A stretch of 61,373 nt of DNA, taken from the NCBI GenBank assembly GCA_045568475.1, contig JBJLAY010000040.1, positions 1-61,373 of the forward strand, in the 5' to 3' direction. Below the pieces are notes generated by a model, which searched no databases, was not told where the DNA came from, and worked only from the letters and a program-made list of their open reading frames with translations. Positions 1 through 61,373 of the stretch are shown here, piece after piece (the stretch's first letter is position 1; every line of letters starts with the position of its first letter). The DNA comes from Candidatus Poseidoniaceae archaeon (GTDB lineage Archaea; Thermoplasmatota; Poseidoniia; Poseidoniales; Poseidoniaceae). Both the position numbers and the translations under genes were made by a program.

Positions 1-463
1 AGATACTCAATGTAACTGCGATAATAGACAGGATGCCGACAACACCTCCACCTAATGGTTCAATGTATTGACTCATTATGAGGATGACGAATGCCCATTC
101 TTTGCCATTAACGAATTGCATGCCAATACCTGTTTTTAGTCCCAGTTTACCTGTGGATTCTGAAATATTCAGAGATGAAATATCAAATTTGAATAAAGCC
201 ACAGCCATAGCTAACAAGAATAGCATCCCAATCCAATGAAGGGCGACTAGTGCTGTCTCATTTTCACTTAGTGAATCAATTGCTAATCCAACTGTAAATT
301 CCATTATGAATAATCCAATCGCCATACCGGTGATTAACGAGATGTTACTCTTTCTTCCAAACAGGCCACTGTGAGCGAATGCAGTTAATGCATTTGGACC
401 AGGAGTAAGTAAAGCAATAGCGATAATCAGCAACAACTGAAGTAAAGCAGTTGTTGCATCCAT
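1..463 (-). CDS. LysE/RhtB-family amino-acid exporter (C-terminal part runs off the window)
   Basis: My own translation of the minus strand from the ATG at 463 gives MDATTALLQLLLIIAIALLTPGPNALTAFAHSG..., open down to base 1. It has an N-terminal TM helix plus the PGPN motif typical of LysE/RhtB. It is absent from the ORF track because no stop lies in the window. Confidence 0.6.
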   Translation of the reverse strand, partial: MDATTALLQLLLIIAIALLTPGPNALTAFAHSGLFGRKSNISLITGMAIGLFIMEFTVGLAIDSLSENETALVALHWIGMLFLLAMAVALFKFDISSLNISESTGKLGLKTGIGMQFVNGKEWAFVILIMSQYIEPLGGGVVGILSIIAVTLSI

Positions 464-523
464 GAAGGCTCGACCCTATCATGATAAATAACAATTCAGC
501 AGGAATCGGTTGCCAAATGCCAA

Positions 524-3500
524 TCACATGTTGCGACGATACTGTCCACCAACTGCGAACAGTGCATCTGTGATTTGACCAAGTGAAGCAACCTTGGTTG
601 TCTCCATCAATTCCTCGAATACGTTACCGCCTTCTCTAGCGACCTGCTGCAATCTACTGAGTGCCTCTTCATCGCGTGGAATTGCTTGAGTTCTCTCAAG
701 ACATGCCTGTTTCTCATCAGGGTTAGCACGGGCAAGTTCCATGTCGAACTCATCTGCGGAATCTTCGTCGAAGTCTGTAGCATTTGGATTTAGGAATGTG
801 TTTACGCCGATGATAGGTAGTGTACCATCATGCTTGAGGTGCTCGTAGTACATGCTTTCATCTTGGATCTTACCACGCTGGTACATTGTCTCCATAGCAC
901 CGAGAACTCCCCCTCTGCGAGACAGTGCTTCGAACTCTTGCAGAACTGCTTCCTCAACCAAGTCAGTCAATTCCTCAACGATGAATGAACCCTGCATCGG
1001 GTTCTCAGTCTTGGTCCAACCGCTTTCCTTGTTGACAATCAACTGGATTGCAAGCGCCCTTCTAACCGATTCCTCGGTCGGGGTGGTAATCGCCTCATCG
1101 TATGCGTTGGTGTGCAGCGAGTTGGCATTGTCTTGAATCGCCAATAGTGCCTGCAAGGTTGTGCGAATATCGTTGAAATCAATCTCTTGTGCGTGAAGAC
1201 TTCGCCCACTAGTCTGAATATGATACTTGAGCTTCTGACTGCGAGCATCTGCACCATACAAGTCACGCATAGTTACAGCCCATATACGGCGAGCAACTCT
1301 TCCAATGACTGTGTATTCTGGGTCTAGGCCATTGGAGAAGAAGAAAGAGAGGTTAGGTGCAAACTCTGCAACATCCATTCCTCTGCTTCGATAATACTCA
1401 ACGTAGGTGAAACCGTTTGCAAGAGTCAGGGCCAATTGTGTAATTGGATTTGCTCCTGCTTCTGCGATATGGTAGCCGGAAATTGAAACCGAGTAGTGGT
1501 TGCGCACACCATTGTCGATGTAGTACTGCTGAACATCGCCCATCATCTTCAGAGCGAAGGGTGTAGAGAAAATACAGGTATTCTGTGCTTGGTCTTCTTT
1601 GAGAATATCAGCCTGAACTGTACCACGAACTGTCTGCAGAGTCTTTGCTTTGATTTCTGCATAGGTTGCGCCGTCTACCATTTCGTCTCCTCGCTTTCCG
1701 ACTGTAGCAAGGCCGAATCCATCGTGTCCTTCAGGCAAATCACCACGGTAGCCACTCGCATCTGCTTCTAGTTGCAGATGTTTCTCGACTTGTTGATCGA
1801 TTGCTGCATTGAGGTAGAATGCAAGAATAACTGGTGCTGGCCCATTAATTGTCATTGAAACAGAAGTATTTGCATCACACAAATCAAATCCGGAATAAAG
1901 ACGCTTAGCATCATCAATGCTAGCGATAGAAACACCAGAGTTACCGACCTTACCCCAAATGTCAGGTCGACGGTCAGGGTCACGCCCATACAGAGTTACA
2001 CTGTCGAATGCGGTAGAAAGGCGGACGTAATCTTGGCCTTGAGAAAGAAGATGGAAGCGACGGTTAGTCCTCTCGCCTTCTCCTTCACCAGCGAACATAC
2101 GAGCACTCAACTCATCGGTTCGCTTGAATGGGAATACTCCTGCTGTGAATGGGAAATGCCCTGGAGCATTCTCTCTTGCAATCCAATTGTACATATCTCC
2201 ATCATCGGAGTACTTCGGAAGTGCAACACGAGGAATCATCTGATGAGACAAGGATTCAGTAACTGTTGAGACTGTGAATGGTTTTCCACGAACATAGTAG
2301 GTGAATTCTCCACTGGAATACTGTTCTGCTAGATCTCTGAAATCTGAAACGATTTGACTTGCTTCTGCAATCTCTTCGCGTAATTCAGAAAGGTGATCAT
2401 CAACTTCACTCTTTATCGAAGGCAACTCTTTGCTTGCTGTCTCTAGATGCTGCATTACTCGCAACTTCTCTGCAACACCACCATTTTGTGCATGATAATC
2501 TCTAACAACAGATGAGATTTCTGAAAGATAGTGGACACGCTCAGGAGGAATTACTCCTTTGCGTTCACCGATTACTCCAATCGGCTCACTTGCATTGAAA
2601 TCAACCATTGCGGCTAACTTCTGCCAAAGGACATCAACTCCTGGGTCTGCGAATTGGCTAGCGATTGTAGCAACTACTGGGAGTTCCAAATCTTCGACGT
2701 CAAACATGTTACGATTACGTCTAACCTGTTTTCGAATTGCACGCAGTGCATCTTCACTGCCTCTCTTTTCGTACTTGTTTAGTACGACTAAGTCAGCTAC
2801 ATCAAGCATCTCGATTTTCTCTAACTGAGTGTGAGCACCGAACTCTGCAGTCATGACATACAGTGAGCGGTCAGAAACTGTAGTAATCGCATCACTACCT
2901 TGTCCAATTCCGCTTGTCTCACAGAATATCAAATCGAATCCAACAGCCTTTGCAGCCTCGATTGCTCTATCGAGGTTAGCGCTGATTTCTGAGCCGCTAC
3001 CCCTACTTGCTAAAGAGCGCATGAAGAGGTTGTTATTGGAAAGAGAGTTCATTCTAATTCGGTCACCTAGTAGCGCACCTCCAGTACGCTTTCTAGTTGG
3101 GTCAACACAGAGTAAGCACACTTTTTTGTCAGGGTTGTCACGAAGAATACGTAGCATCAATTCGTCCAACAAACTGCTCTTACCAGCTCCACCTGTGCCT
3201 GTGAAACCAATCACTGGAACATCATTATCGCTGGAACGAACCTTGTCTAGTGTCGCTTTGAATTCATCAGCACTAGCCGATTCTGATAGGGTCATTAGAA
3301 GTCCCACTTTGGCCATATCATCTGCCGTAATCGGTTCATTGAGACTTTGGATTCTACTGTCTGCAATCAAGTCGACCTCGCTTGCAGTACCCATCAAATC
3401 GTGAATCATCCCCATTAGTCCCATCTTTCGACCATCATCAGGAGAATAGATTTTGGAAATACCACTCTTGTGTAAATCTCTAATTTCAGGAGGTGTAATT

Positions 3501-3859
3501 GTTCCACCTCCGCCACCAAAGATGCGAATGTGTTCGCAGCCTGCTTCGTCTAGCAATTGACGAATATAGGTGAAGTACTCCATGTGTCCACCTTGATATG
3601 AAGTCAAAGCTACTGCATGTGCATCTTCCTGAACTGCACAATCGACTACATCTTTCGCCGATCTATCATGCCCAAGGTGAATTACTTCTGCACCACTGGA
3701 TTGAATTAGTCTGCGCATGACATTTATCGCAGCATCATGGCCATCGAAAAGACTGGCTGCGGTGATTACACGAACTGGTCCGGTTGTTGTTTCAAACACC
3801 GGCGCCTCCTCGGACATGCTCCTACGGAGCATACATTCGTTCATCATGATACCGTTCAA
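524..3859 (-). CDS. icmF: Fused isobutyryl-CoA mutase (IcmF-type): B12-binding domain, MeaB-like G-protein chaperone and mutase catalytic domain
   Basis: 1111 aa. N-terminus AASLFDGHDAAINVMRR (B12-binding DxHxxG-type). Central P-loop GFTGTGGAGKSSL and NKYE (NKxD-like). Long C-terminal methylmalonyl/isobutyryl-CoA mutase-like TIM-barrel region. The domain order and length match IcmF. Confidence 0.85.
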   Translation of the reverse strand: MNGIMMNECMLRRSMSEEAPVFETTTGPVRVITAASLFDGHDAAINVMRRLIQSSGAEVIHLGHDRSAKDVVDCAVQEDAHAVALTSYQGGHMEYFTYIRQLLDEAGCEHIRIFGGGGGTITPPEIRDLHKSGISKIYSPDDGRKMGLMGMIHDLMGTASEVDLIADSRIQSLNEPITADDMAKVGLLMTLSESASADEFKATLDKVRSSDNDVPVIGFTGTGGAGKSSLLDELMLRILRDNPDKKVCLLCVDPTRKRTGGALLGDRIRMNSLSNNNLFMRSLASRGSGSEISANLDRAIEAAKAVGFDLIFCETSGIGQGSDAITTVSDRSLYVMTAEFGAHTQLEKIEMLDVADLVVLNKYEKRGSEDALRAIRKQVRRNRNMFDVEDLELPVVATIASQFADPGVDVLWQKLAAMVDFNASEPIGVIGERKGVIPPERVHYLSEISSVVRDYHAQNGGVAEKLRVMQHLETASKELPSIKSEVDDHLSELREEIAEASQIVSDFRDLAEQYSSGEFTYYVRGKPFTVSTVTESLSHQMIPRVALPKYSDDGDMYNWIARENAPGHFPFTAGVFPFKRTDELSARMFAGEGEGERTNRRFHLLSQGQDYVRLSTAFDSVTLYGRDPDRRPDIWGKVGNSGVSIASIDDAKRLYSGFDLCDANTSVSMTINGPAPVILAFYLNAAIDQQVEKHLQLEADASGYRGDLPEGHDGFGLATVGKRGDEMVDGATYAEIKAKTLQTVRGTVQADILKEDQAQNTCIFSTPFALKMMGDVQQYYIDNGVRNHYSVSISGYHIAEAGANPITQLALTLANGFTYVEYYRSRGMDVAEFAPNLSFFFSNGLDPEYTVIGRVARRIWAVTMRDLYGADARSQKLKYHIQTSGRSLHAQEIDFNDIRTTLQALLAIQDNANSLHTNAYDEAITTPTEESVRRALAIQLIVNKESGWTKTENPMQGSFIVEELTDLVEEAVLQEFEALSRRGGVLGAMETMYQRGKIQDESMYYEHLKHDGTLPIIGVNTFLNPNATDFDEDSADEFDMELARANPDEKQACLERTQAIPRDEEALSRLQQVAREGGNVFEELMETTKVASLGQITDALFAVGGQYRRNM

Positions 3860-3889
3860 ATCAAAGGCCTAGAAGTTAGTGCGAGTCGT

Positions 3890-5335
3890 ATGCGACCCAG
3901 ATGGATTATGTCTCCACAAGAGGTCGCAGTCCTCGATTCCAATGCCGAAGCATTGGGTGCAGATATGGATGAATTGATGAAAACGGCCGCAGAACACCTA
4001 GCCAACGCACTTGAAGGCGCTCCCAAACCAATCTGGATATTGTGCGGTCCGGGAAATAATGGAGGAGATGGATTTAGACTTGCAACGATTTTCGAGGGCT
4101 GTAAAGTTGTAGCAACTCACGACAAGCAAAAGACTCCACTCGCCCAAAGAGCAAGAGATGATTGGAAAGGAGATGTGTACTCTATCGAGAATCTACCTGA
4201 AGAGCCTCCTGCTGTGATTGTAGATTGCCTACTTGGGGCAGGATCATTCGGCCAACCAAGGGGACAAGTTCTCAAAATGATGGAAAATATTCCAGGAAGA
4301 CCGATGGTATTGGCATGTGACATGCCAACTGGTTGCGGCTCAGGAGTATCTTTCAATGCCTTCAGAACTGTAACATTCGAAGCACCTAAATCGAATATGG
4401 TTGACTCCAATGGTAAATTACTGCCAGAAGTTGGAGACCTATTCATCGCCCCGGTTGGTTGGCCAGAAGAAACACTCGACCCTGGACCTGGAGACCTATT
4501 ACGATACCCACACCCGCAAGATGGGCAAATCAAAGGGGACAGAGGAAGAGTGCTAATCGTTGGAGGAGGCCCATACCATGGAGCACCAATTCTCTCAGGA
4601 ATGGCCGCTGCTAGAATGGGTGTGGACCTCGTCCATGTTGCAATGCCAAAAGCGGCCGCTGCTAGAGCGAAATGGCCTAGTGAACTTATTCAGGAATCGA
4701 TGACCGATCAAGAAATAATCACCAATGTATCAGATTTGGTCAAACGTTGCATGACAGGAAGAGGAGTTCAGGCTATGGTCATCGGCCCAGGGATGGGCGA
4801 TGCTCCTGAATCATTAGAAGCGGTAAAAATGCTGATTCAAGCAACTCCAAATATTCCAAAAGTGATAGATGCAGACGCAATTAGAGCCCTAAAGGGATGG
4901 CCGCAGGAGCTAATCGGAGTAGTTACTCCTCATCAAAAAGAACTGGAGAACTGGGTTGGAGATATCGAATCAGTACCCGAATTAATAGCCGGTTCAGGCG
5001 AAGCAAGAGTCGTTATTCGAACCGGTGCTGAAGATATTATCATTGGTTCAGCAGGGCGCGGAGGAATAGGTGTAGGTGGAAATCCGCGCATGTCAATGGG
5101 TGGAACAGGAGACCTACTTGCTGGCAGTATAGGCGGCTTACTGGGGCTTGGATTATCACCCTGGAGTGCCGCTAGACTCGGTGTCCACCTAATGCGAGTT
5201 GCTGGGGAACTAGCAGAGAAAGAAATGGGGCCAGGAATGGTGGCGGATGATATTCCGCCTTATCTCTCAAGAGCACTGATCACAGGACCGGTTCTTCTCC
5301 GTCAACCAATGCAGGAAGACCCTTCTTCTTCCTGA
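3890..5335 (+). CDS. nnr: Bifunctional NAD(P)H-hydrate repair enzyme (YjeF_N epimerase + YjeF_C dehydratase)
   Basis: CGPGNNGGDG (YjeF_N), VGGGPYHGAPILSGMAAARMG and GGTGDLLAG (carbohydrate-kinase-like YjeF_C). I moved the start to the ATG at 3890 (alternative 3908), because the track start at 3737 overlaps the icmF 5' end. Confidence 0.8.
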   Translation: MRPRWIMSPQEVAVLDSNAEALGADMDELMKTAAEHLANALEGAPKPIWILCGPGNNGGDGFRLATIFEGCKVVATHDKQKTPLAQRARDDWKGDVYSIENLPEEPPAVIVDCLLGAGSFGQPRGQVLKMMENIPGRPMVLACDMPTGCGSGVSFNAFRTVTFEAPKSNMVDSNGKLLPEVGDLFIAPVGWPEETLDPGPGDLLRYPHPQDGQIKGDRGRVLIVGGGPYHGAPILSGMAAARMGVDLVHVAMPKAAAARAKWPSELIQESMTDQEIITNVSDLVKRCMTGRGVQAMVIGPGMGDAPESLEAVKMLIQATPNIPKVIDADAIRALKGWPQELIGVVTPHQKELENWVGDIESVPELIAGSGEARVVIRTGAEDIIIGSAGRGGIGVGGNPRMSMGGTGDLLAGSIGGLLGLGLSPWSAARLGVHLMRVAGELAEKEMGPGMVADDIPPYLSRALITGPVLLRQPMQEDPSSS

Positions 5336-6956
5336 CGTAGTCGGTATAATTACCGTAATACTTGGTGACGACGCCATCTTCTAATTCCCATATCTGATTG
5401 ACGACTTGGTCCAAGAACCATCTGTCGTGGCTCACGGTTACGATAGCACCGTCATATTCAGTTAGTGCATCTTCAAGAGTTTCTTTAGCATCCATATCCA
5501 AGTGGTTTGTAGGTTCATCAAGGAGTAGAAGGTTGTTCTCTTCAAGTAGAATCTTCAGTAAAGCAATACGTGCTCTTTCGCCACCAGAAAGTTTGCCAAG
5601 TGGGGTATCAACTTGCTCCTTAGCGAATTGGAAACGCCCTAGTGCGGCACGTATTTCACCATATGACATGTCAGGGCGCAAGATTTCTACTTGCTTCACA
5701 GCGTTTAGACTGAAGTCGAGAGTTCTGTGGTCTTGGTGATAGTATCCAATGATGGCACCTGGCGCTAAGTCCCTTGAACCAGAATCGATTGTTTCATCTC
5801 CTGTAATCATTTTCAGAAGAGTGGTTTTACCTTGACCATTGCCGCCGACAATACCGATTCTGTCACCCTTAGAAATCTCAAGGTCTTGATTATCCAAAAT
5901 TGGCCTCTTTAGTCCCTCGAATCTCTTTGATGCTCCGAGGAATTGAATGATATCATTGCTGGATTTGTCAGCTGCTTCCAAATTAAATCGCAATCCTTTG
6001 CGCTGTTTTGGCTTACGGGCCTTCAGTGCTTTCAATTCCTGCTGCATCCTCTCGATCATCTTGTGTTTCGCAGAAATCGACTTGTCATATTTGTTAGCTG
6101 ATTTCATTGAGCGAAGTGCGCTTTGAGTGTGTGAAATTTTCTTTTCAACATTCTTGATTCTATCATCAAGCGCTGCAAGGAAGTTCTGTTTCTGCTTTAG
6201 GAACTCAGAGTAATTACCCTTGTAATTCCAGTTACGTAGATTGTCAATTTCAACAATTCTAGTACAAACTTGGTCAAGGAAATACCTGTCGTGAGACACG
6301 ATTAGTTGCGCCCCAACGAAATCGTTGATGAACTCCTCAAGCCACTCAGTGGTTTCGATATCTAAGTGATTTGTAGGCTCGTCAAGGAAGATGACATCTA
6401 CGCCTGCTAGACCGACTAACTGGCGTGCTAGAGCAAGTTTAGCCCTTTCTCCACCTGATAATTTGTTGACTTTCATATCCATTGGATGCTGGTCAAGACC
6501 AAGCATTTCCAAAATCGCCTTTGCAATATTTGCAACATTCCCACCACCAGATGCACCTAGCATGGTTTGTAATTCGGAGTAACGCTCCATTACTGGTTGC
6601 CAATTCCCGTCATAGAATGAAGGATCGACCATCTGTGCTTCAATCTCGGCAATCTCTTCTTCCAGCTCTTGGAATTGTCTACCTTTGCGAGATAATTCTT
6701 CTTCAATTGTTGAATCTTCATCAATGTCTCGAATCTGAGTTAGGTAAGCAATACGAATTCCTGATGCAAAATCGATGTCACCGACATCCTGCTTTTGTTC
6801 GGAAATAGTGTTGAGCAGTGTGGTCTTTCCGGCACCATTGTGACCTACAATCCCAATGCGGTCACCTTCATTGACCATGATATTGATGTCCTGTAAAACA
6901 GTGACCGGCCCGAATGAACGGTCGACACCCTCGACACGGATGAGTTCACGGGACAT
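5280..6956 (-). CDS. ABC-F family ATPase (two nucleotide-binding domains, no membrane domain)
   Basis: NBD1: GHNGAGKTTL, LSGGERAKLALA, VIFLDEPTNHLD. NBD2: GGNGQGKTTL, LSGGERARIALL, LLLLDEPTNHLD. A Lys/Arg-rich helical interdomain linker (...KHKMIERMQQELKALKARKPKQRK...) is as in ABC-F proteins. No TM segments. Confidence 0.85.
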   Translation of the reverse strand: MSRELIRVEGVDRSFGPVTVLQDINIMVNEGDRIGIVGHNGAGKTTLLNTISEQKQDVGDIDFASGIRIAYLTQIRDIDEDSTIEEELSRKGRQFQELEEEIAEIEAQMVDPSFYDGNWQPVMERYSELQTMLGASGGGNVANIAKAILEMLGLDQHPMDMKVNKLSGGERAKLALARQLVGLAGVDVIFLDEPTNHLDIETTEWLEEFINDFVGAQLIVSHDRYFLDQVCTRIVEIDNLRNWNYKGNYSEFLKQKQNFLAALDDRIKNVEKKISHTQSALRSMKSANKYDKSISAKHKMIERMQQELKALKARKPKQRKGLRFNLEAADKSSNDIIQFLGASKRFEGLKRPILDNQDLEISKGDRIGIVGGNGQGKTTLLKMITGDETIDSGSRDLAPGAIIGYYHQDHRTLDFSLNAVKQVEILRPDMSYGEIRAALGRFQFAKEQVDTPLGKLSGGERARIALLKILLEENNLLLLDEPTNHLDMDAKETLEDALTEYDGAIVTVSHDRWFLDQVVNQIWELEDGVVTKYYGNYTDYVRKKKGLPALVDGEEPVL

Positions 6957-7395
6957 GTTTCGAGGCGGCTGCCGCTCGCTTATGGACTCACCGTATAATT
7001 TTCTAAGACCAAAATCAAAATCAATCTAATTCAGGCAATAAATTACCATGAAATGAAGTTATGATTCCGACTAATGGAAATTGTGATTCCACCTTCCGGA
7101 ACTCAATCTCATGATTCCGTCTAATGCTGCGCAATACAGCATTTGACGCATCGAGACAAAAGTAAATAGGTGTAGAAGTGTAATGACTCATCATGGCGAG
7201 CAAAGTTGAGGAAACACGTCCGACTGCAGCAGAATCATTGGTCAAGGCATTTGTAACAGTCCTAGACAATGTCGAAGTGAGAGCACACTTCGATAGGGCA
7301 TCTATGGAAACGGCAAAGCGATTAGGTGCAAGTTCGATTACCTACCTCGCTTGAACAAGCAGAAAGGTCATGTCCATTAGCACTCTACGAGGCAT

Positions 7396-8004
7396 GTGGA
7401 CATAACAGCGATCTCTGCGGCTGCCGTGATGTTCATTCTCGGCGCTACATCTCCTGGCCCATCTTTAGCAGTAGTACTGCGTAACACTATGATTGGTGGG
7501 CGTAGTAGAGGACTTGCTTGCGCAGTAGGCCATGGCATAGGCTTTGGATTCTATGCGGTATCGGTTGTGTTTGGATTAGTTGCAATAATGGATAGCAATC
7601 CAAATCTGTTCACCCTAATGCAAATCCTTGGAGGTTTATTCTTACTTTACCTCGGAATAGAAATTATTCGTAGCGAAGAAAAAGAAATAGAACATTCAGA
7701 AGGTAAACGCGAGGGCTTTGTAGAGGGGTTCTTCATTGCATTCCTTAACCCTAAGATTGCAGTATTCATGTTAGCAGTACTATCAAGCGTCCTAGATCCT
7801 TCAATGTCCAGTGAGACAAAATGGATTATTGCAGGCATGGGGATGACTATTGATACCGTGTGGTACGTACTGGTAGCTCTCGTTCTTTCTAACTCCTCAA
7901 TGCTGACTAAAATTGAGAAAAACCAGCGGTTACTGAACCTAATAACTGGAATATTGATGATATGTCTAGCGATATGGACCGGTTACAAATTATCTGGACT
8001 TTGA
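7396..8004 (+). CDS. LysE/RhtB-family amino-acid exporter
   Basis: 202 aa with about 6 hydrophobic segments and an N-terminal ...GATSPGPS... motif. GTG start at 7396. It is a paralogue of the truncated gene at 1..463. Confidence 0.75.
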   Translation: MDITAISAAAVMFILGATSPGPSLAVVLRNTMIGGRSRGLACAVGHGIGFGFYAVSVVFGLVAIMDSNPNLFTLMQILGGLFLLYLGIEIIRSEEKEIEHSEGKREGFVEGFFIAFLNPKIAVFMLAVLSSVLDPSMSSETKWIIAGMGMTIDTVWYVLVALVLSNSSMLTKIEKNQRLLNLITGILMICLAIWTGYKLSGL

Positions 8005-8043
8005 CACATCAAAACTATTGATGTCAAGCGAAGCCACCCCCAC

Positions 8044-8847
8044 ATGCCAGAACTCCCAGAGGTGGAAACTGTCCGTACAGGACTATCTCGTTCATGGATT
8101 GGCAAGCGAATTGAAGGGGTTGAATTACGCCGTGAAGGTTTGCGTTTCCCCTTCCCTGAAGGATTAGAGAAACGCTTGACTGGCCAGAAGATAACTGACA
8201 TCAGAAGGCGAGCAAAGTATCTCTTAATCGACCTTGACAACGATGATGTTCTTCTTTCACATTTAGGAATGAGTGGCAAATGGACGCTTGATGCTAGTGA
8301 ATGTGAAGGCAAACATGACCATGTTGTAATCTACCTCGATGACGGGAGCATGTCGGTATACAACGATCCTAGAAGATTCGGAGTCCTTGATATATTCACA
8401 GGCACATCTCACAAATTACTAGACCATTTAGGCCCTGAACCGTTAGAAAACTGGACCGCTGAAGACTTGTATGAAAAATTGCAACGCAGAAAGAGTCCAA
8501 TCAAAATCTGCATACTGGACCAAAAAGTAGTGGTTGGAGTGGGCAATATCTATGCTTGTGAAGCTCTAAACAGAAGCCATATCTCTCCAACTCGTAAGTC
8601 AAATAAAGTGAGCAAAAAGGAATGCCAGGTACTTGTTAATGAAATCAAAGTGATTCTAGCCGAAGCAATTCAAGCAGGAGGCTCAACGCTCAGGGATTTT
8701 GCTGGAGTTGATGGCACTCTGGGTTACTTCCCTCATCAATTCAGAGTCTACGATAAAGAAGGTTCAGAATGTGAATGTGGAGGAACAATCGAAAGATTAG
8801 TCCAAGGTGGACGCTCTACATTCTGGTGCCCATCTTGCCAAAAGTAA
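8044..8847 (+). CDS. mutM: Formamidopyrimidine-DNA glycosylase (Fpg/MutM)
   Basis: The N-terminal MPELPEVETVR is diagnostic, with a catalytic Pro2/Glu3. C-terminal zinc finger CECGGTIERLVQGGRSTFWCPSCQK. 267 aa. Confidence 0.9.
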   Translation: MPELPEVETVRTGLSRSWIGKRIEGVELRREGLRFPFPEGLEKRLTGQKITDIRRRAKYLLIDLDNDDVLLSHLGMSGKWTLDASECEGKHDHVVIYLDDGSMSVYNDPRRFGVLDIFTGTSHKLLDHLGPEPLENWTAEDLYEKLQRRKSPIKICILDQKVVVGVGNIYACEALNRSHISPTRKSNKVSKKECQVLVNEIKVILAEAIQAGGSTLRDFAGVDGTLGYFPHQFRVYDKEGSECECGGTIERLVQGGRSTFWCPSCQK

Positions 8848-9462
8848 TCAATAGTGCTCGAGTACGGTTCGAACATCCTCTACAAAGAGATCTACTGGGA
8901 TATCGTAATGACTCCAAACCACCCTTCCCTTAAGGGCAGGGTCGAGGATGTAAGTTGGTGACGGGTGGGCTACAGTGTATCCTTCTTCTGAATCATCATC
9001 TTGTTCGATTGGAAAAACTCCATAGTTCTCATACACCGCTTTCAGATATTCCTCGCCACCTGTTAGATGCGGCCAATCGTATCCTCTTTCTTCAGTCCAA
9101 TTCTGAAGTTTGGAAGGTGAGTCTGTTCTCCAATCAACTGTTACTGAGACTATGCTGATTTGTTTCAATTCGTCCTCGGTTAGAGTATCCTGAACCATCT
9201 TGATATTCTGGCTTGTTACTGGACAGGTCTCATAACACCTAGTAAACATAAACACAAGAATTACCACTTTACCCGACTGATCATCTAAACTCCATAAATC
9301 ACCATCTGCACTTTCAAGAGTAAATTTGTAAGTGGAACTTCCTTCTAAATCGCGACCATTGTAGGTTGGGACTTCTTCTTCTTCATCAGACATGCATCCG
9401 GGAAGTAAGATAATCAGAGCAAGAATTACTGCTGTGAATCTGATATTCTCACCCCAGTTCAA
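8848..9462 (-). CDS. SCO1/SenC-family thioredoxin-fold copper chaperone, lipoprotein-like
   Basis: Signal peptide ending LLPGC. CYETCP (CxxxCP) motif and a downstream conserved His (VAHPSPTYILD). Confidence 0.75.
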   Translation of the reverse strand: MNWGENIRFTAVILALIILLPGCMSDEEEEVPTYNGRDLEGSSTYKFTLESADGDLWSLDDQSGKVVILVFMFTRCYETCPVTSQNIKMVQDTLTEDELKQISIVSVTVDWRTDSPSKLQNWTEERGYDWPHLTGGEEYLKAVYENYGVFPIEQDDDSEEGYTVAHPSPTYILDPALKGRVVWSHYDIPVDLFVEDVRTVLEHY

Positions 9463-10024
9463 TTACAGTGTACAAATCTTCCATGAAAAGATCGATTGGC
9501 CAATCATATTCACTCCACATTACACGACCCTTTAGGTCTGAATCAAGAATGTAAACCGGTTGTAAATGGAGTTCTTGGTATTCCTCTTCATCATACGGTA
9601 CTATATCGTATTCAGAATATGTGTTTCTTATTTGTTCAGAGTTCCAGTCGGTTAGATGTGGCCAATCATAACCCTTTTCGCTGGACCAATTGCGGAGTAC
9701 CTCGGGGCTGTCATGCCTCCAATCAATTGTTACAGAGATAAAAGATACCTGTTCTAATTCATCGTCGCTAAGTTGAGATTTTACTTGCTTCAAGTTCTCT
9801 GAAATTAACAAACAAACGTCATCGCACCTAGTATAAACAAACGCTAACACAACGACCTTGCCTTCATCATCTGTAAGAGAATAAGTAGACTGGTCTTGGT
9901 CACTTAGTGTGAACTTGAATACATTCATCTCATCAAGGTCTTTGCCATTAAAGACTGGATTTTCCTCTGAAAAGCAGCCTGGAATTAGCAATAACAGACA
10001 CGCGAGTAATACTCGAGCTCGCAT
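9449..10024 (-). CDS. SCO1/SenC-family protein, tandem paralogue
   Basis: The start is taken at MRARVLLACLLLLIPGC (ATG 10024) to avoid overlap with tfs. CDDVC (CxxxC) and a His in LHLQPVYILD. It aligns along its whole length with the neighbouring 204-aa paralogue. Confidence 0.7.
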   Translation of the reverse strand: MRARVLLACLLLLIPGCFSEENPVFNGKDLDEMNVFKFTLSDQDQSTYSLTDDEGKVVVLAFVYTRCDDVCLLISENLKQVKSQLSDDELEQVSFISVTIDWRHDSPEVLRNWSSEKGYDWPHLTDWNSEQIRNTYSEYDIVPYDEEEYQELHLQPVYILDSDLKGRVMWSEYDWPIDLFMEDLYTVIELG

Positions 10025-10034
10025 ATACAACCCC

Positions 10035-10412
10035 TCAGTATTCTCTCCAACCATTACCACAATCTTTGCAGGTTAGCATACGTGTTTCAGGTTCATCAGA
10101 TGAACGAGTTTGCTCTAAGTAAGAATAGACTTCAACGCAGTCACACTTTGGGCACATGTAATCTCCAACTGTTAGAACACCTTTCATCTCATCTGAATCC
10201 TTGATTACTTCATAGGTTCGAGTCTCAGCCTTGGTCGAAGAACTAGCTTTAGAAAGATCGACTTCCTTTCCATCGACTCCTTTGACCTTCACATTTGCAG
10301 GGCCTTGATAGCCGCATTTGTAATTTGTACAATTGATGTCACCAGAGGGAGTAGGGAATGCCAAAGTACCGCATTCAGGGCAGAACATAGGAACAGGTGA
10401 AGGATTATACAT
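10035..10412 (-). CDS. tfs: Transcription factor S (TFIIS/RpoM-like transcript cleavage factor)
   Basis: N-terminal zinc ribbon CPECG...C..YKC. C-terminal ribbon CPKCDC...QTRSSDEPETRMLTCKDCG, carrying the acidic-loop motif of TFIIS domain III. Confidence 0.85.
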   Translation of the reverse strand: MYNPSPVPMFCPECGTLAFPTPSGDINCTNYKCGYQGPANVKVKGVDGKEVDLSKASSSTKAETRTYEVIKDSDEMKGVLTVGDYMCPKCDCVEVYSYLEQTRSSDEPETRMLTCKDCGNGWREY

Positions 10413-10474
10413 ATCAACATTTGTGATGAACCGTCAGCAATTCATTCATCAAGGGGGGACTTCTGGACTACCAT

Positions 10475-11482
10475 ATGTGGCTGTGGTATGACTGGAGATC
10501 TGCAGCAGTTTCGGACTCCAATGGGAATATCCTAGATGTTGAGACATGGGACGGTTGGAAGGATACTGATGCTGTCTGTTCACGGCTTGATATGATCGCT
10601 CATGAAGCATTAACTCCAGAAGCGGAAAGATTGTCCGAAAGATTTCCTGACGCAAAGATTCTACTTCACGGTGACGAAGAACTTCCAGATGCTGATTGGC
10701 CAATCCCGTCACAGGAGGCTTTGGAATGCCTAGACCGTGCTGCGATTTTACTTTCTAAGCGCGGAGTGGATGCTGCTGCTGGTGACCCAGACCGTCGCCT
10801 AGAACATATTCTGAAAGCATCCGATGAGTTACGTGCATCTTTCGTTACAATTGAAGGAAGACTAGTCGAATGGGTGGGCCTTTTCCTTCCTGAAGCAAGA
10901 TTCGAGAGAGATAGAAGTGGATTAGCAAGAAAAGTAATTGATTCTTCAAGCTTAGAAGATTTAGCAGTTACACTCGACATTGGAATGCCACCAGTAGGGC
11001 CAACTGATGCAGAATGGGCCAGTCTTCATGACTGGGCTACTAGCGTCTGGGAAATCAAAAACCGTCTAGAAAAGATGGAGGATGTAGTAAGAGAACTTGC
11101 TTCACAGCACCTGCCTTCACTATCCGCACTCCTTGGTCCAATCTTGGCTGCAAGACTCTGTGTTGAAGCGCATGGTCGTGCTCGCCTAGCAAGACTTCCT
11201 GCGGGAACTATGCAAATTCTAGGTGCTGAAAAAGCGTTTTTCAATCACCTGAAAACTGGAGCACCATCGCCTAAACATGGACACATTTTCATGCACCCAT
11301 GGATATCACGTTCACCACGTTGGGTAAGAGGTAAAATCGCTAGAACTGTTGCAGCTAAAGCGACGATTGCAGTACGATGTGACGCTTACGGTGGTAAATT
11401 ATGGAGCCAAGAATCACTAGATGCAGTAGCAGATAGAGTGGAAACTATTCGCAGCGAAAACTCAACTCCTCCTCAAAGGTGA
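10475..11482 (+). CDS. nop5: Nop5 (Nop56/58) C/D box sRNP core protein
   Basis: Nop-domain signature GAEKAFFNHLKTGAPSPKHGHIFMHPWI. It overlaps the fibrillarin start by 4 nt, the classic archaeal nop5-flpA operon arrangement. Confidence 0.85.
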   Translation: MWLWYDWRSAAVSDSNGNILDVETWDGWKDTDAVCSRLDMIAHEALTPEAERLSERFPDAKILLHGDEELPDADWPIPSQEALECLDRAAILLSKRGVDAAAGDPDRRLEHILKASDELRASFVTIEGRLVEWVGLFLPEARFERDRSGLARKVIDSSSLEDLAVTLDIGMPPVGPTDAEWASLHDWATSVWEIKNRLEKMEDVVRELASQHLPSLSALLGPILAARLCVEAHGRARLARLPAGTMQILGAEKAFFNHLKTGAPSPKHGHIFMHPWISRSPRWVRGKIARTVAAKATIAVRCDAYGGKLWSQESLDAVADRVETIRSENSTPPQR

Positions 11483-12183
11483 TTATGATGGGCAAAAAGC
11501 GTCGCCTATCATGGGCCGTCATGATTGATGGCAGATCCATTTGGACACGTAATGCTGTACTCAAACACTCACAATACGGAGAGTCACTTCGCAGATTCAA
11601 GGGTACTGAATACCGAAGGTGGGACCCTACAAGATCAAAGTTAGGGGCTGCATTATCCAGAGCGAGACGAACACAATACGATTTACTACCAGAGGAAGGT
11701 GACACCTGCCTATACCTAGGAGCAGGTCATGGAACCTCTCTTTCTCATCTCCATGACCAAGTTTGTGGGGCTGACAATCAAAAGGGTGGGAGGATTATCG
11801 CTGTCGATCTATCTCCTCGCTGTTTGAGAGATTTGGTGCACTTGTCCAAAATACGACCAGGGTTGGTACCGGTACTAGGTGATGCAAGGAAGCATTCCGC
11901 TTGGGGAGTTATGGTTGCAACTAAGGTCGATTGGTTGTTACAGGATGTTAGTCAAGCCGGACAAGCAGAGATATTCATCAATTCAGTGAATAGATTCTTG
12001 AAACCTGGTGGCAAGGGCTTACTATCCCTGAAGGCAGCATCTGAAAGATTTACAGATACCGATGAAAGAGAAGTATTCAATCAAATCAGAGAACAGTTAG
12101 AAGATGCAGGATTAACCGTTCAAGAACAAATTGACCTACACGGTCTAGAAGACAATCATTGTCTGTACTATGTTACCAATTAA
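11479..12183 (+). CDS. flpA: Fibrillarin-like rRNA/tRNA 2'-O-methyltransferase
   Basis: EYRRWDPTRSKLGAAL and the SAM-binding YLGAGHGTSLSHLHD. 234 aa, directly coupled to nop5. Confidence 0.9.
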   Translation: MIMMGKKRRLSWAVMIDGRSIWTRNAVLKHSQYGESLRRFKGTEYRRWDPTRSKLGAALSRARRTQYDLLPEEGDTCLYLGAGHGTSLSHLHDQVCGADNQKGGRIIAVDLSPRCLRDLVHLSKIRPGLVPVLGDARKHSAWGVMVATKVDWLLQDVSQAGQAEIFINSVNRFLKPGGKGLLSLKAASERFTDTDEREVFNQIREQLEDAGLTVQEQIDLHGLEDNHCLYYVTN

Positions 12184-12188
12184 GGTAA

Positions 12189-12944
12189 TCACATATCTTC
12201 GACTCTAGGTGCAAGGAAGTACTCTACGTGCCCTGCTCCATCTTCAAAGTCGAAGGTTAATTTTAGTGGGAAATTCTCACCGAATCTTAGGTTGACATTT
12301 TCAATTCCTTGGAATACCTTAGCCATTGGAGTCAGGTATGTCAGAGAATATTGTGAACGTGCTGCTTCTTTGCAATCTATTGCTAACAATTCATCCTTGG
12401 AGAATTCAACATTTACTTCATCAGTTGATCCTTTTACGTTAACAGCAAAACTGGAATCTGTTAGAGAGAAGTGTACCAAGTCTCCTGCCATTTTTGCAGC
12501 TCTAAGGGCCTGAGCAAGTTCAGAACCTGCAATAGTTACTCCACAAGGAAGTTCCAAGGATGGAACGTTTGGAGGATTAAGAGTAGTATTGTCAAGAGGC
12601 CTCACATTCAAATCGATTCGGCCGATTTTGATAGTAGCTTGTCCTGATTTATCGTTGTATGCAAGTTCGACCATGTCGCCAGCACCAGCAATACCTACAA
12701 TCTCTTTCAATTTCCTCATTTCAAGGCCTAACTTTGTCTCATCAACTTCCCAACCATCGAAGGCCGCACTATCGACCTCCATCTTGATCATGGCTACGTG
12801 TGAAGGATCAACAACCCTTACAGATAATCCATCTTCTCCGAAGTCTAGTCTTGCCTCCTCAACGACGACCCCAAGTGTATCTACTATGGTTCGCATGAGT
12901 TCTTGACGGGCTGTGACGTTCAACATGAGAGCACCCCTATACAT
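12189..12944 (-). CDS. pcn: DNA polymerase sliding clamp (PCNA)
   Basis: About 245-251 aa with a two-domain pattern typical of archaeal PCNA (...VDEARLDF..DGLSVRVVDPSHVAMIKMEV... and a matching second half). The start may be the internal Met at 12926. Confidence 0.8.
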   Translation of the reverse strand: MYRGALMLNVTARQELMRTIVDTLGVVVEEARLDFGEDGLSVRVVDPSHVAMIKMEVDSAAFDGWEVDETKLGLEMRKLKEIVGIAGAGDMVELAYNDKSGQATIKIGRIDLNVRPLDNTTLNPPNVPSLELPCGVTIAGSELAQALRAAKMAGDLVHFSLTDSSFAVNVKGSTDEVNVEFSKDELLAIDCKEAARSQYSLTYLTPMAKVFQGIENVNLRFGENFPLKLTFDFEDGAGHVEYFLAPRVEDM

Positions 12945-13031
12945 TGTTTGCTTCTTTGGAGGCTTATGAACCTTCTAATTGAGAAGGGGCATAAAACGCG
13001 CGCCTTTAGGGTTGATTACGAATTCCGCATA

Positions 13032-14201
13032 ATGTTGAGATGGTTTCATCAAGGGGTGTTAGATGGCAGGGATATGGCAGATGTAACACCGCTGCTCAAG
13101 GAAGACGGCACGCCCTTCAAAGTGGCAGTATTGATTCCAACAATCAACAATGCTGATGAACTGGATATTGTACTAGGAAGATTGGCTAAACAAACTTACA
13201 CTGACTTTGAAATTGTCATATCTGATTCAAAGTCTAAAGACCACACCAAGGAAGTTTGTGACAAGTACGGAGTCACATGGATTGATGATCCATCTCGCAA
13301 TCGAGCAAATGCTTGCAATTATGCATTGGAAAGAATGGACCACGACCTTGTTCTATTCACCGACGACGACACCATTCCTCCATTGGACTGGGTTGAAAAG
13401 TTAGTTCGTTGGTTCGATGACCCAGAGGTAGGAGCAGTCGGCGGGCCTAATTTCGCACCTGATGAAGACCCATTCGGTGCAAAATGTGCAGATGTTGCAT
13501 TCTGTACAAAGTTCATGACAGCAGGAACAAGATACGGCGCACAGCCAAAAGGCAAATTGGTTCCAATTACCCATAATCCTGGAGTTAATTGTGCTCACAG
13601 AATGGCAAATCTGAGAGAAGTAGGGTTCTTTGAAGATGGATGCATTGGTGCTGAAGATGTTGTTCTCGATGCTAAAATCCAACGTGCAGGGCACAAGTTA
13701 TTCATCGACCCAGAGAATGTAATGCCTCACCGAAGAAGGCGCCCGTTCAGACCTTACATGAAGCAGATGCGAAATTACGGTTACACTCGAATGGTTGCTA
13801 ACAAGAGGTGGCCAGAAATTTCAGAGTGGTCACACACCGCTATCGGCTTCTTCCCGTGGATTGTAGTCGCTGCTGCAATCAGCGTAATCTTTGGAGCAGC
13901 TACCGGGGGAGCCGCGGCTGATTTGTGGTTCACACTCAGCGGCGACTGGGACATTTCCCGCATCGCATTCCACATACCACTAGGACTCGCAGGAATTTAC
14001 ATCGCCATATCGTGGCTAGGTGCAGCAATCGGAACAAGCCCTCACCGGAACATAGGGACTGTTTTCTTCGCACCTCTATTCGTATTCTTGGCGCATTGGG
14101 CATATGGAGCCGGTGTAAACAAAGCCTGGAGAGAGATTCGAAAGACCGGCGGTAGTGCTGGTGTAGGCGAACAGATTGACGATAGGATCAGAACTGCTTG
14201 A
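13032..14201 (+). CDS. Family 2 glycosyltransferase with a C-terminal multi-TM domain
   Basis: VAVLIPTINNADELDIVLGRLAKQTYTDFEIVISDS...FTDDD (GT-A fold, DxD), then 4-5 hydrophobic helices. The start is set at ATG 13032 (alternative 13074), because the track start at 12903 overlaps pcn. Confidence 0.75.
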   Translation: MLRWFHQGVLDGRDMADVTPLLKEDGTPFKVAVLIPTINNADELDIVLGRLAKQTYTDFEIVISDSKSKDHTKEVCDKYGVTWIDDPSRNRANACNYALERMDHDLVLFTDDDTIPPLDWVEKLVRWFDDPEVGAVGGPNFAPDEDPFGAKCADVAFCTKFMTAGTRYGAQPKGKLVPITHNPGVNCAHRMANLREVGFFEDGCIGAEDVVLDAKIQRAGHKLFIDPENVMPHRRRRPFRPYMKQMRNYGYTRMVANKRWPEISEWSHTAIGFFPWIVVAAAISVIFGAATGGAAADLWFTLSGDWDISRIAFHIPLGLAGIYIAISWLGAAIGTSPHRNIGTVFFAPLFVFLAHWAYGAGVNKAWREIRKTGGSAGVGEQIDDRIRTA

Positions 14202-14235
14202 CTAAACTTAAGCAGTACCCCGCTAAGCCGCCCTT

Positions 14236-14541
14236 ATGGCGCAGACTTTTCGAGAGAGAGCAGATGCGCCGGATGGCACTACTGACGAAAGAGAAATCTG
14301 GATGATGATACGAAGTTGGATTACTTTGATCAGAGTTGTTTTGGTAATTGCAATAATAATCGTAGCAGAGATTTTCGAAGAACATAGTCTGTTCAACTTA
14401 TCGCTTTCAGTATGGGCCATAGTAGTAGGATTCCCACTATTTCTTCTTCTCTCAGTCGTCATAATTCAGGGTGACAAAAGATTTGCACCCGACCTTGAAG
14501 AAAAGCGTCGTAAAAAAATCGAAAAATCTAGCAGGCTTTAA
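14236..14541 (+). CDS. Small hypothetical membrane protein (2 TM)
   Basis: 101-aa ORF with two clear hydrophobic helices and a basic C-terminus. No recognisable family. Confidence 0.35.
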   Translation: MAQTFRERADAPDGTTDEREIWMMIRSWITLIRVVLVIAIIIVAEIFEEHSLFNLSLSVWAIVVGFPLFLLLSVVIIQGDKRFAPDLEEKRRKKIEKSSRL

Positions 14542-14546
14542 TCGCC

Positions 14547-16412
14547 TCATAGTTCACCGGTCTGGATTTGCCATTGGCTTGCATAGACTCCATTATTTGC
14601 AACTAATGATTCGTGACTTCCTCTTTCTACGATTGCTCCATCAACCATAGAAATAATCTCTTCAGCGTTACGGATTGTCGATAATCTGTGAGCAACCGCA
14701 ATTGTAGTCCTATCACTGCCGCTTGCCAATAGGTTCTCTTGGATTCTCTTCTCAGTCTCCGCATCCAGAGCACTAGATGCCTCGTCCAATACCAATAAAC
14801 TAGGGTTCTTTAGCAATGCTCGAGCTAGTGAAACTCTTGCTCTTTGACCACCTGATAATTTAGTACCTCTATCTCCGACCATAGTATCTAATCCGTCTTC
14901 GAAATCATTGACGAATTCAGCAGCACCTGCTAATTCCAAGGCCTTCATGATTTCCGCATCATCTGCTTTACGATTGTACGATACATTTTGCTTCAGAGTG
15001 CCAAAGAATAGGAATGGTTCTTGGCTAACAAAGCCCATAGCAGCCCTTACAGAGTCCAGAGTTAGATCTTGAACATCTGTACCATTAACTAGAACTCTAC
15101 CCTCTTGTGGCTCATAGTATCGCATTAACAACTTGAGAATTGTAGTCTTTCCAGCACCGGTGTGGCCCATAACTCCGAGGAATTGCCCTGCCTGAACCTT
15201 GAATGAAATTCCTGCAAGAACCTTGGTTGAAGTTCCAGGATAAGTGAAGTGCACATTATCGAACTCTACTGAATTTATTGCCCCTTCCAATTCTTTAGCA
15301 TCTGGTTTGTCAGTAATTGTTGGCTCTAAGTCAACTAAAGCGAATACTCTGCGAGCACTTGCTTCTCCTTTCTGTAGTTGGTTAACCAGCATTCCAAAGA
15401 TGAACATTGGCATGGTCATTCTTGTAGATATTAACAAGAAAGTTACCAATTGTCCAGTTGATATATCTCCAGACTTGGTTAGATATCCACCTACTGTGAC
15501 CAACAAACCGAATGCGATTCCTGCAATTGCGTATAGTCCTGGAAGGAAACGGTTTCTATCCCTGCTAGCACCTATTGCTTGCTCACGATATGCTGTCGAT
15601 TCTTGGTCGACTCTGTTAGCCTCCCATTCCTGAGCATTGTATGCTTGAACAACAGATATCCCTGAAATGACGTTCTCCAGAACAGCAGTGATGTCACCTG
15701 TGGACTCTCTTTGCTGACGGTACTTTCTTTGAACACGTGTAGAAAATAAGTACACAAGTGGAATGATTAGTACAAGCGGTGCAAACAATACTGCTGTCAA
15801 TTTCCAACTCATTAGTGTCAGAATCAAGAAAGCGGTTCCAAAAGTCACTACAATACGAATAATGGATGTGGATGCATCACTAATCACGTCTTCTAACTGA
15901 TTGACATCAGCCGATAATACACTCATTAGTTGCCCTGTTTGTCGCAAGTCATAGTATGAGGCTTCCATGTCTATTAGAGAACGAGTTGCATCTAACCGTA
16001 AGTCGTGTTGCACTTTGTAGCCAAGGGTTTGCCAACAGTATTCACTGATGCCTTGAAAAACCGCCAAACTCGCAAATCCAAGGAAAATTAGAACACCATA
16101 TCCAACTGCTAAGTTGTCGGTTAATAATGGGAAAATAGATTCGTCTAAAAAGTCCCTCATAGAACCAAAGAAACCATCTGTGTTGTTACCTGAGTAGTAG
16201 TCGACTGCAAACCCGATAAAAACGAATGGCAACAGATCTGCGAACCTAGCCATTCCATTTGCTAGAACGCCCATTAAAGCCCTCTTTTTGTAATTCAGGC
16301 CATATGGAATTACACGCCAAATTTGTTTGCCGAGAACATCGGTCTTATTCTCATTAAGCTCTTCTGGCGGAAGATGCTGATATTGAGTAGACCTAGTGTG
16401 TCCCGCTCCCAT
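14547..16412 (-). CDS. ABC exporter, fused permease-ATPase (ABCB/MsbA-like half transporter)
   Basis: N-terminal 6-TM domain. GHTGAGKTT (Walker A), LSGGQRARVSLARA (signature), LLVLDEASSALD (Walker B). The start is taken at ATG 16412. Confidence 0.85.
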   Translation of the reverse strand: MGAGHTRSTQYQHLPPEELNENKTDVLGKQIWRVIPYGLNYKKRALMGVLANGMARFADLLPFVFIGFAVDYYSGNNTDGFFGSMRDFLDESIFPLLTDNLAVGYGVLIFLGFASLAVFQGISEYCWQTLGYKVQHDLRLDATRSLIDMEASYYDLRQTGQLMSVLSADVNQLEDVISDASTSIIRIVVTFGTAFLILTLMSWKLTAVLFAPLVLIIPLVYLFSTRVQRKYRQQRESTGDITAVLENVISGISVVQAYNAQEWEANRVDQESTAYREQAIGASRDRNRFLPGLYAIAGIAFGLLVTVGGYLTKSGDISTGQLVTFLLISTRMTMPMFIFGMLVNQLQKGEASARRVFALVDLEPTITDKPDAKELEGAINSVEFDNVHFTYPGTSTKVLAGISFKVQAGQFLGVMGHTGAGKTTILKLLMRYYEPQEGRVLVNGTDVQDLTLDSVRAAMGFVSQEPFLFFGTLKQNVSYNRKADDAEIMKALELAGAAEFVNDFEDGLDTMVGDRGTKLSGGQRARVSLARALLKNPSLLVLDEASSALDAETEKRIQENLLASGSDRTTIAVAHRLSTIRNAEEIISMVDGAIVERGSHESLVANNGVYASQWQIQTGEL

Positions 16413-16479
16413 ATATTCTCGCTCCCGCAGCCGGATTATGAACCTGCGTGAGATGGGAACATTCATTCCCTACCCGTTT

Positions 16480-19400
16480 ATGACAAGTAACATGCGAGCA
16501 GTTGCAATAGTCGGACTTCTGATTCTATCCTCTTTTGGGTCTGTAGCTGCTTGGCAGCCAGCGATTGTAGAAGAAGGGGATTTTATTGGTCTGCGTAATG
16601 GCGATGTCAAATCAATTCCAATCGGTGAAATGCAAGAGAAATCATATCACGGCTTTTGGATGTTAACACATGAATATCCAGTTCCTAGTGAATGGATTCA
16701 CGAACTCGCTGATGCTGGAGTAGAATGCTGGTCATTCTTGCCAGTCTCATCCTTCCATTGTGAGCTAAATGGACATACTGCTTCTGAATTAGAGCGATTA
16801 GAAGTGGAAGGAATGGCAGAGATGCCTCCATCTGCAAAAATACATCCCAAAGTAATGCCTGCTATGGAGGGGGAAATCAAGCAATACATGATTTCAGAGG
16901 GAATGGGATTCTTACAAATTACTTTGTCCGGAAATGAATTACCAGAAGGAATTGAAGACCGTGGAGACGTGACTTTAATCGACCATTCATGGAGATGGGC
17001 AAATGTTGCAGTCAGCCCATCTGGAGTAAAGTGGCTCTCAGAGCAGTCCAAGGTTGAATGGATAGAACCTAATTTTGAATTCACTATGGATAATGATGTT
17101 GCTGACGGTATAATCTCAGCCGATGTATTACAATCCGCTAGCCAAATGGCAGGCATAGATTCGTCTTGGTCGGCCCTTGATGGAACTGGAGTTGTTGTTG
17201 CTGTTGCAGATAGCGGACTAGACAATGGAGTCAATAATTCCGGCATGCACCCTGATTTCAGGGACCATATTTTGGATATCAAAGCGTTCCCTGTTGCCCC
17301 TGGCCTACAGTCTCTCGTCAATCCTCCATACAATGATGGTGCGAGTGATGTTTCTGGTCATGGAACTCACGTTGCTGGTTCAGTGCTGGGAGATGGAACC
17401 GAATCTAATGGAGTAATCAAAGGGATTGCTCCTGAGGCTCAACTATACATGCAGGCTGTAGAAGTTTATGCTGATTATACAACATTTGCAGAAAACAATT
17501 ACTGGTGGGCAGTAGATGGATATGGATTGCGAGGAATTCCTAGCGACGTGAACCAACTATTCGATGAGGCTGCTGCTAACGGATCAAATATTCACACTAA
17601 TTCATGGGGGTCAGATGCTGATGGGGAGTATACCTCCACCTCTATGCAGACAGACAATGCGTCTATGAACCATCCAGGAATGCTAATTCTAACCTCTGCG
17701 GGAAATAATGGACATGATGGAAATGGGGATGGAGAGGTTGACCTCGACACTATGGGTTCACCTGCAACTGCAAAGAATGTATTCACCATAGGTGCTTCAG
17801 AAAATTATCGTCCTACAATATCATACGGTCACTTTGGAACTGGAGTCGATGATTGGGGGGAAATATGGCCTGCGAATTATTCAACAGCCCCAGTAGGTAC
17901 TGACCATGCTGCAAATAATTCCGAAGGTATGACTGCATTCTCGAGTAGAGGTCCTGCTGACGATACCCGAATTAAACCAGATATCGCAGCTCCTGGTTCC
18001 TTCATCCTATCGACTCTAAGTCGTTCATCTTCTACAACTGGCTGGGGAACTTACAATTCCAGTTACGTATACATGGGTGGAACATCGATGGCCTGCCCAA
18101 TAACTGCTGGCGCTGCAGCACTGCTTTACCAGCACATGTATGACAATCTTGGCCATACAGACCCGAGTAGCGCTCTGATAAAGGGAATTATGTCTGCCAC
18201 CGCTCATGATATGACTGGGCAATATGGATCAGCCACAAATGGTGCTGGAGAAACCGCTCCAAACAATCACGAAGGACATGGATTACTTGATTTGGACAGA
18301 GCAGTGAATAGTACGTTTGTCGATAATGAATCCGTAGGCACTGGTGATAGTCTAGGATTCAGATTTGTAGTTCCAAATTCTGCACCGGATATGCATGTTA
18401 TGTTATCATGGACTGATTATCCAAGCACAACTGTTGCTAGTACCAATTTAGTCAACGATCTAGACTTTGCTTTGAAAGACCCAAGCGGTAACTGGGTTGA
18501 GTATGGAAACAACATTGACAACTTGTATGGCGCTAAGATTTCATCTCCTGCCCAAGGAACTTGGGAGGTCCACATCAATGGAAGCAATGTGCCCCAAGGC
18601 CCTCAGAAATTTGCGTTAGTAATAGATGCAAATTACATTCTAACTAACCTATCAAGTGACCAAGATGGTGACGGATTCCAAGATGATAACGATGACTGCC
18701 CTACTGTCTCAGGTAGTTCAACCAATGATTTGTCTGGATGCCCGGACAGTGATGGTGACGGATGGTCAAACACTGGCGATGACTTCCCTAACGAAGTCAC
18801 ACAGTGGGTAGATTCCGACTCAGATGGATATGGAGACAATCCATCTGGTAGTTCTCCTGACAGTTGTGTATCTCTATCAGGAACCTCAAGTTCAGACAGA
18901 TTCGGTTGCGTAGATACTGATTCTGACACTTGGTCGAATCCTGATGGATTGTGGACTATTGCACAAGGCGCAGATTCGTGCGCTAGTACGTGGGGTAATT
19001 CCACAGTTGACAGAAATGGTTGTCTTGACAATGATGGGGACGGTCAATCAAACCTGAATGATGTCCTTGAAAATGACTCTTCACAGTGGCTAGACACTGA
19101 CGGTGACGCGTTCTACGACAATCCAAACCCTGCAACTAACTGGGATGATTGCCCTACTGTTTGGGGTAATTCAACTATCGATTTACAAGGTTGCTTAGAT
19201 TCTGATGGAGATGGTGTATCGAACATTGGAGACCCTTGGCCAAACGATCCTACAAGATCGGTTGATACTGATGGCGATGGCTTTTCAGATAACGAAGATG
19301 ATTGTCCTAACTTTGCTGGAAATTCCACTTGGATTCTGCAAGGGTGCCTTGATGCTGATGGCGATGGACGAACTGTAGAGTACGATTTATTCCCTGCAGA

Positions 19401-21204
19401 TGGAACACAGTGGAATGATACTGATGGCGATGGCTTTGGAGATGAACCTACAGGAACATTAGCTGATGACTGTGTTAGCACTGCTGGAACTTCATGGCAA
19501 AACGGTACGCTTGGTTGTCCAGATGCCGATAGTGATGGATGGGCTGACCAAGAAGATAGCTTTGAATCGGACCCAACTCAATGGCACGATGTTGATGGAG
19601 ATGGATATGGAGACAATATTGGAGGGACAAATCCAGATTCCTGCCCAACTGTTTGGGGTAACTCAACCCAAACAGCACTAGGTTGTCCTGATTCTGACGG
19701 TGACGGATGGGCAGATTCTATCGATGCACTGCCTGCCGACGATACTCAATATTCTGACCAAGATGGCGATGGTTATGGAGACAATCCAAACGGAACTGAT
19801 GCTGACGTTTGTCCACAGGTGTTTGGTAACTCTACCATCGATAGACTAGGATGTGTGGATACTGATGGTGACGGAGTTTCTGACCTCAATGATGATTTCC
19901 CATTAGATCCAACAAGAATATTGGATACAGATGGTGACGGGTACGATGACGTTGAAGACGATTGTTTTGATGTGGCAGGAACATCTGTCAATGGCTCATT
20001 GGGCTGCTTCGATGCTGACCAAGATACCTGGGCCGATGCTAACGACTCTTTCCCACTCGATATGACTCAGTGGAATGACACTGACGGTGATGGATACGGA
20101 GATAACCCTCAAGGAATTAATCCAGATTCTTGTCCAACAATTGCTGGAAACAGCACAGCAGACTTATTGGGATGTCTAGACACTGATTTCGACACATGGT
20201 CAGACTCAGGAGATGCATTCCCAACTGATTCATCAGAGTGGGTTGACAATGATTCTGATGGGTTTGGAGACAATATCGACGACTGCCCGACACTAGCAGG
20301 ACTGTCAACAAACGGTAGCATCGGCTGTCTAGATGACGATGGTGATACTTGGTCAAACGACAATGATTTCCTCCCAGATGATTCAACTCAATGGATTGAT
20401 ACAGATGATGATGGATTAGGAGATAACACTCAAGGGACGAATGGAGACGACTGCCCTGCACAAGCAGGTACATCTTCAATTGACAAAGTAGGATGTCCTG
20501 ACAATGATAGAGATGGCTGGTCTAATTCTGGCGATGAATTCCCTGACCACGGGTCACAACACGTTGATACCGATGGCGATGGTTATGGAGACAATAACTC
20601 CCCAGGTGCTGAATTAGCAGACCACTGGCCAGATGATAGCACAAGAAATACTGCAGAAGTGTTACTATCTTGTGACCCTGTAGAATTCGAAATCGATATC
20701 GCATTAGACCCAAGTGTGGAATTTACTTGTACTGTAACTAACATGATTCAAAATGACTTGACTGTTAAGGTTGAATGGCGCTCAATGAATGCGATTGATA
20801 CTGGTGTACGCACCCATATTCATGTCATTCCAGGAGGAGGATCTCTAAGTGTTTCATTCTCTGGACAAATTGTCGAAAAAGGAGATATCAATTCTGTTAT
20901 TGAAGCCAGTGAGCCGGGAGCTGTGTCATCTATGGCCTTCACATCAATTCAAATTGAAGCGATTAACTCGGCAGACGGCGATTCATTTGATGATCTACTA
21001 GAACAGGCGCAAGAGGTCCCTCACATCCAAGAAATTGTGGCGGTGACTCTAGCAGTTATTCTGGCACTATTCCTTGCATACAATGCACGCCGCAACAATC
21101 TGAAACAAAAGGCAGAGCGCAGAGAACACATCAATCAGCGCCAATCTGGCAGATATGTGATGGATGAAAATAGCAGATTTGACAGATTACCTCCGAGGAA
21201 TTAG
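16480..21204 (+). CDS. Secreted subtilisin-like (S8) serine protease with 12 Ca-binding repeat modules and a C-terminal TM anchor
   Basis: Signal peptide MTSNMRAVAIVGLLILSSFGSVAA. Catalytic motifs VAVADSGLD (Asp), HGTHVAGS (His), GGTSMACP (Ser). The repeat region is listed separately. C-terminal helix IVAVTLAVILALFLAY followed by a basic tail. Confidence 0.85.
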   Translation: MTSNMRAVAIVGLLILSSFGSVAAWQPAIVEEGDFIGLRNGDVKSIPIGEMQEKSYHGFWMLTHEYPVPSEWIHELADAGVECWSFLPVSSFHCELNGHTASELERLEVEGMAEMPPSAKIHPKVMPAMEGEIKQYMISEGMGFLQITLSGNELPEGIEDRGDVTLIDHSWRWANVAVSPSGVKWLSEQSKVEWIEPNFEFTMDNDVADGIISADVLQSASQMAGIDSSWSALDGTGVVVAVADSGLDNGVNNSGMHPDFRDHILDIKAFPVAPGLQSLVNPPYNDGASDVSGHGTHVAGSVLGDGTESNGVIKGIAPEAQLYMQAVEVYADYTTFAENNYWWAVDGYGLRGIPSDVNQLFDEAAANGSNIHTNSWGSDADGEYTSTSMQTDNASMNHPGMLILTSAGNNGHDGNGDGEVDLDTMGSPATAKNVFTIGASENYRPTISYGHFGTGVDDWGEIWPANYSTAPVGTDHAANNSEGMTAFSSRGPADDTRIKPDIAAPGSFILSTLSRSSSTTGWGTYNSSYVYMGGTSMACPITAGAAALLYQHMYDNLGHTDPSSALIKGIMSATAHDMTGQYGSATNGAGETAPNNHEGHGLLDLDRAVNSTFVDNESVGTGDSLGFRFVVPNSAPDMHVMLSWTDYPSTTVASTNLVNDLDFALKDPSGNWVEYGNNIDNLYGAKISSPAQGTWEVHINGSNVPQGPQKFALVIDANYILTNLSSDQDGDGFQDDNDDCPTVSGSSTNDLSGCPDSDGDGWSNTGDDFPNEVTQWVDSDSDGYGDNPSGSSPDSCVSLSGTSSSDRFGCVDTDSDTWSNPDGLWTIAQGADSCASTWGNSTVDRNGCLDNDGDGQSNLNDVLENDSSQWLDTDGDAFYDNPNPATNWDDCPTVWGNSTIDLQGCLDSDGDGVSNIGDPWPNDPTRSVDTDGDGFSDNEDDCPNFAGNSTWILQGCLDADGDGRTVEYDLFPADGTQWNDTDGDGFGDEPTGTLADDCVSTAGTSWQNGTLGCPDADSDGWADQEDSFESDPTQWHDVDGDGYGDNIGGTNPDSCPTVWGNSTQTALGCPDSDGDGWADSIDALPADDTQYSDQDGDGYGDNPNGTDADVCPQVFGNSTIDRLGCVDTDGDGVSDLNDDFPLDPTRILDTDGDGYDDVEDDCFDVAGTSVNGSLGCFDADQDTWADANDSFPLDMTQWNDTDGDGYGDNPQGINPDSCPTIAGNSTADLLGCLDTDFDTWSDSGDAFPTDSSEWVDNDSDGFGDNIDDCPTLAGLSTNGSIGCLDDDGDTWSNDNDFLPDDSTQWIDTDDDGLGDNTQGTNGDDCPAQAGTSSIDKVGCPDNDRDGWSNSGDEFPDHGSQHVDTDGDGYGDNNSPGAELADHWPDDSTRNTAEVLLSCDPVEFEIDIALDPSVEFTCTVTNMIQNDLTVKVEWRSMNAIDTGVRTHIHVIPGGGSLSVSFSGQIVEKGDINSVIEASEPGAVSSMAFTSIQIEAINSADGDSFDDLLEQAQEVPHIQEIVAVTLAVILALFLAYNARRNNLKQKAERREHINQRQSGRYVMDENSRFDRLPPRN
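18658..20596 (+). repeat. 12 tandem, in-frame, ~55-aa Asp-rich modules (thrombospondin type 3-like DxDxDGxxDxxD Ca-binding motifs with paired Cys)
   Basis: I counted 12 occurrences of the x-G-C-x-D-x-D-x-D-(G/T)-W core (LSGCPDSDGDGW, RFGCVDTDSDTW, RNGCLDNDGDGQ ... KVGCPDNDRDGW). Each is followed by FP.D..QW.D.D.DG.GDN. The copies are diverged at the DNA level. Confidence 0.8.
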
Positions 21205-21247
21205 ACCGAATTGGCTAAGAAGAGAACGCCCTCGGACAGATTACTTC

Positions 21248-21319
21248 GCGGATATGGTGAAGTGGTTATCACCTGAGGTTTCCAACCTCATGTCGTGGGT
21301 TCGATTCCCGCTATCCGCA
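21248..21319 (+). tRNA. tRNA-Gly (anticodon UCC)
   Basis: Manual cloverleaf. Acceptor GCGGATA/TATCCGC. D arm GTGA-AGTGGTTA-TCAC. Anticodon arm TGAGG-TTTCCAA-CCTCA (anticodon TCC). 4-nt variable loop. T arm GTGGG-TTCGATT-CCCGC. Discriminator A. CCA is not encoded. 72 nt. Confidence 0.9.
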
Positions 21320-21399
21320 TCCATCTCTAGCGCTGATTTGCGGATTGCTTTTCGCAATCCCCCCATATATTGAAGAATAATGGAATATGCGCGAAGCGC

Positions 21400-22803
21400 A
21401 TGAACCGTCAACTATCTGCCCTATTTTTGACTGTACTATTTTTTGTGGCCCCTCTAGCCGGATGTTTCGGTGATGAAGAAAAGGAGCCAGTAGTTCCTGC
21501 AGACTCATTCCAAATCGATTTCGTTAACCCTGGAGATGCGATTCTACGATCTGGAGAATTTCATGACTTTACACTAGAAGGAAAGGGTAACGCTATCTCT
21601 ACCGATTCTGATGTAATGATTTTCATTAACGGAACTTATGTTCAAAGCCATAGCGTAATCGTTGAAGATAATACGGTATTTGGTCAACTTTTGACTACAC
21701 CTTACACTACAGAAGTCAACATCGCTTTCATGAGTAGCGATGGACAAACTGAAGCAGTCGAGGTACCTATTACCAATGGAACTCCTATTGTAAATGGTGA
21801 AGAATGGTTTGAGAAGATTGACTTTATCACAAGTATTTGTACAGACACGACCAAATGTGGAGGCTATGTTAATCGATGGATGGGTGCAGGAAATGCATTC
21901 TATGAGCGTGCAGCGGAATATTTCAAAGGTCATTTTGAAGGCCTCGGATATGAAACTCACTTGCTTAGGGTCACAGATCACGGAAACTTAGCACAGCCAG
22001 AAAGTCTCAATGTTATTGCATGGAAACAAGGACGCAATGACAACTGCGTTCAAGGAATGGGTGGCCACATGGATATTGCACCTCCAGGAGGGCCCCCCGG
22101 TGGTGGAACTTACGAAGGTGCGTATGATAACACAGCAGGTACTGTTGCAATGATGCTATACGCTCGTGCTTTTGCGGATTTGACTTTCGAATGTGACACA
22201 TTCCTAGCACTTTGGTCCAGTGAAGAAGAAGGGCTTCGCGGCTCCAACGCATTCGCTAACAACAACTGCGATTATTGTCTACCTCAAGATAAGGAACTTG
22301 AATTCTACATCAACATGGATATGATGGGGATGTCTTGGCCTGCTCACAAGTCAAATGGAGATCCATTCCCTTACCATGCTTGGTCAGGCCCTGATGCTGA
22401 TCCTGAGGTACAAGATGTTGAGATAACATCGGTTCTCGAACATGTACATTTCGAAATACTAAACGCACCACGTGATTTGCGAATCGATGGTACTTATGGT
22501 GCTGGATGTGACCAGCACTGGGATGAGCATGCAGACTTGGTATTCGATGTTCATGAAGACACATTTGGACGCTCAGACCACGTTACTTTCCGTGATTTGG
22601 GAGCTCAAACAATCTTCCACCTAGGCGCATATGATGCTGATTATGATGCTTACCACTCACCTTCCGATACACTCGATAACATGATTGCAGAAGTCGGTGG
22701 CCAAGAAGAATTAGAACAGAGTATGGAGTTCGTAATGTGGGCTGCAATGCTGGAATTCATTATTGCAGACCAAACTCCTGAAATCAGGAATCTAAATGCT
22801 TGA
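21400..22803 (+). CDS. Secreted M28-family metallo-aminopeptidase, lipoprotein-like
   Basis: Signal/lipobox MNRQLSALFLTVLFFVAPLAGC. Zn-ligand-type motifs GGHMDIAP, YDNTAG, WSSEEEGLRGS, NMDMMG, AYHSPSD. Confidence 0.75.
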   Translation: MNRQLSALFLTVLFFVAPLAGCFGDEEKEPVVPADSFQIDFVNPGDAILRSGEFHDFTLEGKGNAISTDSDVMIFINGTYVQSHSVIVEDNTVFGQLLTTPYTTEVNIAFMSSDGQTEAVEVPITNGTPIVNGEEWFEKIDFITSICTDTTKCGGYVNRWMGAGNAFYERAAEYFKGHFEGLGYETHLLRVTDHGNLAQPESLNVIAWKQGRNDNCVQGMGGHMDIAPPGGPPGGGTYEGAYDNTAGTVAMMLYARAFADLTFECDTFLALWSSEEEGLRGSNAFANNNCDYCLPQDKELEFYINMDMMGMSWPAHKSNGDPFPYHAWSGPDADPEVQDVEITSVLEHVHFEILNAPRDLRIDGTYGAGCDQHWDEHADLVFDVHEDTFGRSDHVTFRDLGAQTIFHLGAYDADYDAYHSPSDTLDNMIAEVGGQEELEQSMEFVMWAAMLEFIIADQTPEIRNLNA

Positions 22804-23050
22804 TGTGAGGAAATGGTTGACCCTATTTCCGAACTTGTAGTGGCAATTGGAGAAACTGTTGCTAAGGATAGCGAATTTCTAAACTCTGAAAGCAAAACCA
22901 AGTCTAGAATAATTCACGCACTATACTACATAGTCCCAATATCAATATTAGTCGGTTTCTACTTTTGGACTGTGTATTGATAACTACAACTTTCTAAAGT
23001 TGAAAGGCGATAGAATTAGACAATGTTTTTTGTAGTTCATCAAGCCATTA

Positions 23051-23497
23051 TTGCGCATGGAGGAAGAACAAACTGCTATTGACTCAGAAGAAAAGCAGCC
23101 CAATAAGTTGTGGAAACTTGTCGCTAGTTCTTCCGTTATTGCATCAATGTGCTGTCTTCCATCAGTAGTATTGGTGATGTTTGGTATTGCATCAGTATCG
23201 ACTGGTGCTGCATTATCTGACACATTGTACTGGGGCGAAGATGGATATTCATGGTTCAGACCGCTAATGCTAGCAATTGCAGCAATTACTGTATGTGTAG
23301 GGTTGGTATTCTACTTCAGAAGCCAGGGTGTTTGCACCATAGACCAAGCAAAACGTGAGCGAAGGAAAATCATTAACACATCAATAATGATCATAATAAT
23401 CTCTTACTTGAGTTACCTATTACTGAATTATGTAATACTGACTGAGATTGGAATTCTGTTTGGTCTACCTTGGGAATCTAGTAGAGTTTGGAACTAG
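23051..23497 (+). CDS. Hypothetical 4-TM membrane protein with a Cys-Cys pair in TM1
   Basis: 148 aa. ...SVIASMCCLPSVVLVMFG... recalls the vicinal-Cys TM1 of MerT/MerC-type metal transporters, but the similarity is too weak to name. Confidence 0.4.
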   Translation: MRMEEEQTAIDSEEKQPNKLWKLVASSSVIASMCCLPSVVLVMFGIASVSTGAALSDTLYWGEDGYSWFRPLMLAIAAITVCVGLVFYFRSQGVCTIDQAKRERRKIINTSIMIIIISYLSYLLLNYVILTEIGILFGLPWESSRVWN

Positions 23498-23501
23498 TGA
23501 T

Positions 23502-24191
23502 TCAAACATTATTTCTGGTTGTTTTACATCCAACCGAAAAGTTGGGATTATCTTTCATTGCTTCTAAAGTAGCATCTAAGAGGTCATCTTCGGCAGACCT
23601 TGGATTATCTCCGGCCTGCCTCCATGCAACTGAAACCATTAATTCATCATGGATGAAAGACACTACCTGATGTTCTCCTATTGAGATATCTCTAGGATTC
23701 AGATGCATGCCTTTTTTCTCTGCTTTTTGTACTGCTTCTTTGGCAGTCCAGATTCTAATCGCTTGATCTGAATTAGATTTCAACCAATCTAATTCTTCAC
23801 CTTTAGCCATCATGTCAAATGCATTTTCTTGAATGCCTCTATCGCTAGGCTCACCATCAATTCCAACCCAATATCCTGGCTCAATTAATGCACAAACCGC
23901 CCATTCCCCAGAATGCCCGATACTGATATCTGGCAGAGGTTCATTTTTCCAAACACCATCTAGCCACGATAGATATGGAGCCCTCTCTTCAGTTCGTAAC
24001 ACTTCGATTGAATCGATAGGAATATTCCATGTTTTGAGACATTCCTCCAATAGTAGGCGTCCAGAATTATGGTCTGCTATTCGCTTATCTGTTGCACGAG
24101 GAATCTCTTCGGCTAGAGTGCTCGAACACTCTTCTATTCTCTTACGCGCAATTAGCATGCGTGGACCCTTTGGAGGATCCATAATTTCCAC
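23502..24191 (-). CDS. Sfp/PfaE-type 4'-phosphopantetheinyl transferase
   Basis: PPTase core motifs WVGIDGEP (G-I-D-x-E) and IWTAKEAVQKAEKKG (W-x-x-KEA-x-x-K). It starts 4 nt after the megasynthase stop (GTG 24191, or ATG 24182 preceded by AGGTGG). Confidence 0.8.
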   Translation of the reverse strand: MEIMDPPKGPRMLIARKRIEECSSTLAEEIPRATDKRIADHNSGRLLLEECLKTWNIPIDSIEVLRTEERAPYLSWLDGVWKNEPLPDISIGHSGEWAVCALIEPGYWVGIDGEPSDRGIQENAFDMMAKGEELDWLKSNSDQAIRIWTAKEAVQKAEKKGMHLNPRDISIGEHQVVSFIHDELMVSVAWRQAGDNPRSAEDDLLDATLEAMKDNPNFSVGCKTTRNNV

Positions 24192-24195
24192 CTAA

Positions 24196-27100
24196 TCACC
24201 TCTCAAGAGTGAATCTTTGATCCTCTGCTACTTCGCCCATGGCCTTGAGGCGTAATCCCTTGAGAGAGATTACTGGGGCATCATCATCGCCGACTATTAC
24301 TACATCATGTACAGTTACTCCTGCATCTTCTGTAGCTTGTTTGATTGAACGAACACGTAATTTCTCATCTGCTTCAGGAACTCGTAGCATTGTAGACCAC
24401 TCGATTCCAATAGGTAGGCTAGAGAATCCTTCACTTTCCATTGCAGCCAGTCCGGCATTTTGGAATCCTGCCTCAATCAGCATAGGTAATGCATCAAGGA
24501 GGACTTCTTCTCCTTCTGATTCCAAAGCGAATTGGTCTGTTGCTGGTAATTGATGACGCATCAGGGCGATTCCATCTACACCATTCTCAACTCCTCGCAA
24601 TACTCCTCCATGGGATTGGAACCTAGGGCCGTGGAAGTATCTTAGATAGATGAAACTTGAATGATGCATTAATTCGCCATCTGCAGGTGTACCAATTGCT
24701 GGTAGTGCTTCGATTTCAGATTGCAAGAAAGTGCTCAAGTCATCGCTTGAGGCAACTAGTCTAACCTTTGCTTGATGATGCAATCTTGGCTCACCGAATA
24801 TTTCTCCCTTCGAGTTTACCAAATCTGAAACTAATCGGCAATTCACCCACGATAAATCTCCATTGGTCTTTTCCAAATTTGCTTCAACTCTAACCGTCAT
24901 CGCACCTTTCATTATCTTGACAGGAAGGCCGAATGAAACTTCTTCGAAACCAGCAATACAGTGTCCGGGCATCAACAGCAATGAGTTCTCAGCAAACATT
25001 TCCATAGCCATTACACCGGGATGATAAGGCACTCCATCGATTGCATGGTCAACCAAGAATGGGTGGTCTTGAACCGAAAGAGTACATTGAGAGACCAATG
25101 ATTTGCCTTCATCTAGTGATACTAACTTGTCGATTAATGGGAATCTGCGAGGATCTGCAATTGATGCTGCCATTTCTGCGGGAAGTTTTAGTGGGGCTTC
25201 TCTAAAGGAATCGTATCTATCCATCAGACCTAATGAGCCACATCCAAGAACTCTTCTTTTGCCACCAGCAAGCGCTTCTCCAACGAATATCTCAACTCCG
25301 TCTTCAACAGATAATGTTTCAATTCCAGCAGACTCGAAGACTGCTTCGATAGAACCTCTTGTAGCCATTCCAACATCTCGCCATCCTGTCCATCCAATAG
25401 CTACTGCTCTGCAATCTCCTGTTGCAGTCAGTCTGGCCATCTCTGCGTCTAGGATTGAATTGGCTGCTGCGTAATCGGTTTGACCACCGTTTCCAAATCT
25501 TCCAGCAACGCTGGTAAAGGCACAGGCGAATCTCAAAGAATCGCCTGCTACTGAATAGAGAGACTTCCAACCATCGACCTTGACTCGAACTATCAAATCG
25601 AATGTGCTCCATTCTTTGTCAGCGACTAATTTGGACTCTTCAAGTCCAGCACCATGAACGATACCAGTCACGCTTCTTCCGTTGACTGCGGCGCTAATAC
25701 TAGTTGAATCGGTTACATTTGCCGAATGATATTCTGCTTGATTACCACCGTTTTCAATCTCCTTAATTGTACGATAAATATCCATGCTGCGAGTTAGTTT
25801 AGTCCAGGCATTATTCCATTCAACCATCGTTACTTTGCCGGTCTCAGATTCTGCGATTAGGGATTCTCTAAGTTCCATCTTTCGAGTATTGAGTTGCTCA
25901 TCACTCCAATCTAACCACGATGCAGTCTCTTCAGCGAGTTTGCTTCTGCCCAGCAACAAGAATGTTGCACCTGCATCTTTGCTTGCATTTGAAACACCGA
26001 TAATGGATGCTGCAGTTACGCCTGATCCTCCACCACTTACCAACCAAATATCATCTGATTGTAGTGGTTTGATGTCATCAACTAGATCTTCTGCAAAACA
26101 GACCATTGTCCATCTTCGTCCGTCTCTGTCAATTCCAATTTCAACATCGCCACCTGAATTAAACATGTCATTATCGATAATCTCAGCTGCTGCTGCTGCA
26201 TCGATTATCAATTCAGGATGCAAATCCAAGGCTCGACATCTGAGGTTTTCACGTTCAAAACCATAGGACTTGGTTACGCCACTTGCCCCGCAGGCTAGCG
26301 CATTGAATCTGTCACCACGGTTACCATGCCTTCCGTCAATGGCTGTCACACTACCAACAATTCCTGCTGAAATAACACCTAATTGAGAATCTAATCCCTT
26401 GAGTAATCCAAACCATGATTGTGCAGCAAGTGCAACTTGGTTCGAAGGCCCTTCAGATTCCCAAGTGCTTCCAGTTAGGGACAAAGGTGCCAGGTGGATT
26501 ATTCCCCCAACTCCATCAATTCTTGAGCATACTTCTGCAATTTGTTCTTCGCTATTTGGATTTGCTCTGAAAGTATGTCCAGATAATTCCTCTTGCTCAG
26601 TGACTGACTTCGCACCGAATTCGAATCCAATTTTAGCAACTGAAAGTCCCTTTTCGGTTAGCCTGGTTGCTAGAGCATCAGCAACTCCCCAACTATCCTG
26701 TGTAATGACAATGGTTCCGCCAATTGGGAGCCCTTCTGCCACAGCAGGACAGGGTTCTACCTCAACTTGCCATCTTCTGGTGGATGTTTTTGCAGGACTT
26801 GAAGCCGGAGCGACCGGATCCGCAATAGGGGTTGCAACCGCTTGAACAGGTGCAGAAACAGGTTCTGCTGTGACGGTAGTGGATGCACTTCCACCTTTCA
26901 TTTTCTGAATGTATGCTACAAAGTGATTCAATGTTGGATGGTCGGATAGAACGAAGTCCTCATCGACAGGTAGAGAGAAGATTTCTCTAACGTCACCCAT
27001 TATTTCGGCTTGCTTTACTGTATCAATTCCAAGTTCACCTTCTAGGTCTTGATCCATTTCAATAAAGTCATCAGGATAACCTGTGTGCTTTACTACGACT

Positions 27101-30100
27101 CCAATCAATTTTGGTTGAATGTCTCCGCCATCCCCTGATTGGCTAGGTGGTGGGGCGACTGGTGCTGCCTCCACCTGAACTGGAACTGGTTCCACAGGAA
27201 TAGACTCCACTTCTACAGGAACAGATACTACGCCACCCGTCATTTTCTGAATGTATGCTACAAAGTGATTCAATGTTGGATGGTCGGATAGAACGAAGTC
27301 CTCATCGACAGGTAGAGAGAAGATTTCTCTAACGTCCCCCATTATTTCGGCTTGCTTTACGGTATCAATTCCAAGTTCGCCTTCTAGGTCTTGATCCATC
27401 TCAATGAAATCTTCAGGATAACCTGTATGTTTGACTACAACACCGATTAATTTCGGCTGTATATCGCTTACATCTGCTGAATGTGATGATGTCTGAGTCA
27501 CGACTTCAGCAGGAGGTTCTACTACGGCTTCGATTGCTGGCTGAACAGCAGGTGTTGGCGCAGGGGTTGCTGCAGGAGCGGAAACATCCCCTCCTTTCAT
27601 TTTGTGAATATATGCAATCATGTGGTTGAGTGTTGGATAATCGGACAGGATGAAGTCTTCATCGACTGGTAATTCGAACAATGTCCTGATATCAGCCATA
27701 ATCTCTGCTTGCTTGACCGTATCGATTCCCAATTCTCCTTCTAAATCTTGGTCTAATTCTACGAAGTCTGCTGGATATCCTGTGTGGTTTACTACTACTT
27801 CAATTACAGCAGGAGTAATGTCACCGACTACAGCGACTGCAGCGACTGCGGCAGGTTTCACAACTACTGGTTCTGCGACAGGTTCTGGTTCTGCAGCCGG
27901 CTTGGGCACAGTTTCTGCAACAACTGGAACTACAGGAGGTGCTGTGGCTTTGGCTACAGCGTACTCTTCTCCTTGAATACCGCCATGTAGATTGTTGTCG
28001 CCATCAACATAGGCAACTAACTTATTTTGTAGAACTCTAAGTTCGACATTTGATGTACCTGCAATAGATTGGTTCCAAGTTAGCAACTTCTGTCTATCGA
28101 TTCTGTCACCAATATAATCGTACTTTCGAACTAATGAAAGTCCGATTTGGCTACCAAATCCTGCTGCAAATCTCATTCCATATTTCAGATTGGAATAATT
28201 TCCACCTTTAGATAAAGTCAGGTTTCCAAGTTCTGGATCTACTTCCTTATGGTTTGCAATAGGAGGAATCCTTCCCGTCATTAATCCATAGAACATCGAT
28301 GCATCTTCGATTCCAACACCCATTGGATGTCCCGTGAAACCTTTGGTATTGGCAATAACAATTGAATCTGTACTTGCACCAAAGGTATCTCTCAAGGCCT
28401 TGACTTCGGCTTGGGCAGAACCGCCTCTTGCAGGAGTAAATGTTTCGTGAGAGAAGAATGCCATATCGGGAGCCATTGTATGTCGATCCAATCCCCATCT
28501 TTCTTCCATTTCTCTGATGAAGGTATCAACGGTTGAAGCAACGTGTTCAACATCTAATCTTGTTCCATGGAAAGCGGAGTTTGCAATCTTAGTTCCAAGA
28601 AGTTCAGCCATCGGTTGAACGCCTCTTTCATCAGCCTGAGATTTTCTCTCGACAACGAATGCTGCAGCTCCCATTCCCAGAATTAGTCCGTTCCTGCGAC
28701 GATCGAATGGCAGTGCTGTTTCTTCGACAACATTGCTTGTAGCTGCTGCGCCGCTTGCTGCGAAACCAGAACCAATCCATTCCCACAAATCGTCACCAGT
28801 AACATCGTCTGCAGATATAATCACCACGCGGTCACAACGGTCAGCAGCAAGCCAATCTTCAGCGACACCGAATGCTGATGTGGCTGAAGCACAAGCCAGA
28901 TTGATAGTAGTATTAGGGCCTCTGATTCCGACATGTTGTGCGAATTGTGAATGACCCATATTCAAAATCTGGAACAGATATCGACGGTCAAATCTTCCTT
29001 CCCCGTCGTCTCCGTTAACCTTAGCGTGGCGAGCAGCCATTTGATGCCCTGCGAAACATGATGCGAAAACAATACCTGTTCTATCTCTGTAAGAAGATGG
29101 CATCTGCCATGAACGAATAAGTCGTAGTCCACCTTTTCCTACCTGTTCAACAGGGCTTAGCGGAATACCTGCGTCTTTGAGAGCGATTAATCCTGCTGCA
29201 CATGCTAGTTGAGTTGCGATATCCCATGCGGCTGCGATTTTAGCATCGATTCCAAACTCTTCTGATGGATCAAATGCGGACTTAATTCCTGCTAGTTGAG
29301 GTATGTCTCCGAATTCAGTAGCAGCCTCCATCCCTACACTGCCGTCTCTTCCTTTGATTAGTCGAACTATGTTCTTGTCAAGCAATCTCTGCTTGTAGTC
29401 ATCAGTAACTTCACTGATACAGGTTTCTCCTCTGACTAACTTCTCGAAATTGCCTTCATCGAATACACGCTCGCCACCAGGCAATCCAAGAGAAATACCA
29501 GTGATTACGAATGGATCATCATCCCTATCGTCAAATTTGGTTGAACGGTTTTTACTTCCGATTGAAGGGGCTGCTGTTATCCATCTTGTGATATCAGCAG
29601 GTGTTTTTGCAACTGTAATATCCCAATCAGGGTCTGTACTGCATCTTGCATGTACGGATGAAACTACTACTTGGATTTGAGAATCATCCATACCAAGAAC
29701 AGCCCTCATGTCGACATTTCCTTGACAGAATTTAGCAGGATAACCGGATTGTACTGCGATTAATTCTCCAACTAATGCAATCTTAGCCGCATCTGGATCT
29801 ACATATTTTTGACTAGATTGAACTACAGTCTTTGTGACTGTCTCTCCTCCCTTAGATGGTAAAGGTCTACTTCTGTCTTTGAGAGGAGTTGTAGGTGCTA
29901 CTACTCCATTATCTGCTTCGATTGGGCCTGCTTTGAACGCCTCTGTAAGATGAGGACTATTACGTCCTGGCCAATCAGGAATACGACCTGCAAGGGCGAG
30001 GGTTCCAAGGGCTGAGAGGAACGTTGAGATTCCTCCGGCCTTTGGATGATTTGTCATAATCGGCAGGGCTGCCTTTCCTTCTAGGATTTGTGAGGCGAAT

Positions 30101-32847
30101 ACTGTTAGAGCCCTCTTAGGCCCAACTTCGACGAATATCCTTGCGCCTGCTTCATACATCGTATTGATTTGAGTTGTCCACTCAACACTAGATGCCATTT
30201 GAGGGGCTAGCTTTGACAACACTGCTGATTTAGAATCACTGCCATCATCCATTGGATACCAGCCACCATCGACATTGCTTGTTATTGGAATAGTAGGCCA
30301 ACGGATATCCAATCCTTCGAGGAACCTGCGTAGCGGCTCGTTAGCGGGAGCCACTATTCTGGAATGGAATGCATGACTAGTTGCTAATGCCACAGACTGG
30401 AATCCTTCTGCCTCAAACCTTGACATCGCTTCCTTGACGGGCGCTGTTTCGCCAGCGATGACTGTCATCTTTGGAGAGTTCTTGTTTGCTGCAATTACAT
30501 ATCCATCAATCTCATCTATGATTTCTGCAATTCTCTCATAAGGAGCGGTTACACTTGCCATCAGTCCTTTATCTTCGATTTCAACACTGCCCATTTCGGT
30601 ACCACGGGCTGCTGCTGCTCTAAGTGCTCCATCCATGTCAAGAATACCGGCACTCATCAAAGCAGCGTATTCTCCAAGACTGTGTCCAGCGACCATGTCA
30701 GGGTTATGCCCATGAGAATTCAAGGCTGCTTCTATTGCTAAATCGGATGTAAGCATTGCAGGCTGAGTATATTCGGTCTGCTTGAGTTTGTACTCTGCTT
30801 CTTTTCTTTCTTCAGCAGATAGGTTTTCTCGAAGTACGAACGATGAGAGAGTCTCTCCTTCCAAAACATCTACCATTGTGACATCTGCTTTTTCCCACAC
30901 CTTTCCTACACCAGAATAACGGTTACTCAAGTCCAAGGTCATACCAACATATTGGCTTCCTTGTCCGGGATACATATGAGCGACTTTAGCATTAGTTGGA
31001 AGAGCAGGGTCGTCACTGATCATGACTCCTTGACTCATCAAGAATCCCCATTTTTCTTTATCATCCATTGCCTTTACAGCCAAATCGGTTCGCTTACTCA
31101 ATTCAGCCCAACTTGTAGCAGTAATAGCCATCCTAACCGAGTCACTTTCTGAATATGACCAGTGGTCCTGGAGAGTAAAGGATAGCCTCATCCCCCTGGG
31201 GTCATCATCGAAGTTTGGACCACTAAACGCTATTGAACTCAATTTAGACTTCACTGTAGCGATAGAATCTCCCGAAAGTAATAGCAATCCTCCTTCAACA
31301 GATTTCAATTCATCATGAGTCATTGTAGGCTTTGAATCTGAGACTTCTATGCCAGCATATGCTTCCCATCTGCCGTCCCAATGTGAAACCAATTCAGAAT
31401 GGTACTGCTGTTTGTATTCTTCAATTGCTACGTGGAAGTTCGTTCCACCAAAACCGAAGGCAGAGACTCCTGCTCGACGAGGATGTGACTCCGGTTCTGG
31501 CCAATCTCTCGCTTCGGTTGGAACGAAGAACGGAATCTCACCCCATTCCACAGTAGGGTTTGGAGTTTGGAAACCTGCACTTGGAGGGATTGTGTTGTGG
31601 TATACAGAATTACATGCTTTCATGATTCCAGCAATACCTGCAGCCGCTTTCAGATGCCCAATTTGGCTTTTTACTGAACCTACTGCGATGTGATCGCCAC
31701 CATCAAGTCCTTTCCAAAGTAAAGAAAGAGTAGACAACTCAGTAGCATCTCCTACCTTGGTTGATGTACCGTGTGCTTCAACTAACTCTACAGTTGAAGG
31801 AGCATATCCTGCTTGCGAATAAGCACGGCTAACCGCTTGGACTTGTCCTCTTTGACTTGGAGCTGTAATTCCTTTACCTCTCCCATCTGATGAACCTCCG
31901 ACTCCACGAACTACCGCTTTGACATCATCTCCATCACGAATTGCATCTGAAAGTCTCTTGAGTAGCAATACCCCTGCGCCTTCACCCATTACGAATCCGT
32001 TTGCACGTGCATCGAAAGGCGTTGAGTGAGTTGCAGAAAGGGCGCCTATTGCACTGAATTTAGCGAAGGTTGGAGCTTCCATGCAACGGTCTGTAGCACC
32101 AGCCAACATGGTATCGACTTGTCTTGTCTGTAGTAATCTGCAAGCATCCAGTAATGCCGCCATTGAGGATGCGCATGCTGCATCTGTCGAATAATTTGGA
32201 CCTTGAAGGTCAAGTAAATTCGCAACTCGGCCACTCACTACATTCGCAAGCTCACCCGGCATTGTATCTTCATCGATTCTTGGTTTACCTTCACAGACTT
32301 TCTCAACCATGGCATCTGCCTGTTCTGGAGTTGCTCCATTATCAATTGCAATCTTGCGCATCTCTGCACTGAATACTCGTAAATTGGATTCAGAGCGGTT
32401 TTCTCCTCCAAGAGCGTTAGCAAAAATTACTCCTGTTCTTGCACGATCAAGTGTTTTACCGTCTTCACCATACCCTGCATTCTCAATTGCGTCAGCAGAT
32501 ACCGTAACTGCCCAAAGTTGGCATGGATCGATTTGAGGTAGCGTCCCGGGAGGTTGCCTCCACCTTCTCCAATCAAATTCGTAACCTTCAACAAATCCAC
32601 CGATTTTAGAATATGTTTTACCTTCTGTGACATTCCCTGGTGCGCCATTTTCCCAGTAAATATCAGGGTCCCATCTGCTTTTGTCAACCTCTTTTATCGA
32701 AACATGAGCGTCGATAATGTTCTGCCAGAATTCATCGATGCTTTTTGCATCCGGCATTAGAGCGGCCATGCCGATAATTGCAATCGGTTCAAATGGCGCC
32801 TGATTTAGGCCGTCGACCGGTTTTCCATTGGCAGTGGTGATTGTCAT
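24196..32847 (-). CDS. Type I FAS/PKS megasynthase, PfaA-like: KS - AT - carrier-like - KS - ACP x3 - KR - DH (2883 aa)
   Basis: KS1 (aa ~20-475): DAACASS, EAHGTST, KSQIGH. AT (aa ~620-920): GHSLGEY, AFHS. Degenerate carrier-like segment (aa ~1015-1090). KS2 (aa ~1110-1575): NLACASA, AFHGT, GFTGH. ACPs (aa ~1675-1986): 3x GYP.DF...DQDLEGELGIDTVKQAEIM. KR (aa ~2030-2500): SGGGSGV, DYAAAN. DH (aa ~2565-2870): HAIDGVPYHP. Approximate nt ranges: KS1 31423-32790, AT 30088-30990, KS2 28123-29520, ACPs 26890-27825, KR 25348-26760, DH 24238-25155. Confidence 0.9.
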   Translation of the reverse strand: MTITTANGKPVDGLNQAPFEPIAIIGMAALMPDAKSIDEFWQNIIDAHVSIKEVDKSRWDPDIYWENGAPGNVTEGKTYSKIGGFVEGYEFDWRRWRQPPGTLPQIDPCQLWAVTVSADAIENAGYGEDGKTLDRARTGVIFANALGGENRSESNLRVFSAEMRKIAIDNGATPEQADAMVEKVCEGKPRIDEDTMPGELANVVSGRVANLLDLQGPNYSTDAACASSMAALLDACRLLQTRQVDTMLAGATDRCMEAPTFAKFSAIGALSATHSTPFDARANGFVMGEGAGVLLLKRLSDAIRDGDDVKAVVRGVGGSSDGRGKGITAPSQRGQVQAVSRAYSQAGYAPSTVELVEAHGTSTKVGDATELSTLSLLWKGLDGGDHIAVGSVKSQIGHLKAAAGIAGIMKACNSVYHNTIPPSAGFQTPNPTVEWGEIPFFVPTEARDWPEPESHPRRAGVSAFGFGGTNFHVAIEEYKQQYHSELVSHWDGRWEAYAGIEVSDSKPTMTHDELKSVEGGLLLLSGDSIATVKSKLSSIAFSGPNFDDDPRGMRLSFTLQDHWSYSESDSVRMAITATSWAELSKRTDLAVKAMDDKEKWGFLMSQGVMISDDPALPTNAKVAHMYPGQGSQYVGMTLDLSNRYSGVGKVWEKADVTMVDVLEGETLSSFVLRENLSAEERKEAEYKLKQTEYTQPAMLTSDLAIEAALNSHGHNPDMVAGHSLGEYAALMSAGILDMDGALRAAAARGTEMGSVEIEDKGLMASVTAPYERIAEIIDEIDGYVIAANKNSPKMTVIAGETAPVKEAMSRFEAEGFQSVALATSHAFHSRIVAPANEPLRRFLEGLDIRWPTIPITSNVDGGWYPMDDGSDSKSAVLSKLAPQMASSVEWTTQINTMYEAGARIFVEVGPKRALTVFASQILEGKAALPIMTNHPKAGGISTFLSALGTLALAGRIPDWPGRNSPHLTEAFKAGPIEADNGVVAPTTPLKDRSRPLPSKGGETVTKTVVQSSQKYVDPDAAKIALVGELIAVQSGYPAKFCQGNVDMRAVLGMDDSQIQVVVSSVHARCSTDPDWDITVAKTPADITRWITAAPSIGSKNRSTKFDDRDDDPFVITGISLGLPGGERVFDEGNFEKLVRGETCISEVTDDYKQRLLDKNIVRLIKGRDGSVGMEAATEFGDIPQLAGIKSAFDPSEEFGIDAKIAAAWDIATQLACAAGLIALKDAGIPLSPVEQVGKGGLRLIRSWQMPSSYRDRTGIVFASCFAGHQMAARHAKVNGDDGEGRFDRRYLFQILNMGHSQFAQHVGIRGPNTTINLACASATSAFGVAEDWLAADRCDRVVIISADDVTGDDLWEWIGSGFAASGAAATSNVVEETALPFDRRRNGLILGMGAAAFVVERKSQADERGVQPMAELLGTKIANSAFHGTRLDVEHVASTVDTFIREMEERWGLDRHTMAPDMAFFSHETFTPARGGSAQAEVKALRDTFGASTDSIVIANTKGFTGHPMGVGIEDASMFYGLMTGRIPPIANHKEVDPELGNLTLSKGGNYSNLKYGMRFAAGFGSQIGLSLVRKYDYIGDRIDRQKLLTWNQSIAGTSNVELRVLQNKLVAYVDGDNNLHGGIQGEEYAVAKATAPPVVPVVAETVPKPAAEPEPVAEPVVVKPAAVAAVAVVGDITPAVIEVVVNHTGYPADFVELDQDLEGELGIDTVKQAEIMADIRTLFELPVDEDFILSDYPTLNHMIAYIHKMKGGDVSAPAATPAPTPAVQPAIEAVVEPPAEVVTQTSSHSADVSDIQPKLIGVVVKHTGYPEDFIEMDQDLEGELGIDTVKQAEIMGDVREIFSLPVDEDFVLSDHPTLNHFVAYIQKMTGGVVSVPVEVESIPVEPVPVQVEAAPVAPPPSQSGDGGDIQPKLIGVVVKHTGYPDDFIEMDQDLEGELGIDTVKQAEIMGDVREIFSLPVDEDFVLSDHPTLNHFVAYIQKMKGGSASTTVTAEPVSAPVQAVATPIADPVAPASSPAKTSTRRWQVEVEPCPAVAEGLPIGGTIVITQDSWGVADALATRLTEKGLSVAKIGFEFGAKSVTEQEELSGHTFRANPNSEEQIAEVCSRIDGVGGIIHLAPLSLTGSTWESEGPSNQVALAAQSWFGLLKGLDSQLGVISAGIVGSVTAIDGRHGNRGDRFNALACGASGVTKSYGFERENLRCRALDLHPELIIDAAAAAEIIDNDMFNSGGDVEIGIDRDGRRWTMVCFAEDLVDDIKPLQSDDIWLVSGGGSGVTAASIIGVSNASKDAGATFLLLGRSKLAEETASWLDWSDEQLNTRKMELRESLIAESETGKVTMVEWNNAWTKLTRSMDIYRTIKEIENGGNQAEYHSANVTDSTSISAAVNGRSVTGIVHGAGLEESKLVADKEWSTFDLIVRVKVDGWKSLYSVAGDSLRFACAFTSVAGRFGNGGQTDYAAANSILDAEMARLTATGDCRAVAIGWTGWRDVGMATRGSIEAVFESAGIETLSVEDGVEIFVGEALAGGKRRVLGCGSLGLMDRYDSFREAPLKLPAEMAASIADPRRFPLIDKLVSLDEGKSLVSQCTLSVQDHPFLVDHAIDGVPYHPGVMAMEMFAENSLLLMPGHCIAGFEEVSFGLPVKIMKGAMTVRVEANLEKTNGDLSWVNCRLVSDLVNSKGEIFGEPRLHHQAKVRLVASSDDLSTFLQSEIEALPAIGTPADGELMHHSSFIYLRYFHGPRFQSHGGVLRGVENGVDGIALMRHQLPATDQFALESEGEEVLLDALPMLIEAGFQNAGLAAMESEGFSSLPIGIEWSTMLRVPEADEKLRVRSIKQATEDAGVTVHDVVIVGDDDAPVISLKGLRLKAMGEVAEDQRFTLER
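26890..27825 (-). repeat. Three in-frame tandem ACP-domain repeats (periods 357 and 342 nt) separated by Ala/Pro/Val-rich linkers
   Basis: Copies 2 and 3 share a 96-nt perfectly identical block (26899-26994 = 27241-27336), then diverge progressively. Copy 1 is clearly more diverged. Confidence 0.9.
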
Positions 32848-32851
32848 TTCT

Positions 32852-33646
32852 TCACTCCCCCATTATACTCGAAGGAACCATTGTAATCGAATATCCTGCA
32901 TCAACATGGATACACTGTCCTGTAACGCCTGATGAAAGTGGGCTTGCAAGCCAAGTTGTACAGCCTGCAACATCTGACTGTGTTACGTTTCTGCGAAGAG
33001 GTGAATTGTTTGCAACATGATCTAGAATATTGTCAAAGCCGGGGATGCCGCTGGCTGCAATAGTACGAATCGGTCCACTAGAAATCGCATTAACGCGGTG
33101 CCCTTCAGGCCCAAGATGGCAAGCTAATTCTCTAGTCCAGCACTCGAGTGCGGCCTTTGCCATACTCATTATTCCATAGGAAGGGACATGCCTGGTAGAT
33201 GCCGCATAAGTCAGAGTTATTGTTGAAGAGTCCGCATTGAGATATGGCAATGCATATTTCAGACAACGCTGTAATGAATTGGCAGAAATTGTGAATGCAG
33301 TATTGATACTCTCATCTTCAACGAATAAAATAGGTCTGTCGAAACACTCACGTGGGGCGAACCCGATTGCGTGAATTAGAATATCTGCTTTCAGACCAGG
33401 ATTCTCTTTACCGAATGCGTCAAAGAATTCCTTGGTATCTGCATCGGTAGCAACATCTAGCGGGTAGAATCCAGCAATGGCTGGAAGTTTATCCTTTAAT
33501 TGGAATACTCTAGACATGAATCTCTTCTGATATCCGAGGTAAAGTGTCACCCCTGCTTCAGCTAGACTCTTGCAAATCGCCCATGCGATTGAGTCTTCAC
33601 TTGCAACACCGAATACGAATGCAACTTTACCTTGTAAACCAAGCAT
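32852..33646 (-). CDS. fabI: Enoyl-[acyl-carrier-protein] reductase, FabI type (SDR)
   Basis: N-terminus MLGLQGKVAFVFGVASEDSIAWAI (FabI G-x-x-x-x-x-SIA motif) and the Tyr/Lys region YGIMSMAKAALE. The start is taken at ATG 33646; the track GTG at 33655 lies inside a hairpin. The stop lies 4 nt before the megasynthase ATG. Confidence 0.85.
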   Translation of the reverse strand: MLGLQGKVAFVFGVASEDSIAWAICKSLAEAGVTLYLGYQKRFMSRVFQLKDKLPAIAGFYPLDVATDADTKEFFDAFGKENPGLKADILIHAIGFAPRECFDRPILFVEDESINTAFTISANSLQRCLKYALPYLNADSSTITLTYAASTRHVPSYGIMSMAKAALECWTRELACHLGPEGHRVNAISSGPIRTIAASGIPGFDNILDHVANNSPLRRNVTQSDVAGCTTWLASPLSSGVTGQCIHVDAGYSITMVPSSIMGE

Positions 33647-33652
33647 GATTGG

Positions 33653-33673
33653 CACCTACCCTTAGGGTAGGTG
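33653..33673 (-). promoter_or_regulatory. Perfect 9-bp stem / 3-nt loop hairpin covering the Shine-Dalgarno-like AGGUG of fabI
   Basis: Plus strand reads cacctaccc-tta-gggtaggtg. On the mRNA it is CACCUACCC-UAA-GGGUAGGUG-CCAAUC-AUG, so the SD-like element forms the 3' arm of the stem, 6 nt from the AUG. Confidence 0.45.
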
Positions 33674-33770
33674 TTTCCCTTGCCACCACGCCTATGACTG
33701 TTGCCATGCAAAATTAGGCCACCAAGGCCATTACGAGGGTGAAAAAATAATGCCGAAAAATGGGAAATTC

Positions 33771-34919
33771 TCACAAATCTTCGAAATCAAAGTCGTCATC
33801 GAAATCATCGAAGTCAAAATCATCGTCATCATCGTACTCTTCTTCAACGACCTTGGCCTTCTTTGGCTTGCGGCCTTTTCTTTGTAGCTTAGCAGCCTTT
33901 TTAGCTTCTTTAGCCGCAACTTTTTGTTTGCCTGTAGCCTTCTTTGTAAGGCGGGATATCATAACTAAAAGGACAATTACTCCTATCAGACCGCCTCCAG
34001 CCATTCCGATTAATTTCAAATCACTACTTGAAACGGAGTCTAGCCCTAAAGCGCTCGAGCCACCACCGGCAATTACTACATCTACTGTCACCTTAACTGG
34101 CTCAGTATCATCATCATTGGATGAATATGCCAGGAGTTCTATTTCGAAAGAAATATCCTCGTCTGGCAACTCATCGATTCCGAAAATCATTTTTCCTGCA
34201 TTAGAGGTAGCACCTGGAGCGACTGATTCTCTATATGAATCGACACCAACATACAATGGAGATTCGCTAAAGAATGCGTATCCAATACCAAGATCATCCA
34301 ATTCATCATAGTTCACAAGTTCGACAATTATGTTATCCTCAACATTTCCGTCATTGAATATGGTTAGTTGAATTGTTTCAAAATCATCTTCATCGTCAAC
34401 GGCCTCTTCTATTGTGATTGTGCTTTTGTCCAATACTTGGAATGTCATTCGAGAGTATGCCAATGAACTGATCTCCCCACCTACCTCAGATGTTGATGAG
34501 TTGGATGGGTCGAAGGCTGGGATATTAAATGGGTCTTGGCCCCAACTATCAACTCGTGCAGTTATAGTGTAATCTTCCGAAATGACAGAAATACGAGGTG
34601 ACGCCGAGAATGTCGCTACAAAGTTAGCATCTTCTCCTGCATCCAAATCAAAAGATGATTCAGAAAGAGATAATGCGAAACTGTTTCCTTCTACTTCACT
34701 GTCCAAGCTGATTGTCTCAGAAACAGAACCTGTATTTTTAACGACACAGTTGACATCTACAGGAGTGTTTTGTTCAGGATGAACATTAATTCCGATTGTT
34801 TGTTGAGTGCATTCAAGTTCAACACCAACAAGCGCTCCTTGTGCTTGTGCATTCATTGGCACAAACATGCAAAACATCAGAATTGAGATTAAAATTACTC
34901 TCTTCATAGTTTCCACCAA
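33771..34919 (-). CDS. Secreted hypothetical protein with a C-terminal TM anchor and a Lys-rich then Asp/Phe-rich cytoplasmic tail
   Basis: Signal peptide MKRVILISILMFCMFVPMNAQA. TM helix GGLIGVIVLLVMI. Tail KKATGKQKVAAKEAKKAAKLQRKGRKPKKAK...EEEYDDDDDFDFDDFDDDFDFEDL. No family recognised. Confidence 0.55.
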   Translation of the reverse strand: MVETMKRVILISILMFCMFVPMNAQAQGALVGVELECTQQTIGINVHPEQNTPVDVNCVVKNTGSVSETISLDSEVEGNSFALSLSESSFDLDAGEDANFVATFSASPRISVISEDYTITARVDSWGQDPFNIPAFDPSNSSTSEVGGEISSLAYSRMTFQVLDKSTITIEEAVDDEDDFETIQLTIFNDGNVEDNIIVELVNYDELDDLGIGYAFFSESPLYVGVDSYRESVAPGATSNAGKMIFGIDELPDEDISFEIELLAYSSNDDDTEPVKVTVDVVIAGGGSSALGLDSVSSSDLKLIGMAGGGLIGVIVLLVMISRLTKKATGKQKVAAKEAKKAAKLQRKGRKPKKAKVVEEEYDDDDDFDFDDFDDDFDFEDL

Positions 34920-34954
34920 GCATTCCGAGGAGAATTAAGGTCATGAAGTCTTGG

Positions 34955-35806
34955 TTACAATGCACCATAAATACGCTCAGGTAAGTCCTTATGACAATTA
35001 TACAATATTTCTTCATCCAAGCCGGCCGCAAGTAATTGCCGGGTTCTTTTCGGTACGGTCTTTGGACCTAGTACTGCGCCAGGCCTGCGAGGGTCATCCA
35101 TGTAATCTGTTTCAAGCATGAAACCATGAGATGAAGCCGCATGCGTCGACATCAATTCGTCGATAGAACCACTCCCTGCCAATACACTAGGCGTTAGACC
35201 GTGAGTATACGAAGAGTCGACCTTGGGGGGAGCGTAATGGCGAACCAACTTTTCTCTAGCGAGGCCTGCTTTGTCAGCCATTTGCGCCAAATCGCCATAT
35301 GTTTCATCCGATTCCCCTTCCACATGCAATTGAAGAGGTATTCCTTCCCTAGCAGCAAGGCTCATTGTTTCAAGTAATAGAGAATTAGAACGATTCCAAA
35401 TCTCTTCAGAAACTTCCCAGTGAGGCCTTCCTACTTCGCCAATTCCGTGCGCTTTGCCTTCATGAACAAACTCTAGGGCCGATTCGATGCTATCCCAGTA
35501 GTTCTCCTCAGCACGATCACCAAGAGACTCGAATTGATGAGCAAATGCTGCTGGGTGAGGGCCTAAAATTACCCGCACAGTCAAACCTAGACCTCTAACT
35601 TCTTCGGCCATTTTGATGGTGTCTGCATAAGCATTGTAATGCCCATCTCTTGTTGTAGGCGGTTGAGAGAAATCAGGGCAATGTACCAGTACTAAATCTG
35701 TACCGCCGGCACGCATGAAGTCCTTTGCAGCATCGAGATACCTACCCTTCCGGTTAAGATGGAAATGGTCGTCAAGGATTGGCCCTTTCCAATCCATAAT
35801 TCTCAC
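34955..35806 (-). CDS. TatD-like metal-dependent hydrolase (amidohydrolase superfamily)
   Basis: N-terminal LDDHFHL (HxH metal motif), later LQLHVEGE and other His/Asp/Glu positions spaced as in TatD-family TIM-barrel hydrolases. GTG 35806 or ATG 35797. Confidence 0.55.
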   Translation of the reverse strand: MRIMDWKGPILDDHFHLNRKGRYLDAAKDFMRAGGTDLVLVHCPDFSQPPTTRDGHYNAYADTIKMAEEVRGLGLTVRVILGPHPAAFAHQFESLGDRAEENYWDSIESALEFVHEGKAHGIGEVGRPHWEVSEEIWNRSNSLLLETMSLAAREGIPLQLHVEGESDETYGDLAQMADKAGLAREKLVRHYAPPKVDSSYTHGLTPSVLAGSGSIDELMSTHAASSHGFMLETDYMDDPRRPGAVLGPKTVPKRTRQLLAAGLDEEILYNCHKDLPERIYGAL

Positions 35807-36342
35807 GCCTTAAGCGATTTCTTGTCAGCGAATTTACTCTTCCAATGAATTGCTGACATCGCAACCATATTTGGATGACGAGCATTTAGTGCTACACACT
35901 TTCCATCGGCCCATATGAGTAATTCGAGATCATGCCTTGTGTCATTCAATCTCAAACATCCTAGTCTTTCATCGAAGGATGTTGTTCCACTTCCAAGGTT
36001 CATACGAAGATTGTGAACTGGAACTTGCTCTCCAAAGTTGAATGATGCCACAATTGGCCCAAGTTCTGCAACCAATCCAGAATCATCACGACCCATTCTC
36101 AGTAGCATTTCCTTCGCTGCAGCTCTTGCAGCCTCTATGCGGTGTGTACCATGAACGATTATTCGGCCTTCTGCATCGATAATCAAAGTTGCACGAGGGG
36201 CATCTAACATCTTGATAATCACATCACCATTCTTTACTCCGCCCAATCTCTCAATCGCTTCTTCAAGATCAATTGGAGGCGAAGGCGTGAACCTAACTAG
36301 TAGGTTTTCAACCCTAACTTCGATGTTGTTAGCAGAACCCAT
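35803..36342 (-). CDS. Divergent TATA-box-binding-protein-like protein
   Basis: About 180 aa made of two ~80-aa imperfect repeats with the TBP pattern: IEVRVENLLVRF...PRATLIIDAEGRIIVHGTHRIEAARAAAKEML and IVASFNFGEQ...DLELLIWADGKCVALNARHPN. ATG 36342 is preceded by GGAGGAG. It lacks the usual E(Q/E)FPG motif. Confidence 0.5.
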   Translation of the reverse strand: MGSANNIEVRVENLLVRFTPSPPIDLEEAIERLGGVKNGDVIIKMLDAPRATLIIDAEGRIIVHGTHRIEAARAAAKEMLLRMGRDDSGLVAELGPIVASFNFGEQVPVHNLRMNLGSGTTSFDERLGCLRLNDTRHDLELLIWADGKCVALNARHPNMVAMSAIHWKSKFADKKSLKA

Positions 36343-36344
36343 AA

Positions 36345-37142
36345 TCACTCCTCCTCTCTATCCGAAGAGACGGAGAGTGATGAACTCTCCTCTGCATCTG
36401 GTAGTTTTTCTAATGCTATCAGCATTGATTCCTTACTCGCTTGTTGTAATGGAACCATCAGAACTGCATCATCGCCATGATCTTCCCTAAGGGTTGCTAA
36501 TCCTCCACGCAGTCTTGCCGCAAACCTCGTATCTTTCTCAATATTTAGTTCCTCATCAGAGTTTTCTCGGTTCAAAGTCCACCATGTTGCAGCTAAAGCG
36601 CTTGCTGCTTGCAAACCATCTGGTTCTCTAACAGGTTGGTCAACAACGTGCTTACGCATTTTTTTGATACATTTGCGCCACCTCCTAGAGGTGAAAACTA
36701 TCCTTAGTAATTTGAAAGGGCGAGTCATAGCCTTAGCTTCTTTTTCAAGGAATTCTGCCCAGTCTTCATCATCCATATCTGGTTCTGCAAAAAACAGAGA
36801 GCGCCCATGATTGACCGCAGCCTTGTGTAAGCGACGTGGTTCGGGGTCAGGGAACTTGCCTACTTGTAACCCTTCAACCCAGGTCAACATTTCTAGATAG
36901 AGGCCATCTAGACCACCATTCAGAATTGCGCTATCTAAGTTAATACCCGAATCTTCCGACTCTGACTTATCTTCTTCGTCCCATACTTCTGGCTCTTCAC
37001 TAGAACCCATGATTGCTAGACCATGCCACGTAATCCTAGGGCGCATCCCATTGGGCATAACGACCGTAGGTAGGACTCCATGGAGCACTATTGTGCCACC
37101 ATCGGGGTCTTTCCAATGAATATCTTCCCAATCGAGATTCAT
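36345..37142 (-). CDS. Hypothetical acidic protein
   Basis: About 265-aa ORF, tightly packed between the giant gene (stop 37149) and the TBP-like gene. No recognisable motif. Confidence 0.5.
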   Translation of the reverse strand: MNLDWEDIHWKDPDGGTIVLHGVLPTVVMPNGMRPRITWHGLAIMGSSEEPEVWDEEDKSESEDSGINLDSAILNGGLDGLYLEMLTWVEGLQVGKFPDPEPRRLHKAAVNHGRSLFFAEPDMDDEDWAEFLEKEAKAMTRPFKLLRIVFTSRRWRKCIKKMRKHVVDQPVREPDGLQAASALAATWWTLNRENSDEELNIEKDTRFAARLRGGLATLREDHGDDAVLMVPLQQASKESMLIALEKLPDAEESSSLSVSSDREEE

Positions 37143-37148
37143 GCTCAA

Positions 37149-40100
37149 TCACTGATTTTCGTTGACCCAGTCTCGTAGTGTAGCAATATCCCACCCTTGG
37201 TCAAAGTATCCCTGGATGGTTGCTTGATCCCATTGAGGGAATTCGGCGAGAGCCGCAGCCATAGTTGGATCTACACTCGGTGCCGCAGCAGGTGGACCAG
37301 AAGTTGGAGGGCCTGCTACTGGAATCTCAGCATAGGTCTTATCTTCTTCTTCAAATTCATATTCATACTCGTAAGTTCCATCGCCAGAATCACGTTTTGC
37401 TAGTATTACTACAGCAACTAACAGAATCAGAATTAATGCACCTAGACCTACAACAATAAGCATTCCAGAACCTGACAAGAAACCTTCATCAGCAGACTGT
37501 TCTGCTACATTGAAAGACTTAGATTCTTTAGAACCGTTCCACAATATATCATTGGACTCAGCGTCTACAATCAAGAAATACATACCACTTGTTGGGCTAG
37601 CAAATATCTCGAGTTCATCAACGTCTATTTCTGACATTGTACCTTGCTCGATGTCTTCAGTTGTCCATGTATATTCTGTAGTAGGGAATCCTCCTTCTTT
37701 CACAGACTGTATCTCTAGAGTAATATTGCCATCCTTGGTACCGATGTTCTGTAACAAAATTTCCAATGAAGGAGTCTGTCCTACTTCTGGATTCTTTGGA
37801 GTCATTGCTACAGCGATTACCTCGAACTTTGCTTCCTCGTATACCAATCGGTATTGAGAATTATGAACTGGATCATCAGAATAAATTGAGCTTATTCCTC
37901 CAGCACTATTTGGGCCACCTCCATCAATTGACCAACCAGCAGAATCACGACCCTCAATCCACATTACTAGATCAATCGAATTGATTTGTGCCTGTGTTGG
38001 GTCTTGTGGGTCTGGCCACAAATCAACACAATCTGCACTGACCAAGTAATCGCCACCTTGGATCTTCAAATCCATAGGGGTAGACTGAGGCTCTGCACCG
38101 CCGAAGCGCTGACCGTAAACTGGCCATGTTAGATTTGAGTCTGCATCTGTGTAGAAAGACCACAGCAAGTTTACTTCTCCAGCAAGTAGAGCCGCATTCT
38201 CTTCTATCTTTGCTTGAACATCAACACAATGCATAGTAGATGAAGGCATGGTACTGCCTAATACATCCTGGTTTATTCCAGATTTTGCAGACCATGAATC
38301 ATCATCCATTTCTGGTTGAATACCGTCTACCTTTATCTTGAAAGTACTACAACCGAATGCATTGTTTCCATCACAAATTGAAGATGTAGTATCAGTTGCA
38401 CCATCTGGTAAGTCTACCAGGCGGAATGTGTAAGTGTACTCATTTGTAACTGGAGGGGCTGTGATGTTGATACTGAACGCTCCTCCGTCAATAGTATGCA
38501 AAGTTGGCCCATCTGTCTTGGCACCATCAGCGCCGCCTGCAGGGTATGGGAAGTATCCTTTACTTCCATCCATTGTAGCTTCAAGTCTGGTAACCTCAAG
38601 GGTAAACTCTCCTTCTGGTAACACGTAAACACCATTGTTAATTCCATCAACATAAGCGTATTTACCTTCCATTGTAATAGTATCAAGAGGGAATACGAAT
38701 GCAACTTCTACATTTTGTGAGAACGGCTCAGATACATCTGTAAATGTAGGACTGATTCCATTCCTGTAATCTAACTGGATTCCATCGCTGTAGACCCAGC
38801 GTTGCTTGTGCCTACCGCCAGATTCACTCATCAAAGATGGATCTCTATCCATATCCTTAATCCTCAACTGAGGAACATATGTGGTAGATTCAATTCCGAT
38901 AATATCCCAATTCATTCTAATTGGTAAATCCAAATAGAATTCATCTTCGAATGCATCTACTAAGCGTCCGCCATCCATTCGTAGAACTTCTGGACCTTCG
39001 CTCTCATTACTCGCTGTAACGATTTCGATATCCGTGGAGTCTGTCCAAGCAGTCTCGTTACGAGGTGAATAGTACACAACCATATCCTCAGGCCCTAGAT
39101 CGATTTCGAAGTAATTGATATCTCTCCAACCATTTTCATCGGTTGCCTCTACTATCAAGTGGTATTCATTACCAGCGTACATGGTCATATTCCATGGTCC
39201 TTGATAGAACGGAGCACCTTCGTTAGGATTGTGTAACCTTTCACCATCTGAATTTTCAATGAAGAAGTTTCTGATGTTTGGAGTCTTTGCATCCATTGAA
39301 ACATAAGTCACCAAGTCATCATTGAAACCAGGTAACCCACCTTCTATCTTGTTTCCACCAAGGTCTGCACCTTCAATGTAGATACTTACCTTACCGGGAG
39401 GGTCTTGCCCCTTATTGGCATCATCGCTAAATATTCCAGAGTAATTTGCAGTAGGTGCATTTCCATCACTTGTTAAAACTAAGGATGCATATTCATCAGG
39501 GTCTGCAATTCCGTCCATGTCAGTGTCATGGTCATACTCAACCCAGTAGAACATGTCTAAAGTGCTAGGAGGAGCAGGAATATCTTGAGCCAGAACTCTG
39601 ACCTTCTGTTGGGAATTAGGTAGAACCCAGGTGTCATCTACAAGTCCTCTCCAGTTGGACCAAATTGTAGGATCATAGTTAGAGGATTTTAGAACAGAGA
39701 TATTTACCAAACTCGGAGAGAATGTATCGATTGATAGGTTGAAAGGAATTGCACAGTCCTCATCAGATACAATAGGAGTTGGAGGGCATAGCGTATCTCC
39801 ACCCTCATATCCATCAAGCATGAATCTGTAAGTTGCCTGCCCTGCAGCAGTAAATCCAAGGTTTACTTCCCAGTTGAAGTTACCACCAATTATTCCTGTA
39901 GAATTAGAGACTTCTACCCATTCTGAAACAACAGAACCGTTGATTGATTGGACATCCCAGCGTTGTAGTGAGAGGTTGTACGAGGTTGGGTCAGGTGAAA
40001 TATCTAAACCTTCGAGACGGATAGTTCCGACCAGTTCAATATTCTGATTTGAACTTGCAGATGTTAAATTCTGCACAACTCCAGCATCATTTAGAAGTTG

Positions 40101-42968
40101 GAAAGTGGAAATCATAGCATCGTTCTCGATTGCATTTCCATTAACTGGCGCTAGCACTACAGCGCCAGGAAGGCCATTTACTCCATCAGATGCGATTAGG
40201 CTTGCATACAACCTTAACTCAGCTGTATCTTCCCATGCAGTGTTAATTCTGAATCTCCAAGTGACCTGCATCTCGTCACCCGCTTCGGTGTATGTTGAAG
40301 ATTCCATAGTCACTAAATTGTGAGGGTCGTATGCCTCTGTGAAAAGAGATAATTCTGAGAATGCTAATTCCACGACTCCACTAGATGATTCCATACGTAG
40401 TCTTGCTTCAACAAATGTAGAGCCTGTCGATTGATCAACACTGTGAGTAGAGATTGCTTCCACAATATCGCCATTAGGATACAACCCCTCCGGACTACCA
40501 GGTAGAGTTAGTGTTGAGTCATAGCCGGTTGAAGTTGTTATTGAAAGGTCTGAGAACTGCACAGCCCCTCCGCTACCAGCAGACAGTGAAAGAGGAACGT
40601 CAACATTAGCACCAGTGCCTAGAGCAATACCTTGATTCAATTCCCTGTCGAAGTTATGTGAACTAGTAAGAGAGGTTTCCCAATCGTAGAACACGTCAAG
40701 GTGACTAATTGTCACTTCAGTTCCACTGGATGCATTTATGTTAACAATCTCGAATTTGAAAGTCGCCCAATTGTTATCATATTCATCAATGTATGATGGT
40801 TGTAAAAGTGGATTAGTAAGTATAGAATTCAAAGCATCTTTCAATTGAAGCATTGGATATACGGTGTCGTAAGATATCAACGATTTGTTTTCAACTGTTC
40901 CCAAATCAAATTCCTGCCCACTACTAGATACCAATTTGATATCAAATGCACCAGCAGAATTGTTCGACATTATGACGTCGGCCAAATATACTTCAGCACC
41001 CATTGGGAGCATGAAGCTACCACCTGATGCTTCACCATAGGTGTCTAATGTGAGAGTTGCCTTGTCCATACCATGATTCATACCGTTAGCAAATCCTGCC
41101 CATAGAGTACTTTGTCTTCCAAATGAACCGAATGCTGGTTCATTCATTGCCCACTCGACATCACCATCTTCTGCGATATCTAAGCTTACTCCTTCAGCAT
41201 TATGCCCGAATTCGAGATCGAACCAGATTTCAGACATACCACAAGAGTTGTTGTAAGAAACTAGACCAGTAAATCCTAAAATTGGCACATCAGGTATCCA
41301 TTTTTGTCCAACTGTAAGATTAACAATTGAATTGTTCCGTAAGTTTAGTTCGACTGCTGGTTCTTCTAAACAATCATCTACAACAACTGGGGTGACGCCA
41401 ACTATTGGTTGAGAGAATCTCGTACTGTACAGTGGAGGGTCGAATGAATTGTCCACTATTGTAGGCGTGTAAAACAAAAGGTTGCCCTCTCCCGGAGTTT
41501 GCCAAACCCCGTCAATAACCATTGGATCTAATACGACATTTGTGTCATTTAATCCAGTTCCAACTCTAGTGCCAATGTTCAGACCGTGTAGAACGGATGT
41601 TGACAACTTGTATTGGCCTGTATCGAAATCAAACCTCAAATCGATCACAGGGTATTCTGATGAATCGATACCCCAAAGTTCGATGATTGGCCCTTCTAAA
41701 CCGGTCATCTGATTACCATCAACATCTACCACAACCTCTGTTGTGCTACCTCGTAATATTGTTACTGTTAGTGAGTTAGTAGGAGTGGTTTCATGTTCGA
41801 GATTTAGGATTCCGTATCCATCAGGGAAACCTGGGTTAGGACTTTGTTTTGGAGTGAAGCCTTTGACTGTCATTGAGCCTGATTGAGGGAGAGGATCTCC
41901 CATGCGGAAGTCGTCAATGAACCAACCAGGCATGGTTGTGTTTTCAGGAGCACCGCTACCTGAATTGTGAGTTAGAACAAACTTCAGTTGGACATATTTC
42001 TGCACGTGCTCATTGAGATTGAGAGCTAGTGTTGCCCAACCACCTGGGTTTTGTGTAGGATGAGTTGATTCTCCGCCTAATGCGTAATCAGTACCAGTCA
42101 GACTGTCACAACTCTGTATTCTTCCATTTCCAATTCCGATTGGATAAAGACCGTTAGCATAACTAATTCCGGTAGAGTTAGTAGCATCGAATTCGATGTG
42201 GCTCCAACCTGTTTCTGGTGGAGGGAAATTCGGTGATGATGAATTTCTAACCATCACATAGCCACAGTCGTAGTATGTGTTTGTTGGATTAGTACCCGGA
42301 TTTGTTTGAGTCCAATGAAGTCCATGCCAACTTGAGAATTTAGCAATTGGAGAGTTTGGATCAACTTCCATAGATGGAGTTATCATGCTGTAAGAAAATG
42401 TACCACCCTCGTCATCAGTGGTGTAATCATTATCGAAATCATAGATGTTTGTACCCCAGCATTCATTACCAGTGTTACACTTTTCATTTAGAACCATGTT
42501 GTCTGTTAGTTGACCATGCTCCCATCCAGTCGCTTCGAAAACTGGCGGTTGAGTGAAATCAACAAACGAGCCATCTGTGCGTTCGAAGTCAGTAGAAAGG
42601 CCTCCGCTGACTAATTGTACCGTGTCTTCATTGTATGTAAAATCGGATAATGTTGAATATTCAGTCTGTTGATTATTGTATGTAGGGTCCCATACATATT
42701 GAGCGGTTTCAGAATTGATTGATGAATAGGTTTCATGAGTAGCCATATCTGTTGAAATCATCATTGAAGCCCCTGTAACCGTATCGCCGGATGGAAGAGT
42801 TATGGTTCCGTCCACACTATTTGTGTAATCAGGGCCATCTCTAACTTCAACAGTAACTTCACTTCCATTACTGCCGAATGTGGTGATGTTTGCGGCTCCT
42901 GCTAATGGGCAAATAAGCATCAAACATGTGAATACCAAAGCGGTTATTGCATTCTTATTATCATTCAT
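37149..42968 (-). CDS. Giant (~1940 aa) secreted surface protein with a C-terminal TM anchor; no recognisable domains
   Basis: The start is taken at MNDNKNAITALVFTCLMLICPLAGAANI (ATG 42968). It is Thr/Ser/Asn/Asp-rich with beta-rich-looking composition. C-terminal helix MLIVVGLGALILILLVAVVILA and an acidic/Pro-rich tail. Confidence 0.7.
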   Translation of the reverse strand: MNDNKNAITALVFTCLMLICPLAGAANITTFGSNGSEVTVEVRDGPDYTNSVDGTITLPSGDTVTGASMMISTDMATHETYSSINSETAQYVWDPTYNNQQTEYSTLSDFTYNEDTVQLVSGGLSTDFERTDGSFVDFTQPPVFEATGWEHGQLTDNMVLNEKCNTGNECWGTNIYDFDNDYTTDDEGGTFSYSMITPSMEVDPNSPIAKFSSWHGLHWTQTNPGTNPTNTYYDCGYVMVRNSSSPNFPPPETGWSHIEFDATNSTGISYANGLYPIGIGNGRIQSCDSLTGTDYALGGESTHPTQNPGGWATLALNLNEHVQKYVQLKFVLTHNSGSGAPENTTMPGWFIDDFRMGDPLPQSGSMTVKGFTPKQSPNPGFPDGYGILNLEHETTPTNSLTVTILRGSTTEVVVDVDGNQMTGLEGPIIELWGIDSSEYPVIDLRFDFDTGQYKLSTSVLHGLNIGTRVGTGLNDTNVVLDPMVIDGVWQTPGEGNLLFYTPTIVDNSFDPPLYSTRFSQPIVGVTPVVVDDCLEEPAVELNLRNNSIVNLTVGQKWIPDVPILGFTGLVSYNNSCGMSEIWFDLEFGHNAEGVSLDIAEDGDVEWAMNEPAFGSFGRQSTLWAGFANGMNHGMDKATLTLDTYGEASGGSFMLPMGAEVYLADVIMSNNSAGAFDIKLVSSSGQEFDLGTVENKSLISYDTVYPMLQLKDALNSILTNPLLQPSYIDEYDNNWATFKFEIVNINASSGTEVTISHLDVFYDWETSLTSSHNFDRELNQGIALGTGANVDVPLSLSAGSGGAVQFSDLSITTSTGYDSTLTLPGSPEGLYPNGDIVEAISTHSVDQSTGSTFVEARLRMESSSGVVELAFSELSLFTEAYDPHNLVTMESSTYTEAGDEMQVTWRFRINTAWEDTAELRLYASLIASDGVNGLPGAVVLAPVNGNAIENDAMISTFQLLNDAGVVQNLTSASSNQNIELVGTIRLEGLDISPDPTSYNLSLQRWDVQSINGSVVSEWVEVSNSTGIIGGNFNWEVNLGFTAAGQATYRFMLDGYEGGDTLCPPTPIVSDEDCAIPFNLSIDTFSPSLVNISVLKSSNYDPTIWSNWRGLVDDTWVLPNSQQKVRVLAQDIPAPPSTLDMFYWVEYDHDTDMDGIADPDEYASLVLTSDGNAPTANYSGIFSDDANKGQDPPGKVSIYIEGADLGGNKIEGGLPGFNDDLVTYVSMDAKTPNIRNFFIENSDGERLHNPNEGAPFYQGPWNMTMYAGNEYHLIVEATDENGWRDINYFEIDLGPEDMVVYYSPRNETAWTDSTDIEIVTASNESEGPEVLRMDGGRLVDAFEDEFYLDLPIRMNWDIIGIESTTYVPQLRIKDMDRDPSLMSESGGRHKQRWVYSDGIQLDYRNGISPTFTDVSEPFSQNVEVAFVFPLDTITMEGKYAYVDGINNGVYVLPEGEFTLEVTRLEATMDGSKGYFPYPAGGADGAKTDGPTLHTIDGGAFSINITAPPVTNEYTYTFRLVDLPDGATDTTSSICDGNNAFGCSTFKIKVDGIQPEMDDDSWSAKSGINQDVLGSTMPSSTMHCVDVQAKIEENAALLAGEVNLLWSFYTDADSNLTWPVYGQRFGGAEPQSTPMDLKIQGGDYLVSADCVDLWPDPQDPTQAQINSIDLVMWIEGRDSAGWSIDGGGPNSAGGISSIYSDDPVHNSQYRLVYEEAKFEVIAVAMTPKNPEVGQTPSLEILLQNIGTKDGNITLEIQSVKEGGFPTTEYTWTTEDIEQGTMSEIDVDELEIFASPTSGMYFLIVDAESNDILWNGSKESKSFNVAEQSADEGFLSGSGMLIVVGLGALILILLVAVVILAKRDSGDGTYEYEYEFEEEDKTYAEIPVAGPPTSGPPAAAPSVDPTMAAALAEFPQWDQATIQGYFDQGWDIATLRDWVNENQ

Positions 42969-43032
42969 GGGGCTACCCTCTCTCCTCTTCCAGTCCAGTC
43001 TGACATAAAAGACCGACGGGGAAGTGTCTGAG

Positions 43033-43060
43033 CGGGTTCCCCCCTTTAGGGGGGTACCCG
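43033..43060 (-). terminator. GC-clamp hairpin (C6-loop-G6 core) just downstream of the ThiI-like gene
   Basis: Reads cgggttcccccc-ttta-ggggggtacccg: 11 bp with one T-T mismatch. It lies 7 nt past the stop at 43067. No oligo-T follows, so terminator function is only a guess. Confidence 0.3.
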
Positions 43061-43066
43061 GTAATC

Positions 43067-43732
43067 TCAAAGAGACACTAATTTAGATTGCGAAAAACTT
43101 GTGAAAGCGAGGTGCTGCAAGCCACCGGCTCTCTCTTCGGATTGCTCTAACCATTCCTTATTAGCCACTGTTGTAGGCTTCTTAGGCCCTAAAGCGTCAC
43201 ATACTTCTGGTCCTTCACTGATAGAAAGTGTGCCGATTTTCCTAGCCATTGTCATAATAGTAACTTTATCGAAGGCCAATAATGGCCTAAGGGGGTGTAA
43301 ATCAGTGGCGATCTCAACACCTCCTAAGTTCCCGAGTGTTTGGCTAGAAACTTGGCCTAGATTTTCACCAGTAAGTACATGCGTTGCACCCACTTCATTA
43401 CCTCGGAGTGTTGCAATAGAATTGAATAACCGTTTCATATGGATGAAGTATTCTGTGTGATTCCATTTTTCGGTGAAAAGTGCTAATTGTTCAGCGACTG
43501 GAACTACTATTAAATCCCTGGATAGATTTTCTCTGGCTGCATCACCAAGGGGGCCTTCCAATTCTAATAAATGTCTGAGTAATGCGATTGTCTTCTGCTC
43601 AGCAGCAGGACCGGTCACCTGCTCTTGAGATGCATGTAAAGGATAGACTTTCCAGCCTTTCATCAACATTCTAGCAACTGCTACTGGGGAATCAATCCCT
43701 CCACTAACGAGTGCTATGCAAATACCCGCCAT
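43067..43732 (-). CDS. PP-loop ATPase, ThiI-like tRNA sulfurtransferase catalytic domain only (no THUMP domain)
   Basis: MAGICIALVSGGIDSPVA (SGGxDS PP-loop), with the ThiI-like remainder (..VLTGENLGQVSSQTL..). About 220 aa. Confidence 0.65.
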   Translation of the reverse strand: MAGICIALVSGGIDSPVAVARMLMKGWKVYPLHASQEQVTGPAAEQKTIALLRHLLELEGPLGDAARENLSRDLIVVPVAEQLALFTEKWNHTEYFIHMKRLFNSIATLRGNEVGATHVLTGENLGQVSSQTLGNLGGVEIATDLHPLRPLLAFDKVTIMTMARKIGTLSISEGPEVCDALGPKKPTTVANKEWLEQSEERAGGLQHLAFTSFSQSKLVSL

Positions 43733-43794
43733 GATACAACGGCGTAGATTATACTTCATCAAATCTCACATTAAGTGGGGAAATCGTACATGGA

Positions 43795-44286
43795 TTGAAG
43801 GAGGGGAGTCCATTCCCCTTGAGCATGGAGCCATTCAGTACAGAACCGGTCACACTAATCGAAGAGGTGTTTCCACAGGACACTAACTCATACAATACAT
43901 TGTTTGGAGGACGTTTGCTTTCTTTGATGGACAAGGCGGCGGGAATTGTATGTGCTAAATTCGCTCACCGTGAATTCGTTACTATTTCGATAGATACTCT
44001 TGAATTCAAGGCTCCAGCTCGTCAAGGAGATTTGATAGAGGTCACTGCTAAAATCGTGTATACCTCGAATCGAACCGCTTGTGCTAAAGTTACAGCATGG
44101 GCAATGAATAAATCAGATTGGACTAAAACTGAAATTTGTGAAGGATACTTCTTCATGGTTGCAATCGATTCAATGATGCGCCCAATTCCAATTCCTCAAT
44201 TCAAACCAGAGACAGATGAAGAACATAGTGAATGGGATGCTGCAAAAGCAATCAAAGCACACATGTTATCTCAAAGGAAAAAATGA
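43795..44286 (+). CDS. Acyl-CoA thioesterase (hotdog fold, YciA/Acot-like)
   Basis: EEVFPQDTNSYNTLFGGRLLSLMDKAAGIVCAKFA... is typical of the acyl-CoA hydrolase family. The start is uncertain (TTG 43795 or ATG 43825). Confidence 0.8.
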   Translation: MKEGSPFPLSMEPFSTEPVTLIEEVFPQDTNSYNTLFGGRLLSLMDKAAGIVCAKFAHREFVTISIDTLEFKAPARQGDLIEVTAKIVYTSNRTACAKVTAWAMNKSDWTKTEICEGYFFMVAIDSMMRPIPIPQFKPETDEEHSEWDAAKAIKAHMLSQRKK

Positions 44287-44287
44287 T

Positions 44288-45805
44288 TCAATCATCGATT
44301 CTAGGTATCGATTCTACATCTTCGATTCCTTTGTTTTTCGAACCAGTGCTTACTAGTTCACTGAAACTTGAAGGAATTACTGCAGGTGGAGAAAGGTGTG
44401 AAATCATTTCAGATACCTCTTCATCACTAACATCGCCACCTTTACTCTTAGCCAATTCTTGTATTGAAGATGCTAGTTGTTCTTGTCTGGAATGTTCTGC
44501 TTGAACCCGCAGGGCATCAGTAGTCCTCCTTCGCTTTATCAAATTACGAGAAAAGGCTCCTGCTCGGCCAATCGGTTTTACTAATTCCGAAAGAATTGAT
44601 CTCTTCGCACCACGCCTTACTCTACCTTTGCGCGAAGACACTAATCTACGAGATGTGCGTTTGGCAGATAATTTATTGACGCCAGGGTATCTTTCCTTCT
44701 GAGATTCAGGTTCTTCGACGACTGGTGTTGCTAATACAGATTCTTCTTTCCTCGCTGAAGCAACAAGTGATTGAGTTGGTTCAGGTTCGACAGGTGCTTG
44801 TAGCGGAGAATCTGGAACCGAGAATTCGCTAGGTAAAACCCCAGGGACATGAACACCATTTGCTCCAACGAATGATGGTAGGAAATGAGTTGGAACCGGA
44901 GTTGGCTCGGGTTTTTGCATCGGCACTGAGTATTCATGAGTTTGTCTTTGATTCAGCATTTCGTAGGAAGTCCCGATGTGATGCCCTCTGTGTACTTGGT
45001 TATACGCAGCAGAAGCTTCAGGAGGCTGCCATCCATTTTGAATCACTTGGTTTCTCTGTGTGACCATATTATCTTTTGATCTTGCTAGTAAACCAGAAGG
45101 AATTTCCTGCACCTGAGGTTCATCTTCATCATCCCACATTGGCAAATCTAAATCTTCGATTGAAATTGCTGGGCTAACTATCTCCGCATCGATTACGCCC
45201 GTTGAATCTGATGAATCCATTATGTCGATGAAATGTGGAATTACTGGAGAAGGGAATATCTCTACTGGTTCTTGAATCAATTCCAACTCCTGAGTTATTT
45301 CATGTCGCGGATATTCTGAATCACTAACCATTGCATCGACACTAGCTTTTGCATCAACTAGTGACATGCCATTTTGAATTCGCTGAATCAGTGAACAAAG
45401 TCTCATCATTGCAAGATCTGGCCCAAAAACAGTATGACAATCATCAGCATTTGTATCGATAGTCAGTGTTGGCCTTCTTGTAATGTAATGCGCTGTCGAC
45501 AATACAATTCCTGCAGCTCCGAACAAGGCTTGCGACTTCCCGTTAAGGCCTCTCCACGCAACCCAGATTAATATCAAACCGACGGCTGCAAGCCAGCCTG
45601 GAACTAAAGTTGTATGATGATGATGAACTCTCTTGACTGCATCTAACTTGATGTCTAATGCATGTCCAGACTTAGATTCAAAGGATACCTGTTTCTCGGT
45701 AAGGGTTGCCCTAACCTTACCTCGAACTCCTTCCAGTGACAAGGAGCGGAAATTAACCCGATCTCCTATGACACTGAGCCCCTCTGGCTTCGTGTCCATT
45801 CGCAT
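44288..45805 (-). CDS. Hypothetical membrane protein (N-terminal PH/GRAM-like segment, 2 TM, long disordered basic C-terminus)
   Basis: 505-aa ORF. His4 run, then hydrophobic LVPGWLAAVGLILIWVAW and ALFGAAGIVLSTA. The rest is Pro/Ser/Glu-rich. No family recognised. Confidence 0.45.
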   Translation of the reverse strand: MRMDTKPEGLSVIGDRVNFRSLSLEGVRGKVRATLTEKQVSFESKSGHALDIKLDAVKRVHHHHTTLVPGWLAAVGLILIWVAWRGLNGKSQALFGAAGIVLSTAHYITRRPTLTIDTNADDCHTVFGPDLAMMRLCSLIQRIQNGMSLVDAKASVDAMVSDSEYPRHEITQELELIQEPVEIFPSPVIPHFIDIMDSSDSTGVIDAEIVSPAISIEDLDLPMWDDEDEPQVQEIPSGLLARSKDNMVTQRNQVIQNGWQPPEASAAYNQVHRGHHIGTSYEMLNQRQTHEYSVPMQKPEPTPVPTHFLPSFVGANGVHVPGVLPSEFSVPDSPLQAPVEPEPTQSLVASARKEESVLATPVVEEPESQKERYPGVNKLSAKRTSRRLVSSRKGRVRRGAKRSILSELVKPIGRAGAFSRNLIKRRRTTDALRVQAEHSRQEQLASSIQELAKSKGGDVSDEEVSEMISHLSPPAVIPSSFSELVSTGSKNKGIEDVESIPRIDD

Positions 45806-45849
45806 CCCGAACCGCTGAACTTTAACCCGAGGTTATGAATCCACCGTTT

Positions 45850-45869
45850 GGCCCCCCCATAGGGGGGCC
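45850..45869 (-). terminator. 8-bp all-GC hairpin (C6-loop-G6 core) just downstream of the EF-Tu-like gene
   Basis: Reads ggcccccc-cata-ggggggcc, starting 16 nt past the stop at 45885. It has the same C6/G6 core as the hairpin at 43033-43060. Confidence 0.3.
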
Positions 45870-45884
45870 GTTATTGGGAGTAGT

Positions 45885-46943
45885 TCAGCCAAGCCGAGAA
45901 AGTTTAGCGCTACCCATGATTCTAGGTTTGGAATCTAGTTGGGCAATTATCACTGTAGGAGGGTTCTCTTTACGAATAAATAATGGAGATTCCCAAGTAA
46001 CTTCAAGTCCGGAGCCTATCGATTCGACTCTGCCTACAACAAATTGTAAATCAACACTAGCATGTACAACATCTCCAACCGCTAAAATTCGCTTTTGAAA
46101 TGGAGATATTGTTAACTCCAAAGAACTTTTTTCGTGCTTTTCTAAAGATAATGGAATTGAAATCCCTTTATTCTTATCTTCGACTGCAGGGTGGATGATT
46201 AGTGAACCTCCCGTTAGGTGTTCTTCCTTGGTATTACGTAATGCAATTCCAACACGATCTCCTGCAACTGCTTCTTCAACATCGTCATCCATAACTTGTA
46301 GACTCTTGACTGTACCAGGGCCTTCAGCAGGAAGTAAATGCAATTCGTCATGAACAGATACCGATCCTGCTTGAACATAACCAATAGCTACCAGTCCGAT
46401 TCCTTTGACATTGAAATGTTGGTCAATAGGTACAACCAAAGATTCCTTCTTTGCAGATTCTAAATCTCCAGAAATTTCATCCATCAGCCCGTATAGTGCC
46501 TCTCTTAATTCGATACCATCGGTACCGCATTGCCTCCAACCTGAAAGTCCGGCTTGTGACATGAAACCCTTAACTTGGTCCTCATCAATCCATTCTCCAT
46601 CGGCAGGGTTGATTACGAAAATCCCTTTTCCTATTCCTGCAGAAGCAAATCCTACAAGCACTTCTCCAAATGTTGCATCGACTCCTGTGACTTCGATTAA
46701 TCCAACTCTTGCAGCACATAATGAATTGAAGAATGGGCGTATTCTTTCAGGCATTTTGGCTGGGCGAATAATCGAAAGGATTCTTGCTCCTTCTGGGCCG
46801 GATTCCTTGTTAACATAGGTGTGTACGTCTCGCTGATCTGTAGCCTTGGCGATAGATTTGGCCAAGTCATCACTACCAACCATTGCGATATTGAGTACGG
46901 TCATACCTCTGCGAGTTACGACCTGTTCTTGAGCATGCTGCAA
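45885..46943 (-). CDS. EF-Tu/EF-1A-like three-domain protein with degenerate GTPase motifs
   Basis: Domain II-like VVPIDQHFNVKGIGLVAIGYVQAGSVSVHDELHLLP. In the G domain, G1 is GSDDLAKS (GK to AK), G3 is EVTG (Asp to Glu) and G4 is NPAD (NKxD Lys to Pro). The start is TTG 46943 or ATG 46904. Confidence 0.6.
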   Translation of the reverse strand: MQHAQEQVVTRRGMTVLNIAMVGSDDLAKSIAKATDQRDVHTYVNKESGPEGARILSIIRPAKMPERIRPFFNSLCAARVGLIEVTGVDATFGEVLVGFASAGIGKGIFVINPADGEWIDEDQVKGFMSQAGLSGWRQCGTDGIELREALYGLMDEISGDLESAKKESLVVPIDQHFNVKGIGLVAIGYVQAGSVSVHDELHLLPAEGPGTVKSLQVMDDDVEEAVAGDRVGIALRNTKEEHLTGGSLIIHPAVEDKNKGISIPLSLEKHEKSSLELTISPFQKRILAVGDVVHASVDLQFVVGRVESIGSGLEVTWESPLFIRKENPPTVIIAQLDSKPRIMGSAKLSRLG

Positions 46944-47879
46944 TCAAGAAGTCCTAGAGATTCGTCTGAACTCCTTCAACCTCAAATCGTATTCATCTAC
47001 TGATAAATTTCTTATTCTTTCTGTCCCAAATGTTTCGATAGTAAAGGATGCAGTCACTGTTGAATGAACCAATGCCTCTGCCAATTCATCATAACCAACA
47101 GGGCCATTCTTCTGAGTCAAGAACTGAGCCATAGCTCCTGCAAACGAGTCCCCACAACCAGTAGGGTCTGTTAGGTTAAGTGTTGGATATGCAGGCATCG
47201 AAATGAACCCATCAGGGTGTAAAGCCAGCACTCCATGTTCACCCCTCTTAACAACTAGAATTCCGCCTTCTTTCATTTCAAGAACTTTTTTCGCGGCCCG
47301 TATTAGATTGTCATCTGAAGCCAACATTCTAACTTCACCATCATTCAATACAACGATATCTACTAGTTTGATTACACTCAATAACTCATCATGAGCAATA
47401 TTGATCCACAAGTTCATCGAATCCAATATAGTAAGTCGCTGCGCTTCGGTTTGAGACAATACAGAAGACTGCAAAGAAGGGTGTAAATTAGCGCACATTA
47501 GCACCTTTGGATTCGTATGAGTTACGGGAACTTTTGGTTGGAAGTGCTCAAACACATTGAGATGTGTTTCATGCGTTACAGCCTCTGCCATGTCGCCATG
47601 ATAGGACCCCTTCCACCTGAATGTTTGACCATTACTAGATTCAATTCCGCTAATTTCTAAGCCAGATTCTGTATACCAATCTAGATGTTCTTGCTTGAAA
47701 TCGTTACCAATAACTCCAACCAAAGAAACTCCATTACCTTGCATTCGCCTCATATGGAATGACGCTGAAAACCCACCATATGATGCAGAACCACCTAACT
47801 CATCATTCCTAGAGCCCAAGGGTGTTTCCAAAGAATCGTAGGCCAGACTGCCAACGATTAGAACATCCATACAAATCAT
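46944..47879 (-). CDS. PfkB-family carbohydrate/nucleoside kinase
   Basis: C-terminal DPTGCGDSFAGA (PfkB signature 2), an N-terminal GG dipeptide region and a ribokinase-like length of 311 aa. ATGA start/stop overlap with accC. Confidence 0.8.
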   Translation of the reverse strand: MICMDVLIVGSLAYDSLETPLGSRNDELGGSASYGGFSASFHMRRMQGNGVSLVGVIGNDFKQEHLDWYTESGLEISGIESSNGQTFRWKGSYHGDMAEAVTHETHLNVFEHFQPKVPVTHTNPKVLMCANLHPSLQSSVLSQTEAQRLTILDSMNLWINIAHDELLSVIKLVDIVVLNDGEVRMLASDDNLIRAAKKVLEMKEGGILVVKRGEHGVLALHPDGFISMPAYPTLNLTDPTGCGDSFAGAMAQFLTQKNGPVGYDELAEALVHSTVTASFTIETFGTERIRNLSVDEYDLRLKEFRRISRTS

Positions 47880-49216
47880 CCCAACAGGTCTTGATGCTCA
47901 TCAATATACGCAATAGTGATGTCTCCAGCGAGGAAATCCTTCTCATCCATAATCCTTCTATGAAGTGGAATAAGGTGTTCCACACCTGTGATTATAGTTT
48001 CATCTAGAGCCGTCCTCATACGGCGTATTGCAGACTCTCGGTCAGGCCCCCATGCTAGTAATTTAGCAAGGAGACTGTCGAAACAACCTGGCATTTCATA
48101 CCCCGGGTGCGCATGTGTGTCGCACCTGATACCAAAACCAGACGGGAAATGACATTCCCAAATACGACCAGGCGAAGGGACGAAGTTTGTAGTGTCCTCT
48201 GCATTCAACCTACATTGAATGGCATGACCACGAATCATAATTTCATCCTGAGTTAATGGTAAACTTTCTCCTTGTGCGACTCTAATTCCTAACTCAACTA
48301 AATTGTGCCCTGTAATTAATTCGGTAACTGTATGTTCCACTTGAACACGAGGATTAACTTCTAGGAAGTAAAAATCTCCATTTTTATCTCGTAAGAATTC
48401 GAATGTTGCAAGACCCTTGTAACCGACGGACTCGGCACCTGCGCACACTAATGCGCCGATCTCAGCTCTCTTTTCGTCAGTTAACCAAGGGCCTTCTTCC
48501 ACAAGTTTCTGGTGGCGGCGCTGAATAGAACAAAACCTTTCACCAAAGTGAATTGCATTCTTCCCATCTCCCAAAACCTGAAACTCAACGTGCTGAGCTC
48601 CTTCAATATATTTCTCGACGAAAACTCTGTCATCACCAAATGCTGATTTTGCTCGGCTTTGGCATAGTTTCAGGGCACTTTCAAATTCGCTTTCTTGGTT
48701 AACGATTTGCATTCCGATTCCGCCACCGCCTGCTGCTGCTTTGATTATTACAGGATAGCCGATCTCATCTGCTAGTTTACTGGCAACTTCTGGCGTGGAA
48801 ATTGGCTCACTGCTTCCTTTGGCAGTTGGAAGGCCTGCTGCTTCCATTGCTGCTCTCGCTTCAATCTTGTCTCCTAAAAGTGTAATGACTTTCGCTGCAG
48901 GACCGATGAAAGTAATCCCTTCTTCCTCGAGGCGTTTAACGAAATGTGCATTCTCTGCCAAAAATCCGTATCCCGGATGAACGGCATCGCAATCCATATC
49001 TTTTGCAGCTTGTACTACTGCTTCGATGTCCAAATATGAGTCCAAGGGGTTGGATCTCATTATCGGATATGCAATATCTGCCATTTGCACAGGCAACGAT
49101 AGCCGGTCTTCCCTGCCATGAATAATCGCTGCTTCAATTCCCATATCTCGAAGGGCCCTGAGTATTCTCAGTGCGATTTCCCCACGGTTCGCAATTAGTA
49201 CACGCTTGAATCCCAT
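47876..49216 (-). CDS. accC: Biotin carboxylase subunit of an acyl-CoA carboxylase
   Basis: MGFKRVLIANRGEIALRILRA, an ATP-grasp region (GYPVIIKAAAGGGGIGMQ) and EVNPRVQVEHTVTE. 446 aa. Confidence 0.9.
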   Translation of the reverse strand: MGFKRVLIANRGEIALRILRALRDMGIEAAIIHGREDRLSLPVQMADIAYPIMRSNPLDSYLDIEAVVQAAKDMDCDAVHPGYGFLAENAHFVKRLEEEGITFIGPAAKVITLLGDKIEARAAMEAAGLPTAKGSSEPISTPEVASKLADEIGYPVIIKAAAGGGGIGMQIVNQESEFESALKLCQSRAKSAFGDDRVFVEKYIEGAQHVEFQVLGDGKNAIHFGERFCSIQRRHQKLVEEGPWLTDEKRAEIGALVCAGAESVGYKGLATFEFLRDKNGDFYFLEVNPRVQVEHTVTELITGHNLVELGIRVAQGESLPLTQDEIMIRGHAIQCRLNAEDTTNFVPSPGRIWECHFPSGFGIRCDTHAHPGYEMPGCFDSLLAKLLAWGPDRESAIRRMRTALDETIITGVEHLIPLHRRIMDEKDFLAGDITIAYIDEHQDLLG

Positions 49217-49375
49217 GGGTGTGTCCAGCCGAACCTATTCTATGATGAAAGCGGTCAGAACTGGCAGGGAAAAGGCGATTTTCGCCCCCGAAAACCGGAA
49301 GAGAAAACTTAGATATTGTCTAAAAAAGTGCAAATATAGGGATTTCCTTATAGCCTACCCAACCAATATGAAATT

Positions 49376-49846
49376 ATGGCGGATGATGGAAACACGGGTG
49401 CTGCGACTGTCGAGCGGTTGGCAGGTAGAGATCTAAATCAAGACGGAAGAGTCGTAAATCTGGTGATTTGCGGAAACTCTAGATTTTATGATTATGAATG
49501 GTTAGAAGAACAATTAGAACAGTGGATAAAATGGAATGCTCACCCTGATCTAATCATTATTGGAGGCGCTAGCGGTGTGGATTACTTAGCCGAGAGATGG
49601 GCTAACAACCATGCGATACCAATGGCTATTTTCACCGAAGCATGGAATGAACCGAGAGGTGGATTAGAAGACACCGGTAGGCCAGAAGCATCCCCTACTC
49701 TTGGTGACAAGATGCTAGAACATGCGACTCACTTGATAGCATTCCCCGGCCCTAAATCCAAGTGGACTACTATTATGATTAAGCGCGGGCGCGAGTTAGG
49801 CATTCCTGGAGTTGAAATTCCAACTCCTCCTGAAGGCGAAGCGTGA
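49376..49846 (+). CDS. SLOG-fold (DUF2493-like) protein
   Basis: ...LVICGNSRFYDYEWL...LIIIGGASGVDYLAERWANNHAIPMAIF... matches my memory of the DUF2493/SLOG pattern (GGAxGxDxxAexwA). No function can be assigned. Confidence 0.45.
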   Translation: MADDGNTGAATVERLAGRDLNQDGRVVNLVICGNSRFYDYEWLEEQLEQWIKWNAHPDLIIIGGASGVDYLAERWANNHAIPMAIFTEAWNEPRGGLEDTGRPEASPTLGDKMLEHATHLIAFPGPKSKWTTIMIKRGRELGIPGVEIPTPPEGEA

Positions 49847-51106
49847 TCAATACACGTCACGTAAGTAACGCTTCTCTTCCCTCATCATTGTCTTCTCAAT
49901 GAAGTGAGTTGCATCGTCTTCTGACATTCCACCATGTTCAATTGCAATTTCAATTAATGCGCGATGGACATCCTTTGCCATGTAGGTCTTATCACCACAG
50001 ATGTAGAAGTAAGCACCTCTTTCGAACCACTCCCATACTTCTGCTCCATGCTCTTTGAGCCTATGTTGGACGTAGATTTTCTTTTCTTGATCGCGGGACC
50101 AAGCTGTAGTAAACCGGTATAGGTGGCCCTCATCGAGCCAGTTCTCAATAGATTCTTGATAGTAAAATTCAGTCTTTGAAGATTGGTCGCCAAAGAATAG
50201 CCAATTTTTCCCACTTCCACCATCATGCACACGCTGTTCCATGAAAGCGCGGAAAGGTGCGATTCCAGTACCTGGTCCAACCATGATAATATCTGTAGAT
50301 TTGTCAGCTGGCAGAACGAAGGATTTGGTAGGAGACATGAATACCCCTACATCTGTCTTGTTTACTTCAACTTCATCCGCCATGTAAACAGTACACAGGC
50401 CGCCACGATCTCTTCCGTGGTGAGAATAACGAACGATTGCAACTGTCAACTCTACAAAACCGGGGTGTGCATCGTGGCTGCTAGCAATAGAATACAATCG
50501 TGGTTTGAGTTTGTCAATTAATTCTACAAACTCTTGAGGAGAGTAACTCACATCGAAATCTTTCATGACATCGATATAGTCGCGTGTGTGAATATAATCC
50601 TCCATTGCTTTACCATCTGTAGTAAGATTCTCCAATCTACCCAGTGGGTCATCGCCAGGAATGGATGGTAGAAGAACGGTGTCCGATACGGATTCATTCA
50701 TCCAACCGGGCCCGTCACCTGCAACAGATTCTCGGTATCTATCAATCATCTTGACGGTAATTCTCATTCCACTAGAAGTCACCTTCTCTGTCAAGGAGTT
50801 CACGAATTTCTTGTTAACACGATGAATTTCAAAGTCCATCTTCAACGCTTCTTTGATTGTCCTTTCACCATTGTAAGTCATAACCATGTCTTCGCTGTTC
50901 CAGCCCGCCGTCTCAATTAGCAAATCGACGGTATGTCCCGGGTTTTCTGCGATTACACCTAATGCATCTCCTACTTTGTAATCTAATCCAGAATCTCCTA
51001 AATCGAAAACTATGTGCCGGGTCTCTTTTCGAGAACCTTCGCCGTTCAAGACATAGCACTCTGTAATCTTAGATTGGTACGGATTTTTTGCGCTCCAGTT
51101 GGCCAT
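49847..51106 (-). CDS. FAD/NADPH oxidoreductase, CysJ / cytochrome-P450-reductase C-terminal type, without a flavodoxin domain
   Basis: RLYSIASS (FAD RxYS), GPGTGIAPFRAF (NADPH), C-terminal RYLRDVY. The start is set at ATG 51106 (MANWSAKNPYQ...), because the track extension to 51364 overlaps the divergent MBL gene. Confidence 0.8.
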   Translation of the reverse strand: MANWSAKNPYQSKITECYVLNGEGSRKETRHIVFDLGDSGLDYKVGDALGVIAENPGHTVDLLIETAGWNSEDMVMTYNGERTIKEALKMDFEIHRVNKKFVNSLTEKVTSSGMRITVKMIDRYRESVAGDGPGWMNESVSDTVLLPSIPGDDPLGRLENLTTDGKAMEDYIHTRDYIDVMKDFDVSYSPQEFVELIDKLKPRLYSIASSHDAHPGFVELTVAIVRYSHHGRDRGGLCTVYMADEVEVNKTDVGVFMSPTKSFVLPADKSTDIIMVGPGTGIAPFRAFMEQRVHDGGSGKNWLFFGDQSSKTEFYYQESIENWLDEGHLYRFTTAWSRDQEKKIYVQHRLKEHGAEVWEWFERGAYFYICGDKTYMAKDVHRALIEIAIEHGGMSEDDATHFIEKTMMREEKRYLRDVY

Positions 51107-51194
51107 AGTGTACACCGACACGCCGCCCACCTGAACCGGATAGATGAATGTTAGGTGCGATGATGTCTTAGAGTTGAAGTACCTGCAATCACAT

Positions 51195-51959
51195 ATGGTA
51201 GTACTAGATTTGCTCGGCAGTGGCAATGCTTTCCTTCCTTCAGGAAGGCTCCATTCATTCCTAGTAATCGACAAACACATCATCATTGATTGCCCCCCTA
51301 CAGCCTTAGCTAGTTTACGAATTGCAGGAATTAGTCCTGCAGATATTGACACGATTCTGATCACTCATGTTCACGGCGACCACGTTTTTGGATTCCCATT
51401 CTTGCTTCTAGAAAGGAAATACATTTCTGATAGAGAGGGTTTGAAGCCGCTTACAATCGCCGGCTCTAAAGGAGTTAAAGAGAGGCTGACCCATCTGTGT
51501 AATCTAGCATACCCTGGCTCCTTAGAAGAGATCATTGAGAGCATTAACTGGGTAGATATTCCAGAGGTAGAAGGCTGGACAATGGAGAGGTTCGAAGTTC
51601 TCCATGACCCAGAAGTTGACCCTCACGGATGGATGCTTACCAATAAGCAGGGATGGTCAATGCTACATTCAGGAGATTCTGGGCCGTGTGAAGAACTGTG
51701 GAATCGAATTGGACAGTGCAAATTTGTAGTTGTTGAAATGGCAGTTCCTGAATATGTCCAGACTGAGCATCATCACAAGCCAAGTGACATTAATGATTTA
51801 GCCAATAAATTCCCCGAGACTAAATTTGTAATAACACATACATACATTGATTCAGATTACAAGATTCTTACCAAAGAGGTCCCGAATTTTCCTGAAAACG
51901 TAATTCATGGCGAGGATAACATGCAATTTGAGCTTGATTCAAATGGCTCATTATGTTAG
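51195..51959 (+). CDS. Metallo-beta-lactamase-fold hydrolase (RNase Z/ElaC-like or related)
   Basis: MVVLDLLGSGNAF... and ILITHVHGDHVFG (HxHxDH). About 254 aa. Confidence 0.7.
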   Translation: MVVLDLLGSGNAFLPSGRLHSFLVIDKHIIIDCPPTALASLRIAGISPADIDTILITHVHGDHVFGFPFLLLERKYISDREGLKPLTIAGSKGVKERLTHLCNLAYPGSLEEIIESINWVDIPEVEGWTMERFEVLHDPEVDPHGWMLTNKQGWSMLHSGDSGPCEELWNRIGQCKFVVVEMAVPEYVQTEHHHKPSDINDLANKFPETKFVITHTYIDSDYKILTKEVPNFPENVIHGEDNMQFELDSNGSLC

Positions 51960-51991
51960 AATAAAATAGTCAAAAAATAACAACAAGGCTG

Positions 51992-51999
51992 TTTTTTTT
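51992..51999 (+). terminator. T8 tract 33 nt after the MBL-gene stop (archaeal oligo-T terminator candidate), embedded in an AU hairpin 51994-52015
   Basis: Reads gtttttttta. ttttttag-tgcacc-ctaaaaaa forms an 8-bp inverted repeat. Confidence 0.35.
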
Positions 52000-52019
52000 A
52001 GTGCACCCTAAAAAATCAT

Positions 52020-52260
52020 CTGCCGATCGAACACAGATGCAAAGAAAAAATTGTTATTTCGGTTTTTGTATTATTATATTCAATTGCATGGAATAATAAA
52101 TTCTCTCAAAACGGCAGGTTATCAAAGAAAAAATAGTCCTCGGCGGACAAGATAAAAATACACTCTACAGTAGAGCCTTTTTATATCAAAATAGATGAAA
52201 AGCTTCAAGCCTTTTTATACCCCCAATTGGTTTGAGATATGTTAGCAAATCCTCACTACA
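52020..52260. other. Candidate replication origin region upstream of orc1/cdc6
   Basis: It lies in a 413-nt non-coding gap, the largest in the window, directly upstream of orc1/cdc6. There is a very AT-rich stretch at 52041-52110, a 13-bp palindrome ctctacagtagag at 52163-52175, and a 12-nt direct repeat agcctttttata at 52174-52185 and 52208-52219. I did not recognise a canonical ORB consensus. Confidence 0.35.
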
Positions 52261-52372
52261 AAGGGGTGGATTGGGACTAGACTTATATGGCGGACTCGGA
52301 CTCCCCGTAGGCATCACGCATGATGTGGGCCGAGCAATCAACGAGCATGACAAATAGAGGAGGTGTTATTTT

Positions 52373-53614
52373 TTGAAGAGAAATATTTTCGATGGAATTC
52401 TCAACCAGAAGACTCTATTTGTTCAAAAAGAAGTACTGCGCCACACTTACCAGCCAGAATCTCTACCTCACCGAAATGAAGAAAGAGACCAACTTTCATT
52501 CAATCTAGTAGAGGCACTCAAAGGGCATATTCCTTCAAACATGATATTGTACGGCGTGACTGGCGCTGGAAAAACAGCCGTCACTAGATATGTTTGCGAC
52601 CAACTTCAACGCAAGGGTGAATCTATTGGAAGATTTGTTCATCCAGTAATGGTAAACTGTCGACAGATAGATACTCAATACAGGGTTTTATCGCATCTTG
52701 GTAATGCATTACTCGAAGATCATGAGAAAGACGAGATTCCTTTCACAGGCTGGCCAACCGACAGAGTATTCTCTGAATTGGTAAAGAGAATGAACATGCG
52801 TGGAGGCGTATATGTTCTAGTTCTGGATGAAATAGACCATCTAGTAAAGAAAGCTGGGGACGACCTCTTGTACAACCTAACTAATTTGAATGCTGAATTA
52901 GAAAATGCTAGAGCATGTGTAATCGGAATTTCAAATGATCTAAAGTTCACAGATTTCCTTGACCCAAGAGTTCGTAGTAGACTCGGCCAGCAAGATATTG
53001 TATTCAATCCATACAACGCTGAACAGTTGCAGGACATTCTGCGCTCACGTGCTAAACTTGGAATTAATAGTGAATCAATTGGCGCAGGAGTGATTGAATT
53101 GTGTGCTGCCTTGGCTGCTCAAGAGCATGGTGATGCACGTTGTGCTCTCGATTTATTACGCGTATCTACTGAAAAGGCTGAGCAAGAGGGTGTTGACGTG
53201 GTTGAACAGAACCATGTTCGAATCGCCCAAGCTCAAATTGAATCTGACCAAGTAACTCCTGTGATTAGAACTCTACCAACTCAACAAAAGTTAGTACTTG
53301 CATCTGTATTGATCAATGAAAAGAATGGATTGAGAAATATTCAGACTGGTGAAGTTTACCACATCTACAAACAAGCATGCACCCACATTGGGCAGCAATT
53401 CCTGACAGCAAGAAGAATCTCAGGAATTATATCTAATCTTGACATGCTGGGCTTGGTTACAGCAAAAACAATCTCAAGAGGACGATACGGAAGGAGTAAG
53501 GAAATCAATTCATGTATTCCAACAAACATTGACCCATGTGATGTAATGGCAAAGGCAGAACCTACTCTTACCGAGGTTTTCTCGGCAAAGTACCGCCATC
53601 AAAGTCTGCTTTGA
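52373..53614 (+). CDS. cdc6: Orc1/Cdc6 replication initiator
   Basis: AAA+ Walker A LYGVTGAGKTAV and Walker B VLVLDEIDHL, sensor regions, and a C-terminal winged helix (ISNLDMLGLVTAKTISRGRYGRSKEI). The TTG start is preceded by GGAGGTG 8 nt upstream. Confidence 0.9.
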   Translation: MKRNIFDGILNQKTLFVQKEVLRHTYQPESLPHRNEERDQLSFNLVEALKGHIPSNMILYGVTGAGKTAVTRYVCDQLQRKGESIGRFVHPVMVNCRQIDTQYRVLSHLGNALLEDHEKDEIPFTGWPTDRVFSELVKRMNMRGGVYVLVLDEIDHLVKKAGDDLLYNLTNLNAELENARACVIGISNDLKFTDFLDPRVRSRLGQQDIVFNPYNAEQLQDILRSRAKLGINSESIGAGVIELCAALAAQEHGDARCALDLLRVSTEKAEQEGVDVVEQNHVRIAQAQIESDQVTPVIRTLPTQQKLVLASVLINEKNGLRNIQTGEVYHIYKQACTHIGQQFLTARRISGIISNLDMLGLVTAKTISRGRYGRSKEINSCIPTNIDPCDVMAKAEPTLTEVFSAKYRHQSLL

Positions 53615-53629
53615 TACATTTACAGCCTA

Positions 53630-54229
53630 TTGAGGGCTATGCCAAGACTCTTAAACGCGTCCAAGGTCGAACGGCGCATGAGCACTGATGTTGAGAATGG
53701 AAAGAACGGTATGTTCGAGATTCTGACACAACCCTCGAAAACCTTGGCAACATGGTATTTCTGGATAGGTAGCCTCGGATTATTCCTTGCTGTACTGAAC
53801 CTGACAAACAATATTCATCCAAACTACCATGTTTCATGGGGCGGACTGCTTACCTTCGAATATACCAATGATGCATTCGGGGACAAAGACACTGCTGCTG
53901 CATTCGCAATTGGAGATGCAGTATTCATCATGCTGTGCGGCGGAATTGCTGCACTTGGAGTCCGCACTCTATCAGGGGAAGACGGAATTGGAGAATGGGT
54001 GTCATCAATGCTTACTAGTAAATGGTACAACGACCTTGTCGAACCAGGTAATGGTGGCTGGTCACTAATCGTCGGTACATGGTCGATGTTAGGAAGTATC
54101 GTATTCTACTTCTACTGGGGAATCACTTCCACAACATGGATTGACCCTGGTGTATATTCATGGTCGATCGCTATGATGGCTGTTGGATTAGTACTACGAA
54201 TGCTCGCATCTGTCGAACAGGAAGAATAA
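53630..54229 (+). CDS. Hypothetical membrane protein (4-5 TM)
   Basis: 199-aa ORF with several hydrophobic helices. No family recognised, and the start is uncertain. Confidence 0.45.
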   Translation: MRAMPRLLNASKVERRMSTDVENGKNGMFEILTQPSKTLATWYFWIGSLGLFLAVLNLTNNIHPNYHVSWGGLLTFEYTNDAFGDKDTAAAFAIGDAVFIMLCGGIAALGVRTLSGEDGIGEWVSSMLTSKWYNDLVEPGNGGWSLIVGTWSMLGSIVFYFYWGITSTTWIDPGVYSWSIAMMAVGLVLRMLASVEQEE

Positions 54230-55246
54230 TCAGTGCCCGTTTCGACGTAATAAAGCGTCTAAATAACCCTGCATAATTCCAATCCATAGTGTTAATGACC
54301 AAGTAATCAATACGAATAATGGCTTGATTCCATTCTTAGGCAAGTGACTTCTAAAGAATGAAGATGCCCAGAATAATGGAAGAAGTGAAAGTAATAGCAC
54401 TTCCCTAGATAGTGAGTAATAAGCTGAATCTGTATTAATCTCATCATAAGAAAGTAAGTTTTCGATGTATAACGATGTACTAAAACATCCCATGACTAGC
54501 AAAGGAACCATCCACAGAACAATCCATGAAGAACCGATAAAGTCGTGCTTTACTCCTTTGTATCTGCGATGAATACGGACGTGTGCTCTAGCATCTCTTC
54601 TTCTCTTATGCAAAAATCTTCCAAGACCAGTTTCAGGAATATGATTTACCACAGCATTTGGAGTATATACAATAGTTCCACCATCCTGAACTAACTTCAG
54701 TGATACTTCCATATCTTCTGCATGATACCAAGAAGGGTCGAAACCGCCTATCGAGCGCAACCTTTCTGTCAAAAACATCGAACAGGGACCGTTTGCTAAT
54801 TTCGTGCTACGTGGACGAGATCGATATTTTGATTCAATTTCAACAGACCTTATCCTCGATATCACATCGTCTGCTTGCCCGAATACAGTCCTTCCAGTTA
54901 CTGCAACTACCTCTTCTCCATCTCTAGATCTAGAGACTTCAAGCATTCTTTCAATCCAATCCTTTTCTGGTCTAACATCAATATCTGTAATTGCAAACCA
55001 ATCACCGTTTGCAGATTCTAATGCTGCCATCCTACCTGCTGATAATCCAATAGCACTTTGATTTATGACGGTAACTAGTTCATGTCCAGCCCAGTCTTTG
55101 ACCTTATCTTGGCTTCCATCACTTGAACCGTCGTCGACTAAAATTATCTCAATAGGACTGTGAGTTTGATTGACTAATGAATCAAGACAACCATCAATCC
55201 AATCAATACCGTCTCTAACGCAAACAGCAACTGAAACAAGAGTCAT
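54230..55246 (-). CDS. Family 2 glycosyltransferase with a C-terminal TM region
   Basis: MTLVSVAVCVRDGIDWIDGCLDSLVNQTHSPIEIILVDDGSSDGS ... TDIDV (DxD). The ATG at 55246 overlaps the stop of the upstream PPAT-DPCK gene (ATGA). Confidence 0.8.
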   Translation of the reverse strand: MTLVSVAVCVRDGIDWIDGCLDSLVNQTHSPIEIILVDDGSSDGSQDKVKDWAGHELVTVINQSAIGLSAGRMAALESANGDWFAITDIDVRPEKDWIERMLEVSRSRDGEEVVAVTGRTVFGQADDVISRIRSVEIESKYRSRPRSTKLANGPCSMFLTERLRSIGGFDPSWYHAEDMEVSLKLVQDGGTIVYTPNAVVNHIPETGLGRFLHKRRRDARAHVRIHRRYKGVKHDFIGSSWIVLWMVPLLVMGCFSTSLYIENLLSYDEINTDSAYYSLSREVLLLSLLPLFWASSFFRSHLPKNGIKPLFVLITWSLTLWIGIMQGYLDALLRRNGH

Positions 55247-56232
55247 TCTTTCACCCCGAATCTGGACAATAACCCTCGGCACTGTTCTTTGGCCTCCAGA
55301 CTTGTGATTCTGAGAACTACACCTTTACCGGGCTGCCCATAAATCACATTAGTGCCTAATGGGGCTAGCAAATGAACAATAATTGGAGCGAGATCTTCTT
55401 CGCCTTCAACCTCGATACAAGTGGTCTGATCGTTATGTAGAGCGGCGTGTATGGAATCGATGAGTGATGGCGTAATGGCACCTGCCGGGTTATCGGCCTT
55501 TAGGAGGATATCGAATGAAGATAAGTCGACTTTATCGGTAAGTTCGCTTCTCTTAGTCATTCCATCTACTAAACCAATATCTGGAGTTACGCCCATATCC
55601 AATAGAGCCTCAACACTAACATCTCCTACTGCTATAATTCCGCCCGGCGCAATGTTCTCCATTGCTGCAGACATTGCGACTTCAGGAGATTCTTCTGGAC
55701 CAAGGAATAATTCGCCGGCTGGCTCTTTTAGTTCAGCATCCAAACCTCTGTGGAAGAGGTATGTCTTACTCCTATCAGATTCATTCAACCATTGTTTACC
55801 ATTTTTATCAATAAGGCCTGCTCTTATTCTGGTACTGGAAATGATTCCTCCAGTCTCATCTAGAGTGTGTGAAACTTCAATGATTTCAAGGGGTACAAGT
55901 CCATTTTTCAACCTAATTTCATTAATTGATTGGCAATTACTCAATGTTTCAGGAGTGCAGATTATGCTGTCACAGTCTTTTCGAATGGGCGCAGGACCCA
56001 TGCTATCTTCCAGCTCATGGGTTGAAATCCTTTCATCTGCCCAAGCAAGTATAGCTTCTCTACGATCTTCGAATGATTGTAGGAATGGTGATTTTGAAGC
56101 CGACATCGCATCATTTGTTATCCAAACCTCGACTAATTCAGCAACTTCAAGAGCAGTAAGAAGCAATTCCTTGTGGCCATCGTGAAACCTATCGAAGGTG
56201 CCGCCTACTAAGCAGCGTTCCAACTTCGCCAT
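55243..56232 (-). CDS. Fusion of archaeal-type phosphopantetheine adenylyltransferase (PPAT) and a DUF359-type dephospho-CoA kinase
   Basis: N-terminal half: VGGTFDRFHDGHKELL (HxGH) and IISSTRIR (ISSTxIR), as in cytidylyltransferase-like archaeal PPAT. C-terminal half: LKEPAGEL, AVGDVSVEAL, PDIGLVDGMTKR, NPAGAITP, VEGEEDLAPI..APLGTNVIYGQPGKGVVL, matching DUF359/UPF0218. The start is probably ATG 56232 (track 56262). Confidence 0.7.
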   Translation of the reverse strand: MAKLERCLVGGTFDRFHDGHKELLLTALEVAELVEVWITNDAMSASKSPFLQSFEDRREAILAWADERISTHELEDSMGPAPIRKDCDSIICTPETLSNCQSINEIRLKNGLVPLEIIEVSHTLDETGGIISSTRIRAGLIDKNGKQWLNESDRSKTYLFHRGLDAELKEPAGELFLGPEESPEVAMSAAMENIAPGGIIAVGDVSVEALLDMGVTPDIGLVDGMTKRSELTDKVDLSSFDILLKADNPAGAITPSLIDSIHAALHNDQTTCIEVEGEEDLAPIIVHLLAPLGTNVIYGQPGKGVVLRITSLEAKEQCRGLLSRFGVKE

Positions 56233-56274
56233 ACTATCGACTGTGTTTGGATGGCTATTCAATGAATCGCAAAG

Positions 56275-56555
56275 AAAGCTGTGCCCCGACCCGTAACAGC
56301 CCCTGTCACAGTCTCCTCGGGAGCTTGACCCAGGGTCAGGGCTTATCTGTGCAGCCGGTTGGTTGTCTCACTCTCATACTCTCGTCCAGCGAGGACCCAT
56401 TACCGACCACATTGTCCATCGGTTTGCATCAGAGGTCATTCTCCGAGGAGTCACCCTGGTCTTCGTCGATGGCACGTGGCCGCTATCATTGGTATCGCAG
56501 TTCACTGAGCGGACGCTCTCCGTGCGATGTTGCATGTGCGGCCAATTGGCTCTCA
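56275..56555. ncRNA. Candidate structured non-coding RNA (identity and strand unresolved; SRP RNA or RNase P RNA size class)
   Basis: About 300-nt gap between two minus-strand CDS. My manual count gives 140 G+C in 240 nt (56281-56520, about 58%), against visibly lower GC in the flanks. The region is open in several frames on both strands, but the translations are not protein-like. It has multiple stable local and long-range helices (see finding). I could not find diagnostic SRP or RNase P motifs. Confidence 0.35.
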
Positions 56556-56562
56556 AAGCACA

Positions 56563-58848
56563 TCATTGTTGAAACCGTCGGTGTAGAGCAAGATGGATTT
56601 CTTGGTTGAAGTCAGTAGTCAGTGGCGGCTCAGGCATCTGCTTTTGGAATAGCCAACCTGCTAATGGGTGGCTTTTTCCTGAAACGGGAGGTCTTCCTTC
56701 TTCTGCAGCCTTTAGAGCCTCTGCAACATCCTCTAACGAATCTGTCCCAATGCCTTCAGGCATGTGATGAACCAGGACCAAATCTTCTGCTTTCAAATCT
56801 TGCTCAAACAATATAGCGGCCCAAGGTAAGTCTAGTAGAGAAAGTGCTGAACGACCTAGGGTTGATGACATACACATCAATAACCAAGAGGTTGATTGAT
56901 TTTTCCATAATGAAAAGTGGACATCTTCCATTATTCCTAACGCATCTTCGCGCTCAAAGTTATCTTGATTCAATAACTTACTATGATGAGGGCATGCAAC
57001 TACTAAACGTTCGATTCCAGGTTTGTTCCAATTCTTACGTAGTACTTCCGAAACTTCTAATGGATTTGATAACCATGTATCGGTCACATCCAATTCTTCC
57101 TCGAACCATTCTGAACTGAGTAGTATTACAGTTGCTATGGCGGGATGGTGTGTATCAAGTGAAATTATACTGAGGGGATTGTTCCTTATTCTCTCCATTA
57201 GAATGACTAGTGCATCACTGTCCACTAATGCGAGATCTGCAAGAGTGGAAGTGTCAAAGTCATCCAAAGTCGCTAAGGTTGCCCATACTGGATTCAGGTA
57301 TTCTCCAATCCTCCTCCATCTAGCAGATTGGCCCGCCCTTGGTGTCGCAATCCATGCTGCAAGTGGGAAACTTTTCTCGTGGCGGTCAGCCCATTCTTCA
57401 TCCCCGTTTGCCAATTTACATGCCTGCCACATTGCTTCGATTTGATTATCTGAATTTTTGGCAGAAGATGAATTGCCCCTTCTCAATTCTCTAGGATTCG
57501 AAGGAGGGATCCAATCGTTTGGTACAGAAATTTCTGAATCAATACTAATTGGCAGATGAAGACGGCCAGGCATTTCCAAATCGAATTTACCTTGGCCCTC
57601 TTGTGAGGTAAGAACAAAAGGTAAGCCGATATCAGGTATTTCGCAAATTACCATTCTACATTTGCCATCACTGGCAAACCTAGTTAACAAATTATGATTA
57701 GCAGGCCAACGCCAATCCAAAACAATAGGAAGATTAGAAGCTTCTAATGAAAAATTGACAATAGATTCTGCAGCACGTTGCGAAATAGATCTAGTATCGA
57801 TTATATTGTCAAAACTATCTGTCCAAACTCTTCCGGGAAAATCATTCAACACTTTTCTTGTTAATGCATTAGATGATGAGTTTTCAAGATCCTCTAGAAG
57901 GCGATTGTATTTTTCATCAATCGATTTTTGACCAAGCCTAGGGTGAATTAATTTCAACCAATTTCTAAGTATACCCCTCGGCAAAGGGTTTGCAGGAATA
58001 GATAGAAGATCGCCATCAACTATTTTCAAGGATTTCGAAGGAGCATTTCTAACAATCAAAGATCTTTCACTTCGGCGACCTAATCTGGCATGGACTCCAC
58101 CTCTAGGCCTTACTTGTGGACCCGAATTACCCGCTCTTCCAATAGCTGCATCACCATCACGTAACACATCAGGTAGTTCGGGCCAGTGCCCAGATGGTAA
58201 AGATGTGAACCAACTTCCCACTCCTAATGGCCATGGCTTGGAATCCTGTAGAAGTTTAGCTCGGACAACTCCCATCACTTTCGGTCGTTCCATCCAAGCG
58301 GTAAGTGTCATTGGACTAGCATCTGTAGGAGCCACGGCTCGACGCATAGATTCCAAATCCCACCACACTGGATCTTCTCCTCTTTGTACAGCCCACTGCC
58401 ATGATATTGACGCCCCCTCATTTCCACTGGAGTTTTCTAATACTCCACTTTCATCATTCATAGGTCTATCAGGCAGGCCAAGAAGAGGTCCTGCTGGCAT
58501 AGATGCGTAACCAAGTAGTAACATTGAGCCTTCTCGTGCTAGCACAATTCCAGCCGCACCAGGAGGTGGAGGCCATCTTACTAGTTCGTCCAAACGAGCT
58601 AAACCATCTCCTTCTAGACGACTCAATCCCTGAGATGAAAGTCGATACCTAGAACCGCGTAAATTGTGATCATCTCGGGCTACGTCCCCCGATTCACGCA
58701 ATTTCTTCAATGCTGCAGATGCGTGTGGAACTCTAAGTCCCAATGCATTGGAAACCTCAGTTACGGTCCCTCCGCCATCTGCCAACCAATCTAGGATTCT
58801 TCGTTGGTAAGTGGAACGAATACGGTTACTTCGCACCATTGTCACCAA
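56563..58848 (-). CDS. Large hypothetical protein with an N-terminal winged-helix DNA-binding domain
   Basis: 761 aa. N-terminus RRILDWLADGGGTVTEVSNALGLRVPHASAALKKLRESGDVARD (ArsR/MarR/TrmB-like wHTH). The remaining ~680 aa have no recognisable motif. Start is TTG 58848 or ATG 58839. Confidence 0.6.
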   Translation of the reverse strand: MVTMVRSNRIRSTYQRRILDWLADGGGTVTEVSNALGLRVPHASAALKKLRESGDVARDDHNLRGSRYRLSSQGLSRLEGDGLARLDELVRWPPPPGAAGIVLAREGSMLLLGYASMPAGPLLGLPDRPMNDESGVLENSSGNEGASISWQWAVQRGEDPVWWDLESMRRAVAPTDASPMTLTAWMERPKVMGVVRAKLLQDSKPWPLGVGSWFTSLPSGHWPELPDVLRDGDAAIGRAGNSGPQVRPRGGVHARLGRRSERSLIVRNAPSKSLKIVDGDLLSIPANPLPRGILRNWLKLIHPRLGQKSIDEKYNRLLEDLENSSSNALTRKVLNDFPGRVWTDSFDNIIDTRSISQRAAESIVNFSLEASNLPIVLDWRWPANHNLLTRFASDGKCRMVICEIPDIGLPFVLTSQEGQGKFDLEMPGRLHLPISIDSEISVPNDWIPPSNPRELRRGNSSSAKNSDNQIEAMWQACKLANGDEEWADRHEKSFPLAAWIATPRAGQSARWRRIGEYLNPVWATLATLDDFDTSTLADLALVDSDALVILMERIRNNPLSIISLDTHHPAIATVILLSSEWFEEELDVTDTWLSNPLEVSEVLRKNWNKPGIERLVVACPHHSKLLNQDNFEREDALGIMEDVHFSLWKNQSTSWLLMCMSSTLGRSALSLLDLPWAAILFEQDLKAEDLVLVHHMPEGIGTDSLEDVAEALKAAEEGRPPVSGKSHPLAGWLFQKQMPEPPLTTDFNQEIHLALHRRFQQ

Positions 58849-58890
58849 ACTATACCACTAACCCCTCTCATATCAAAATTTCTGCTTACT

Positions 58891-58919
58891 TTAACTTAAC
58901 TTGTTACATTTTGTTACAT
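58891..58919. promoter_or_regulatory. Phased direct repeats in the divergent promoter region (ttaac-ttaac, then ttgttacat x2 with a 10-bp period)
   Basis: ttaacttaac at 58891-58900; ttgttacat at 58901-58909 and 58911-58919. These lie 43-71 nt upstream of the 761-aa wHTH gene start. Confidence 0.35.
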
Positions 58920-59110
58920 ATTTCCACTGGAGATTGTAATTAATAAACTCGGTTTAACAATAAAACCACTATTTACTTCGTTTTTTGAGTCAGTTAATGT
59001 AACTTCGAACGGTTCGTCGGCAGAACGGTTATATGGGCTGCTTCGCTCCTTGAGGTTAACGGCCCACCCGACACGCAGGATTTGGCCGGATGACAAGGAG
59101 GAGATGACAA

Positions 59111-59437
59111 ATGAAGACAGTAAGAATACGTGAGAAAATCAAGAAGTTCCTAGGTGACCGCCCTCGCAACACGGCAGAGATCTTGGAACACATTAACAGT
59201 ACTATGCGCCATGGCACCACTAGTCAGCAATTAGGAAATGTACTCTCCAAGGACAAAGACATCGTCAAAGTAGGATACATCAAGAGGTCCGGCATTCTTT
59301 CTGGCGGATACGACATCTGCGAATGGGCTACTCGAACATGGGTAGCTGATAACTGCCCAGGATGGGAAGAAGGTCAACCACTAATCATCGACTCTGAAGG
59401 AAACGTTCAGACAAACGATTTGATTAGGCGCAACTGA
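59111..59437 (+). CDS. Small hypothetical protein, probable winged-helix
   Basis: 108 aa. Strong SD (AAGGAGGAG) 7 nt before the ATG. KIKKFLGDRPRNTAEILEHINSTMRHGTTSQQLGNVLSKDKDIVKVG looks like an HTH plus wing. Confidence 0.55.
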   Translation: MKTVRIREKIKKFLGDRPRNTAEILEHINSTMRHGTTSQQLGNVLSKDKDIVKVGYIKRSGILSGGYDICEWATRTWVADNCPGWEEGQPLIIDSEGNVQTNDLIRRN

Positions 59438-59446
59438 TTGATTCAG

Positions 59447-59548
59447 ATGACAATAAGACTACCTGCTACAAGCGGGATGTGTATTTTTTGCGGTGGCCTA
59501 GTCGTAGGATCAGTCTGTACATCTTGCGGAATGGTTCAAAATTACTGA
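59447..59548 (+). CDS. Possible 33-aa mini zinc-ribbon peptide
   Basis: My own translation gives MTIRLPATSGMCIFCGGLVVGSVCTSCGMVQNY (CxxC-x8-CxxC). It starts 10 nt after the preceding stop, and its last 7 nt overlap the convergent aldolase gene end. It is below the ORF-track size cut-off. Confidence 0.25.
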   Translation: MTIRLPATSGMCIFCGGLVVGSVCTSCGMVQNY

Positions 59549-60492
59549 CCACTGTAAATTGCAAGGGCTTCTTCAAGACCAGCTCCATCACAAATAACCG
59601 CTTTACATGCAGCAGTCATTCTAACCGCATCTTCTGTGCCTTTTTGGTGAATATTCCTCCCAGTAGCCGCTCCTCTACAACCAGAAACTTGCATCTGTTG
59701 AACTAATCGCTCTAAGAATTCCTCAGGCGGAAGAGATCCTCCTCCTGAACATATGATACCACAGCGACCTGCAGCCTCTGCGGCTATGCCTAAACTTTCA
59801 GGTTGCGTCATTCCTTCGAAAGCACGTGGGTAGTTCACTTTAGCAAAATCTGCACCTAAACAGCCAGCAACACCTGCGGCCCCAGATATTAACTGGGGAT
59901 CTTTCTCGTCAGTTACTGCTTTTCCACGAGGGTACATCCAAACAACTGAAATCATTCCCATTTCATGTGCTTGGCGGATGAAAGTTGCCGCTTCTGTTAG
60001 CATTTCGTGCTCATATTCTGAGCCAATGTAGACTGTATAGCCGATTCCAACAACATTAATTCCATTGTGAAGTAATGATGCTACATCATCTAAATCCCAA
60101 AGAGCCTGTGATACGGGATCTCTTTGACTGGTTCCAACCATATGAGATTTTGAGTTGAGTTTTACCAAGTAAGGGAGTTGGGGATAATCTCTCGCATACT
60201 GAGATATCAATCCTAATTGTCCAGCGAATACACCGATTGTACCTTGAGCATGAGCCTTAGCACCTATCTCGAAAAGGTGCTTAGGGTCATTAGATGACAA
60301 TGGTATATTTTTACCACCATCGTAGAAGTCGTCATTGAGGTGCTCAATCTTCTGGTCACAAGCAAAAAGATTCATTTTGCCTGTACCACAAGTCGCTGCA
60401 TCCATGTTATCGATAAATGTCTCGATAAGTTCGTCAGGAACATCTGCTGGAACATGGTACTTGGTCGCCATCAAACCGCCGACTTTACTCAA
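59542..60492 (-). CDS. Class I fructose-bisphosphate aldolase family (FbaB/DhnA-type; could instead be the related ADH synthase)
   Basis: ...GTGKMNLFACDQKIEH... aligns with the FbaB LSILPVDQGVEH region. The Schiff-base Lys context is GADFAKVNYP. TIM-barrel length (~310 aa). Confidence 0.75.
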   Translation of the reverse strand: MSKVGGLMATKYHVPADVPDELIETFIDNMDAATCGTGKMNLFACDQKIEHLNDDFYDGGKNIPLSSNDPKHLFEIGAKAHAQGTIGVFAGQLGLISQYARDYPQLPYLVKLNSKSHMVGTSQRDPVSQALWDLDDVASLLHNGINVVGIGYTVYIGSEYEHEMLTEAATFIRQAHEMGMISVVWMYPRGKAVTDEKDPQLISGAAGVAGCLGADFAKVNYPRAFEGMTQPESLGIAAEAAGRCGIICSGGGSLPPEEFLERLVQQMQVSGCRGAATGRNIHQKGTEDAVRMTAACKAVICDGAGLEEALAIYSGQ

Positions 60493-60587
60493 GGACTTGA
60501 AAACATCGTTTCCAAAATAGGCAAGTTCGAAAAATATATTGTAATAATAATGAAAGAAATATATGCTACTTTTTGAATCTTATAGCC

Positions 60588-61244
60588 ATGCAGAGTACGT
60601 GTGGCCGGTGTGGGAAAACCGGGCATACAAGCAAACAATGTTACTACAATAACAGAGCTCGGCAAAAGAAGAAGGAATTTCGAGTCTGTTCCTTATGCAA
60701 AGAAGGAGGGCACAACTCTAGGACCTGTAGGCTAACCAACCCTGCTAAAGCCACGACCAGAGAGGAGAGACTCTCTGCAAGGAGATGTTCATACTGTGGA
60801 GTAAAAGGCCACAATGCCAGAACATGTCCAGTCAAAAACCCGGGAAATCAAAAAATTTCTGCAAGAGATAACAGACGTAGATGCTCACATTGTAGTAAGC
60901 CGGGCCACAATTCGAGAACTTGTCCTATACTGAATCCAGGAAAGGCCCTCAAAATTAGCAAAAAAGGTTGGCGGCATTGCACTAATTGCGGCAAGGTTGG
61001 CCATAACTCCCGTACATGTCCTGACCTGTACCCTGAAAAGAATAGGATTTCTAACTTGAGATCTAAAGGGAACAGATTGTGTACGCACTGCTACAATCCA
61101 GGCCATAACCGTAGAACATGTCCTGAAGTAAATCCATCCGCAGCTAAATTACGGCTACAAAGAAAATCTAGCAATAAGGCACTACGTAGGTGTAGCATTT
61201 GCAATAGCATGGAGCATAATGCTCGCACTTGTAATCAAAGATGA
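60588..61244 (+). CDS. Basic protein with seven CCHC (CX2CX4HX4C) zinc knuckles
   Basis: CGRCGKTGHTSKQC, CSLCKEGGHNSRTC, CSYCGVKGHNARTC, CSHCSKPGHNSRTC, CTNCGKVGHNSRTC, CTHCYNPGHNRRTC, CSICNSMEHNARTC. Most are followed by P-x-x-NP. The start is taken at ATG 60588 (track TTG 60573). Confidence 0.7.
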   Translation: MQSTCGRCGKTGHTSKQCYYNNRARQKKKEFRVCSLCKEGGHNSRTCRLTNPAKATTREERLSARRCSYCGVKGHNARTCPVKNPGNQKISARDNRRRCSHCSKPGHNSRTCPILNPGKALKISKKGWRHCTNCGKVGHNSRTCPDLYPEKNRISNLRSKGNRLCTHCYNPGHNRRTCPEVNPSAAKLRLQRKSSNKALRRCSICNSMEHNARTCNQR

Positions 61245-61373
61245 TTACTGGCCTTCGAAACTAGGAACTCTTCGCTCGACATATGCAGCGATTCCTTCCT
61301 TAGCGTCACTACTACCGAATAGAGCAGCCTGTAGTTCACGCTCAAGTGCCAAGTGGTACTCGAATGGAATCTC
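61245..61373 (-). CDS. Enoyl-CoA hydratase/isomerase (crotonase) family protein, C-terminal fragment (N-terminus outside the window)
   Basis: My own translation of the minus strand gives ...EIPFEYHLALERELQAALFGSSDAKEGIAAYVERRVPSFEGQ*. The EGIxAFxEKRxPxF ending is typical of crotonases. Confidence 0.6.
   Translation of the reverse strand, partial: EIPFEYHLALERELQAALFGSSDAKEGIAAYVERRVPSFEGQ

What the first reader, a model, noticed from the sequence alone, without database searches (positions are those of the whole stretch)
23502..33673. Self-contained enoyl reductase - megasynthase - PPTase operon (type I FAS/PKS, PUFA-synthase-like) inside an archaeal genome
SEEN: three minus-strand genes are separated by 4-nt spacers. 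The FabI stop TGA is at 32852-32854, followed by AGAA and the megasynthase ATG at 32847. The megasynthase stop is at 24196-24198, and the PPTase starts at GTG 24191 or ATG 24182. A convergent gene lies below and a 115-nt gap lies above, so this looks like a discrete operon. Motifs read directly from the 2883-aa product are: KS1 (DAACASS Cys225, EAHGTST His359, KSQIGH His398); AT (GHSLGEY Ser723, AFHS); a degenerate carrier-like segment; KS2 (NLACASA Cys1319, AFHGT His1427, GFTGH His1507); three ACPs; KR (SGGGSGV, DYAAAN); and a polyketide-type DH (HAIDGVPYHP = HxxxGxxxxP). With the FabI-like ER upstream and the Sfp-type PPTase (WVGIDGE, WTAKEAVQKA) downstream, every activity for iterative reducing acyl-chain synthesis plus carrier activation is present. 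ESTABLISHED: KS-AT-ACPn-KR-DH is the PfaA layout of bacterial and thraustochytrid PUFA synthases. Archaea are generally described as lacking ACP, AcpS/Sfp and type I FAS/PKS. INFERENCE: the flanking genes (TFS, Nop5, fibrillarin, PCNA, Orc1/Cdc6, TBP-like, DUF359 DPCK) indicate an archaeal replicon. The operon is therefore either an acquired fatty-acid/secondary-lipid synthase that could feed ester-type lipids, or a new polyketide/polyene pathway. The extra KS and the FabI-type ER distinguish it from canonical pfaABCDE. I cannot tell from sequence alone whether this has already been described.
Basis: partly seen in the sequence, partly recalled or inferred. Interest (0 to 1): 0.92.

Follow-up and report, generated by a model that had tools for sequence, protein, structure and literature searches.

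The report
Archaeal fatty-acid-type megasynthase with threonine carriers
The abundant ocean archaea called Marine Group II carry a conserved three-gene operon for a bacterial-style giant fatty-acid/polyketide synthase, and its carrier domains have a threonine where every characterised carrier protein has the serine that holds the cofactor arm.

Summary
Three minus-strand genes lie 4 nt apart: a FabI-like enoyl reductase (32852-33655), a 2883-aa megasynthase (24196-32847) and an Sfp-type PPTase (23502-24191). The replicon is archaeal and belongs to the Poseidoniales (Marine Group II).

It is not a contaminant. The operon sits in the same neighbourhood in 59-65 of 75 Poseidoniales loci, including an MGIIb contig that also carries PCNA, TFS, Nop5 and fibrillarin.

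The megasynthase is not a canonical PUFA synthase. It matches the "Type R" PfaA-like secondary-lipid synthase (KS-MAT-"CLF"-ACPn-KR plus PPTase), described in bacteria in 2011 with no known product.

New points:
- The "CLF" is a FabF-like KS with an intact Cys-His-His triad.
- The enoyl reductase is FabI here, whereas the bacterial clusters I examined carry an acyl-CoA-dehydrogenase gene (with ETF genes in two).
- All three carriers read LGIDTVK, with Thr at the phosphopantetheine site. Thr is invariant in 209/209 Poseidoniales carrier copies. Across 265 relatives the site is Thr 707 times, Ser 19 times and nothing else.

Most likely function: iterative synthesis of saturated acyl chains on Thr-linked phosphopantetheine. 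Release step and product are unknown.

I found no paper on the archaeal operon or the Thr carriers. Interest 0.75.

The parts
32852..33655 (-). FabI-like enoyl reductase (267 aa), proposed trans-acting ER. Y160-x6-K167.
   Evidence: Pfam adh_short_C2 at 227 bits. The best NCBIfam hits are FabI equivalogs at 216 bits, below their cut-offs. Present next to the megasynthase in 65/75 loci. Y/K motif shown.
24196..32847 (-). 2883-aa megasynthase: KS1-AT-pseudoACP-KS2-ACP(Thr)x3-KR-DH.
   Evidence: Full-length colinear homologues in 75 loci.
31402..32790 (-). KS1 (aa 20-482), PKS/PfaA-type. C225, H359, H398.
   Evidence: Pfam. PDB hits to PKS KS-AT didomains and to the PfaC KS (6riw). Triad conserved in relatives.
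30001..30975 (-). Acyltransferase (aa 625-949). GHSLGE S723 and HAFH H828, the malonyl-type motif.
   Evidence: Pfam Acyl_transf_1 at 119 bits and FabD-like at 191 bits. Motifs.
29563..29790 (-). Pseudo-ACP (aa ~1020-1095), an ACP-like segment with no conserved attachment residue.
   Evidence: The segment is conserved across Poseidoniales, but the 'site' residue varies among S, D, N, T, P and A. It is found by BLAST in only 17 of 265 relatives.
28048..29520 (-). KS2 (aa ~1110-1600), FabF-like. C1319, H1467, K1502 and H1507 are intact. Not a CLF.
   Evidence: Best PDB hits are FabF (2gqd, 82.7 bits), with the alignment shown. Residues are conserved in 243-260 of 264 relatives.
26893..27825 (-). 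Three tandem ACP domains, each with LGIDTVK. Thr codons: 27718-27720 (ACG), 27361-27363 (ACC) and 27019-27021 (ACA).
   Evidence: Pfam PP-binding x3. Thr aligns with the DS serine of PigH and S. coelicolor ACPs. The AF2 model places T1710 at the first residue of helix II, and the top Foldseek hits are all ACPs at TM 0.7-0.8. Conservation.
25243..26055 (-). Ketoreductase catalytic subdomain (aa ~2265-2535). S2446, Y2459, N2463.
   Evidence: Pfam KR at 73 bits. Residues conserved in 109-113 of 116 relatives.
24223..25140 (-). PKS-type double-hotdog dehydratase (aa 2570-2875). H2601xxxGxxxxP.
   Evidence: Pfam PKS_DH_N and PS-DH. His conserved in 97/97 relatives.
23502..24191 (-). Sfp-type 4'-phosphopantetheinyl transferase (229 aa). 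H93, D112, E114, K151, E152.
   Evidence: Pfam ACPS at 39.8 bits. Weak Sfp match, 1qr0. Adjacent in 61/75 loci, with catalytic residues invariant at 35-86% identity and no stops.

Best explanation
This is the Poseidoniales version of the 'Type R' PfaA-like iterative type I fatty-acid/polyketide synthase. It is fixed in the chromosome and inherited vertically within the order.

Proposed mechanism, with each step marked:
1. The operon's own Sfp-type PPTase transfers 4'-phosphopantetheine from CoA onto the side-chain hydroxyl of Thr1710, Thr1829 and Thr1943 of the three tandem carriers (inferred).
2. The malonyl-type AT loads malonyl units (inferred from motifs).
3. Two catalytically intact ketosynthases, the PfaA-type KS1 and the FabF-like KS2, share priming and elongation (division of labour inferred).
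4. KR, the PKS-type DH and the separately encoded FabI-like reductase complete each cycle. The product would be an essentially saturated straight acyl chain. All catalytic residues are shown to be present; activity is inferred.
5. No release domain is encoded. Off-loading is probably by acyl transfer in trans: either the AT acting like a fungal malonyl/palmitoyl transferase, or a separate acyltransferase or thioesterase (speculative).

The most probable role is a bulk or structural lipid acyl chain in an archaeon that otherwise encodes isoprenoid ether-lipid genes. This is an ACP-dependent route to fatty acids in Archaea.
For: Anatomy and catalytic residues.

Genuine archaeal gene:
- 75 Poseidoniales loci at 55-94% identity.
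- PPTase, FabI and five upstream genes are syntenic in 59-65 loci.
- The MGIIb locus L056 carries the operon beside PCNA, TFS, Nop5 and fibrillarin.
- The same order is found on a 3.0-Mb contig.
- The Poseidoniia KS2 clade is monophyletic at 87/100.

Family identity:
- The architecture and downstream PPTase match Type R.
- ~40%-identical relatives come from Acidobacteriota, Elusimicrobia, Chloroflexota and Myxococcota.
- In three of the five bacterial clusters examined an acetyl-CoA carboxylase lies between the synthase and the PPTase, which points to bulk malonyl-CoA demand.

Thr as the attachment site:
- It is positionally homologous to the Ser of solved ACPs.
- Only Thr (707) or Ser (19) ever occupies the site in 265 relatives.
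- Ser/Thr swaps occur between close relatives and within one protein.
- All four Thr codons are used across 209 invariant copies.
- An active-looking PPTase is always adjacent.

CoA and malonyl-CoA supply genes lie in the same window: PPAT-DPCK at 55243-56262 and biotin carboxylase at 47876-49216.
Against: - No biochemical data exist for any member of the family. The product of Type R is unknown.
- Phosphopantetheinylation of Thr has, to my knowledge, never been shown, and the E. coli ACP S36T mutant is reported as unmodifiable (both from memory, not tested here).
- No TE or acyltransferase is in the operon.
- I could not survey whole Poseidoniales genomes for FAS II, PlsX/Y/C or a free ACP.
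- The ER role of FabI rests on adjacency and family membership only, and its score is below the FabI equivalog cut-offs.
- No expression data were available.
- Operon tetranucleotide usage is mildly atypical: L1 0.136 against a mean of 0.114 and sd of 0.013.
Confidence: 0.62

Rival explanations
1. It is the same enzymology, but the product is a specialised lipid rather than membrane or general fatty acids. Candidates include very-long-chain alkyl moieties for glycolipids, wax-type storage lipids, diols or hydrocarbons.
For: Shulse & Allen class Type R among 'secondary lipid' synthases, whose characterised cousins make heterocyst glycolipids and phenolic-lipid alkyl chains. Tandem ACPs are typical of high-flux secondary lipid synthases. 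One bacterial locus has a wax-ester synthase (WS_DGAT) nearby. No phospholipid acyltransferase is in the operon.
Against: The operon is conserved in position across the whole order and beside housekeeping genes. It is linked to ACC in bacteria. No tailoring genes (glycosyltransferase, reductase, type III PKS) are adjacent to the operon.
Confidence: 0.25
2. It is a non-reducing or partly reducing polyketide or polyene pathway. On this reading FabI is unrelated to the synthase.
For: The synthase has no integrated ER. PKS-type DH and PfaA/enediyne-like KS-AT-ACP-KR-DH layouts can make polyenes. The FabI score is below the equivalog cut-offs.
Against: FabI is translationally coupled by a 4-nt spacer and adjacent in 65/75 loci. 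FabI-megasynthase(-PPTase) units recur in two further, differently placed loci, L084 and L085. The bacterial relatives examined carry a different candidate reductase gene (acyl-CoA dehydrogenase, with ETF genes in two) beside the synthase.
Confidence: 0.07
3. The Thr carriers cannot be modified. The protein would then be a relic, or would work without phosphopantetheine, for example on CoA thioesters as in the ACP-independent archaeal pathway.
For: There is no precedent for Thr-linked phosphopantetheine (from memory). An ACP-independent fatty-acid synthase complex has been described in Sulfolobus (bioRxiv 10.1101/2024.07.05.601840).
Against: The ORF is intact at 2883 aa, and every catalytic residue is conserved across hundreds of divergent relatives. 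Only hydroxyl residues are tolerated at the site. Synonymous Thr codons vary. The dedicated PPTase keeps its catalytic residues at 35% identity.
Confidence: 0.05
4. It is a bacterial contaminant fragment or chimeric join in a metagenome assembly.
For: Three public records that carry the gene are labelled bacterial: Salipiger (L042), Rhodobiaceae (L059) and Flavobacteriales (P0170). Tetranucleotide deviation is mild.
Against: Identical gene order is found in about 60 independent assemblies, including megabase contigs (L011 at 1.53 Mb, L081 at 3.0 Mb) and records not labelled as MAGs. GC is 0.452 against 0.443 with no break. Archaeal informational genes lie on both sides.
Confidence: 0.01

Closest known systems
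'Type R' secondary lipid synthase (Shulse & Allen 2011, PMC3098273): Koribacter, Solibacter, Elusimicrobium, Roseiflexus
   Same: A single PfaA-like polypeptide, KS-MAT-second KS-like domain-ACP(3-6)-KR, followed by a PPTase gene. The product is uncharacterised. Relatives from the same phyla hit at ~40% identity and carry the same LG[IV]DTVKQAE carrier signature.
   Different: The host is an archaeon. The reductase gene is FabI-type, whereas the bacterial clusters I examined have an acyl-CoA dehydrogenase gene (with ETF genes in two) and often an ACC gene inside the cluster. The paper calls the second KS a CLF, but here it keeps Cys-His-His. The paper mentions neither archaea nor the Thr carriers.
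PfaA of bacterial/thraustochytrid PUFA synthases (pfaABCDE; TIGR02813)
   Same: KS-AT-tandem ACP-KR-PKS-type DH order. Homologous ACP repeat (KTGY...LGID[ST][IV]K). Dedicated Sfp-type PPTase. Best NCBIfam hit.
   Different: The score is below the family cut-off (920 < 1010). A pseudo-ACP plus a FabF-like KS are inserted between AT and the ACPs. There is no PfaB, no PfaC (KS-CLF-FabA DHs) and no PfaD (FMN ER) in the operon. Carriers are Thr instead of Ser. No isomerising DH is present, so no route to cis-polyenes.
Heterocyst glycolipid synthase HglE/HglC and phenolic-lipid ArsA/ArsD synthases (Types F and P of the same survey)
   Same: PfaA-derived iterative synthases that make saturated or hydroxylated long alkyl chains for structural lipids.
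   Different: They are split differently (HglC is KS-CLF-AT). They sit with tailoring genes or type III PKS genes, and they occur in bacteria only.
ACP-independent archaeal fatty acid synthase complex of Sulfolobus acidocaldarius (bioRxiv 10.1101/2024.07.05.601840)
   Same: Both are proposed routes to fatty acids in Archaea.
   Different: It is unrelated machinery: thiolase/DUF35, SDR and MaoC enzymes acting on CoA esters. [quoted passage not shown] The present operon is the ACP/PPTase-dependent opposite.
Sfp (Bacillus subtilis) group II PPTase, PDB 1QR0/4MRT
   Same: About 230 aa. The H-S-G, G-x-D-x-E and W-x-x-K-E motifs align.
   Different: It is very divergent (E = 0.006). The presumed substrate hydroxyl is on Thr, not Ser.

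Membership tests
Type R PfaA-like secondary lipid synthase | One polypeptide with KS-MAT-(second KS-like 'CLF')-ACP(3-6)-KR | tested here: met
   Pfam and motif map: KS1, AT, KS2, 3 ACP, KR, plus DH. Definition taken.
Type R PfaA-like secondary lipid synthase | PPTase gene immediately downstream | tested here: met
   PPTase lies 4 nt downstream and is adjacent in 61/75 loci.
Type R PfaA-like secondary lipid synthase | Sequence clustering with the reference proteins of Koribacter, Solibacter, Elusimicrobium and Roseiflexus | tested here: inconclusive
   The reference sequences themselves could not be fetched. Same-architecture relatives named from Acidobacteriota, Elusimicrobia and Anaerolineae hit at 38-46% identity and sit in the same KS2 radiation.
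PUFA synthase PfaA (TIGR02813) | Whole-protein score at or above the curated cut-off (1010.1 bits) | tested here: not met
   920.4 bits.
PUFA synthase PfaA (TIGR02813) | Partner genes pfaB, pfaC (KS-CLF-FabA-type DH x2) and pfaD (FMN enoyl reductase) in the cluster | tested here: not met
   No such genes lie among the ORFs of at least 90 aa in the 61-kb window or beside the gene in the syntenic loci.
PUFA synthase PfaA (TIGR02813) | Tandem ACPs with the LGIDSIKRVEIL serine motif | tested here: not met
   LGIDTVKQAEIM in all three. A canonical example, P0104, has LGIDSIKRVEIL x10.
Chain-length factor (KS-beta) for the second KS | Loss of the active-site Cys (typically Gln) and of the catalytic His residues | tested here: not met
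   C1319, H1467, K1502 and H1507 are present and conserved in 243-260 of 264 relatives.
Acyl carrier protein domain (PP-binding, PF00550) | Four-helix ACP fold | tested here: met
   Pfam 71 bits over 3 stretches. AF2 model at pLDDT 65, with Foldseek top hits all ACPs at TM 0.7-0.8.
Acyl carrier protein domain (PP-binding, PF00550) | Conserved Ser at the start of helix II as the phosphopantetheine acceptor | tested here: not met
   Thr at that position. 209/209 copies in Poseidoniales.
Acyl carrier protein domain (PP-binding, PF00550) | Actual phosphopantetheinylation | not testable with these tools
   Needs mass spectrometry of the co-expressed ACP and PPTase.
Sfp-type (group II) PPTase | ACPS domain above the Pfam cut-off, ~230 aa two-lobed size, catalytic Asp/Glu (GxDxE) and W-x-x-K-E | tested here: met
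   PF01648 at 39.8 bits against a cut-off of 25. The N-terminal lobe families are below their cut-offs. Alignment to Sfp. Residues invariant in 61 loci.
FabI enoyl-ACP reductase | adh_short_C2 fold with Tyr-x6-Lys | tested here: met
   227 bits. Y160/K167.
FabI enoyl-ACP reductase | Score above an NCBIfam FabI equivalog cut-off | tested here: not met
   The best is NF005615 at 216 bits against a cut-off of 391. It is FabI-like, not a certified equivalog.
Type I FAS (animal, fungal or CMN-bacterial) | Integrated ER and a TE or MPT release function in the megasynthase | tested here: not met
   There is no ER, TE or second transferase domain in the 2883 aa.

The most novel reading that the evidence does not exclude
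The Thr residues are genuine attachment sites. This operon, and the family it belongs to, would then use O-(4'-phosphopantetheinyl)-threonine, a post-translational modification not known from any carrier protein. At least 232 of the 265 relatives examined have Thr-only carriers. The modification would be installed by a co-inherited, specialised PPTase lineage. In Poseidoniales the Thr-ACP synthase would be the enzymatic basis of de novo, ACP-dependent fatty-acid synthesis in one of the most abundant archaeal groups in the ocean. That would be the missing piece for the 'mixed membrane' hypothesis. Related Ser or mixed versions occur in Heimdallarchaeia.
Probability: 0.5. Interest if true: 0.9.

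Novelty: new variant of a known kind. Interest (0 to 1): 0.75.

Why it matters
Textbooks and recent primary papers state that Archaea lack ACP, ACP synthase and type I/II FAS (quoted). Here a complete ACP/PPTase-dependent reducing synthase is a conserved chromosomal feature of Marine Group II. These archaea are already suspected, on genomic grounds, of making mixed bacterial/archaeal membranes, yet the order-wide genome survey I could read does not mention this synthase. The operon gives that debate a concrete, clonable three-gene target.

Independently, the strictly conserved Thr at the carrier site would, if modified, extend phosphopantetheinylation chemistry. It would also define an orthogonal ACP/PPTase pair useful for engineering. 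The relatives found in Heimdallarchaeia bear on how the eukaryotic lineage came to use fatty-acyl lipids.

Tried and rejected
Searches that failed or found nothing:
- Searching the 5.8-billion-protein set with the full 2883 aa failed. Segments were used instead.
- Ten literature searches were run. None linked MGII/Poseidoniales to PKS, PfaA or phosphopantetheine.
- No held paper contains the carrier motif strings.
- Nothing was found on Thr-linked phosphopantetheine.
- Nothing relevant was found for Asgard plus PKS.
- One search was wasted on loose terms.
- Villanueva 2017 and Herlemann 2009 are not held. I therefore could not see which MGII 'fatty acid genes' were meant.

Hypotheses considered and rejected:
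- The upstream carrier-like segment as a real ACP. Rejected: its site residue is not conserved.
- KS2 as a CLF. Rejected.
- H1427 as a catalytic residue. Rejected.
- A composition break at the operon borders. Only a mild tetranucleotide deviation was found, with no GC step.

Uninformative checks:
- The sigma-70 promoter and terminator scan matched shuffled expectation, and archaeal promoters are not covered.
- The search for origin-type repeats beside Orc1/Cdc6 found only short two-copy repeats.
- The neighbouring ORFs (382 aa, 148 aa, 267 aa) look like surface or membrane proteins with no Pfam match, and were not taken as part of the system.

Full report
**1. Observation**

- PPTase: 23502-24191 (229 aa).
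- Megasynthase: 24196-32847 (2883 aa, no internal stop).
- FabI-like reductase: 32852-33655 (267 aa).

The junctions read ...GAG TGA AGAA ATG... and ...AGG TGA TTAG GTG GAA ATT ATG.... Both spacers are therefore 4 nt, with purine-rich stretches just upstream. A 115-nt gap separates the operon from the next gene upstream. A convergent ORF ends 4 nt from the PPTase stop.

Pfam confirms the following:
- KS plus KS C-terminal extension (aa 20-482).
- AT (625-949).
- A second ketoacyl-synt stretch.
- Three PP-binding domains.
- KR (2358-2491).
- PKS_DH_N and PS-DH (2570-2875).
- ACPS for the PPTase.
- adh_short_C2 (227 bits) for the reductase.

Two corrections:
- Alignment of KS2 to FabF (2gqd) shows the triad is C1319/H1467/H1507, with K1502. 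H1427 is not catalytic.
- The three carriers read LGIDTVK. A threonine (T1710, T1829, T1943) aligns with the phosphopantetheinylated serine of PigH and Streptomyces ACPs.

**2. Host and authenticity**

The window encodes TFS, Nop5, fibrillarin, PCNA, a TBP-like protein, Orc1/Cdc6 and a PPAT-DUF359 (archaeal dephospho-CoA kinase) fusion.

A scan of one genome per GTDB species returned 75 loci with full-length homologues at 55-94% identity. Nearly all are titled Poseidoniales, Poseidoniaceae or Poseidonia, and one is Thalassarchaeaceae.

Counts of syntenic genes in those 75 loci:
- PPTase adjacent in 61.
- FabI adjacent in 65.
- Each of the five upstream genes (382-aa surface protein, TatD, TBP-like, 267-aa, 1973-aa) present in 59-61.
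- The downstream membrane protein present in 55.

The Thalassarchaeaceae contig L056 has ThiI-1973aa-267aa-TBP-like-TatD-FabI-megasynthase-PPTase. It then runs on to a GT2 gene, PCNA, TFS, Nop5, fibrillarin and Fpg. A 49%-identical homologue sits in the same order on a 3.0-Mb contig (L081).

GC content is 0.452 in the operon against 0.443 for the window. Tetranucleotide usage correlates at r = 0.93 with the rest of the window. The L1 distance is about 1.7 sd above same-size segments. That is a mild deviation, not a break.

A chimeric or contaminant origin is therefore excluded. In a neighbour-joining tree of KS2, the window plus four Poseidoniia-type representatives form one clade in 87 of 100 bootstraps. 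This fits a single old acquisition followed by vertical descent.

**3. What kind of synthase**

The best curated family is PfaA (TIGR02813), at 920 bits against a cut-off of 1010. The cluster lacks pfaB, pfaC and pfaD and has no FabA-type dehydratase.

An exhaustive HMMER search with aa 960-2010 found 1009 50%-identity clusters at E <= 1e-30. Most of the best 150 are 2000-4000-aa proteins with the same KS2-ACPn core. A word-indexed search returned ~40%-identical relatives named from:
- Acidobacteriota (Terriglobales, Bryobacteraceae, Holophagales)
- Elusimicrobia
- Anaerolineae
- Myxococcota/Polyangiaceae
- Actinomycetota
- Gammaproteobacteria

This phylum spread and the architecture match the 'Type R' secondary lipid synthase of Shulse & Allen 2011. 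That type is a pfaA homologue with KS-MAT-CLF-ACP(3-6)-KR followed by a PPTase gene. It occurs in Koribacter, Solibacter, Elusimicrobium and Roseiflexus. In Koribacter an ACC gene lies between the two genes. The product is unknown (PMC3098273). That paper mentions neither archaea nor threonine.

Five bacterial contexts that I fetched show the following arrangement:
- An acyl-CoA dehydrogenase gene lies directly upstream in four of the five, and about 2.4 kb upstream in the fifth.
- ETF and an Fe-S oxidoreductase accompany it in two.
- The split or frameshifted megasynthase follows.
- In three, a single-chain or split acetyl-CoA carboxylase comes next.
- A PPTase gene closes the cluster in four of the five; none was called downstream in L078.

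The Poseidoniales operon differs from these. It has a FabI-type reductase gene in place of the acyl-CoA dehydrogenase and no ACC inside the cluster.

FabI-megasynthase units recur in two other contexts:
- L084: an archaeal contig with eIF2-alpha, S27e, L44e and PAC2. A 206-aa ORF with no Pfam hit follows the megasynthase.
- L085: a PPTase follows the megasynthase; the taxon is unknown.

**4. Domain-level findings across the family**

- KS1 keeps C/H/H.
- KS2 keeps C1319, H1467, K1502 and H1507 in 243-260 of 264 relatives. It is a competent FabF-like condensing enzyme, not a chain-length factor as labelled in 2011.
- AT S723 and the HAFH histidine (malonyl-type), KR S/Y/N and the DH HxxxGxxxxP histidine are conserved.
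- The carrier-like segment between AT and KS2 (aa ~1020-1095) is conserved as a domain within Poseidoniales. Its would-be attachment residue varies among S, D, N, T, P and A. I treat it as a pseudo-ACP or structural domain.
- The FabI-like protein has Y160-x6-K167.
- The PPTase aligns weakly to Sfp. It keeps H93, G110, D112, E114, W148, K151, E152 and K156 in all 61 loci, although identity falls to 35%. No stops are present.

**5. The threonine carriers**

- In the 75 Poseidoniales loci, every carrier copy found (209/209) has LGIDTVK.
- All four Thr codons are used: ACG 90, ACA 46, ACC 37, ACT 36. Selection is therefore acting on the amino acid. Serine (TCN) is one transversion away and never appears in these loci.
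- Across 265 relatives, with any residue allowed by the search pattern, the position is Thr 707 times, Ser 19 times and nothing else.
- The Ser cases are informative. P0004 lies inside the Poseidoniia clade and has LGVDSVKQAE with an adjacent PPTase. The archaeal locus L084 has LGIDSIKQAE. Heimdallarchaeia proteins have all-Ser or mixed S/T/S carriers within one chain.
- An AF2 model of ACP1 (pLDDT 65, so only moderate) starts helix II exactly at T1710. It superposes on solved ACPs at TM 0.7-0.8.

The pattern has three parts: only hydroxyl residues are tolerated, Ser and Thr interchange between close relatives, and a dedicated active-looking PPTase is nearly always present. It is what one expects if Thr is the phosphopantetheine acceptor. 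It is not what one expects of a dead carrier.

To my knowledge (memory, not tested) only O-phosphopantetheinyl-serine is known, and E. coli ACP S36T is not modified. So this is an inference that needs mass spectrometry. No held paper mentions the motif or such a modification.

**6. Mechanism proposed**

Shown by sequence: all catalytic residues for condensation (twice), malonyl transfer, ketoreduction, dehydration, enoyl reduction (in trans) and carrier activation are present. The genes are translationally coupled.

Inferred:
1. The PPTase loads phosphopantetheine on the three Thr residues.
2. The AT loads malonyl units.
3. KS1 and KS2 divide priming and elongation.
4. KR, DH and FabI give saturated chains.

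Unknown: chain length, starter unit and release.

No TE or acyltransferase is in the operon. In canonical PUFA synthases a separate acyltransferase, PfaB, is reported to act as the terminal acyltransferase (PMC12895367). No PfaB homologue lies here. Release by the single AT, or by an unlinked enzyme, is speculation. A 4HBT-family thioesterase lies 10 kb away at 43795-44286, but I have no evidence linking it to the operon.

Supply genes for CoA (PPAT-DPCK, 55243-56262) and a biotin carboxylase (47876-49216) are in the window.

**7. Prior knowledge and novelty**

- Villanueva et al. [quoted passage not shown] I could not read it.
- Rinke et al. 2019 analysed 270 MAGs. They discuss G3P dehydrogenase and ether-lipid genes, but neither the text nor the held supplements mention a PKS, ACP or enoyl reductase.
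- Public records auto-annotate the pieces, for example as 'FabI', 'acyltransferase domain-containing protein' or 'phosphopantetheine-binding protein'.

The kind (Type R) is therefore known and uncharacterised. The following appear undescribed in the literature I could search:
- The archaeal, FabI-coupled version and its order-wide conservation.
- The active KS2.
- The Thr carriers.

**8. Verdict**

I rate it a new variant of a known kind, with interest 0.75. The main uncertainty is biochemical: whether Thr is modified, what the product is and how it is released.

Noticed in passing
L083 10001-19705 (GCA_026702845.1, JADCLS010000015.1); proteins P0026, P0103, P0273, P0276: Heimdallarchaeia (Asgard) genomes, including the closed Ca. 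Heimdallarchaeum aukensis and endolithica genomes, encode 2700-3500-aa relatives of this synthase with Ser or mixed Ser/Thr carriers. In L083 the gene lies near an Arf/Ras-family GTPase, a carboxyltransferase, a biotinyl carrier and a FabH-like gene. In the KS2 tree they do not group with the Poseidoniia clade (0/100).
   Followed up: partly
L084 10001-19517: A second archaeal context (eIF2-alpha, ribosomal S27e and L44e, PAC2) carries FabI, a 2704-aa megasynthase and a 206-aa ORF. The carriers are Ser type (LGIDSIKQAE x2). The lineage was not identified.
   Followed up: partly
L076, L078, L079, L080 (bacterial long-read contigs): In four of the five bacterial clusters examined an acyl-CoA dehydrogenase gene lies directly upstream, with ETF alpha/beta and a CCG/Fe-S oxidoreductase in two. 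In three of them a single-chain or split acetyl-CoA carboxylase lies between the synthase and the PPTase. This suggests an ETF-linked enoyl reduction in place of FabI. The megasynthase is split into several called genes in these assemblies, which may be frameshift errors.
   Followed up: partly
window 43795-44286 (+): A 163-aa 4HBT-superfamily thioesterase lies about 10 kb from the operon. It is a possible but unlinked candidate for acyl release.
   Followed up: no
window 47876-49216 (-) and 55243-56262 (-): A biotin carboxylase (446 aa) and a fused phosphopantetheine adenylyltransferase-DUF359 (archaeal dephospho-CoA kinase) protein. These are supply genes for malonyl-CoA and CoA, in the same 61 kb.
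   Followed up: no
window 37149-43070 (-) and 16396-21204 (+): A 1973-aa ORF with no Pfam match is conserved upstream of the operon in 59 loci. A 1602-aa subtilase is present in 31 loci. Both are giant proteins.
   Followed up: no
window 524-3859 (-): A 1111-aa fusion of a B12-binding domain, the MeaB GTPase and methylmalonyl-CoA mutase (IcmF-like).
   Followed up: no
window 60573-61244 (+): A 223-aa protein with several CCHC zinc knuckles (zf-CCHC families). This domain is better known from eukaryotes and retroelements.
   Followed up: no
L042, L059; P0170: Public MAG records titled Salipiger bermudensis, Rhodobiaceae bacterium and Flavobacteriales bacterium carry 66-77%-identical copies of the Poseidoniales gene. 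These are most likely mis-binned archaeal contigs.
   Followed up: no
window 51365-52372: A 1-kb intergenic stretch lies upstream of Orc1/Cdc6 with a local GC dip (0.41). Only short two-copy repeats were found and no clear origin-recognition-box array. A tRNA-Gly(TCC) lies at 21248-21319.
   Followed up: partly

What the first reader, a model, noticed from the sequence alone, without database searches (positions are those of the whole stretch)
27019..27720. All three tandem ACP domains have Thr instead of the canonical pantetheinylated Ser, each encoded by a different Thr codon
SEEN: the carrier motif is ...DQDLEGELGIDTVKQAEIM... in all three copies. Aligned to E. coli ACP (..DLGADSLDTVELV..) or PfaA ACPs (LGIDSIKRVEIL), the D-S position is D-T here. 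The Thr codons are ACG (27718-27720), ACC (27361-27363) and ACA (27019-27021). The codon has therefore drifted synonymously while the amino acid was kept, which argues for selection for Thr rather than a sequencing error or a recent inactivating mutation. ESTABLISHED: 4'-phosphopantetheine is attached to this invariant Ser in ACP/PCP domains. As far as I recall, Ser-to-Thr ACP variants are poor or non-substrates for standard PPTases. INFERENCE: there are three possibilities. The adjacent PPTase may have co-evolved to modify Thr. These domains may be non-pantetheinylated scaffolds. Or loading may occur elsewhere (see the DDS carrier-like segment).
Basis: partly seen in the sequence, partly recalled or inferred. 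Interest (0 to 1): 0.85.

Follow-up and report, generated by a model that had tools for sequence, protein, structure and literature searches.

The report
Carrier domains with threonine attachment site
All three acyl-carrier domains of a giant lipid or polyketide synthase in this marine archaeon have threonine where every studied carrier has the cofactor-bearing serine; this is the rule in a large, unnoticed enzyme family that always carries its own cofactor-attaching enzyme, so threonine is probably a working attachment site.

Summary
The 2883-aa ORF at 24196-32847 (-) reads KS-AT-(pseudo-ACP)-KS2-ACPx3-KR-DH. All three ACPs read LGIDTVKQAEIM, with Thr codons ACG, ACC and ACA at the stated coordinates. 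Alignment to solved ACPs and an AlphaFold model (pLDDT 94) put the Thr at the first residue of helix II, the canonical phosphopantetheine serine position.

This is not an error or a recent lesion. The window is archaeal (Poseidoniales), and Thr is a family trait. In 81 related loci from Poseidoniales, other archaea and at least 7 bacterial phyla, 243 of 247 sites are Thr, using all four codons. An exhaustive HMMER search found 1519 proteins at E<=1e-30. Every domain scoring 90 bits or more is Thr.

One Poseidoniales sublineage nested among Thr types has Ser, and mixed Thr/Ser arrays exist. Thr covaries with +1 Val and +3 Gln; Ser covaries with Ile and Arg/Lys. A catalytically intact Sfp-type PPTase follows the synthase, or is fused to it, in 72 of 82 loci. 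The "DDS" segment is a degenerate pseudo-ACP with no conserved hydroxyl.

Best reading (about 0.65, inferred, not shown): Thr is phosphopantetheinylated by the dedicated PPTase. No report of this was found. Mass spectrometry would decide.

The parts
32852..33655 (-). FabI-type enoyl reductase (SDR). Its coding end lies 4 nt upstream of the synthase start codon. Probably the trans-acting ER of the system.
   Evidence: Pfam adh_short_C2, 2.4e-67. It keeps the same position in Poseidoniales orthologous loci, at 74-97% identity.
24196..32847 (-). 2883-aa type I synthase: KS1-AT-pseudoACP-KS2-ACP(Thr)x3-KR-DH.
   Evidence: It scores 920 bits on TIGR02813 PfaA, below the 1010 cutoff.
31408..32790 (-). 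KS1 (aa 20-480), with DAACASS Cys, EAHGTST His and SQIGHLK His.
   Evidence: Pfam ketoacyl-synt 8.8e-73 and Ketoacyl-synt_C 2.7e-36; motifs read.
30001..30975 (-). Acyltransferase (aa 625-949), with the GHSLGE motif.
   Evidence: Pfam Acyl_transf_1 3.5e-34; motif read.
29653..29772 (-). It is not an attachment site.
   Evidence: It scores 10.3 bits on the family HMM, over helix I to the start of helix II only. Asp aligns to the Thr column. DDS is not conserved in orthologues.
28108..29460 (-). Second KS-like domain (aa about 1130-1580). It retains a Cys (NLACASATS).
   Evidence: Weak Pfam hits. It is conserved at 41-92% identity, in the same position, in the related loci that hold this part of the synthase.
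27589..27810 (-). ACP1 (aa 1680-1753). Thr1710 codon is ACG at 27718-27720.
   Evidence: 124.6 bits on the family HMM; codon read.
27232..27456 (-). ACP2 (aa 1798-1872). Thr1829 codon is ACC at 27361-27363.
   Evidence: 121.6 bits. AlphaFold model has pLDDT 94 with Thr at the helix II N-terminus.
26887..27114 (-). ACP3 (aa 1912-1987). Thr1943 codon is ACA at 27019-27021.
   Evidence: 120.8 bits; codon read.
25375..25776 (-). Ketoreductase core (aa 2358-2491).
   Evidence: Pfam KR 3.7e-20.
24223..25140 (-). PKS-type dehydratase (aa 2570-2875), with HxxxGxxxxP present (HAIDGVPYHP).
   Evidence: Pfam PKS_DH_N and PS-DH; motif read.
23502..24191 (-). Sfp-type 4'-phosphopantetheinyl transferase, 229 aa. 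It starts 4 nt after the synthase stop codon.
   Evidence: Pfam ACPS 5.1e-10. It aligns to Sfp 1qr0/4mrt, with IGHSGEW, VGIDGE and WTAKEAVQK matching Sfp H90, D107/E109 and E151/K155. Orthologues hold the same position in the Poseidoniales loci that extend this far.

Best explanation
The three domains are working acyl carrier domains whose 4'-phosphopantetheine arm is attached to the Thr hydroxyl at the N-terminus of helix II instead of to Ser. The arm is installed from CoA by the Sfp-type PPTase encoded 4 nt downstream. That PPTase belongs to a lineage that travels with this synthase type, and is sometimes fused to it. The holo-ACPs then serve KS1/KS2, AT, KR and DH in cis and the FabI-type enoyl reductase in trans, as an iterative fatty-acyl or polyketide synthase. 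Shown: the Thr position, its conservation, the Ser/Thr interchange, the covariation, the linkage to an intact PPTase, and intact catalytic motifs. Inferred: that Thr is actually modified, and by this PPTase. More speculative: why Thr is preferred. It could insulate this carrier/PPTase pair from other PPTases or from ACP phosphodiesterases. It could also give a phosphodiester less prone to beta-elimination than phospho-Ser.
For: (1) Register. Thr aligns to the attachment Ser of solved ACPs and is the first residue of helix II in a pLDDT-94 model that superposes on holo-ACPs.
(2) Selection. The genome scan matched more than 600 stretches, of which 79 loci were kept. Those 79 plus two bacterial context loci (L001, L002) span Poseidoniales, other Thermoplasmata, Myxococcota, Spirochaetota, Acidobacteriota, Actinomycetota (including cultured Amycolatopsis sp. 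NPDC021455), Chloroflexota, Elusimicrobiota and Gemmatimonadota. Across them the site is Thr in 243 of 247 domains: ACG 117, ACC 82, ACT 25, ACA 19.
(3) No search bias. An exhaustive HMMER search of 1.84 billion representatives gave 7483 hits at E<=1e-3 and 1519 at E<=1e-30. Among the best 150 proteins, all 301 domains scoring 90 bits or more are Thr.
(4) Functional equivalence of Ser and Thr. Two Poseidoniales genomes (L034, L039) have Ser (TCN) in both ACPs with the same gene order. In a KS2 tree they nest inside a Thr-type subclade. Single arrays mix the two residues: P0146 and P0182 are TTTTS, and P0243 is STT.
(5) Covariation on helix II. Thr with +1 Val occurs 667 times and Ser with +1 Ile 219 times; Ser-Val occurs only 9 times and Thr-Ile only 4. 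Thr with +3 Gln occurs 669 times, against Ser with +3 Arg/Lys 210 times.
(6) Dedicated PPTase. A homologue lies directly after KR-DH in 72 of 82 sources, and most of those without one are contigs that end before that position. It is fused to the synthase C-terminus in L045, L061, L070, L075 and L081, where every ACP found in the locus is Thr. In 69 of these PPTases G105, D107 and E109 are invariant, and H90, W147, K150, E151 and K155 are present in 65-68.
(7) KS, AT, KR and DH motifs are intact, and the domain order is the same in every locus long enough to show it.
(8) ACP and ACP synthase are reported absent from nearly all archaea (bioRxiv 10.1101/2024.07.05.601840), so this PPTase has no other obvious substrate in a Poseidoniales cell.
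Against: There is no biochemical evidence that any PPTase transfers phosphopantetheine to Thr. The only experimental precedent I could read is negative: E. coli ACP S36T is not modified and is non-functional (PMC3340395). I could not identify PPTase residues that would make room for the Thr methyl group; the differences from Sfp, such as K112 to Glu/Asp in 53 of 69, cannot be interpreted without a complex structure. The covariation and codon counts are not phylogenetically independent. Only 61 kb of this genome was available, so another carrier or PPTase elsewhere cannot be excluded.
Confidence: 0.65

Rival explanations
1. The Thr carrier domains are never pantetheinylated. They act as structural or scaffolding pseudo-ACPs, and the synthase works on CoA-bound or otherwise carried substrates, as in the ACP-independent archaeal fatty acid pathway.
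For: Ser-to-Thr abolishes modification in E. coli ACP. Archaea have an ACP-independent route that uses CoA thioesters. The same protein does contain one clearly degenerate pseudo-ACP.
Against: The true pseudo-ACP shows what decay looks like: 10 bits and a variable site. The three ACPs score 121-125 bits and keep an invariant hydroxyl residue. Ser appears at the same site in nested orthologues and in mixed arrays. A scaffold would not need a catalytically intact PPTase that is adjacent or fused in 72 of 82 loci. Most hosts are bacteria, not archaea.
Confidence: 0.1
2. The Thr is modified, but with something other than a standard 4'-phosphopantetheine arm. It could carry a different CoA-derived prosthetic group, as in the CitD/MdcC carriers, or be directly O-acylated. 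Alternatively the linked PPTase-like enzyme has a changed donor specificity.
For: The strict conservation of a hydroxyl residue and of the linked transferase shows only that something is attached. The PPTase is very divergent from Sfp (19 bits), and the recognition helix is altered. From my own knowledge, other ACP-fold carriers use 2'-(5''-phosphoribosyl)-3'-dephospho-CoA.
Against: The residues that bind Mg2+ and CoA and act as catalytic base in Sfp are all kept. KS, AT, KR and DH are ordinary thioester-handling domains. Direct O-acylation would give no swinging arm.
Confidence: 0.12
3. Phosphopantetheine is attached at another residue, either the 'DDS' segment after the AT or another Ser/Thr within the ACPs.
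For: The segment at aa 1026-1065 resembles the first half of an ACP and contains a Ser. Archaeal ACPs carry a Ser in ...VLSDHPTL....
Against: In the DDS segment, Asp aligns to the site, the Ser is at +1, and neither is conserved in orthologues (SDA, DDM, SED, TAQ and others). The LSD Ser is Arg or Ala in most family members. The nearly invariant Thr residues of TGYP and PTL are too far from the helix II N-terminus in the model to replace it; the TGYP motif also occurs in the Ser-type relatives.
Confidence: 0.03
4. The Thr codons are an assembly or sequencing artefact, or a recent inactivating mutation in a decaying gene.
For: None beyond prior expectation.
Against: There are three different Thr codons in one gene. 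The same residue occurs in 243 of 247 sites from independent assemblies in at least 8 phyla. The 8.6-kb ORF is intact, and synonymous differences dominate between repeats.
Confidence: 0.01

Closest known systems
Tandem ACP domains of PfaA in bacterial PUFA synthases (motif LGIDSIKRVEIL)
   Same: Both are tandem arrays of closely similar ACPs with a TGYP...LGID-x-[IV]K core, set in a KS-AT-ACPn-KR-DH polypeptide. They are the next-best hits of the family profile, at 52-69 bits per domain. PfaA is the best NCBIfam model for the whole protein.
   Different: The attachment residue is Ser there and Thr here. The +1 residue is Ile vs Val, and the +3 residue is Arg/Lys vs Gln. This synthase has an extra KS between AT and the ACPs. 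It uses a FabI-type rather than a PfaD-type reductase, and no PfaB or PfaC partner is seen in the window. It scores below the PfaA cutoff (920 vs 1010 bits).
Uncharacterised 'secondary lipid synthase' cluster types of Shulse & Allen 2011 (PMC3098273), e.g. types L, M and R
   Same: The host taxa overlap (Acidobacteria, Elusimicrobia, Chloroflexi, Actinobacteria, Myxobacteria). The domain inventory is the same: KS, AT, CLF/KS, tandem ACP, KR, DH and PPTase.
   Different: I could not test membership by sequence. The paper does not mention threonine or archaea, and the products are unknown.
E. coli ACP S36T (engineered)
   Same: It has the same substitution at the same structural position.
   Different: S36T is not modified by AcpS and cannot support growth (PMC3340395). 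Here Thr is the conserved natural state and comes with its own Sfp-type PPTase.
Type I PKSs with an integrated PPTase domain (SACE_2343, SAV_7361) mentioned in PMC6042109
   Same: The PPTase is fused to a type I synthase of unknown product. Five Thr-type loci here have that fusion.
   Different: I could not retrieve those sequences, so it is not known whether their ACPs carry Thr.
Sfp (B. subtilis) and PfaE-type PPTases
   Same: The window PPTase keeps Sfp H90, D107, E109, E151 and K155 and the WxxKEAxxK motif.
   Different: Similarity is very low (19 bits). Sfp K112 is Glu/Asp in 53 of 69 members. The PPTase is constantly linked to Thr-type carriers.

Membership tests
Acyl carrier protein / PP-binding domain (PF00550) | Sequence match to the family profile above the curated threshold | tested here: met
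   71 bits over three stretches against a cutoff of 20.8.
Acyl carrier protein / PP-binding domain (PF00550) | Small helical-bundle fold with the attachment residue at the N-terminus of helix II | tested here: met
   AlphaFold model with pLDDT 94, and helix II starting at the Thr. Foldseek TM is about 0.8 to holo-ACPs.
Acyl carrier protein / PP-binding domain (PF00550) | Invariant Ser as the 4'-phosphopantetheine attachment residue | tested here: not met
   Thr in all three domains and in 243 of 247 related domains.
Acyl carrier protein / PP-binding domain (PF00550) | The domain is actually phosphopantetheinylated (holo form exists) | not testable with these tools
   This needs mass spectrometry. 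It is inferred from the linked, intact PPTase.
PfaA of PUFA synthases (TIGR02813) | Score above the curated cutoff of the PfaA model | tested here: not met
   920.4 bits against a cutoff of 1010.1.
PfaA of PUFA synthases (TIGR02813) | Order KS-AT-tandem ACP-KR-DH, with pfaB, pfaC and pfaD partners | tested here: not met
   An extra KS lies between AT and the ACPs. The neighbour is a FabI-type reductase, and no pfaB/C/D-like genes are in the window.
Sfp-type phosphopantetheinyl transferase | ACPS domain with the Mg/CoA-binding and catalytic residues (Sfp H90, D107, E109, E151, K155) | tested here: met
   Pfam ACPS 5.1e-10; alignment to 1qr0/4mrt; residues kept in 65-69 of 69 family members.
Sfp-type phosphopantetheinyl transferase | Transfers phosphopantetheine to a carrier Ser | not testable with these tools
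   The only carriers in the locus have Thr. Activity is untested.

The most novel reading that the evidence does not exclude
A widespread, previously unrecognised class of carrier proteins uses O-phosphopantetheinyl-threonine, installed by a co-evolved PPTase lineage, forming a carrier/PPTase pair that is orthogonal to ordinary Ser-ACP systems. In Poseidoniales, and apparently in other Thermoplasmatota and Heimdallarchaeota, this pair belongs to a self-contained ACP-dependent type I synthase (KS, AT, KR, DH, FabI, PPTase) in a domain of life generally said to lack ACP and ACP synthase.
Probability: 0.6. Interest if true: 0.85.

Novelty: new variant of a known kind. Interest (0 to 1): 0.78.

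Why it matters
The serine attachment site is treated as a defining invariant of ACP and PCP domains. It is written into the PROSITE pattern, and Ser-to-Thr is used as a null allele.

A natural family of well over a thousand proteins with Thr at that site, always linked to its own PPTase, would have three consequences if the Thr is modified:

- It would extend phosphopantetheinylation chemistry to a secondary alcohol.
- It would provide a ready-made orthogonal carrier/PPTase pair for pathway engineering and protein labelling.
- It would flag a blind spot in genome mining, because these proteins are annotated only as 'SDR family oxidoreductase', 'hypothetical protein' or generic 'phosphopantetheine-binding protein'.

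It also bears on the archaeal lipid question. Abundant marine Poseidoniales carry what looks like a complete ACP-dependent fatty-acyl synthase of bacterial type. The hypothesis can be tested with one co-expression and one mass spectrum.

Tried and rejected
- The whole-protein homologue search failed internally. I used the ACP tri-domain instead.
- That search is word-indexed and therefore biased towards DTVKQ. I controlled for this with the exhaustive HMMER search.
- Ten full-text literature searches were run for threonine pantetheinylation, the motif strings, Ser replaced by Thr, Poseidoniales PKS/ACP, and MGII fatty acid synthase. None found a report of a Thr attachment site. One apparent hit (PMC5116633) was a false match. 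Shulse & Allen 2011 and a 2026 PUFA-like synthase survey do not mention it. Subscription-only literature was not searchable.
- The 'DDS' alternative site was rejected.
- Sequencing error and recent mutation were rejected.
- I looked for PPTase residues diagnostic of Thr acceptance by aligning 69 cluster PPTases with Sfp. The catalytic residues are conserved, but the differences could not be interpreted without a complex structure.
- Only two Ser-type orthologues exist in the sample, and they come from one clade, so no Ser-versus-Thr PPTase contrast was possible.
- Ser-type Thermoguttaceae relatives (L082, L084) have a different architecture and no PPTase in the stretch held. This is anecdotal only.
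- The product of the synthase and its release mechanism were not determined.


Full report
**What is there.** The finding lies inside one 8.65-kb ORF (24196-32847, minus strand, 2883 aa).
- Pfam and NCBIfam read it as KS (aa 20-480), AT (625-949), a second KS-like domain (about 1130-1580), three PP-binding domains (1680-1987), KR (2358-2491) and a PKS-type DH (2570-2875).
- PfaA (TIGR02813) is the best whole-protein model, but below its cutoff: 920 vs 1010 bits.
- A FabI-type enoyl reductase (32852-33655) ends 4 nt before the ORF. An Sfp-type PPTase (23502-24191) starts 4 nt after it.
- The rest of the window is archaeal: PCNA, Nop5, fibrillarin and Cdc6. The closest relatives are Poseidoniales (Marine Group II) MAGs, at up to 97% identity over an ACP domain.

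**Checking the observation.**
- All three carrier domains read DQDLEGELGIDTVKQAEIM. The Thr codons are ACG (27718-27720), ACC (27361-27363) and ACA (27019-27021).
- phmmer against PDB chains puts this Thr in the column of the pantetheinylated Ser of the PigH ACP doublet (5y08) and of S. coelicolor ACP (2koo/2cnr).
- An AlphaFold2 model of ACP2 built on a 17-sequence family alignment has mean pLDDT 94. Its helices are at 2-12, 33-47 and 63-74, so the Thr (domain residue 33) is the first residue of helix II.
- Foldseek against the PDB returns holo-ACPs at TM about 0.8.
- The repeats differ mostly synonymously. ACP1/ACP2 have 33 synonymous and 20 non-synonymous codon differences; ACP2/ACP3 have 16 and 4.

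**Thr is a family trait, not a local oddity.**
- A search with the tri-ACP region returned 120 proteins. Every Poseidoniales/Thermoplasmatota hit has LEGELGIDTVKQAEIM. A second large group of bacterial tandem-ACP proteins has LEADLG[IV]DTVKQAE-x-F.
- That search uses a word index and could favour DTVKQ. I therefore ran an exhaustive HMMER profile search of 1.84 billion representative proteins. It found 7483 proteins at E<=1e-3 and 1519 at E<=1e-30.
- Among the best 150 proteins of that search, 404 domains have Thr and 205 have Ser. All 301 domains scoring 90 bits or more have Thr. The Ser domains are the lower-scoring classical PfaA type (DSIKRVEIL) and a planctomycete type (DSIKKAQLF).
- The 79 loci kept come from Poseidoniaceae, Thalassarchaeaceae, other Thermoplasmata, Myxococcota, Bradymonadia, Spirochaetota (including Leptospiraceae), Acidobacteriota, Actinomycetota (including cultured Amycolatopsis sp. 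NPDC021455), Chloroflexota, Elusimicrobiota and Gemmatimonadota.
- Across these loci plus two context loci, the site is Thr in 243 of 247 domains: ACG 117, ACC 82, ACT 25, ACA 19.
- Cluster look-ups add Heimdallarchaeota and Polyangiaceae. They also show that public annotation is only generic.

**Evidence that the Thr does the job of the Ser.**
- First, Ser and Thr interchange. Two Poseidoniales genomes (L034, L039) carry Ser (TCA, TCT, TCG) in both ACPs, in an otherwise identical FabI-KS-AT-KS2-ACP-KR-DH-PPTase operon. In a neighbour-joining tree of the KS2 domain they nest inside a Thr-type subclade. This implies a Thr-to-Ser change by one first-position transversion.
- Some arrays mix the two residues: P0146 and P0182 are TTTTS, and P0243 is STT.
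- Second, the residue covaries with its neighbours on the recognition helix. Thr with +1 Val occurs 667 times and Ser with +1 Ile 219 times, against only 9 Ser-Val and 4 Thr-Ile. Thr with +3 Gln occurs 669 times, against Ser with +3 Arg/Lys 210 times. These counts are not corrected for phylogeny.
- Third, the synthase is otherwise intact: KS Cys-His-His, AT GHSxG and DH HxxxGxxxxP are all present. The domain order is the same, fused or split, in every locus long enough to show it.

**The PPTase.**
- An HMM iterated over all ORFs of the loci finds a PPTase homologue directly after KR-DH in 72 of 82 sources. Most of those without one are contigs that end before that position.
- In five loci (L045, L061, L070, L075, L081) the PPTase is fused to the C-terminus of the megasynthase, and every ACP found there is Thr.
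- Aligned with Sfp, 69 of these PPTases keep G105, D107 and E109 without exception. H90, W147, K150, E151 and K155 are kept in 65-68.
- The window enzyme aligns to Sfp 1qr0/4mrt through IGHSGEW, VGIDGE and WTAKEAVQK.
- A conserved, catalytically competent transferase whose only nearby carriers, often in the same polypeptide, have Thr is hard to explain unless it acts on them.
- In archaea the argument is sharper, because ACP and ACP synthase are reported absent from nearly all archaea (bioRxiv 10.1101/2024.07.05.601840).
- Two Ser-type planctomycete relatives have a different architecture and no PPTase in the 10 kb held. This is only anecdotal.

- The 'DDS' segment (aa 1026-1065, window 29653-29772) is the first half of a decayed ACP. 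It scores 10 bits on the family HMM, Asp aligns to the site, and the Ser is one residue later.
- In orthologues DDS reads SDS, SDA, NES, DDM, SED, SSQ, TAQ or TDA, so no hydroxyl residue is conserved. It is not an attachment site.
- No other Ser in the ACPs is conserved. The Ser of ...LSDHPTL... is Arg or Ala elsewhere in the family.
- The scaffold hypothesis leaves the catalytic domains without a carrier and the PPTase without a substrate.
- A different prosthetic group cannot be excluded by sequence.

**What is known.**
- E. coli ACP S36T cannot be modified and does not support growth (PMC3340395). A Thr at this position is therefore normally regarded as dead.
- Ten full-text searches found no report of a natural Thr attachment site or of threonine phosphopantetheinylation.
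- The survey of secondary lipid synthases lists clusters in the same taxa (types L, M, R) but mentions neither threonine nor archaea (PMC3098273).
- Type I PKSs with an integrated PPTase and unknown products are mentioned in PMC6042109. I could not check their ACPs.
- Literature behind paywalls was not searchable, so prior knowledge cannot be ruled out.

**Verdict.**
- The most likely mechanism is phosphopantetheinylation of Thr by a co-evolved, cluster-encoded PPTase (confidence about 0.65). This is inferred from comparative genomics and is not demonstrated.
- I class the finding as a new variant of a known kind: an ACP/PPTase system with a changed attachment residue.
- It rates high interest for two reasons. 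It contradicts a textbook invariant across a large family. It is also decidable by one co-expression and one mass spectrum.

Noticed in passing
window 1-61373 (PCNA 12189-12944 -, Nop5 10475-11482 +, fibrillarin 11479-12183 +, Cdc6 52373-53614 +): The window is archaeal (Poseidoniales / Marine Group II). Yet it carries what looks like a complete bacterial-type, ACP-dependent synthase operon (FabI, KS-AT-KS-ACP3-KR-DH, PPTase). Archaea are generally said to lack ACP and ACP synthase. The KS2 tree makes the Poseidoniales copies one clade, separate from the bacterial ones, which suggests a single acquisition.
   Followed up: partly
window 29653-29772 (-): A degenerate half-ACP sits between AT and KS2 (SGYPAKF...LGMDDSQIQ). 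Its position is conserved in Poseidoniales orthologues, but the attachment-site column is variable.
   Followed up: yes
window 28108-29460 (-): The second KS-like domain sits where a chain-length factor might be expected, but keeps a Cys (NLACASATS) and His residues. It may be a second active ketosynthase. Pfam barely recognises it.
   Followed up: no
L045, L061, L070, L075, L081: In these loci (a Bradymonadia MAG, three Thermoplasmata-type archaeal MAGs and one unclassified bacterial MAG) the PPTase is fused to the C-terminus of the megasynthase, in ORFs of 1667-3872 aa.
   Followed up: partly
P0146 (Heimdallarchaeota MAG), P0182, P0243: These tandem arrays mix Thr and Ser attachment residues (TTTTS, TTTTS, STT). 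The family also occurs in Asgard (Heimdallarchaeota) MAGs.
   Followed up: partly
window 55243-56262 (-) and 47876-49216 (-): The first gene is a fused cytidylyltransferase-like + DUF359 protein, probably archaeal phosphopantetheine adenylyltransferase plus dephospho-CoA kinase, which would make the CoA donor of the arm. The second is a biotin carboxylase, a possible source of malonyl-CoA. Both lie in the same 61-kb window as the synthase.
   Followed up: no
window 37149-43070 (-): A 1973-aa ORF with no Pfam match at E<=1e-3. It is flanked by a ThiI-like gene and a 267-aa ORF that also has no match.
   Followed up: no
window 524-3859 (-): A single 1111-aa ORF fuses a B12-binding domain, a MeaB GTPase and a methylmalonyl-CoA mutase catalytic domain (an IcmF-like fusion).
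   Followed up: no
L001 3047-4681, L002 3513-5186: In bacterial split versions of the cluster, an acyl-CoA dehydrogenase-like gene sits where Poseidoniales and Elusimicrobia (L077, L080) have FabI. The enoyl-reduction partner appears to be exchangeable.
   Followed up: no

Follow-up and report, generated by a model that had tools for sequence, protein, structure and literature searches.

A PPAT fused to a DUF359-type dephospho-CoA kinase as the probable enzyme for both final steps of CoA synthesis in Poseidoniales

Does the open reading frame at 55243..56232 encode a single enzyme for the last two steps of CoA synthesis, or is it two genes joined by error? It lies in a stretch of 61,373 nucleotides from a Candidatus Poseidoniaceae archaeon, called the window here. 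A sequence-only reading had assigned the frame to one polypeptide composed of an archaeal PPAT (pantetheine-phosphate adenylyltransferase) and a DUF359-type dephospho-CoA kinase (DPCK). This architecture was indeed found: both domains reside, PPAT first, in an uninterrupted minus-strand frame of 329 aa with an ATG start, a TGA stop and no internal stop (protein P0001). The mechanical list of open reading frames also offers a TTG start at 56262, 30 nt (ten codons) upstream of the ATG. The ATG at 56232 is favoured because dozens of homologues are exactly 329 aa long; full-length homologues range from 326 to 340 aa, each with PF01467 and PF04019. We propose, with a probability of about 0.9, that P0001 is a bifunctional 'archaeal CoA synthase', i.e. 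a housekeeping enzyme for both final CoA steps in Poseidoniales (marine group II).

The PPAT domain occupies residues 3-148 (55789..56226, minus strand), as delimited by NF001985, PDB 3do8 and motifs. Both motifs on which the sequence-only reading had based its assignment are present, namely GGTFDRFHDGH at residues 10-20, with the HxGH signature at H17-G19-H20, and ISSTRIR at residues 131-137. The assignment also holds at the level of family models: Pfam assigned CTP_transf_like (PF01467) to residues 8-138 with 44.1 bits (cut-off 21) and an E value of 3e-11, and residues 3-148 reached 125.3 bits with NF001985, the NCBIfam model of archaeal PPAT, whose cut-off is 104. Residue conservation was derived from 136 aligned fused proteins, that is P0001 and 135 cluster representatives. 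H17 and G19 were invariant in all 136 of these, and H20 was kept in 134. The N-terminal half matched the Archaeoglobus fulgidus PPAT-type protein (PDB 3do8) in sequence (E 7e-11) and, when the modelled half was compared by Foldseek, in structure (TM (target) 0.78-0.81); for bacterial CoaD structures the corresponding value was about 0.62. The half thus has the Rossmann-like nucleotidyltransferase fold by which archaeal PPAT (COG1019 / NF001985) is recognized.

The DPCK domain (DUF359/arCOG04076) spans residues 161-327 (55252..55752, minus strand), as delimited by PF04019, NF041125 and PDB 8jvc. The C-terminal half, previously recognised as DUF359 by its motifs, does match the corresponding HMM: Pfam placed PF04019 at residues 209-325 with an E value of 1.3e-29 and 102.8 bits against a cut-off of 25, so that both expected domain calls, CTP_transf_like and DUF359, exceed their gathering cut-offs. 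All the motifs named earlier were located as well: VGDV at 202-205, DGMTKR at 223-228, NPAG at 248-251, GEEDL at 277-281 and YGQPGKGVV at 298-306. In NCBIfam, positions 6-171 of the 176 in NF041125, a model of GTP-dependent DPCK, align to residues 161-327. The NF041125 score of P0001 (103.7 bits) is far under the equivalog cut-off of 300, and that of NF041124 (69.9 bits) is likewise far under 290; both are Thermococcales equivalog models, and NF041125 is tuned to Thermococcales. Because the NF041125 score stays below its cut-off, our claim is restricted to membership of the DPCK family and does not extend to the equivalog.

A closer link to a characterised enzyme is provided by TK1697 of Thermococcus kodakarensis. 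This protein was proved to be a GTP-dependent DPCK (PMC6650551), as the sequence-only reading had stated of DUF359 in that species. Its structure (PDB 8jvc) matched the C-terminal half of P0001 with E 8.8e-26 and 38% identity. In the 8jvc alignment, Asp48, Asp67 and Asp125 of TK1697 correspond to D204 (55621-55623), D223 (55564-55566) and D280 (55393-55395, all minus strand) of P0001, and alanine substitution of these three TK1697 residues impaired in vivo complementation (PMC6650551). Every one of the 135 aligned fused representatives has Asp at the positions of D204 and D223, and 133 have it at that of D280. The modelled C-terminal half was also superimposable on 8jvc and 8jvg, with TM (target) of 0.84-0.86 and rmsd of 2.8-3.7 Å (Foldseek).

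Between the two domains lies a junction of residues 149-160 (55753..55788, minus strand), and the gap between the two HMM envelopes is about 6-10 residues in nearly all fused homologues. An AlphaFold model of the fused protein, computed with 60 fused homologues as input, had a mean pLDDT of 96 and a pTM of 0.91; the interdomain junction was modelled with pLDDT above 90, and each half matched its expected PDB fold (3do8 and 8jvc). No solved structure spanning both halves was present among the Foldseek matches. The predicted arrangement, by its pTM of 0.91, leaves room for two fixed sites between which dephospho-CoA might be channelled.

The fusion is conserved order-wide. A full-length, stop-free fused match was detected in 120 of the 121 Poseidoniales genomes sampled, which represent three families and 21 genera, and throughout the 136 diverged fused proteins the residues of catalysis and of the signature motifs vary little or not at all in either half. 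As for other possible sources of the two activities, the source genome of P0001, which is only 67% complete, contains a single DUF359 match and only one other CTP_transf_like match, which lies on a different contig, in an open frame of 178 aa. No match to CoaE (PF01121) was found by Pfam in P0001, nor was one found in its source genome; a search of five Poseidoniales genomes, with completeness of 91-97% in four, detected no CoaE, PanC or type III PanK. Archaeal phosphopantothenate synthetase (PPS) was present in all five, and CoaBC was present in the source genome of P0001, the only one searched for it. As neither a second DUF359 protein nor a CoaE was found, no candidate other than the fused protein is visible for the two last CoA steps.

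The following course of reaction can be proposed. The N-terminal domain would adenylylate 4'-phosphopantetheine with ATP to yield dephospho-CoA, and the DUF359 domain would phosphorylate the 3'-OH of dephospho-CoA to yield CoA, the phosphate donor being most probably GTP, by likeness to TK1697. The fused enzyme would in this way complete an otherwise archaeal-type CoA route (phosphopantothenate synthetase, CoaBC). The direct observations are the identity of the two domains, their conserved catalytic residues, the fold, the conservation throughout the order and the lack of a CoaE alternative; from these we infer both enzyme activities, the GTP preference and any intersite channelling of P0001.

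The fused gene is embedded in a recognizable neighbourhood. Its stop codon TGA (55245-55243) overlaps the ATG (55246-55244) of the next minus-strand gene, as read from the sequence (...gaATGActc..., ATGA at 55243-55246). That gene (54230..55246) encodes a 338-aa GT2 glycosyltransferase (PF00535, E 6.6e-25), whose domain starts at residue 5; we regard it as a neighbour only, with no role in CoA synthesis. Gene order was compared in ten Poseidoniales loci, and the conserved neighbourhood, which corresponds to 52373-58848 of the window and to loci L002-L011, comprises all three families of the order. It consists of a wHTH protein gene (roughly 760-860 aa), a spacer of about 300-430 nt, PPAT-DPCK, GT2 where present, a membrane-protein gene (~200 aa) and orc1/cdc6. 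GT2 follows the fused gene in seven of the ten loci, at varying distance: the two genes overlap by 4 nt at loci L002 and L006 and by 1 nt at L003, and they are separated by 9-11 nt at L004 and L010. In the remaining three (L007, L008 and L011), all of the Thalassarchaeaceae type (family f3), GT2 is absent and the membrane-protein gene comes directly after the fused gene. Thus, the ATGA overlap noticed in the sequence-only reading is real, but coupling to GT2 is not a conserved trait of the fusion because GT2 is missing in the three f3 loci.

The spacer directly upstream of PPAT-DPCK (56263-56562, minus strand) drew our attention in its own right. It contains 77 invariant columns across eight genomes of three families and folds into four to five hairpins, with compensatory changes in 36 of 60 predicted pairs, and it ends with ...GGGGCACAGCTTTCTTT about 35 nt before the PPAT-DPCK ATG. 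Comparison with HgcG/Pab40, a multi-hairpin H/ACA guide RNA, gave a sub-threshold score of 17 bits (E 0.0087) against a gathering score of 77, and this was the only hint that Rfam provided for the spacer. Our own reading, judged from sequence and predicted folding, is that the spacer is a putative multi-hairpin H/ACA-type sRNA. Elsewhere in the window, a 1111-aa protein composed of B12-binding, MeaB GTPase and methylmalonyl-CoA mutase domains, an IcmF-like fused acyl-CoA mutase, is encoded at 524-3859 (minus strand), and a 1973-aa open reading frame at 37149-43070 (minus strand) matched no Pfam family at E ≤ 1e-4.

Several other explanations of the locus have to be weighed. The simplest, that an assembly error or a frameshift joined two separate genes, is already refuted by the order-wide survey: the same continuous stop-free frame recurs in those 120 independently assembled genomes and, at 326-340 aa, in hundreds of metagenomic clusters, and the junction is confidently modelled. 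Nothing was found in its support, the sole adjacent unfused PPAT/DPCK pair being that of genome G255 (locus L012), and we leave it next to no chance. Another explanation would make the fusion a dedicated CoA supply module, tied functionally to GT2 or to a PKS/FAS-like megasynthase. Every carrier protein needs CoA, and the window does contain a 2883-aa KS-AT-ACP-KR-DH megasynthase, PUFA/FAS/PKS-like (24196-32847, minus strand), while the ATGA overlap points to GT2. A functional link to GT2 was nevertheless rejected, since GT2 is absent from the f3 loci, which keep the wHTH gene, the RNA spacer, the membrane protein and orc1/cdc6. As for the megasynthase, the suggested connection receives no support beyond the general CoA need of carrier proteins: the 22 kb in between are filled with many unrelated genes, and the fused gene sits beside orc1/cdc6 and not in the synthase operon. 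The near-universal presence of the fused gene in the order and its position as sole candidate for the essential last CoA steps also argue against a dedicated module, which we hold to be very improbable.

It could further be supposed that one of the domains is catalytically dead or differently employed, e.g. in regulation or binding, and that the protein is therefore not bifunctional. This is at odds with the fact that the 136 diverged fused proteins retain the catalytic as well as the signature residues in each domain, and it would leave the cell with no other visible source of DPCK, given that neither a second DUF359 gene nor CoaE was detected; accordingly, we judge it highly unlikely. More weight can be given to the idea that in these mesophilic marine archaea the donor of the kinase half is ATP in place of GTP, or that this half is promiscuous. 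Donor specificity has been established in one enzyme only, TK1697 of a hyperthermophile, with which the kinase half shares just 38% identity and which is the only member characterised. On the other side, the half has its fold and conserved residues in common with the GTP-dependent enzyme, and use of ATP seems to us rather unlikely. The bifunctional PPAT/DPCK therefore remains the preferred reading of P0001.

How far the fusion extends beyond Poseidoniales was surveyed in several ways. Among 201 Thermoplasmatota genomes, the fused gene was present in all 36 Poseidoniales; the other 165, two of which belong to the same class, had separate PPAT and DPCK matches, located at different places in most of these genomes, and no full-length fused match. 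The adjacent pair mentioned above (contig C276 of G255, locus L012) consists of PPAT and DPCK genes at 494-1006 and 978-1568 (minus strand), overlapping by 29 nt in different frames, and may be an operon of the kind that precedes fusion, or else a fused gene broken by a frameshift. In non-Poseidoniales Thermoplasmatota, many PPAT matches fall within open frames that are about 300-430 aa long. In both of the frames that we scanned (L115:370-1338, minus; L117:205-1275, plus), Pfam detected PPAT followed by NTPase_I-T (DUF84), an architecture that corresponds to NF002250 of NCBIfam, 'bifunctional PPAT/NTP phosphatase'. PPAT of Thermoplasmatota is thus found with two alternative C-terminal partners, DPCK or DUF84, within one phylum.

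With E ≤ 1e-30 as the limit, an exhaustive profile search retrieved 227 cluster representatives; over 100 are full-length fused proteins, at just 31-39% identity. A search for shorter relatives brought up truncated Poseidoniales fragments for the most part, and true stand-alone kinases were few. In a scan of species-representative genomes, the fusion was encountered in Micrarchaeota (including Norongarragalinales) and in many CPR bacteria (Gottesman-, Roizman-, Levy-, Chisholm-, Kaiser- and Parcubacteria), with both domains in one frame at all 80 loci of the scan. The survey that had been suggested along with the original assignment shows the architecture, order-wide in Poseidoniales, to be common in Micrarchaeota and CPR bacteria as well. 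Some MAGs labelled Gammaproteobacteria also carry it, and their positions in the domain trees lie inside CPR groups; those labelled Gammaproteobacteria/Pseudomonadales cluster in Levy-/Roizmanbacteria (L018, L024, L026, L028, L042, L048 and L053). Similarly, DPCK domains are identical on contigs assigned to a 'Norongarragalinales archaeon' (L020) and to 'Kaiserbacteria' (L027). The taxon labels of L020/L027 and of the Gammaproteobacteria/Pseudomonadales-labelled records look unreliable.

Variants of the architecture were observed as well. P0268 and a CPR locus (L017:2983-4488) have two cytidylyltransferase-like domains followed by DUF359. At the Roizmanbacteria loci L022, L030 and L041, the domains are separated by an insert of ~100 aa. 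In the metagenomic protein P0261 (321 aa), the order is reversed, with DUF359 preceding PPAT, from which it follows that the fusion arose more than once. In single-domain trees, Poseidoniales form one clade for both domains (SH-aLRT 99 and 100). Such a pattern is compatible with one event, fusion or acquisition, at the root of the order, and the ancestor of Poseidoniales probably either formed the fused gene or received it. In the DPCK tree, Poseidoniales are placed on the side of stand-alone Thermoplasmatota proteins, and in the PPAT tree they group weakly with some CPR forms, the backbone being without resolution in both. When all fused forms were constrained to one clade, the AU test did not reject this topology (p 0.46, log-likelihood difference 1.4). 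That all PPAT-first fusions of Poseidoniales, Micrarchaeota and CPR descend from one fused gene moved between archaea and bacteria is a tentative idea, with the odds clearly against it. If it were true, the Poseidoniales ancestor would have swapped its split genes for the fused one via horizontal transfer.

The Poseidoniales PPAT-DPCK fusion is not new, as it was already published in 2019. That domain fusions link DUF359 with CoA biosynthesis had been noted before (Makarova et al. 2019, PMC6393860), and the PPAT-arCOG04076 fusion of group II/III euryarchaeota was used to find the archaeal DPCK, prompting the testing of TK1697 (Shimosaka, Makarova, Koonin, Atomi, mBio 2019, PMC6650551). Its guilt-by-association value has thus already been exploited in the literature. 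Public names of the fused proteins mostly reflect the PPAT half only ('pantetheine-phosphate adenylyltransferase', 'cytidyltransferase-like protein' or 'hypothetical protein'), and the annotation should read bifunctional PPAT/dephospho-CoA kinase. As judged from gene content, our survey would confirm that Poseidoniales finish the archaeal CoA route with one fused enzyme and no CoaE.

P0001 can finally be set beside the known systems. The published group II/III fusion (example AIF21550.1) has the same two domains, order and lineage and is the published case itself; nothing material differs from it as described in the literature. TK1697 (PDB 8jvc, 8jvf, 8jvg) is homologous to the C-terminal half, in which its Asp48, Asp67 and Asp125 are kept, but it is a stand-alone protein of 177 aa from a hyperthermophile, whereas the DPCK of P0001 sits behind PPAT. 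Archaeal PPAT (TK2128; 3do8; NF001985) shares HxGH, ISSTxxR and fold with the N-terminal half; in P0001 this half is fused to DPCK, while other Thermoplasmatota PPAT is stand-alone or fused to DUF84. T. kodakarensis becomes auxotrophic for CoA when TK2128 or TK1697 is deleted. The PPAT-DUF359 proteins of Micrarchaeota and CPR/Patescibacteria have the architecture of P0001 at 31-42% identity over full length, although some of them possess an extra N-terminal cytidylyltransferase-like domain or the insert of ~100 aa, unlike P0001. Eukaryotic COASY follows the same plan, a single polypeptide with PPAT ahead of DPCK. The analogy to this CoA synthase was drawn when the archaeal kinase was identified, the eukaryotic kinase being of the unrelated P-loop type (PMC6650551). 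In agreement with this and with the sequence-only reading, the P-loop, CoaE-type kinase of COASY has no counterpart in P0001, which gives no CoaE signal (no PF01121 match), and for this reason the two kinases are analogous and not homologous.

Follow-up and report, generated by a model that had tools for sequence, protein, structure and literature searches.

The window, which is the whole stretch of 61,373 nucleotides analysed here from a contig of a Candidatus Poseidoniaceae archaeon, carries close to its 3' end an open reading frame on the forward strand (60588..61244) that runs from an ATG to a TGA stop and has a window translation of 218 amino acids. Its status as the coding sequence of a seven-knuckle protein is supported by the open reading frame itself, by Pfam, by the identical protein in 13 metagenome contigs and by dN/dS. 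A TTG at 60573 is an alternative start that would add five codons; it is unlikely to be the true one, since the ATG is preceded, at a distance of 22 nt, by a conserved promoter-like element and the orthologues start at the ATG in the corresponding position. Screening of the window protein against Pfam gave matches above the gathering thresholds to zf-CCHC_2 (PF13696, 38.1 bits against 27), to zf-CCHC (PF00098, 33.3 bits against 20.8) and, marginally, to PF14392 (27.6 bits against 27).

A reading of the sequence alone had described seven exact C-X2-C-X4-H-X4-C units, and pattern matching recovered all seven, which are also the only matches in the six frames of the entire window. When the residues of the protein were shuffled 100,000 times, 99.2% of the shuffles had no match, 0.75% had one and three had two, with never more than two. 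Knuckle 1 (CGRCGKTGHTSKQC, 60600..60641) is the divergent unit, with H-T in place of H-N and lacking RTCP; it has degenerated in the orthologue L018 and in L027 lies outside the sole available start codon. Knuckle 2 (CSLCKEGGHNSRTC, 60687..60728) is followed by R-L-T-N-P, knuckle 3 (CSYCGVKGHNARTC, 60786..60827) by PVKNP and knuckle 4 (CSHCSKPGHNSRTC, 60882..60923) by PILNP. Knuckle 5 (CTNCGKVGHNSRTC, 60978..61019) continues into PDLYPEK and knuckle 6 (CTHCYNPGHNRRTC, 61080..61121) into PEVNPSAAKLR, each with a predicted helix, and knuckle 7 (CSICNSMEHNARTC, 61191..61232), all on the forward strand, has E-H in place of G-H and forms the C-terminus. Hence the G-H pair, taken by the sequence-only reading as invariant, holds for units 1 to 6, whereas the N or T expected after the histidine is present throughout (N in six of the seven units, T in unit 1). 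The P-x-x-N-P sequence said to follow most units was found after units 3, 4 and 6, but unit 5 has P-D-L-Y-P, unit 2 the sequence given above, and units 1 and 7 no equivalent. The linkers are indeed rich in lysine and arginine, the window protein containing 23% K+R with a pI of 10.4.

Upstream and divergent lies a gene for a DeoC/DhnA-type class I fructose-bisphosphate aldolase (59542..60471, reverse strand; 309 amino acids from the public-call ATG; Pfam DeoC, 2.1e-39), which scored 419 bits against NCBIfam PRK06852, just under the curated cut-off of 420, and which shares a 116-bp intergenic region with the knuckle gene. Downstream is the 3' end of a convergent enoyl-CoA hydratase gene (61245..61373, reverse strand), cut by the end of the window, with its stop codon abutting the TGA of the knuckle gene; the same junction occurs with a complete 287-amino-acid hydratase gene in L005, L007, L013, L016 and other loci. 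A divergent aldolase gene is found about 60–310 bp away in every locus with upstream sequence; one set of loci carries the DeoC type, the second the classical class I enzyme (PF00274). The syntenic block comprises an HTH protein, DUF3860, the aldolase, the knuckle gene and Moa genes. The DUF3860 neighbour is very conserved and winged-helix-like.

The shared intergenic region contains a promoter-like element (AATAATAATGAAAGAAATATATGC, 60543..60566, forward strand), unique in the window, that consists of a purine-rich BRE-like stretch and a TATA-like AAATATAT at 60557-60564. Its 21-nt core is exactly conserved in 12 loci with the distance to the ATG unchanged, including loci in which the proteins are 60–65% identical and synonymous sites are saturated. 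From this position and composition we infer that the element is the archaeal promoter of the knuckle gene, and its end, 22 nt from the ATG, would imply a leaderless or very short-leader mRNA. A scan for sigma-70 promoters and intrinsic terminators, using models not applicable to archaea, found nothing.

The identical protein is encoded on 13 independent marine contigs with the gene order unchanged, and syntenic orthologues are present at about 60 further marine loci with 40–91% identity. One of these, L013 (64% identity, syntenic), comes from a MAG labelled 'Candidatus Poseidoniales archaeon'. The contig scan that named the order employed narrow peptide patterns and returned three loci, of which L015 was spurious (there is no ORF there), and it provides no prevalence per genome. 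Other genes of the window code for Nop56/58, fibrillarin, PCNA and Cdc6/Orc1, and tRNA-Gly was its sole match in an Rfam scan. Together, this gene content and the Poseidoniales orthologue bear out the claim that a genuine seven-fold zf-CCHC protein resides in an archaeal genome. Against the orthologues dN/dS is 0.06–0.09, and 50 columns are invariant among 32 seven-knuckle proteins. A eukaryotic or viral mis-join at the contig end had been envisaged, and the gene does lie within the final 800 bases of the window, with plant proteins as its nearest named relatives and proteins on phage-like contigs as its nearest unnamed ones; however, an assembly artefact or recent insert has a negligible probability and was rejected, as more than 50 independent assemblies share both the upstream and the downstream junction, the 61-kb window is uniform in GC, gene GC follows flank GC across syntenic loci (r = 0.93, range 0.42–0.64) with GC3 likewise tracking the host locus, and the orthologues have diverged widely under strong purifying selection. 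The knuckle gene is thus native to the Poseidoniales (Marine Group II), strongly conserved there and under purifying selection.

Seven knuckles are present in 32 of 51 distinct complete orthologues, in both synteny classes, and the remainder have between three and eight. Gene calls in public data can truncate these genes; in P0001 (high GC; the one case checked) the call is 146 amino acids long against an ORF of 233. The extended module follows the consensus R-x-C-[SGT]-x-C-G-x-x-G-H-N-x-R-T-C-P-x-L-N/H-P-E-x-A, continues into a basic, partly helical linker and recurs with a period of 29–37 amino acids. In total 332 units were extracted from the 51 orthologues by the C-X2-C-X4-H-X4-C pattern, and all share the ligand spacing because that pattern served to find them. 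The position after the first cysteine is occupied by S in 51% of these units, G in 17%, T in 11% and A in 5% (84% together), and the position after the histidine by N in 96%; in units 1 to 7 of the window protein the corresponding residues are G, S, S, S, T, T, S and T, N, N, N, N, N, N. The near-invariant residues of the module are Arg(-2), Asn(His+1), Arg(His+3) and Thr(His+4), together with Pro. Every orthologue is strongly basic (pI 10.1–11.6, K+R 20–30%), cysteine makes up 9–10% of residues, and aromatic residues are almost absent, several orthologues being essentially devoid of F, W and Y and L001 having none. Units at the same position in different orthologues are slightly more alike (0.49–0.60, units 2–7) than units at different positions (about 0.45–0.50). 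Tandem Repeats Finder detected no DNA-level tandem repeat in the knuckle gene, which argues against recent duplication of units at the DNA level.

The fold of the module was predicted with AF2 from a very shallow alignment. In the single-module model of knuckle 6 the knuckle reached a pLDDT of about 90, and all seven matches returned by a Foldseek search of the PDB were CCHC knuckles (rmsd 0.8–1.7 Å over 17–24 residues), namely those of Xrn2, T. brucei RNase D with U12 RNA, MoMLV NCp10, dArc1 and HIV-1 NCp7, the tiny size of the domain keeping the E-values short of significance. The module is therefore predicted to adopt the knuckle fold around a metal site. The whole-protein model, likewise built on a very shallow alignment, had a pTM of 0.29 with knuckles at pLDDT 70–88 and helices in the linkers; a low pTM combined with well-modelled knuckles would be consistent with independent modules. 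Whole-protein Foldseek matches to C2H2 finger arrays (e.g., CTCF, TM about 0.13) were rejected as artefactual, since what was compared were small domains strung together. Of the whole-protein results, only the local matches to the T. brucei RNase D knuckle (7c4c, 7c45; probability 0.96–0.99) are meaningful.

The architecture resembles that of the eukaryotic ssNA-binding proteins CNBP/ZNF9 and yeast Gis2, in that both kinds of protein are small (about 180–220 amino acids), are built almost wholly of seven CX2CX4HX4C knuckles in tandem, have Gly after the second cysteine and before the histidine, and are presumed multivalent nucleic-acid binders. CNBP has an RGG box separating its first two knuckles, short linkers, a repeat period of about 20–25 amino acids and an aromatic residue after the first cysteine of every knuckle. 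The window protein has no RGG; the archaeal period is longer (29–37 amino acids), the first cysteine is followed by Ser, Gly or Thr with Asn after the histidine, the P-x-L-N-P-E-x-A cap and helical basic linkers are additions beyond CNBP, and the number of knuckles varies from three to eight among orthologues against seven in CNBP. BLASTP against a CNBP sequence gave 25% identity with 28% gaps, alternative registers scoring similarly, and the matches were limited to the Zn ligands and glycines. Orthology with CNBP was rejected on the grounds of this ligand- and glycine-only similarity, the absent RGG box, the longer period and the lack of an aromatic residue after the first cysteine.

Among solved structures the closest sequence matches are retroviral nucleocapsid (NC) proteins, those of RSV and MPMV (E about 5e-4 to 6e-3), and the predicted module superimposes on the knuckles of MoMLV NCp10 and HIV-1 NCp7 at 0.8–1.2 Å. 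However, NC is one or two knuckles inside the Gag polyprotein, whereas the archaeal gene is stand-alone and cellular, and no capsid, protease, reverse transcriptase or integrase gene was found near the knuckle gene in any locus examined. A Gag nucleocapsid identity was therefore rejected, the 218-amino-acid ORF standing alone between aldolase and enoyl-CoA hydratase genes in more than 50 loci. The label 'CNBP / nucleocapsid type', used in the sequence-only reading, fits the 14-residue knuckle and not the rest of the protein. Air1/Air2 (TRAMP) are multi-knuckle RNA-handling proteins; their knuckles, and that of T. brucei RNase D, which superimposes locally on the module (1.1 Å over 24 residues), are accessory to enzymes or complexes absent from this locus. 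In canonical knuckles a base is sandwiched between two residues, an aromatic one after the first cysteine and one after the histidine that is either aromatic or hydrophobic (PMC9369019). The stacking residues of this mode, employed by NC, CNBP and Lin28, are absent from the window protein and its family, and the archaeal knuckles have no equivalent of the hydrophobic plateau of NC. Knuckles lacking such residues are predicted not to bind RNA or DNA canonically (PMC9369019).

The best named database matches (E 2e-14 and weaker) are plant and green-algal proteins annotated as HEXBP-like or 'zinc knuckle family protein', which contain the same C-x2-C-G-x-x-G-H-N-x-R-T-C(-P) knuckle in four to six copies but have extra N-terminal regions and other linkers, and lack the L-N-P-E-x-A cap and the synteny. 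None of the named matches in two database searches was archaeal or bacterial. The same GHNxRTCP subtype, from the same habitat, is found in proteins on marine phage-like contigs (for example P0006, P0016, P0023, P0025, P0014 and P0072); these have only two to four knuckles, attached to SprT-like or other C- or N-terminal domains, and are not syntenic. Comparison of the phage-like proteins with PHROGs yielded no annotation, and tblastn against 50,697 GenBank phage records gave no match for the window protein or for P0014. The phage-like proteins show that the GHNxRTCP knuckle circulates among prokaryotic viruses. The archaeal gene may have arisen by convergence or been acquired horizontally, the two origins put forward in the sequence-only reading; any acquisition would predate the split of the sampled Poseidoniales lineages. 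Eukaryotes are not closely related to the Poseidoniales, and so a vertical archaeal-eukaryotic link for the knuckle gene is unlikely.

Searching a representative library with the single window protein returned 629 clusters at E <= 1e-3 and four at E <= 1e-30, numbers which say little on distribution since the library carries no taxonomy. An exact-sequence cluster look-up had no entry for the window protein or three orthologues, no NCBIfam or PHROGs model matched the knuckle protein, and the sources label its relatives 'hypothetical protein'. Our literature search found no paper linking Poseidoniales or Marine Group II with a zinc knuckle or CCHC, and the searched text of the supplements on Poseidoniales-specific families (PMC9258230) contains no CCHC, PF13696 or DUF3860 term. 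The sequence-only reading had allowed that this might be a common, already annotated archaeal family; it is common in the Poseidoniales, yet the lineage's seven-knuckle family is undescribed in the papers and curated databases searched.

We consider it somewhat probable that this native, vertically inherited Poseidoniales gene encodes a lineage-specific, multivalent, non-sequence-specific nucleic-acid chaperone or coating protein. The protein would resemble beads on a string, its seven modules each comprising a putative Zn-binding CCHC knuckle, the P-x-L-N/H-P-E-x-A cap and an Arg/Lys-rich, partly helical linker. Each knuckle would bind one Zn2+ and fold around the metal, and the seven modules with their cationic linkers would engage nucleic acid in a multivalent manner that does not depend on its sequence. 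Electrostatic attraction would dominate, supplemented by polar contacts of Arg(-2), Asn(His+1), Arg(His+3) and Thr(His+4), and the aromatic pocket in which retroviral NC, CNBP and Lin28 stack a base would play no part. The preferred ligand may be ssRNA, structured RNA or DNA, and the protein may serve as a general chaperone or coating factor for RNA and possibly for the chromosome.

The high pI and Lys/Arg content suggest polyanion-binding chemistry, which we counted in favour of the chaperone or coating reading along with the seven motifs, the predicted knuckle fold, the native and old character of the gene, the purifying selection, the conserved promoter-like element and the fusion of the same knuckle subtype to SprT-like and other domains in phage-like proteins. 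That zf-CCHC is a nucleic-acid-binding module (PMC9369019) supports this function in a general way only. Counted against it were the non-aromatic base-sandwich positions and near absence of F, W and Y, the very shallow alignments behind the AF2 models, and the neighbouring genes (aldolase, enoyl-CoA hydratase, molybdopterin synthesis), which give no link to nucleic-acid metabolism. The specific proposal of an ssRNA/ssDNA chaperone, made from the sequence alone, is plausible but not established, given what PMC9369019 predicts for knuckles in which the base-stacking residues are replaced, here by Ser/Gly/Thr and Asn.

The absence of aromatic residues for stacking on single strands would also favour binding to the backbone or to duplex DNA, and in combination with the extreme charge (pI 10.1–11.6), the multivalent design and the occurrence of the gene across the sampled Poseidoniales lineages it points to a chromatin or nucleoid architectural protein, a major DNA-coating polycation that would fill the role of basic histones elsewhere in archaea. 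Histones are missing from most Thermoplasmatota, and the sole histone-fold gene of the Poseidoniales encodes an acidic 'quadruplet' with a median pI of 5.2 that 'might not bind DNA' (PMC13260811). We nonetheless regard this as fairly unlikely, because Alba, an HU/HTa-like protein or the winged-helix-like DUF3860 neighbour could fill this role and because zinc knuckles classically bind single strands.

A ribosome- or rRNA-associated factor, that is, a lineage-specific basic Zn protein binding structured RNA, appears quite unlikely. The basic composition and putative Zn-binding motifs would suit such a factor, as does the strong purifying selection, and among eukaryotic multi-knuckle proteins CNBP/Gis2 and Air1/2 function in translation and RNA surveillance. 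PMC6083090 reports that in Cryptococcus association with polysomes is changed by Gis2 and Znf9, the homologues of CNBP. However, there are no ribosomal or RNA-processing genes near the locus, and a unit number of three to eight is unusually variable for a structural component of the ribosome.

The pairing with a divergent aldolase in every locus with upstream sequence, which persists although the aldolase type differs (DeoC-type or PF00274), and the conserved motif in the shared intergenic region suggested that the protein might regulate the adjacent aldolase gene or central carbon metabolism through the shared divergent promoter or the mRNA. This is very unlikely in our view, since the whole block is syntenic, so that the pairing may reflect general conservation of gene order, the motif matches the gene's own BRE/TATA in position and composition, and a specific regulator would not typically consist only of seven near-identical basic modules and lack a sensor domain. 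More doubtful still is a role in zinc buffering or storage, or as an adaptor between proteins with no binding of nucleic acid, even with seven putative Zn sites in 218 amino acids and a cysteine content of 9–10%. Structural CCHC sites hold Zn too tightly for easy release, and Zn is scarce in surface seawater, so that a storage protein is unlikely to be conserved without another function. Although knuckles of the non-aromatic kind might fail to bind RNA or DNA (PMC9369019), the near-invariant surface Arg, Asn, Arg, Thr and Pro and the polycationic linkers would be unneeded for metal storage.

Few planktonic archaea are as abundant as the Poseidoniales, which are still uncultured, so that their cell biology must be read mainly from conserved lineage-specific genes. 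A strongly selected archaeal protein made of knuckles only is unexpected, the domain being regarded as eukaryotic or retroviral. In this family the metal site is kept, the base-stacking residues are replaced and a cap and basic helices are added, which provides a natural test of a zinc knuckle without the aromatic pocket. As the subtype is common to marine phage-like contigs and green-lineage eukaryotes, the origin and spread of the knuckle among viruses, archaea and eukaryotes become testable. The protein is, moreover, a candidate for the basic component, of chromatin or otherwise nucleic-acid-binding, that is missing in an order whose histone homologue is acidic. It is unlikely, though conceivable, that it is a principal chromosome-coating protein and that the combination of knuckle and helix binds duplex or backbone by a mode undescribed for CCHC knuckles; if true, an archaeal order of global abundance would have a chromatin system built on zinc knuckles.

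The knuckle gene is an ORF of 218 codons on the forward strand (60588-61244, ATG to TGA) and encodes seven exact C-X2-C-X4-H-X4-C units, in order CGRCGKTGHTSKQC, CSLCKEGGHNSRTC, CSYCGVKGHNARTC, CSHCSKPGHNSRTC, CTNCGKVGHNSRTC, CTHCYNPGHNRRTC and CSICNSMEHNARTC. The seven units claimed in the sequence-only reading were borne out by a six-frame scan of the 61,373-base window, which returned exactly seven matches, all inside this ORF, and by 100,000 shuffles of the protein's residues, where one match occurred in 0.75% and never more than two. Likewise, profile searches confirmed the domain, with Pfam zf-CCHC_2 (38.1 bits, cut-off 27) and zf-CCHC (33.3 bits, cut-off 20.8) both above threshold. That first description was accurate apart from small details: the G-H-N/T it called invariant holds for most units, with E-H in unit 7 and H-T rather than H-N in unit 1, and the P-x-x-N-P tail it assigned to most units follows only three in its exact form.

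The gene lies fewer than 800 bases from the window end, where the 3' end of a convergent enoyl-CoA hydratase gene occupies the last 129 bases. GC is even across the window (0.42-0.47), and gene calls on 13 independent contigs from marine metagenomes, Tara Oceans samples among them, include an identical 218-aa protein. The flanks of these contigs are alike, consisting of a large HTH protein, DUF3860, the opposite-strand aldolase, the knuckle gene, the convergent enoyl-CoA hydratase, an NAD-binding protein, MoaE and MoaC. A metagenome scan added about 60 loci with full-length relatives (38-91% identity), and the neighbourhood is common to all those with flanking DNA. Furthermore, knuckle-gene GC tracks flank GC from 0.42 to 0.64 across 42 loci (r = 0.93; GC3 r = 0.94), and dN/dS against the closest orthologues is 0.06-0.09. 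Even GC, the 13 contigs, synteny, GC tracking and dN/dS together argue that the gene is real, protein-coding, native and old. A mis-join at the contig end, which had been flagged for checking, is excluded by the same junctions recurring on independent contigs, the flat GC, the GC tracking and the purifying selection.

The window itself is archaeal, since it encodes Nop56/58, fibrillarin, PCNA, Cdc6/Orc1 and a TBP-like protein. Of the loci from a collection of species-representative genomes, the best, L013, belongs to a 'Candidatus Poseidoniales archaeon' and has the same synteny as the window; its knuckle protein is 64% identical over the full length, its aldolase 93% and its DUF3860 protein 100%. 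The second locus is from an 'uncultured euryarchaeote'. GC of the loci ranges from 0.40 to 0.65, close to the 34.5-62.7% of Poseidoniales MAGs (PMC6461757). The knuckle family is found across the sampled Poseidoniales lineages.

Several other features of this genome were observed. A 2883-aa multidomain KS-AT-ACP-KR-DH protein (23502-33655, reverse strand), similar to a PUFA synthase or type I PKS, has an enoyl-ACP reductase and a 4'-phosphopantetheinyl transferase as its flanking neighbours, a locus of bacterial-type lipid/polyketide machinery within an archaeal genome. The reverse strand also carries a 1973-aa ORF with no Pfam match (37149-43070), a 1111-aa single ORF combining a B12-binding domain, MeaB GTPase and methylmalonyl-CoA mutase domain as an IcmF-like fused mutase (524-3859), and two neighbouring SCO1/SenC-family paralogues of 204 and 203 aa that overlap by 14 bases (8848-10060).

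Within the conserved block, the aldolase paired with the knuckle gene (59542-60471, reverse strand) is DeoC/DhnA-type (PF01791) in loci of GC 0.40-0.48, and the classical class I 'Glycolytic' type (PF00274) in those of GC 0.48-0.65, as at 4583-5593 of metagenome locus L001. Loci L001-L075 carry it at the same place and in the same direction whichever the type, which looks like an in-place non-orthologous replacement. The 108-aa DUF3860 protein (59111-59437, forward strand) matches PDB 2OD5, a 'hypothetical protein', at E 5.6e-59; usually the most conserved product of the block, it is 79-100% identical to the window copy in most loci (lowest 56-64%, in L061 and L058), with neighbours at 26 to 99%. 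A 761-aa protein (56563-58848, reverse strand), whose sole recognisable feature is a weak N-terminal ArsR/MarR-like HTH, is syntenic across loci and shares 26-31% identity between most loci of the two aldolase classes, and 45-48% in L058 and L060.

The 116-bp region between the knuckle gene and the divergent aldolase gene contains AATAATAATGAAAGAAATATATGC (60543-60566). A 21-nt core of this element, ending 22 nt before the ATG, is exact in 12 loci, including some with proteins just 60-65% identical and saturated synonymous sites. Within the element, AAATATAT (60557-60564) precedes the ATG by about 27 nt, the usual archaeal TATA-to-start distance. The conserved core and TATA-like spacing therefore point to a putative BRE/TATA promoter and to an mRNA, leaderless or nearly so, that would start at about 60588, a position that favours the ATG over an upstream TTG at 60573.

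The anatomy of the family was examined in 51 distinct complete orthologues extracted from the loci. Seven knuckles are present in 32, six in 13, five in three, and four and eight in one each; a single three-knuckle protein is probably truncated. Both deep synteny classes include the seven-knuckle form, which is present in 20 of 22 DeoC-type-aldolase loci and, among class I aldolase loci, in 10, with six knuckles in another 10 and other counts in six. The two DeoC-type exceptions are L018, where the first knuckle is degenerate (His to Gln), and L027 (3297-3887), where it lies upstream of the sole available start codon. In L026 (4142-4873), of one clade with L027, the first knuckle likewise precedes any ATG, GTG or TTG start; knuckle 1 is the unit lost most often. 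Units 2-7 are slightly more alike at the same position between proteins (0.49-0.60) than at different positions (about 0.45-0.50), and the knuckle gene contains no DNA-level tandem repeat. The array is therefore ancient; units were lost afterwards, and one was gained.

The module consensus is R-x-C-[S/G/T]-x-C-G-x-x-G-H-N-x-R-T-C-P-x-[L/V/I]-[N/H]-P-E-x-A-x-x-R. Arg occupies position -2 in 93% of units and Gly precedes the His in 91%, followed by Asn at His+1 (96%), Arg at His+3 (91%), Thr at His+4 (94%) and Pro at +14, after the last Cys (72%), and +18 (76%). Knuckle starts are spaced 29-40 residues apart. The orthologues are strongly basic (pI 10.1-11.6; Lys+Arg 20-30%), with 9-10% Cys and just 0-5% aromatic residues (zero in L001).

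AlphaFold2 modelling of the whole protein from a three-sequence alignment gave a mean pLDDT of 69 and pTM of 0.29, with knuckles at 70-88 and helices in four linkers, each starting at or just past the N-P of the conserved cap that follows the knuckle. The predicted protein would resemble beads on a string. A single module, modelled with the window protein's own seven modules as the alignment, has a knuckle at pLDDT of about 90 and then a helix at residues 22-34. All seven Foldseek PDB matches to it are CCHC knuckles (rmsd 0.8-1.7 Å over 17-24 residues), among them C. thermophilum Xrn2, T. brucei RNase D with U12, MoMLV NCp10, dArc1 and HIV-1 NCp7; the domain is too small for their E-values to be significant.

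By sequence, the best PDB matches are retroviral nucleocapsids (E 5e-4 and weaker); unlike these, however, the window protein lies outside any Gag-like polyprotein, and a nucleocapsid is thereby ruled out. BLASTP against human CNBP, using an approximate CNBP sequence, gave 25% identity with 28% gaps, and several registers were equally good, so that only the knuckles align. This ligand-limited alignment, the missing RGG box and linkers much longer than those of CNBP exclude an orthologue. In nucleic-acid-binding knuckles, aromatic or hydrophobic residues after Cys1 and after the His sandwich a base, and for knuckles lacking an aromatic after Cys1, this kind of RNA or DNA binding is predicted to be unlikely (PMC9369019). 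The Poseidoniales family has Ser, Gly or Thr after Cys1 and Asn after the His. The protein is therefore a member of the zinc-knuckle fold family that lacks the feature by which the canonical binding mode is defined; of the original 'CNBP/nucleocapsid-type' label, the fold stands, the family membership does not, and the binding mode probably does not either.

Knuckles of the same GHNxRTCP subtype occur elsewhere. Relatives with two to four copies, fused to unknown domains, lie on marine phage-like contigs (L008, L010, L011, L089-L100): P0023 adjoins a terminase and portal gene, P0006 sits within a block of small ORFs plus a sigma factor, and P0016 is near DNA polymerase III alpha, dUTPase and chaperonin genes. 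One recurrent marine family starts MSYNGTVRCSYCY-x-x-GHN-x-RTCP, and in P0072 three knuckles are joined to a SprT-like domain. IMG/VR yielded weak matches on five contigs; the phage-like knuckle proteins had no PHROG function, and P0014 no GenBank phage match. In plant and algal proteins the copy number is four to nine. The subtype is thus common to marine viruses, green-lineage eukaryotes and Poseidoniales, but the phage-like, plant and algal relatives lack the L-N-P-E-x-A cap and synteny of the Poseidoniales family. If Poseidoniales acquired the gene, the acquisition predates the split of the sampled lineages.

Among 1.84 billion cluster representatives, a full HMMER scan matched 629 proteins at E <= 1e-3, of which 43 reached E <= 1e-10. 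In a 5.8-billion-protein collection, the named matches were all plant or fungal ('DNA-binding protein HEXBP', 'zinc knuckle family protein', 'CCHC-type domain-containing protein'), with no named archaeal or bacterial protein; metagenomic matches were 'hypothetical protein' or, once, 'Zinc knuckle'. The only orthologues there were the truncated gene calls P0001 and P0044. For P0001, an orthologue of high GC, the public call begins at an internal ATG (6001-6441; 146 aa, four knuckles), and the ORF from the upstream ATG (L001, 5740-6441) encodes seven knuckles in 233 aa, so the family may be both truncated and under-represented in protein databases. NCBIfam and PHROGs contain no model for the protein, and literature searches found neither a report joining Poseidoniales or Marine Group II with a zinc knuckle or CCHC, nor any description of an archaeal CCHC-knuckle family. 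The Poseidoniales proteins constitute a previously undescribed archaeal family, a variant on the zinc-knuckle theme.

Purifying selection is strong on the seven metal-ligand sets, all of them intact; polar and basic positions at the module surface are conserved, the linkers are polycationic and the predicted architecture is modular. On balance we slightly favour a mechanism in which each knuckle would take up one Zn and the array would bind nucleic acid multivalently and without sequence specificity, through charge plus Arg, Asn and Thr contacts in place of aromatic stacking. Such a protein could act as a chaperone or coating factor, with ssRNA, structured RNA and DNA all candidate ligands.

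A chromatin role is an unlikely though not negligible prospect. Thermoplasmatota mostly lack histones, and Poseidoniales have a single histone-fold gene, whose product is an acidic quadruplet with a median pI of 5.2 and perhaps does not bind DNA (PMC13260811); this would leave a gap that a basic protein coating the DNA could fill. Regulation of the adjacent aldolase, a weaker alternative, would fit a divergent pairing that persists through the aldolase-type swap, but the entire block is syntenic. Association with the ribosome or rRNA, and zinc buffering, are likewise weaker candidates. The family matters in that its host organisms are abundant, its domain is unexpected in archaea and the predictions made for it are readily testable.
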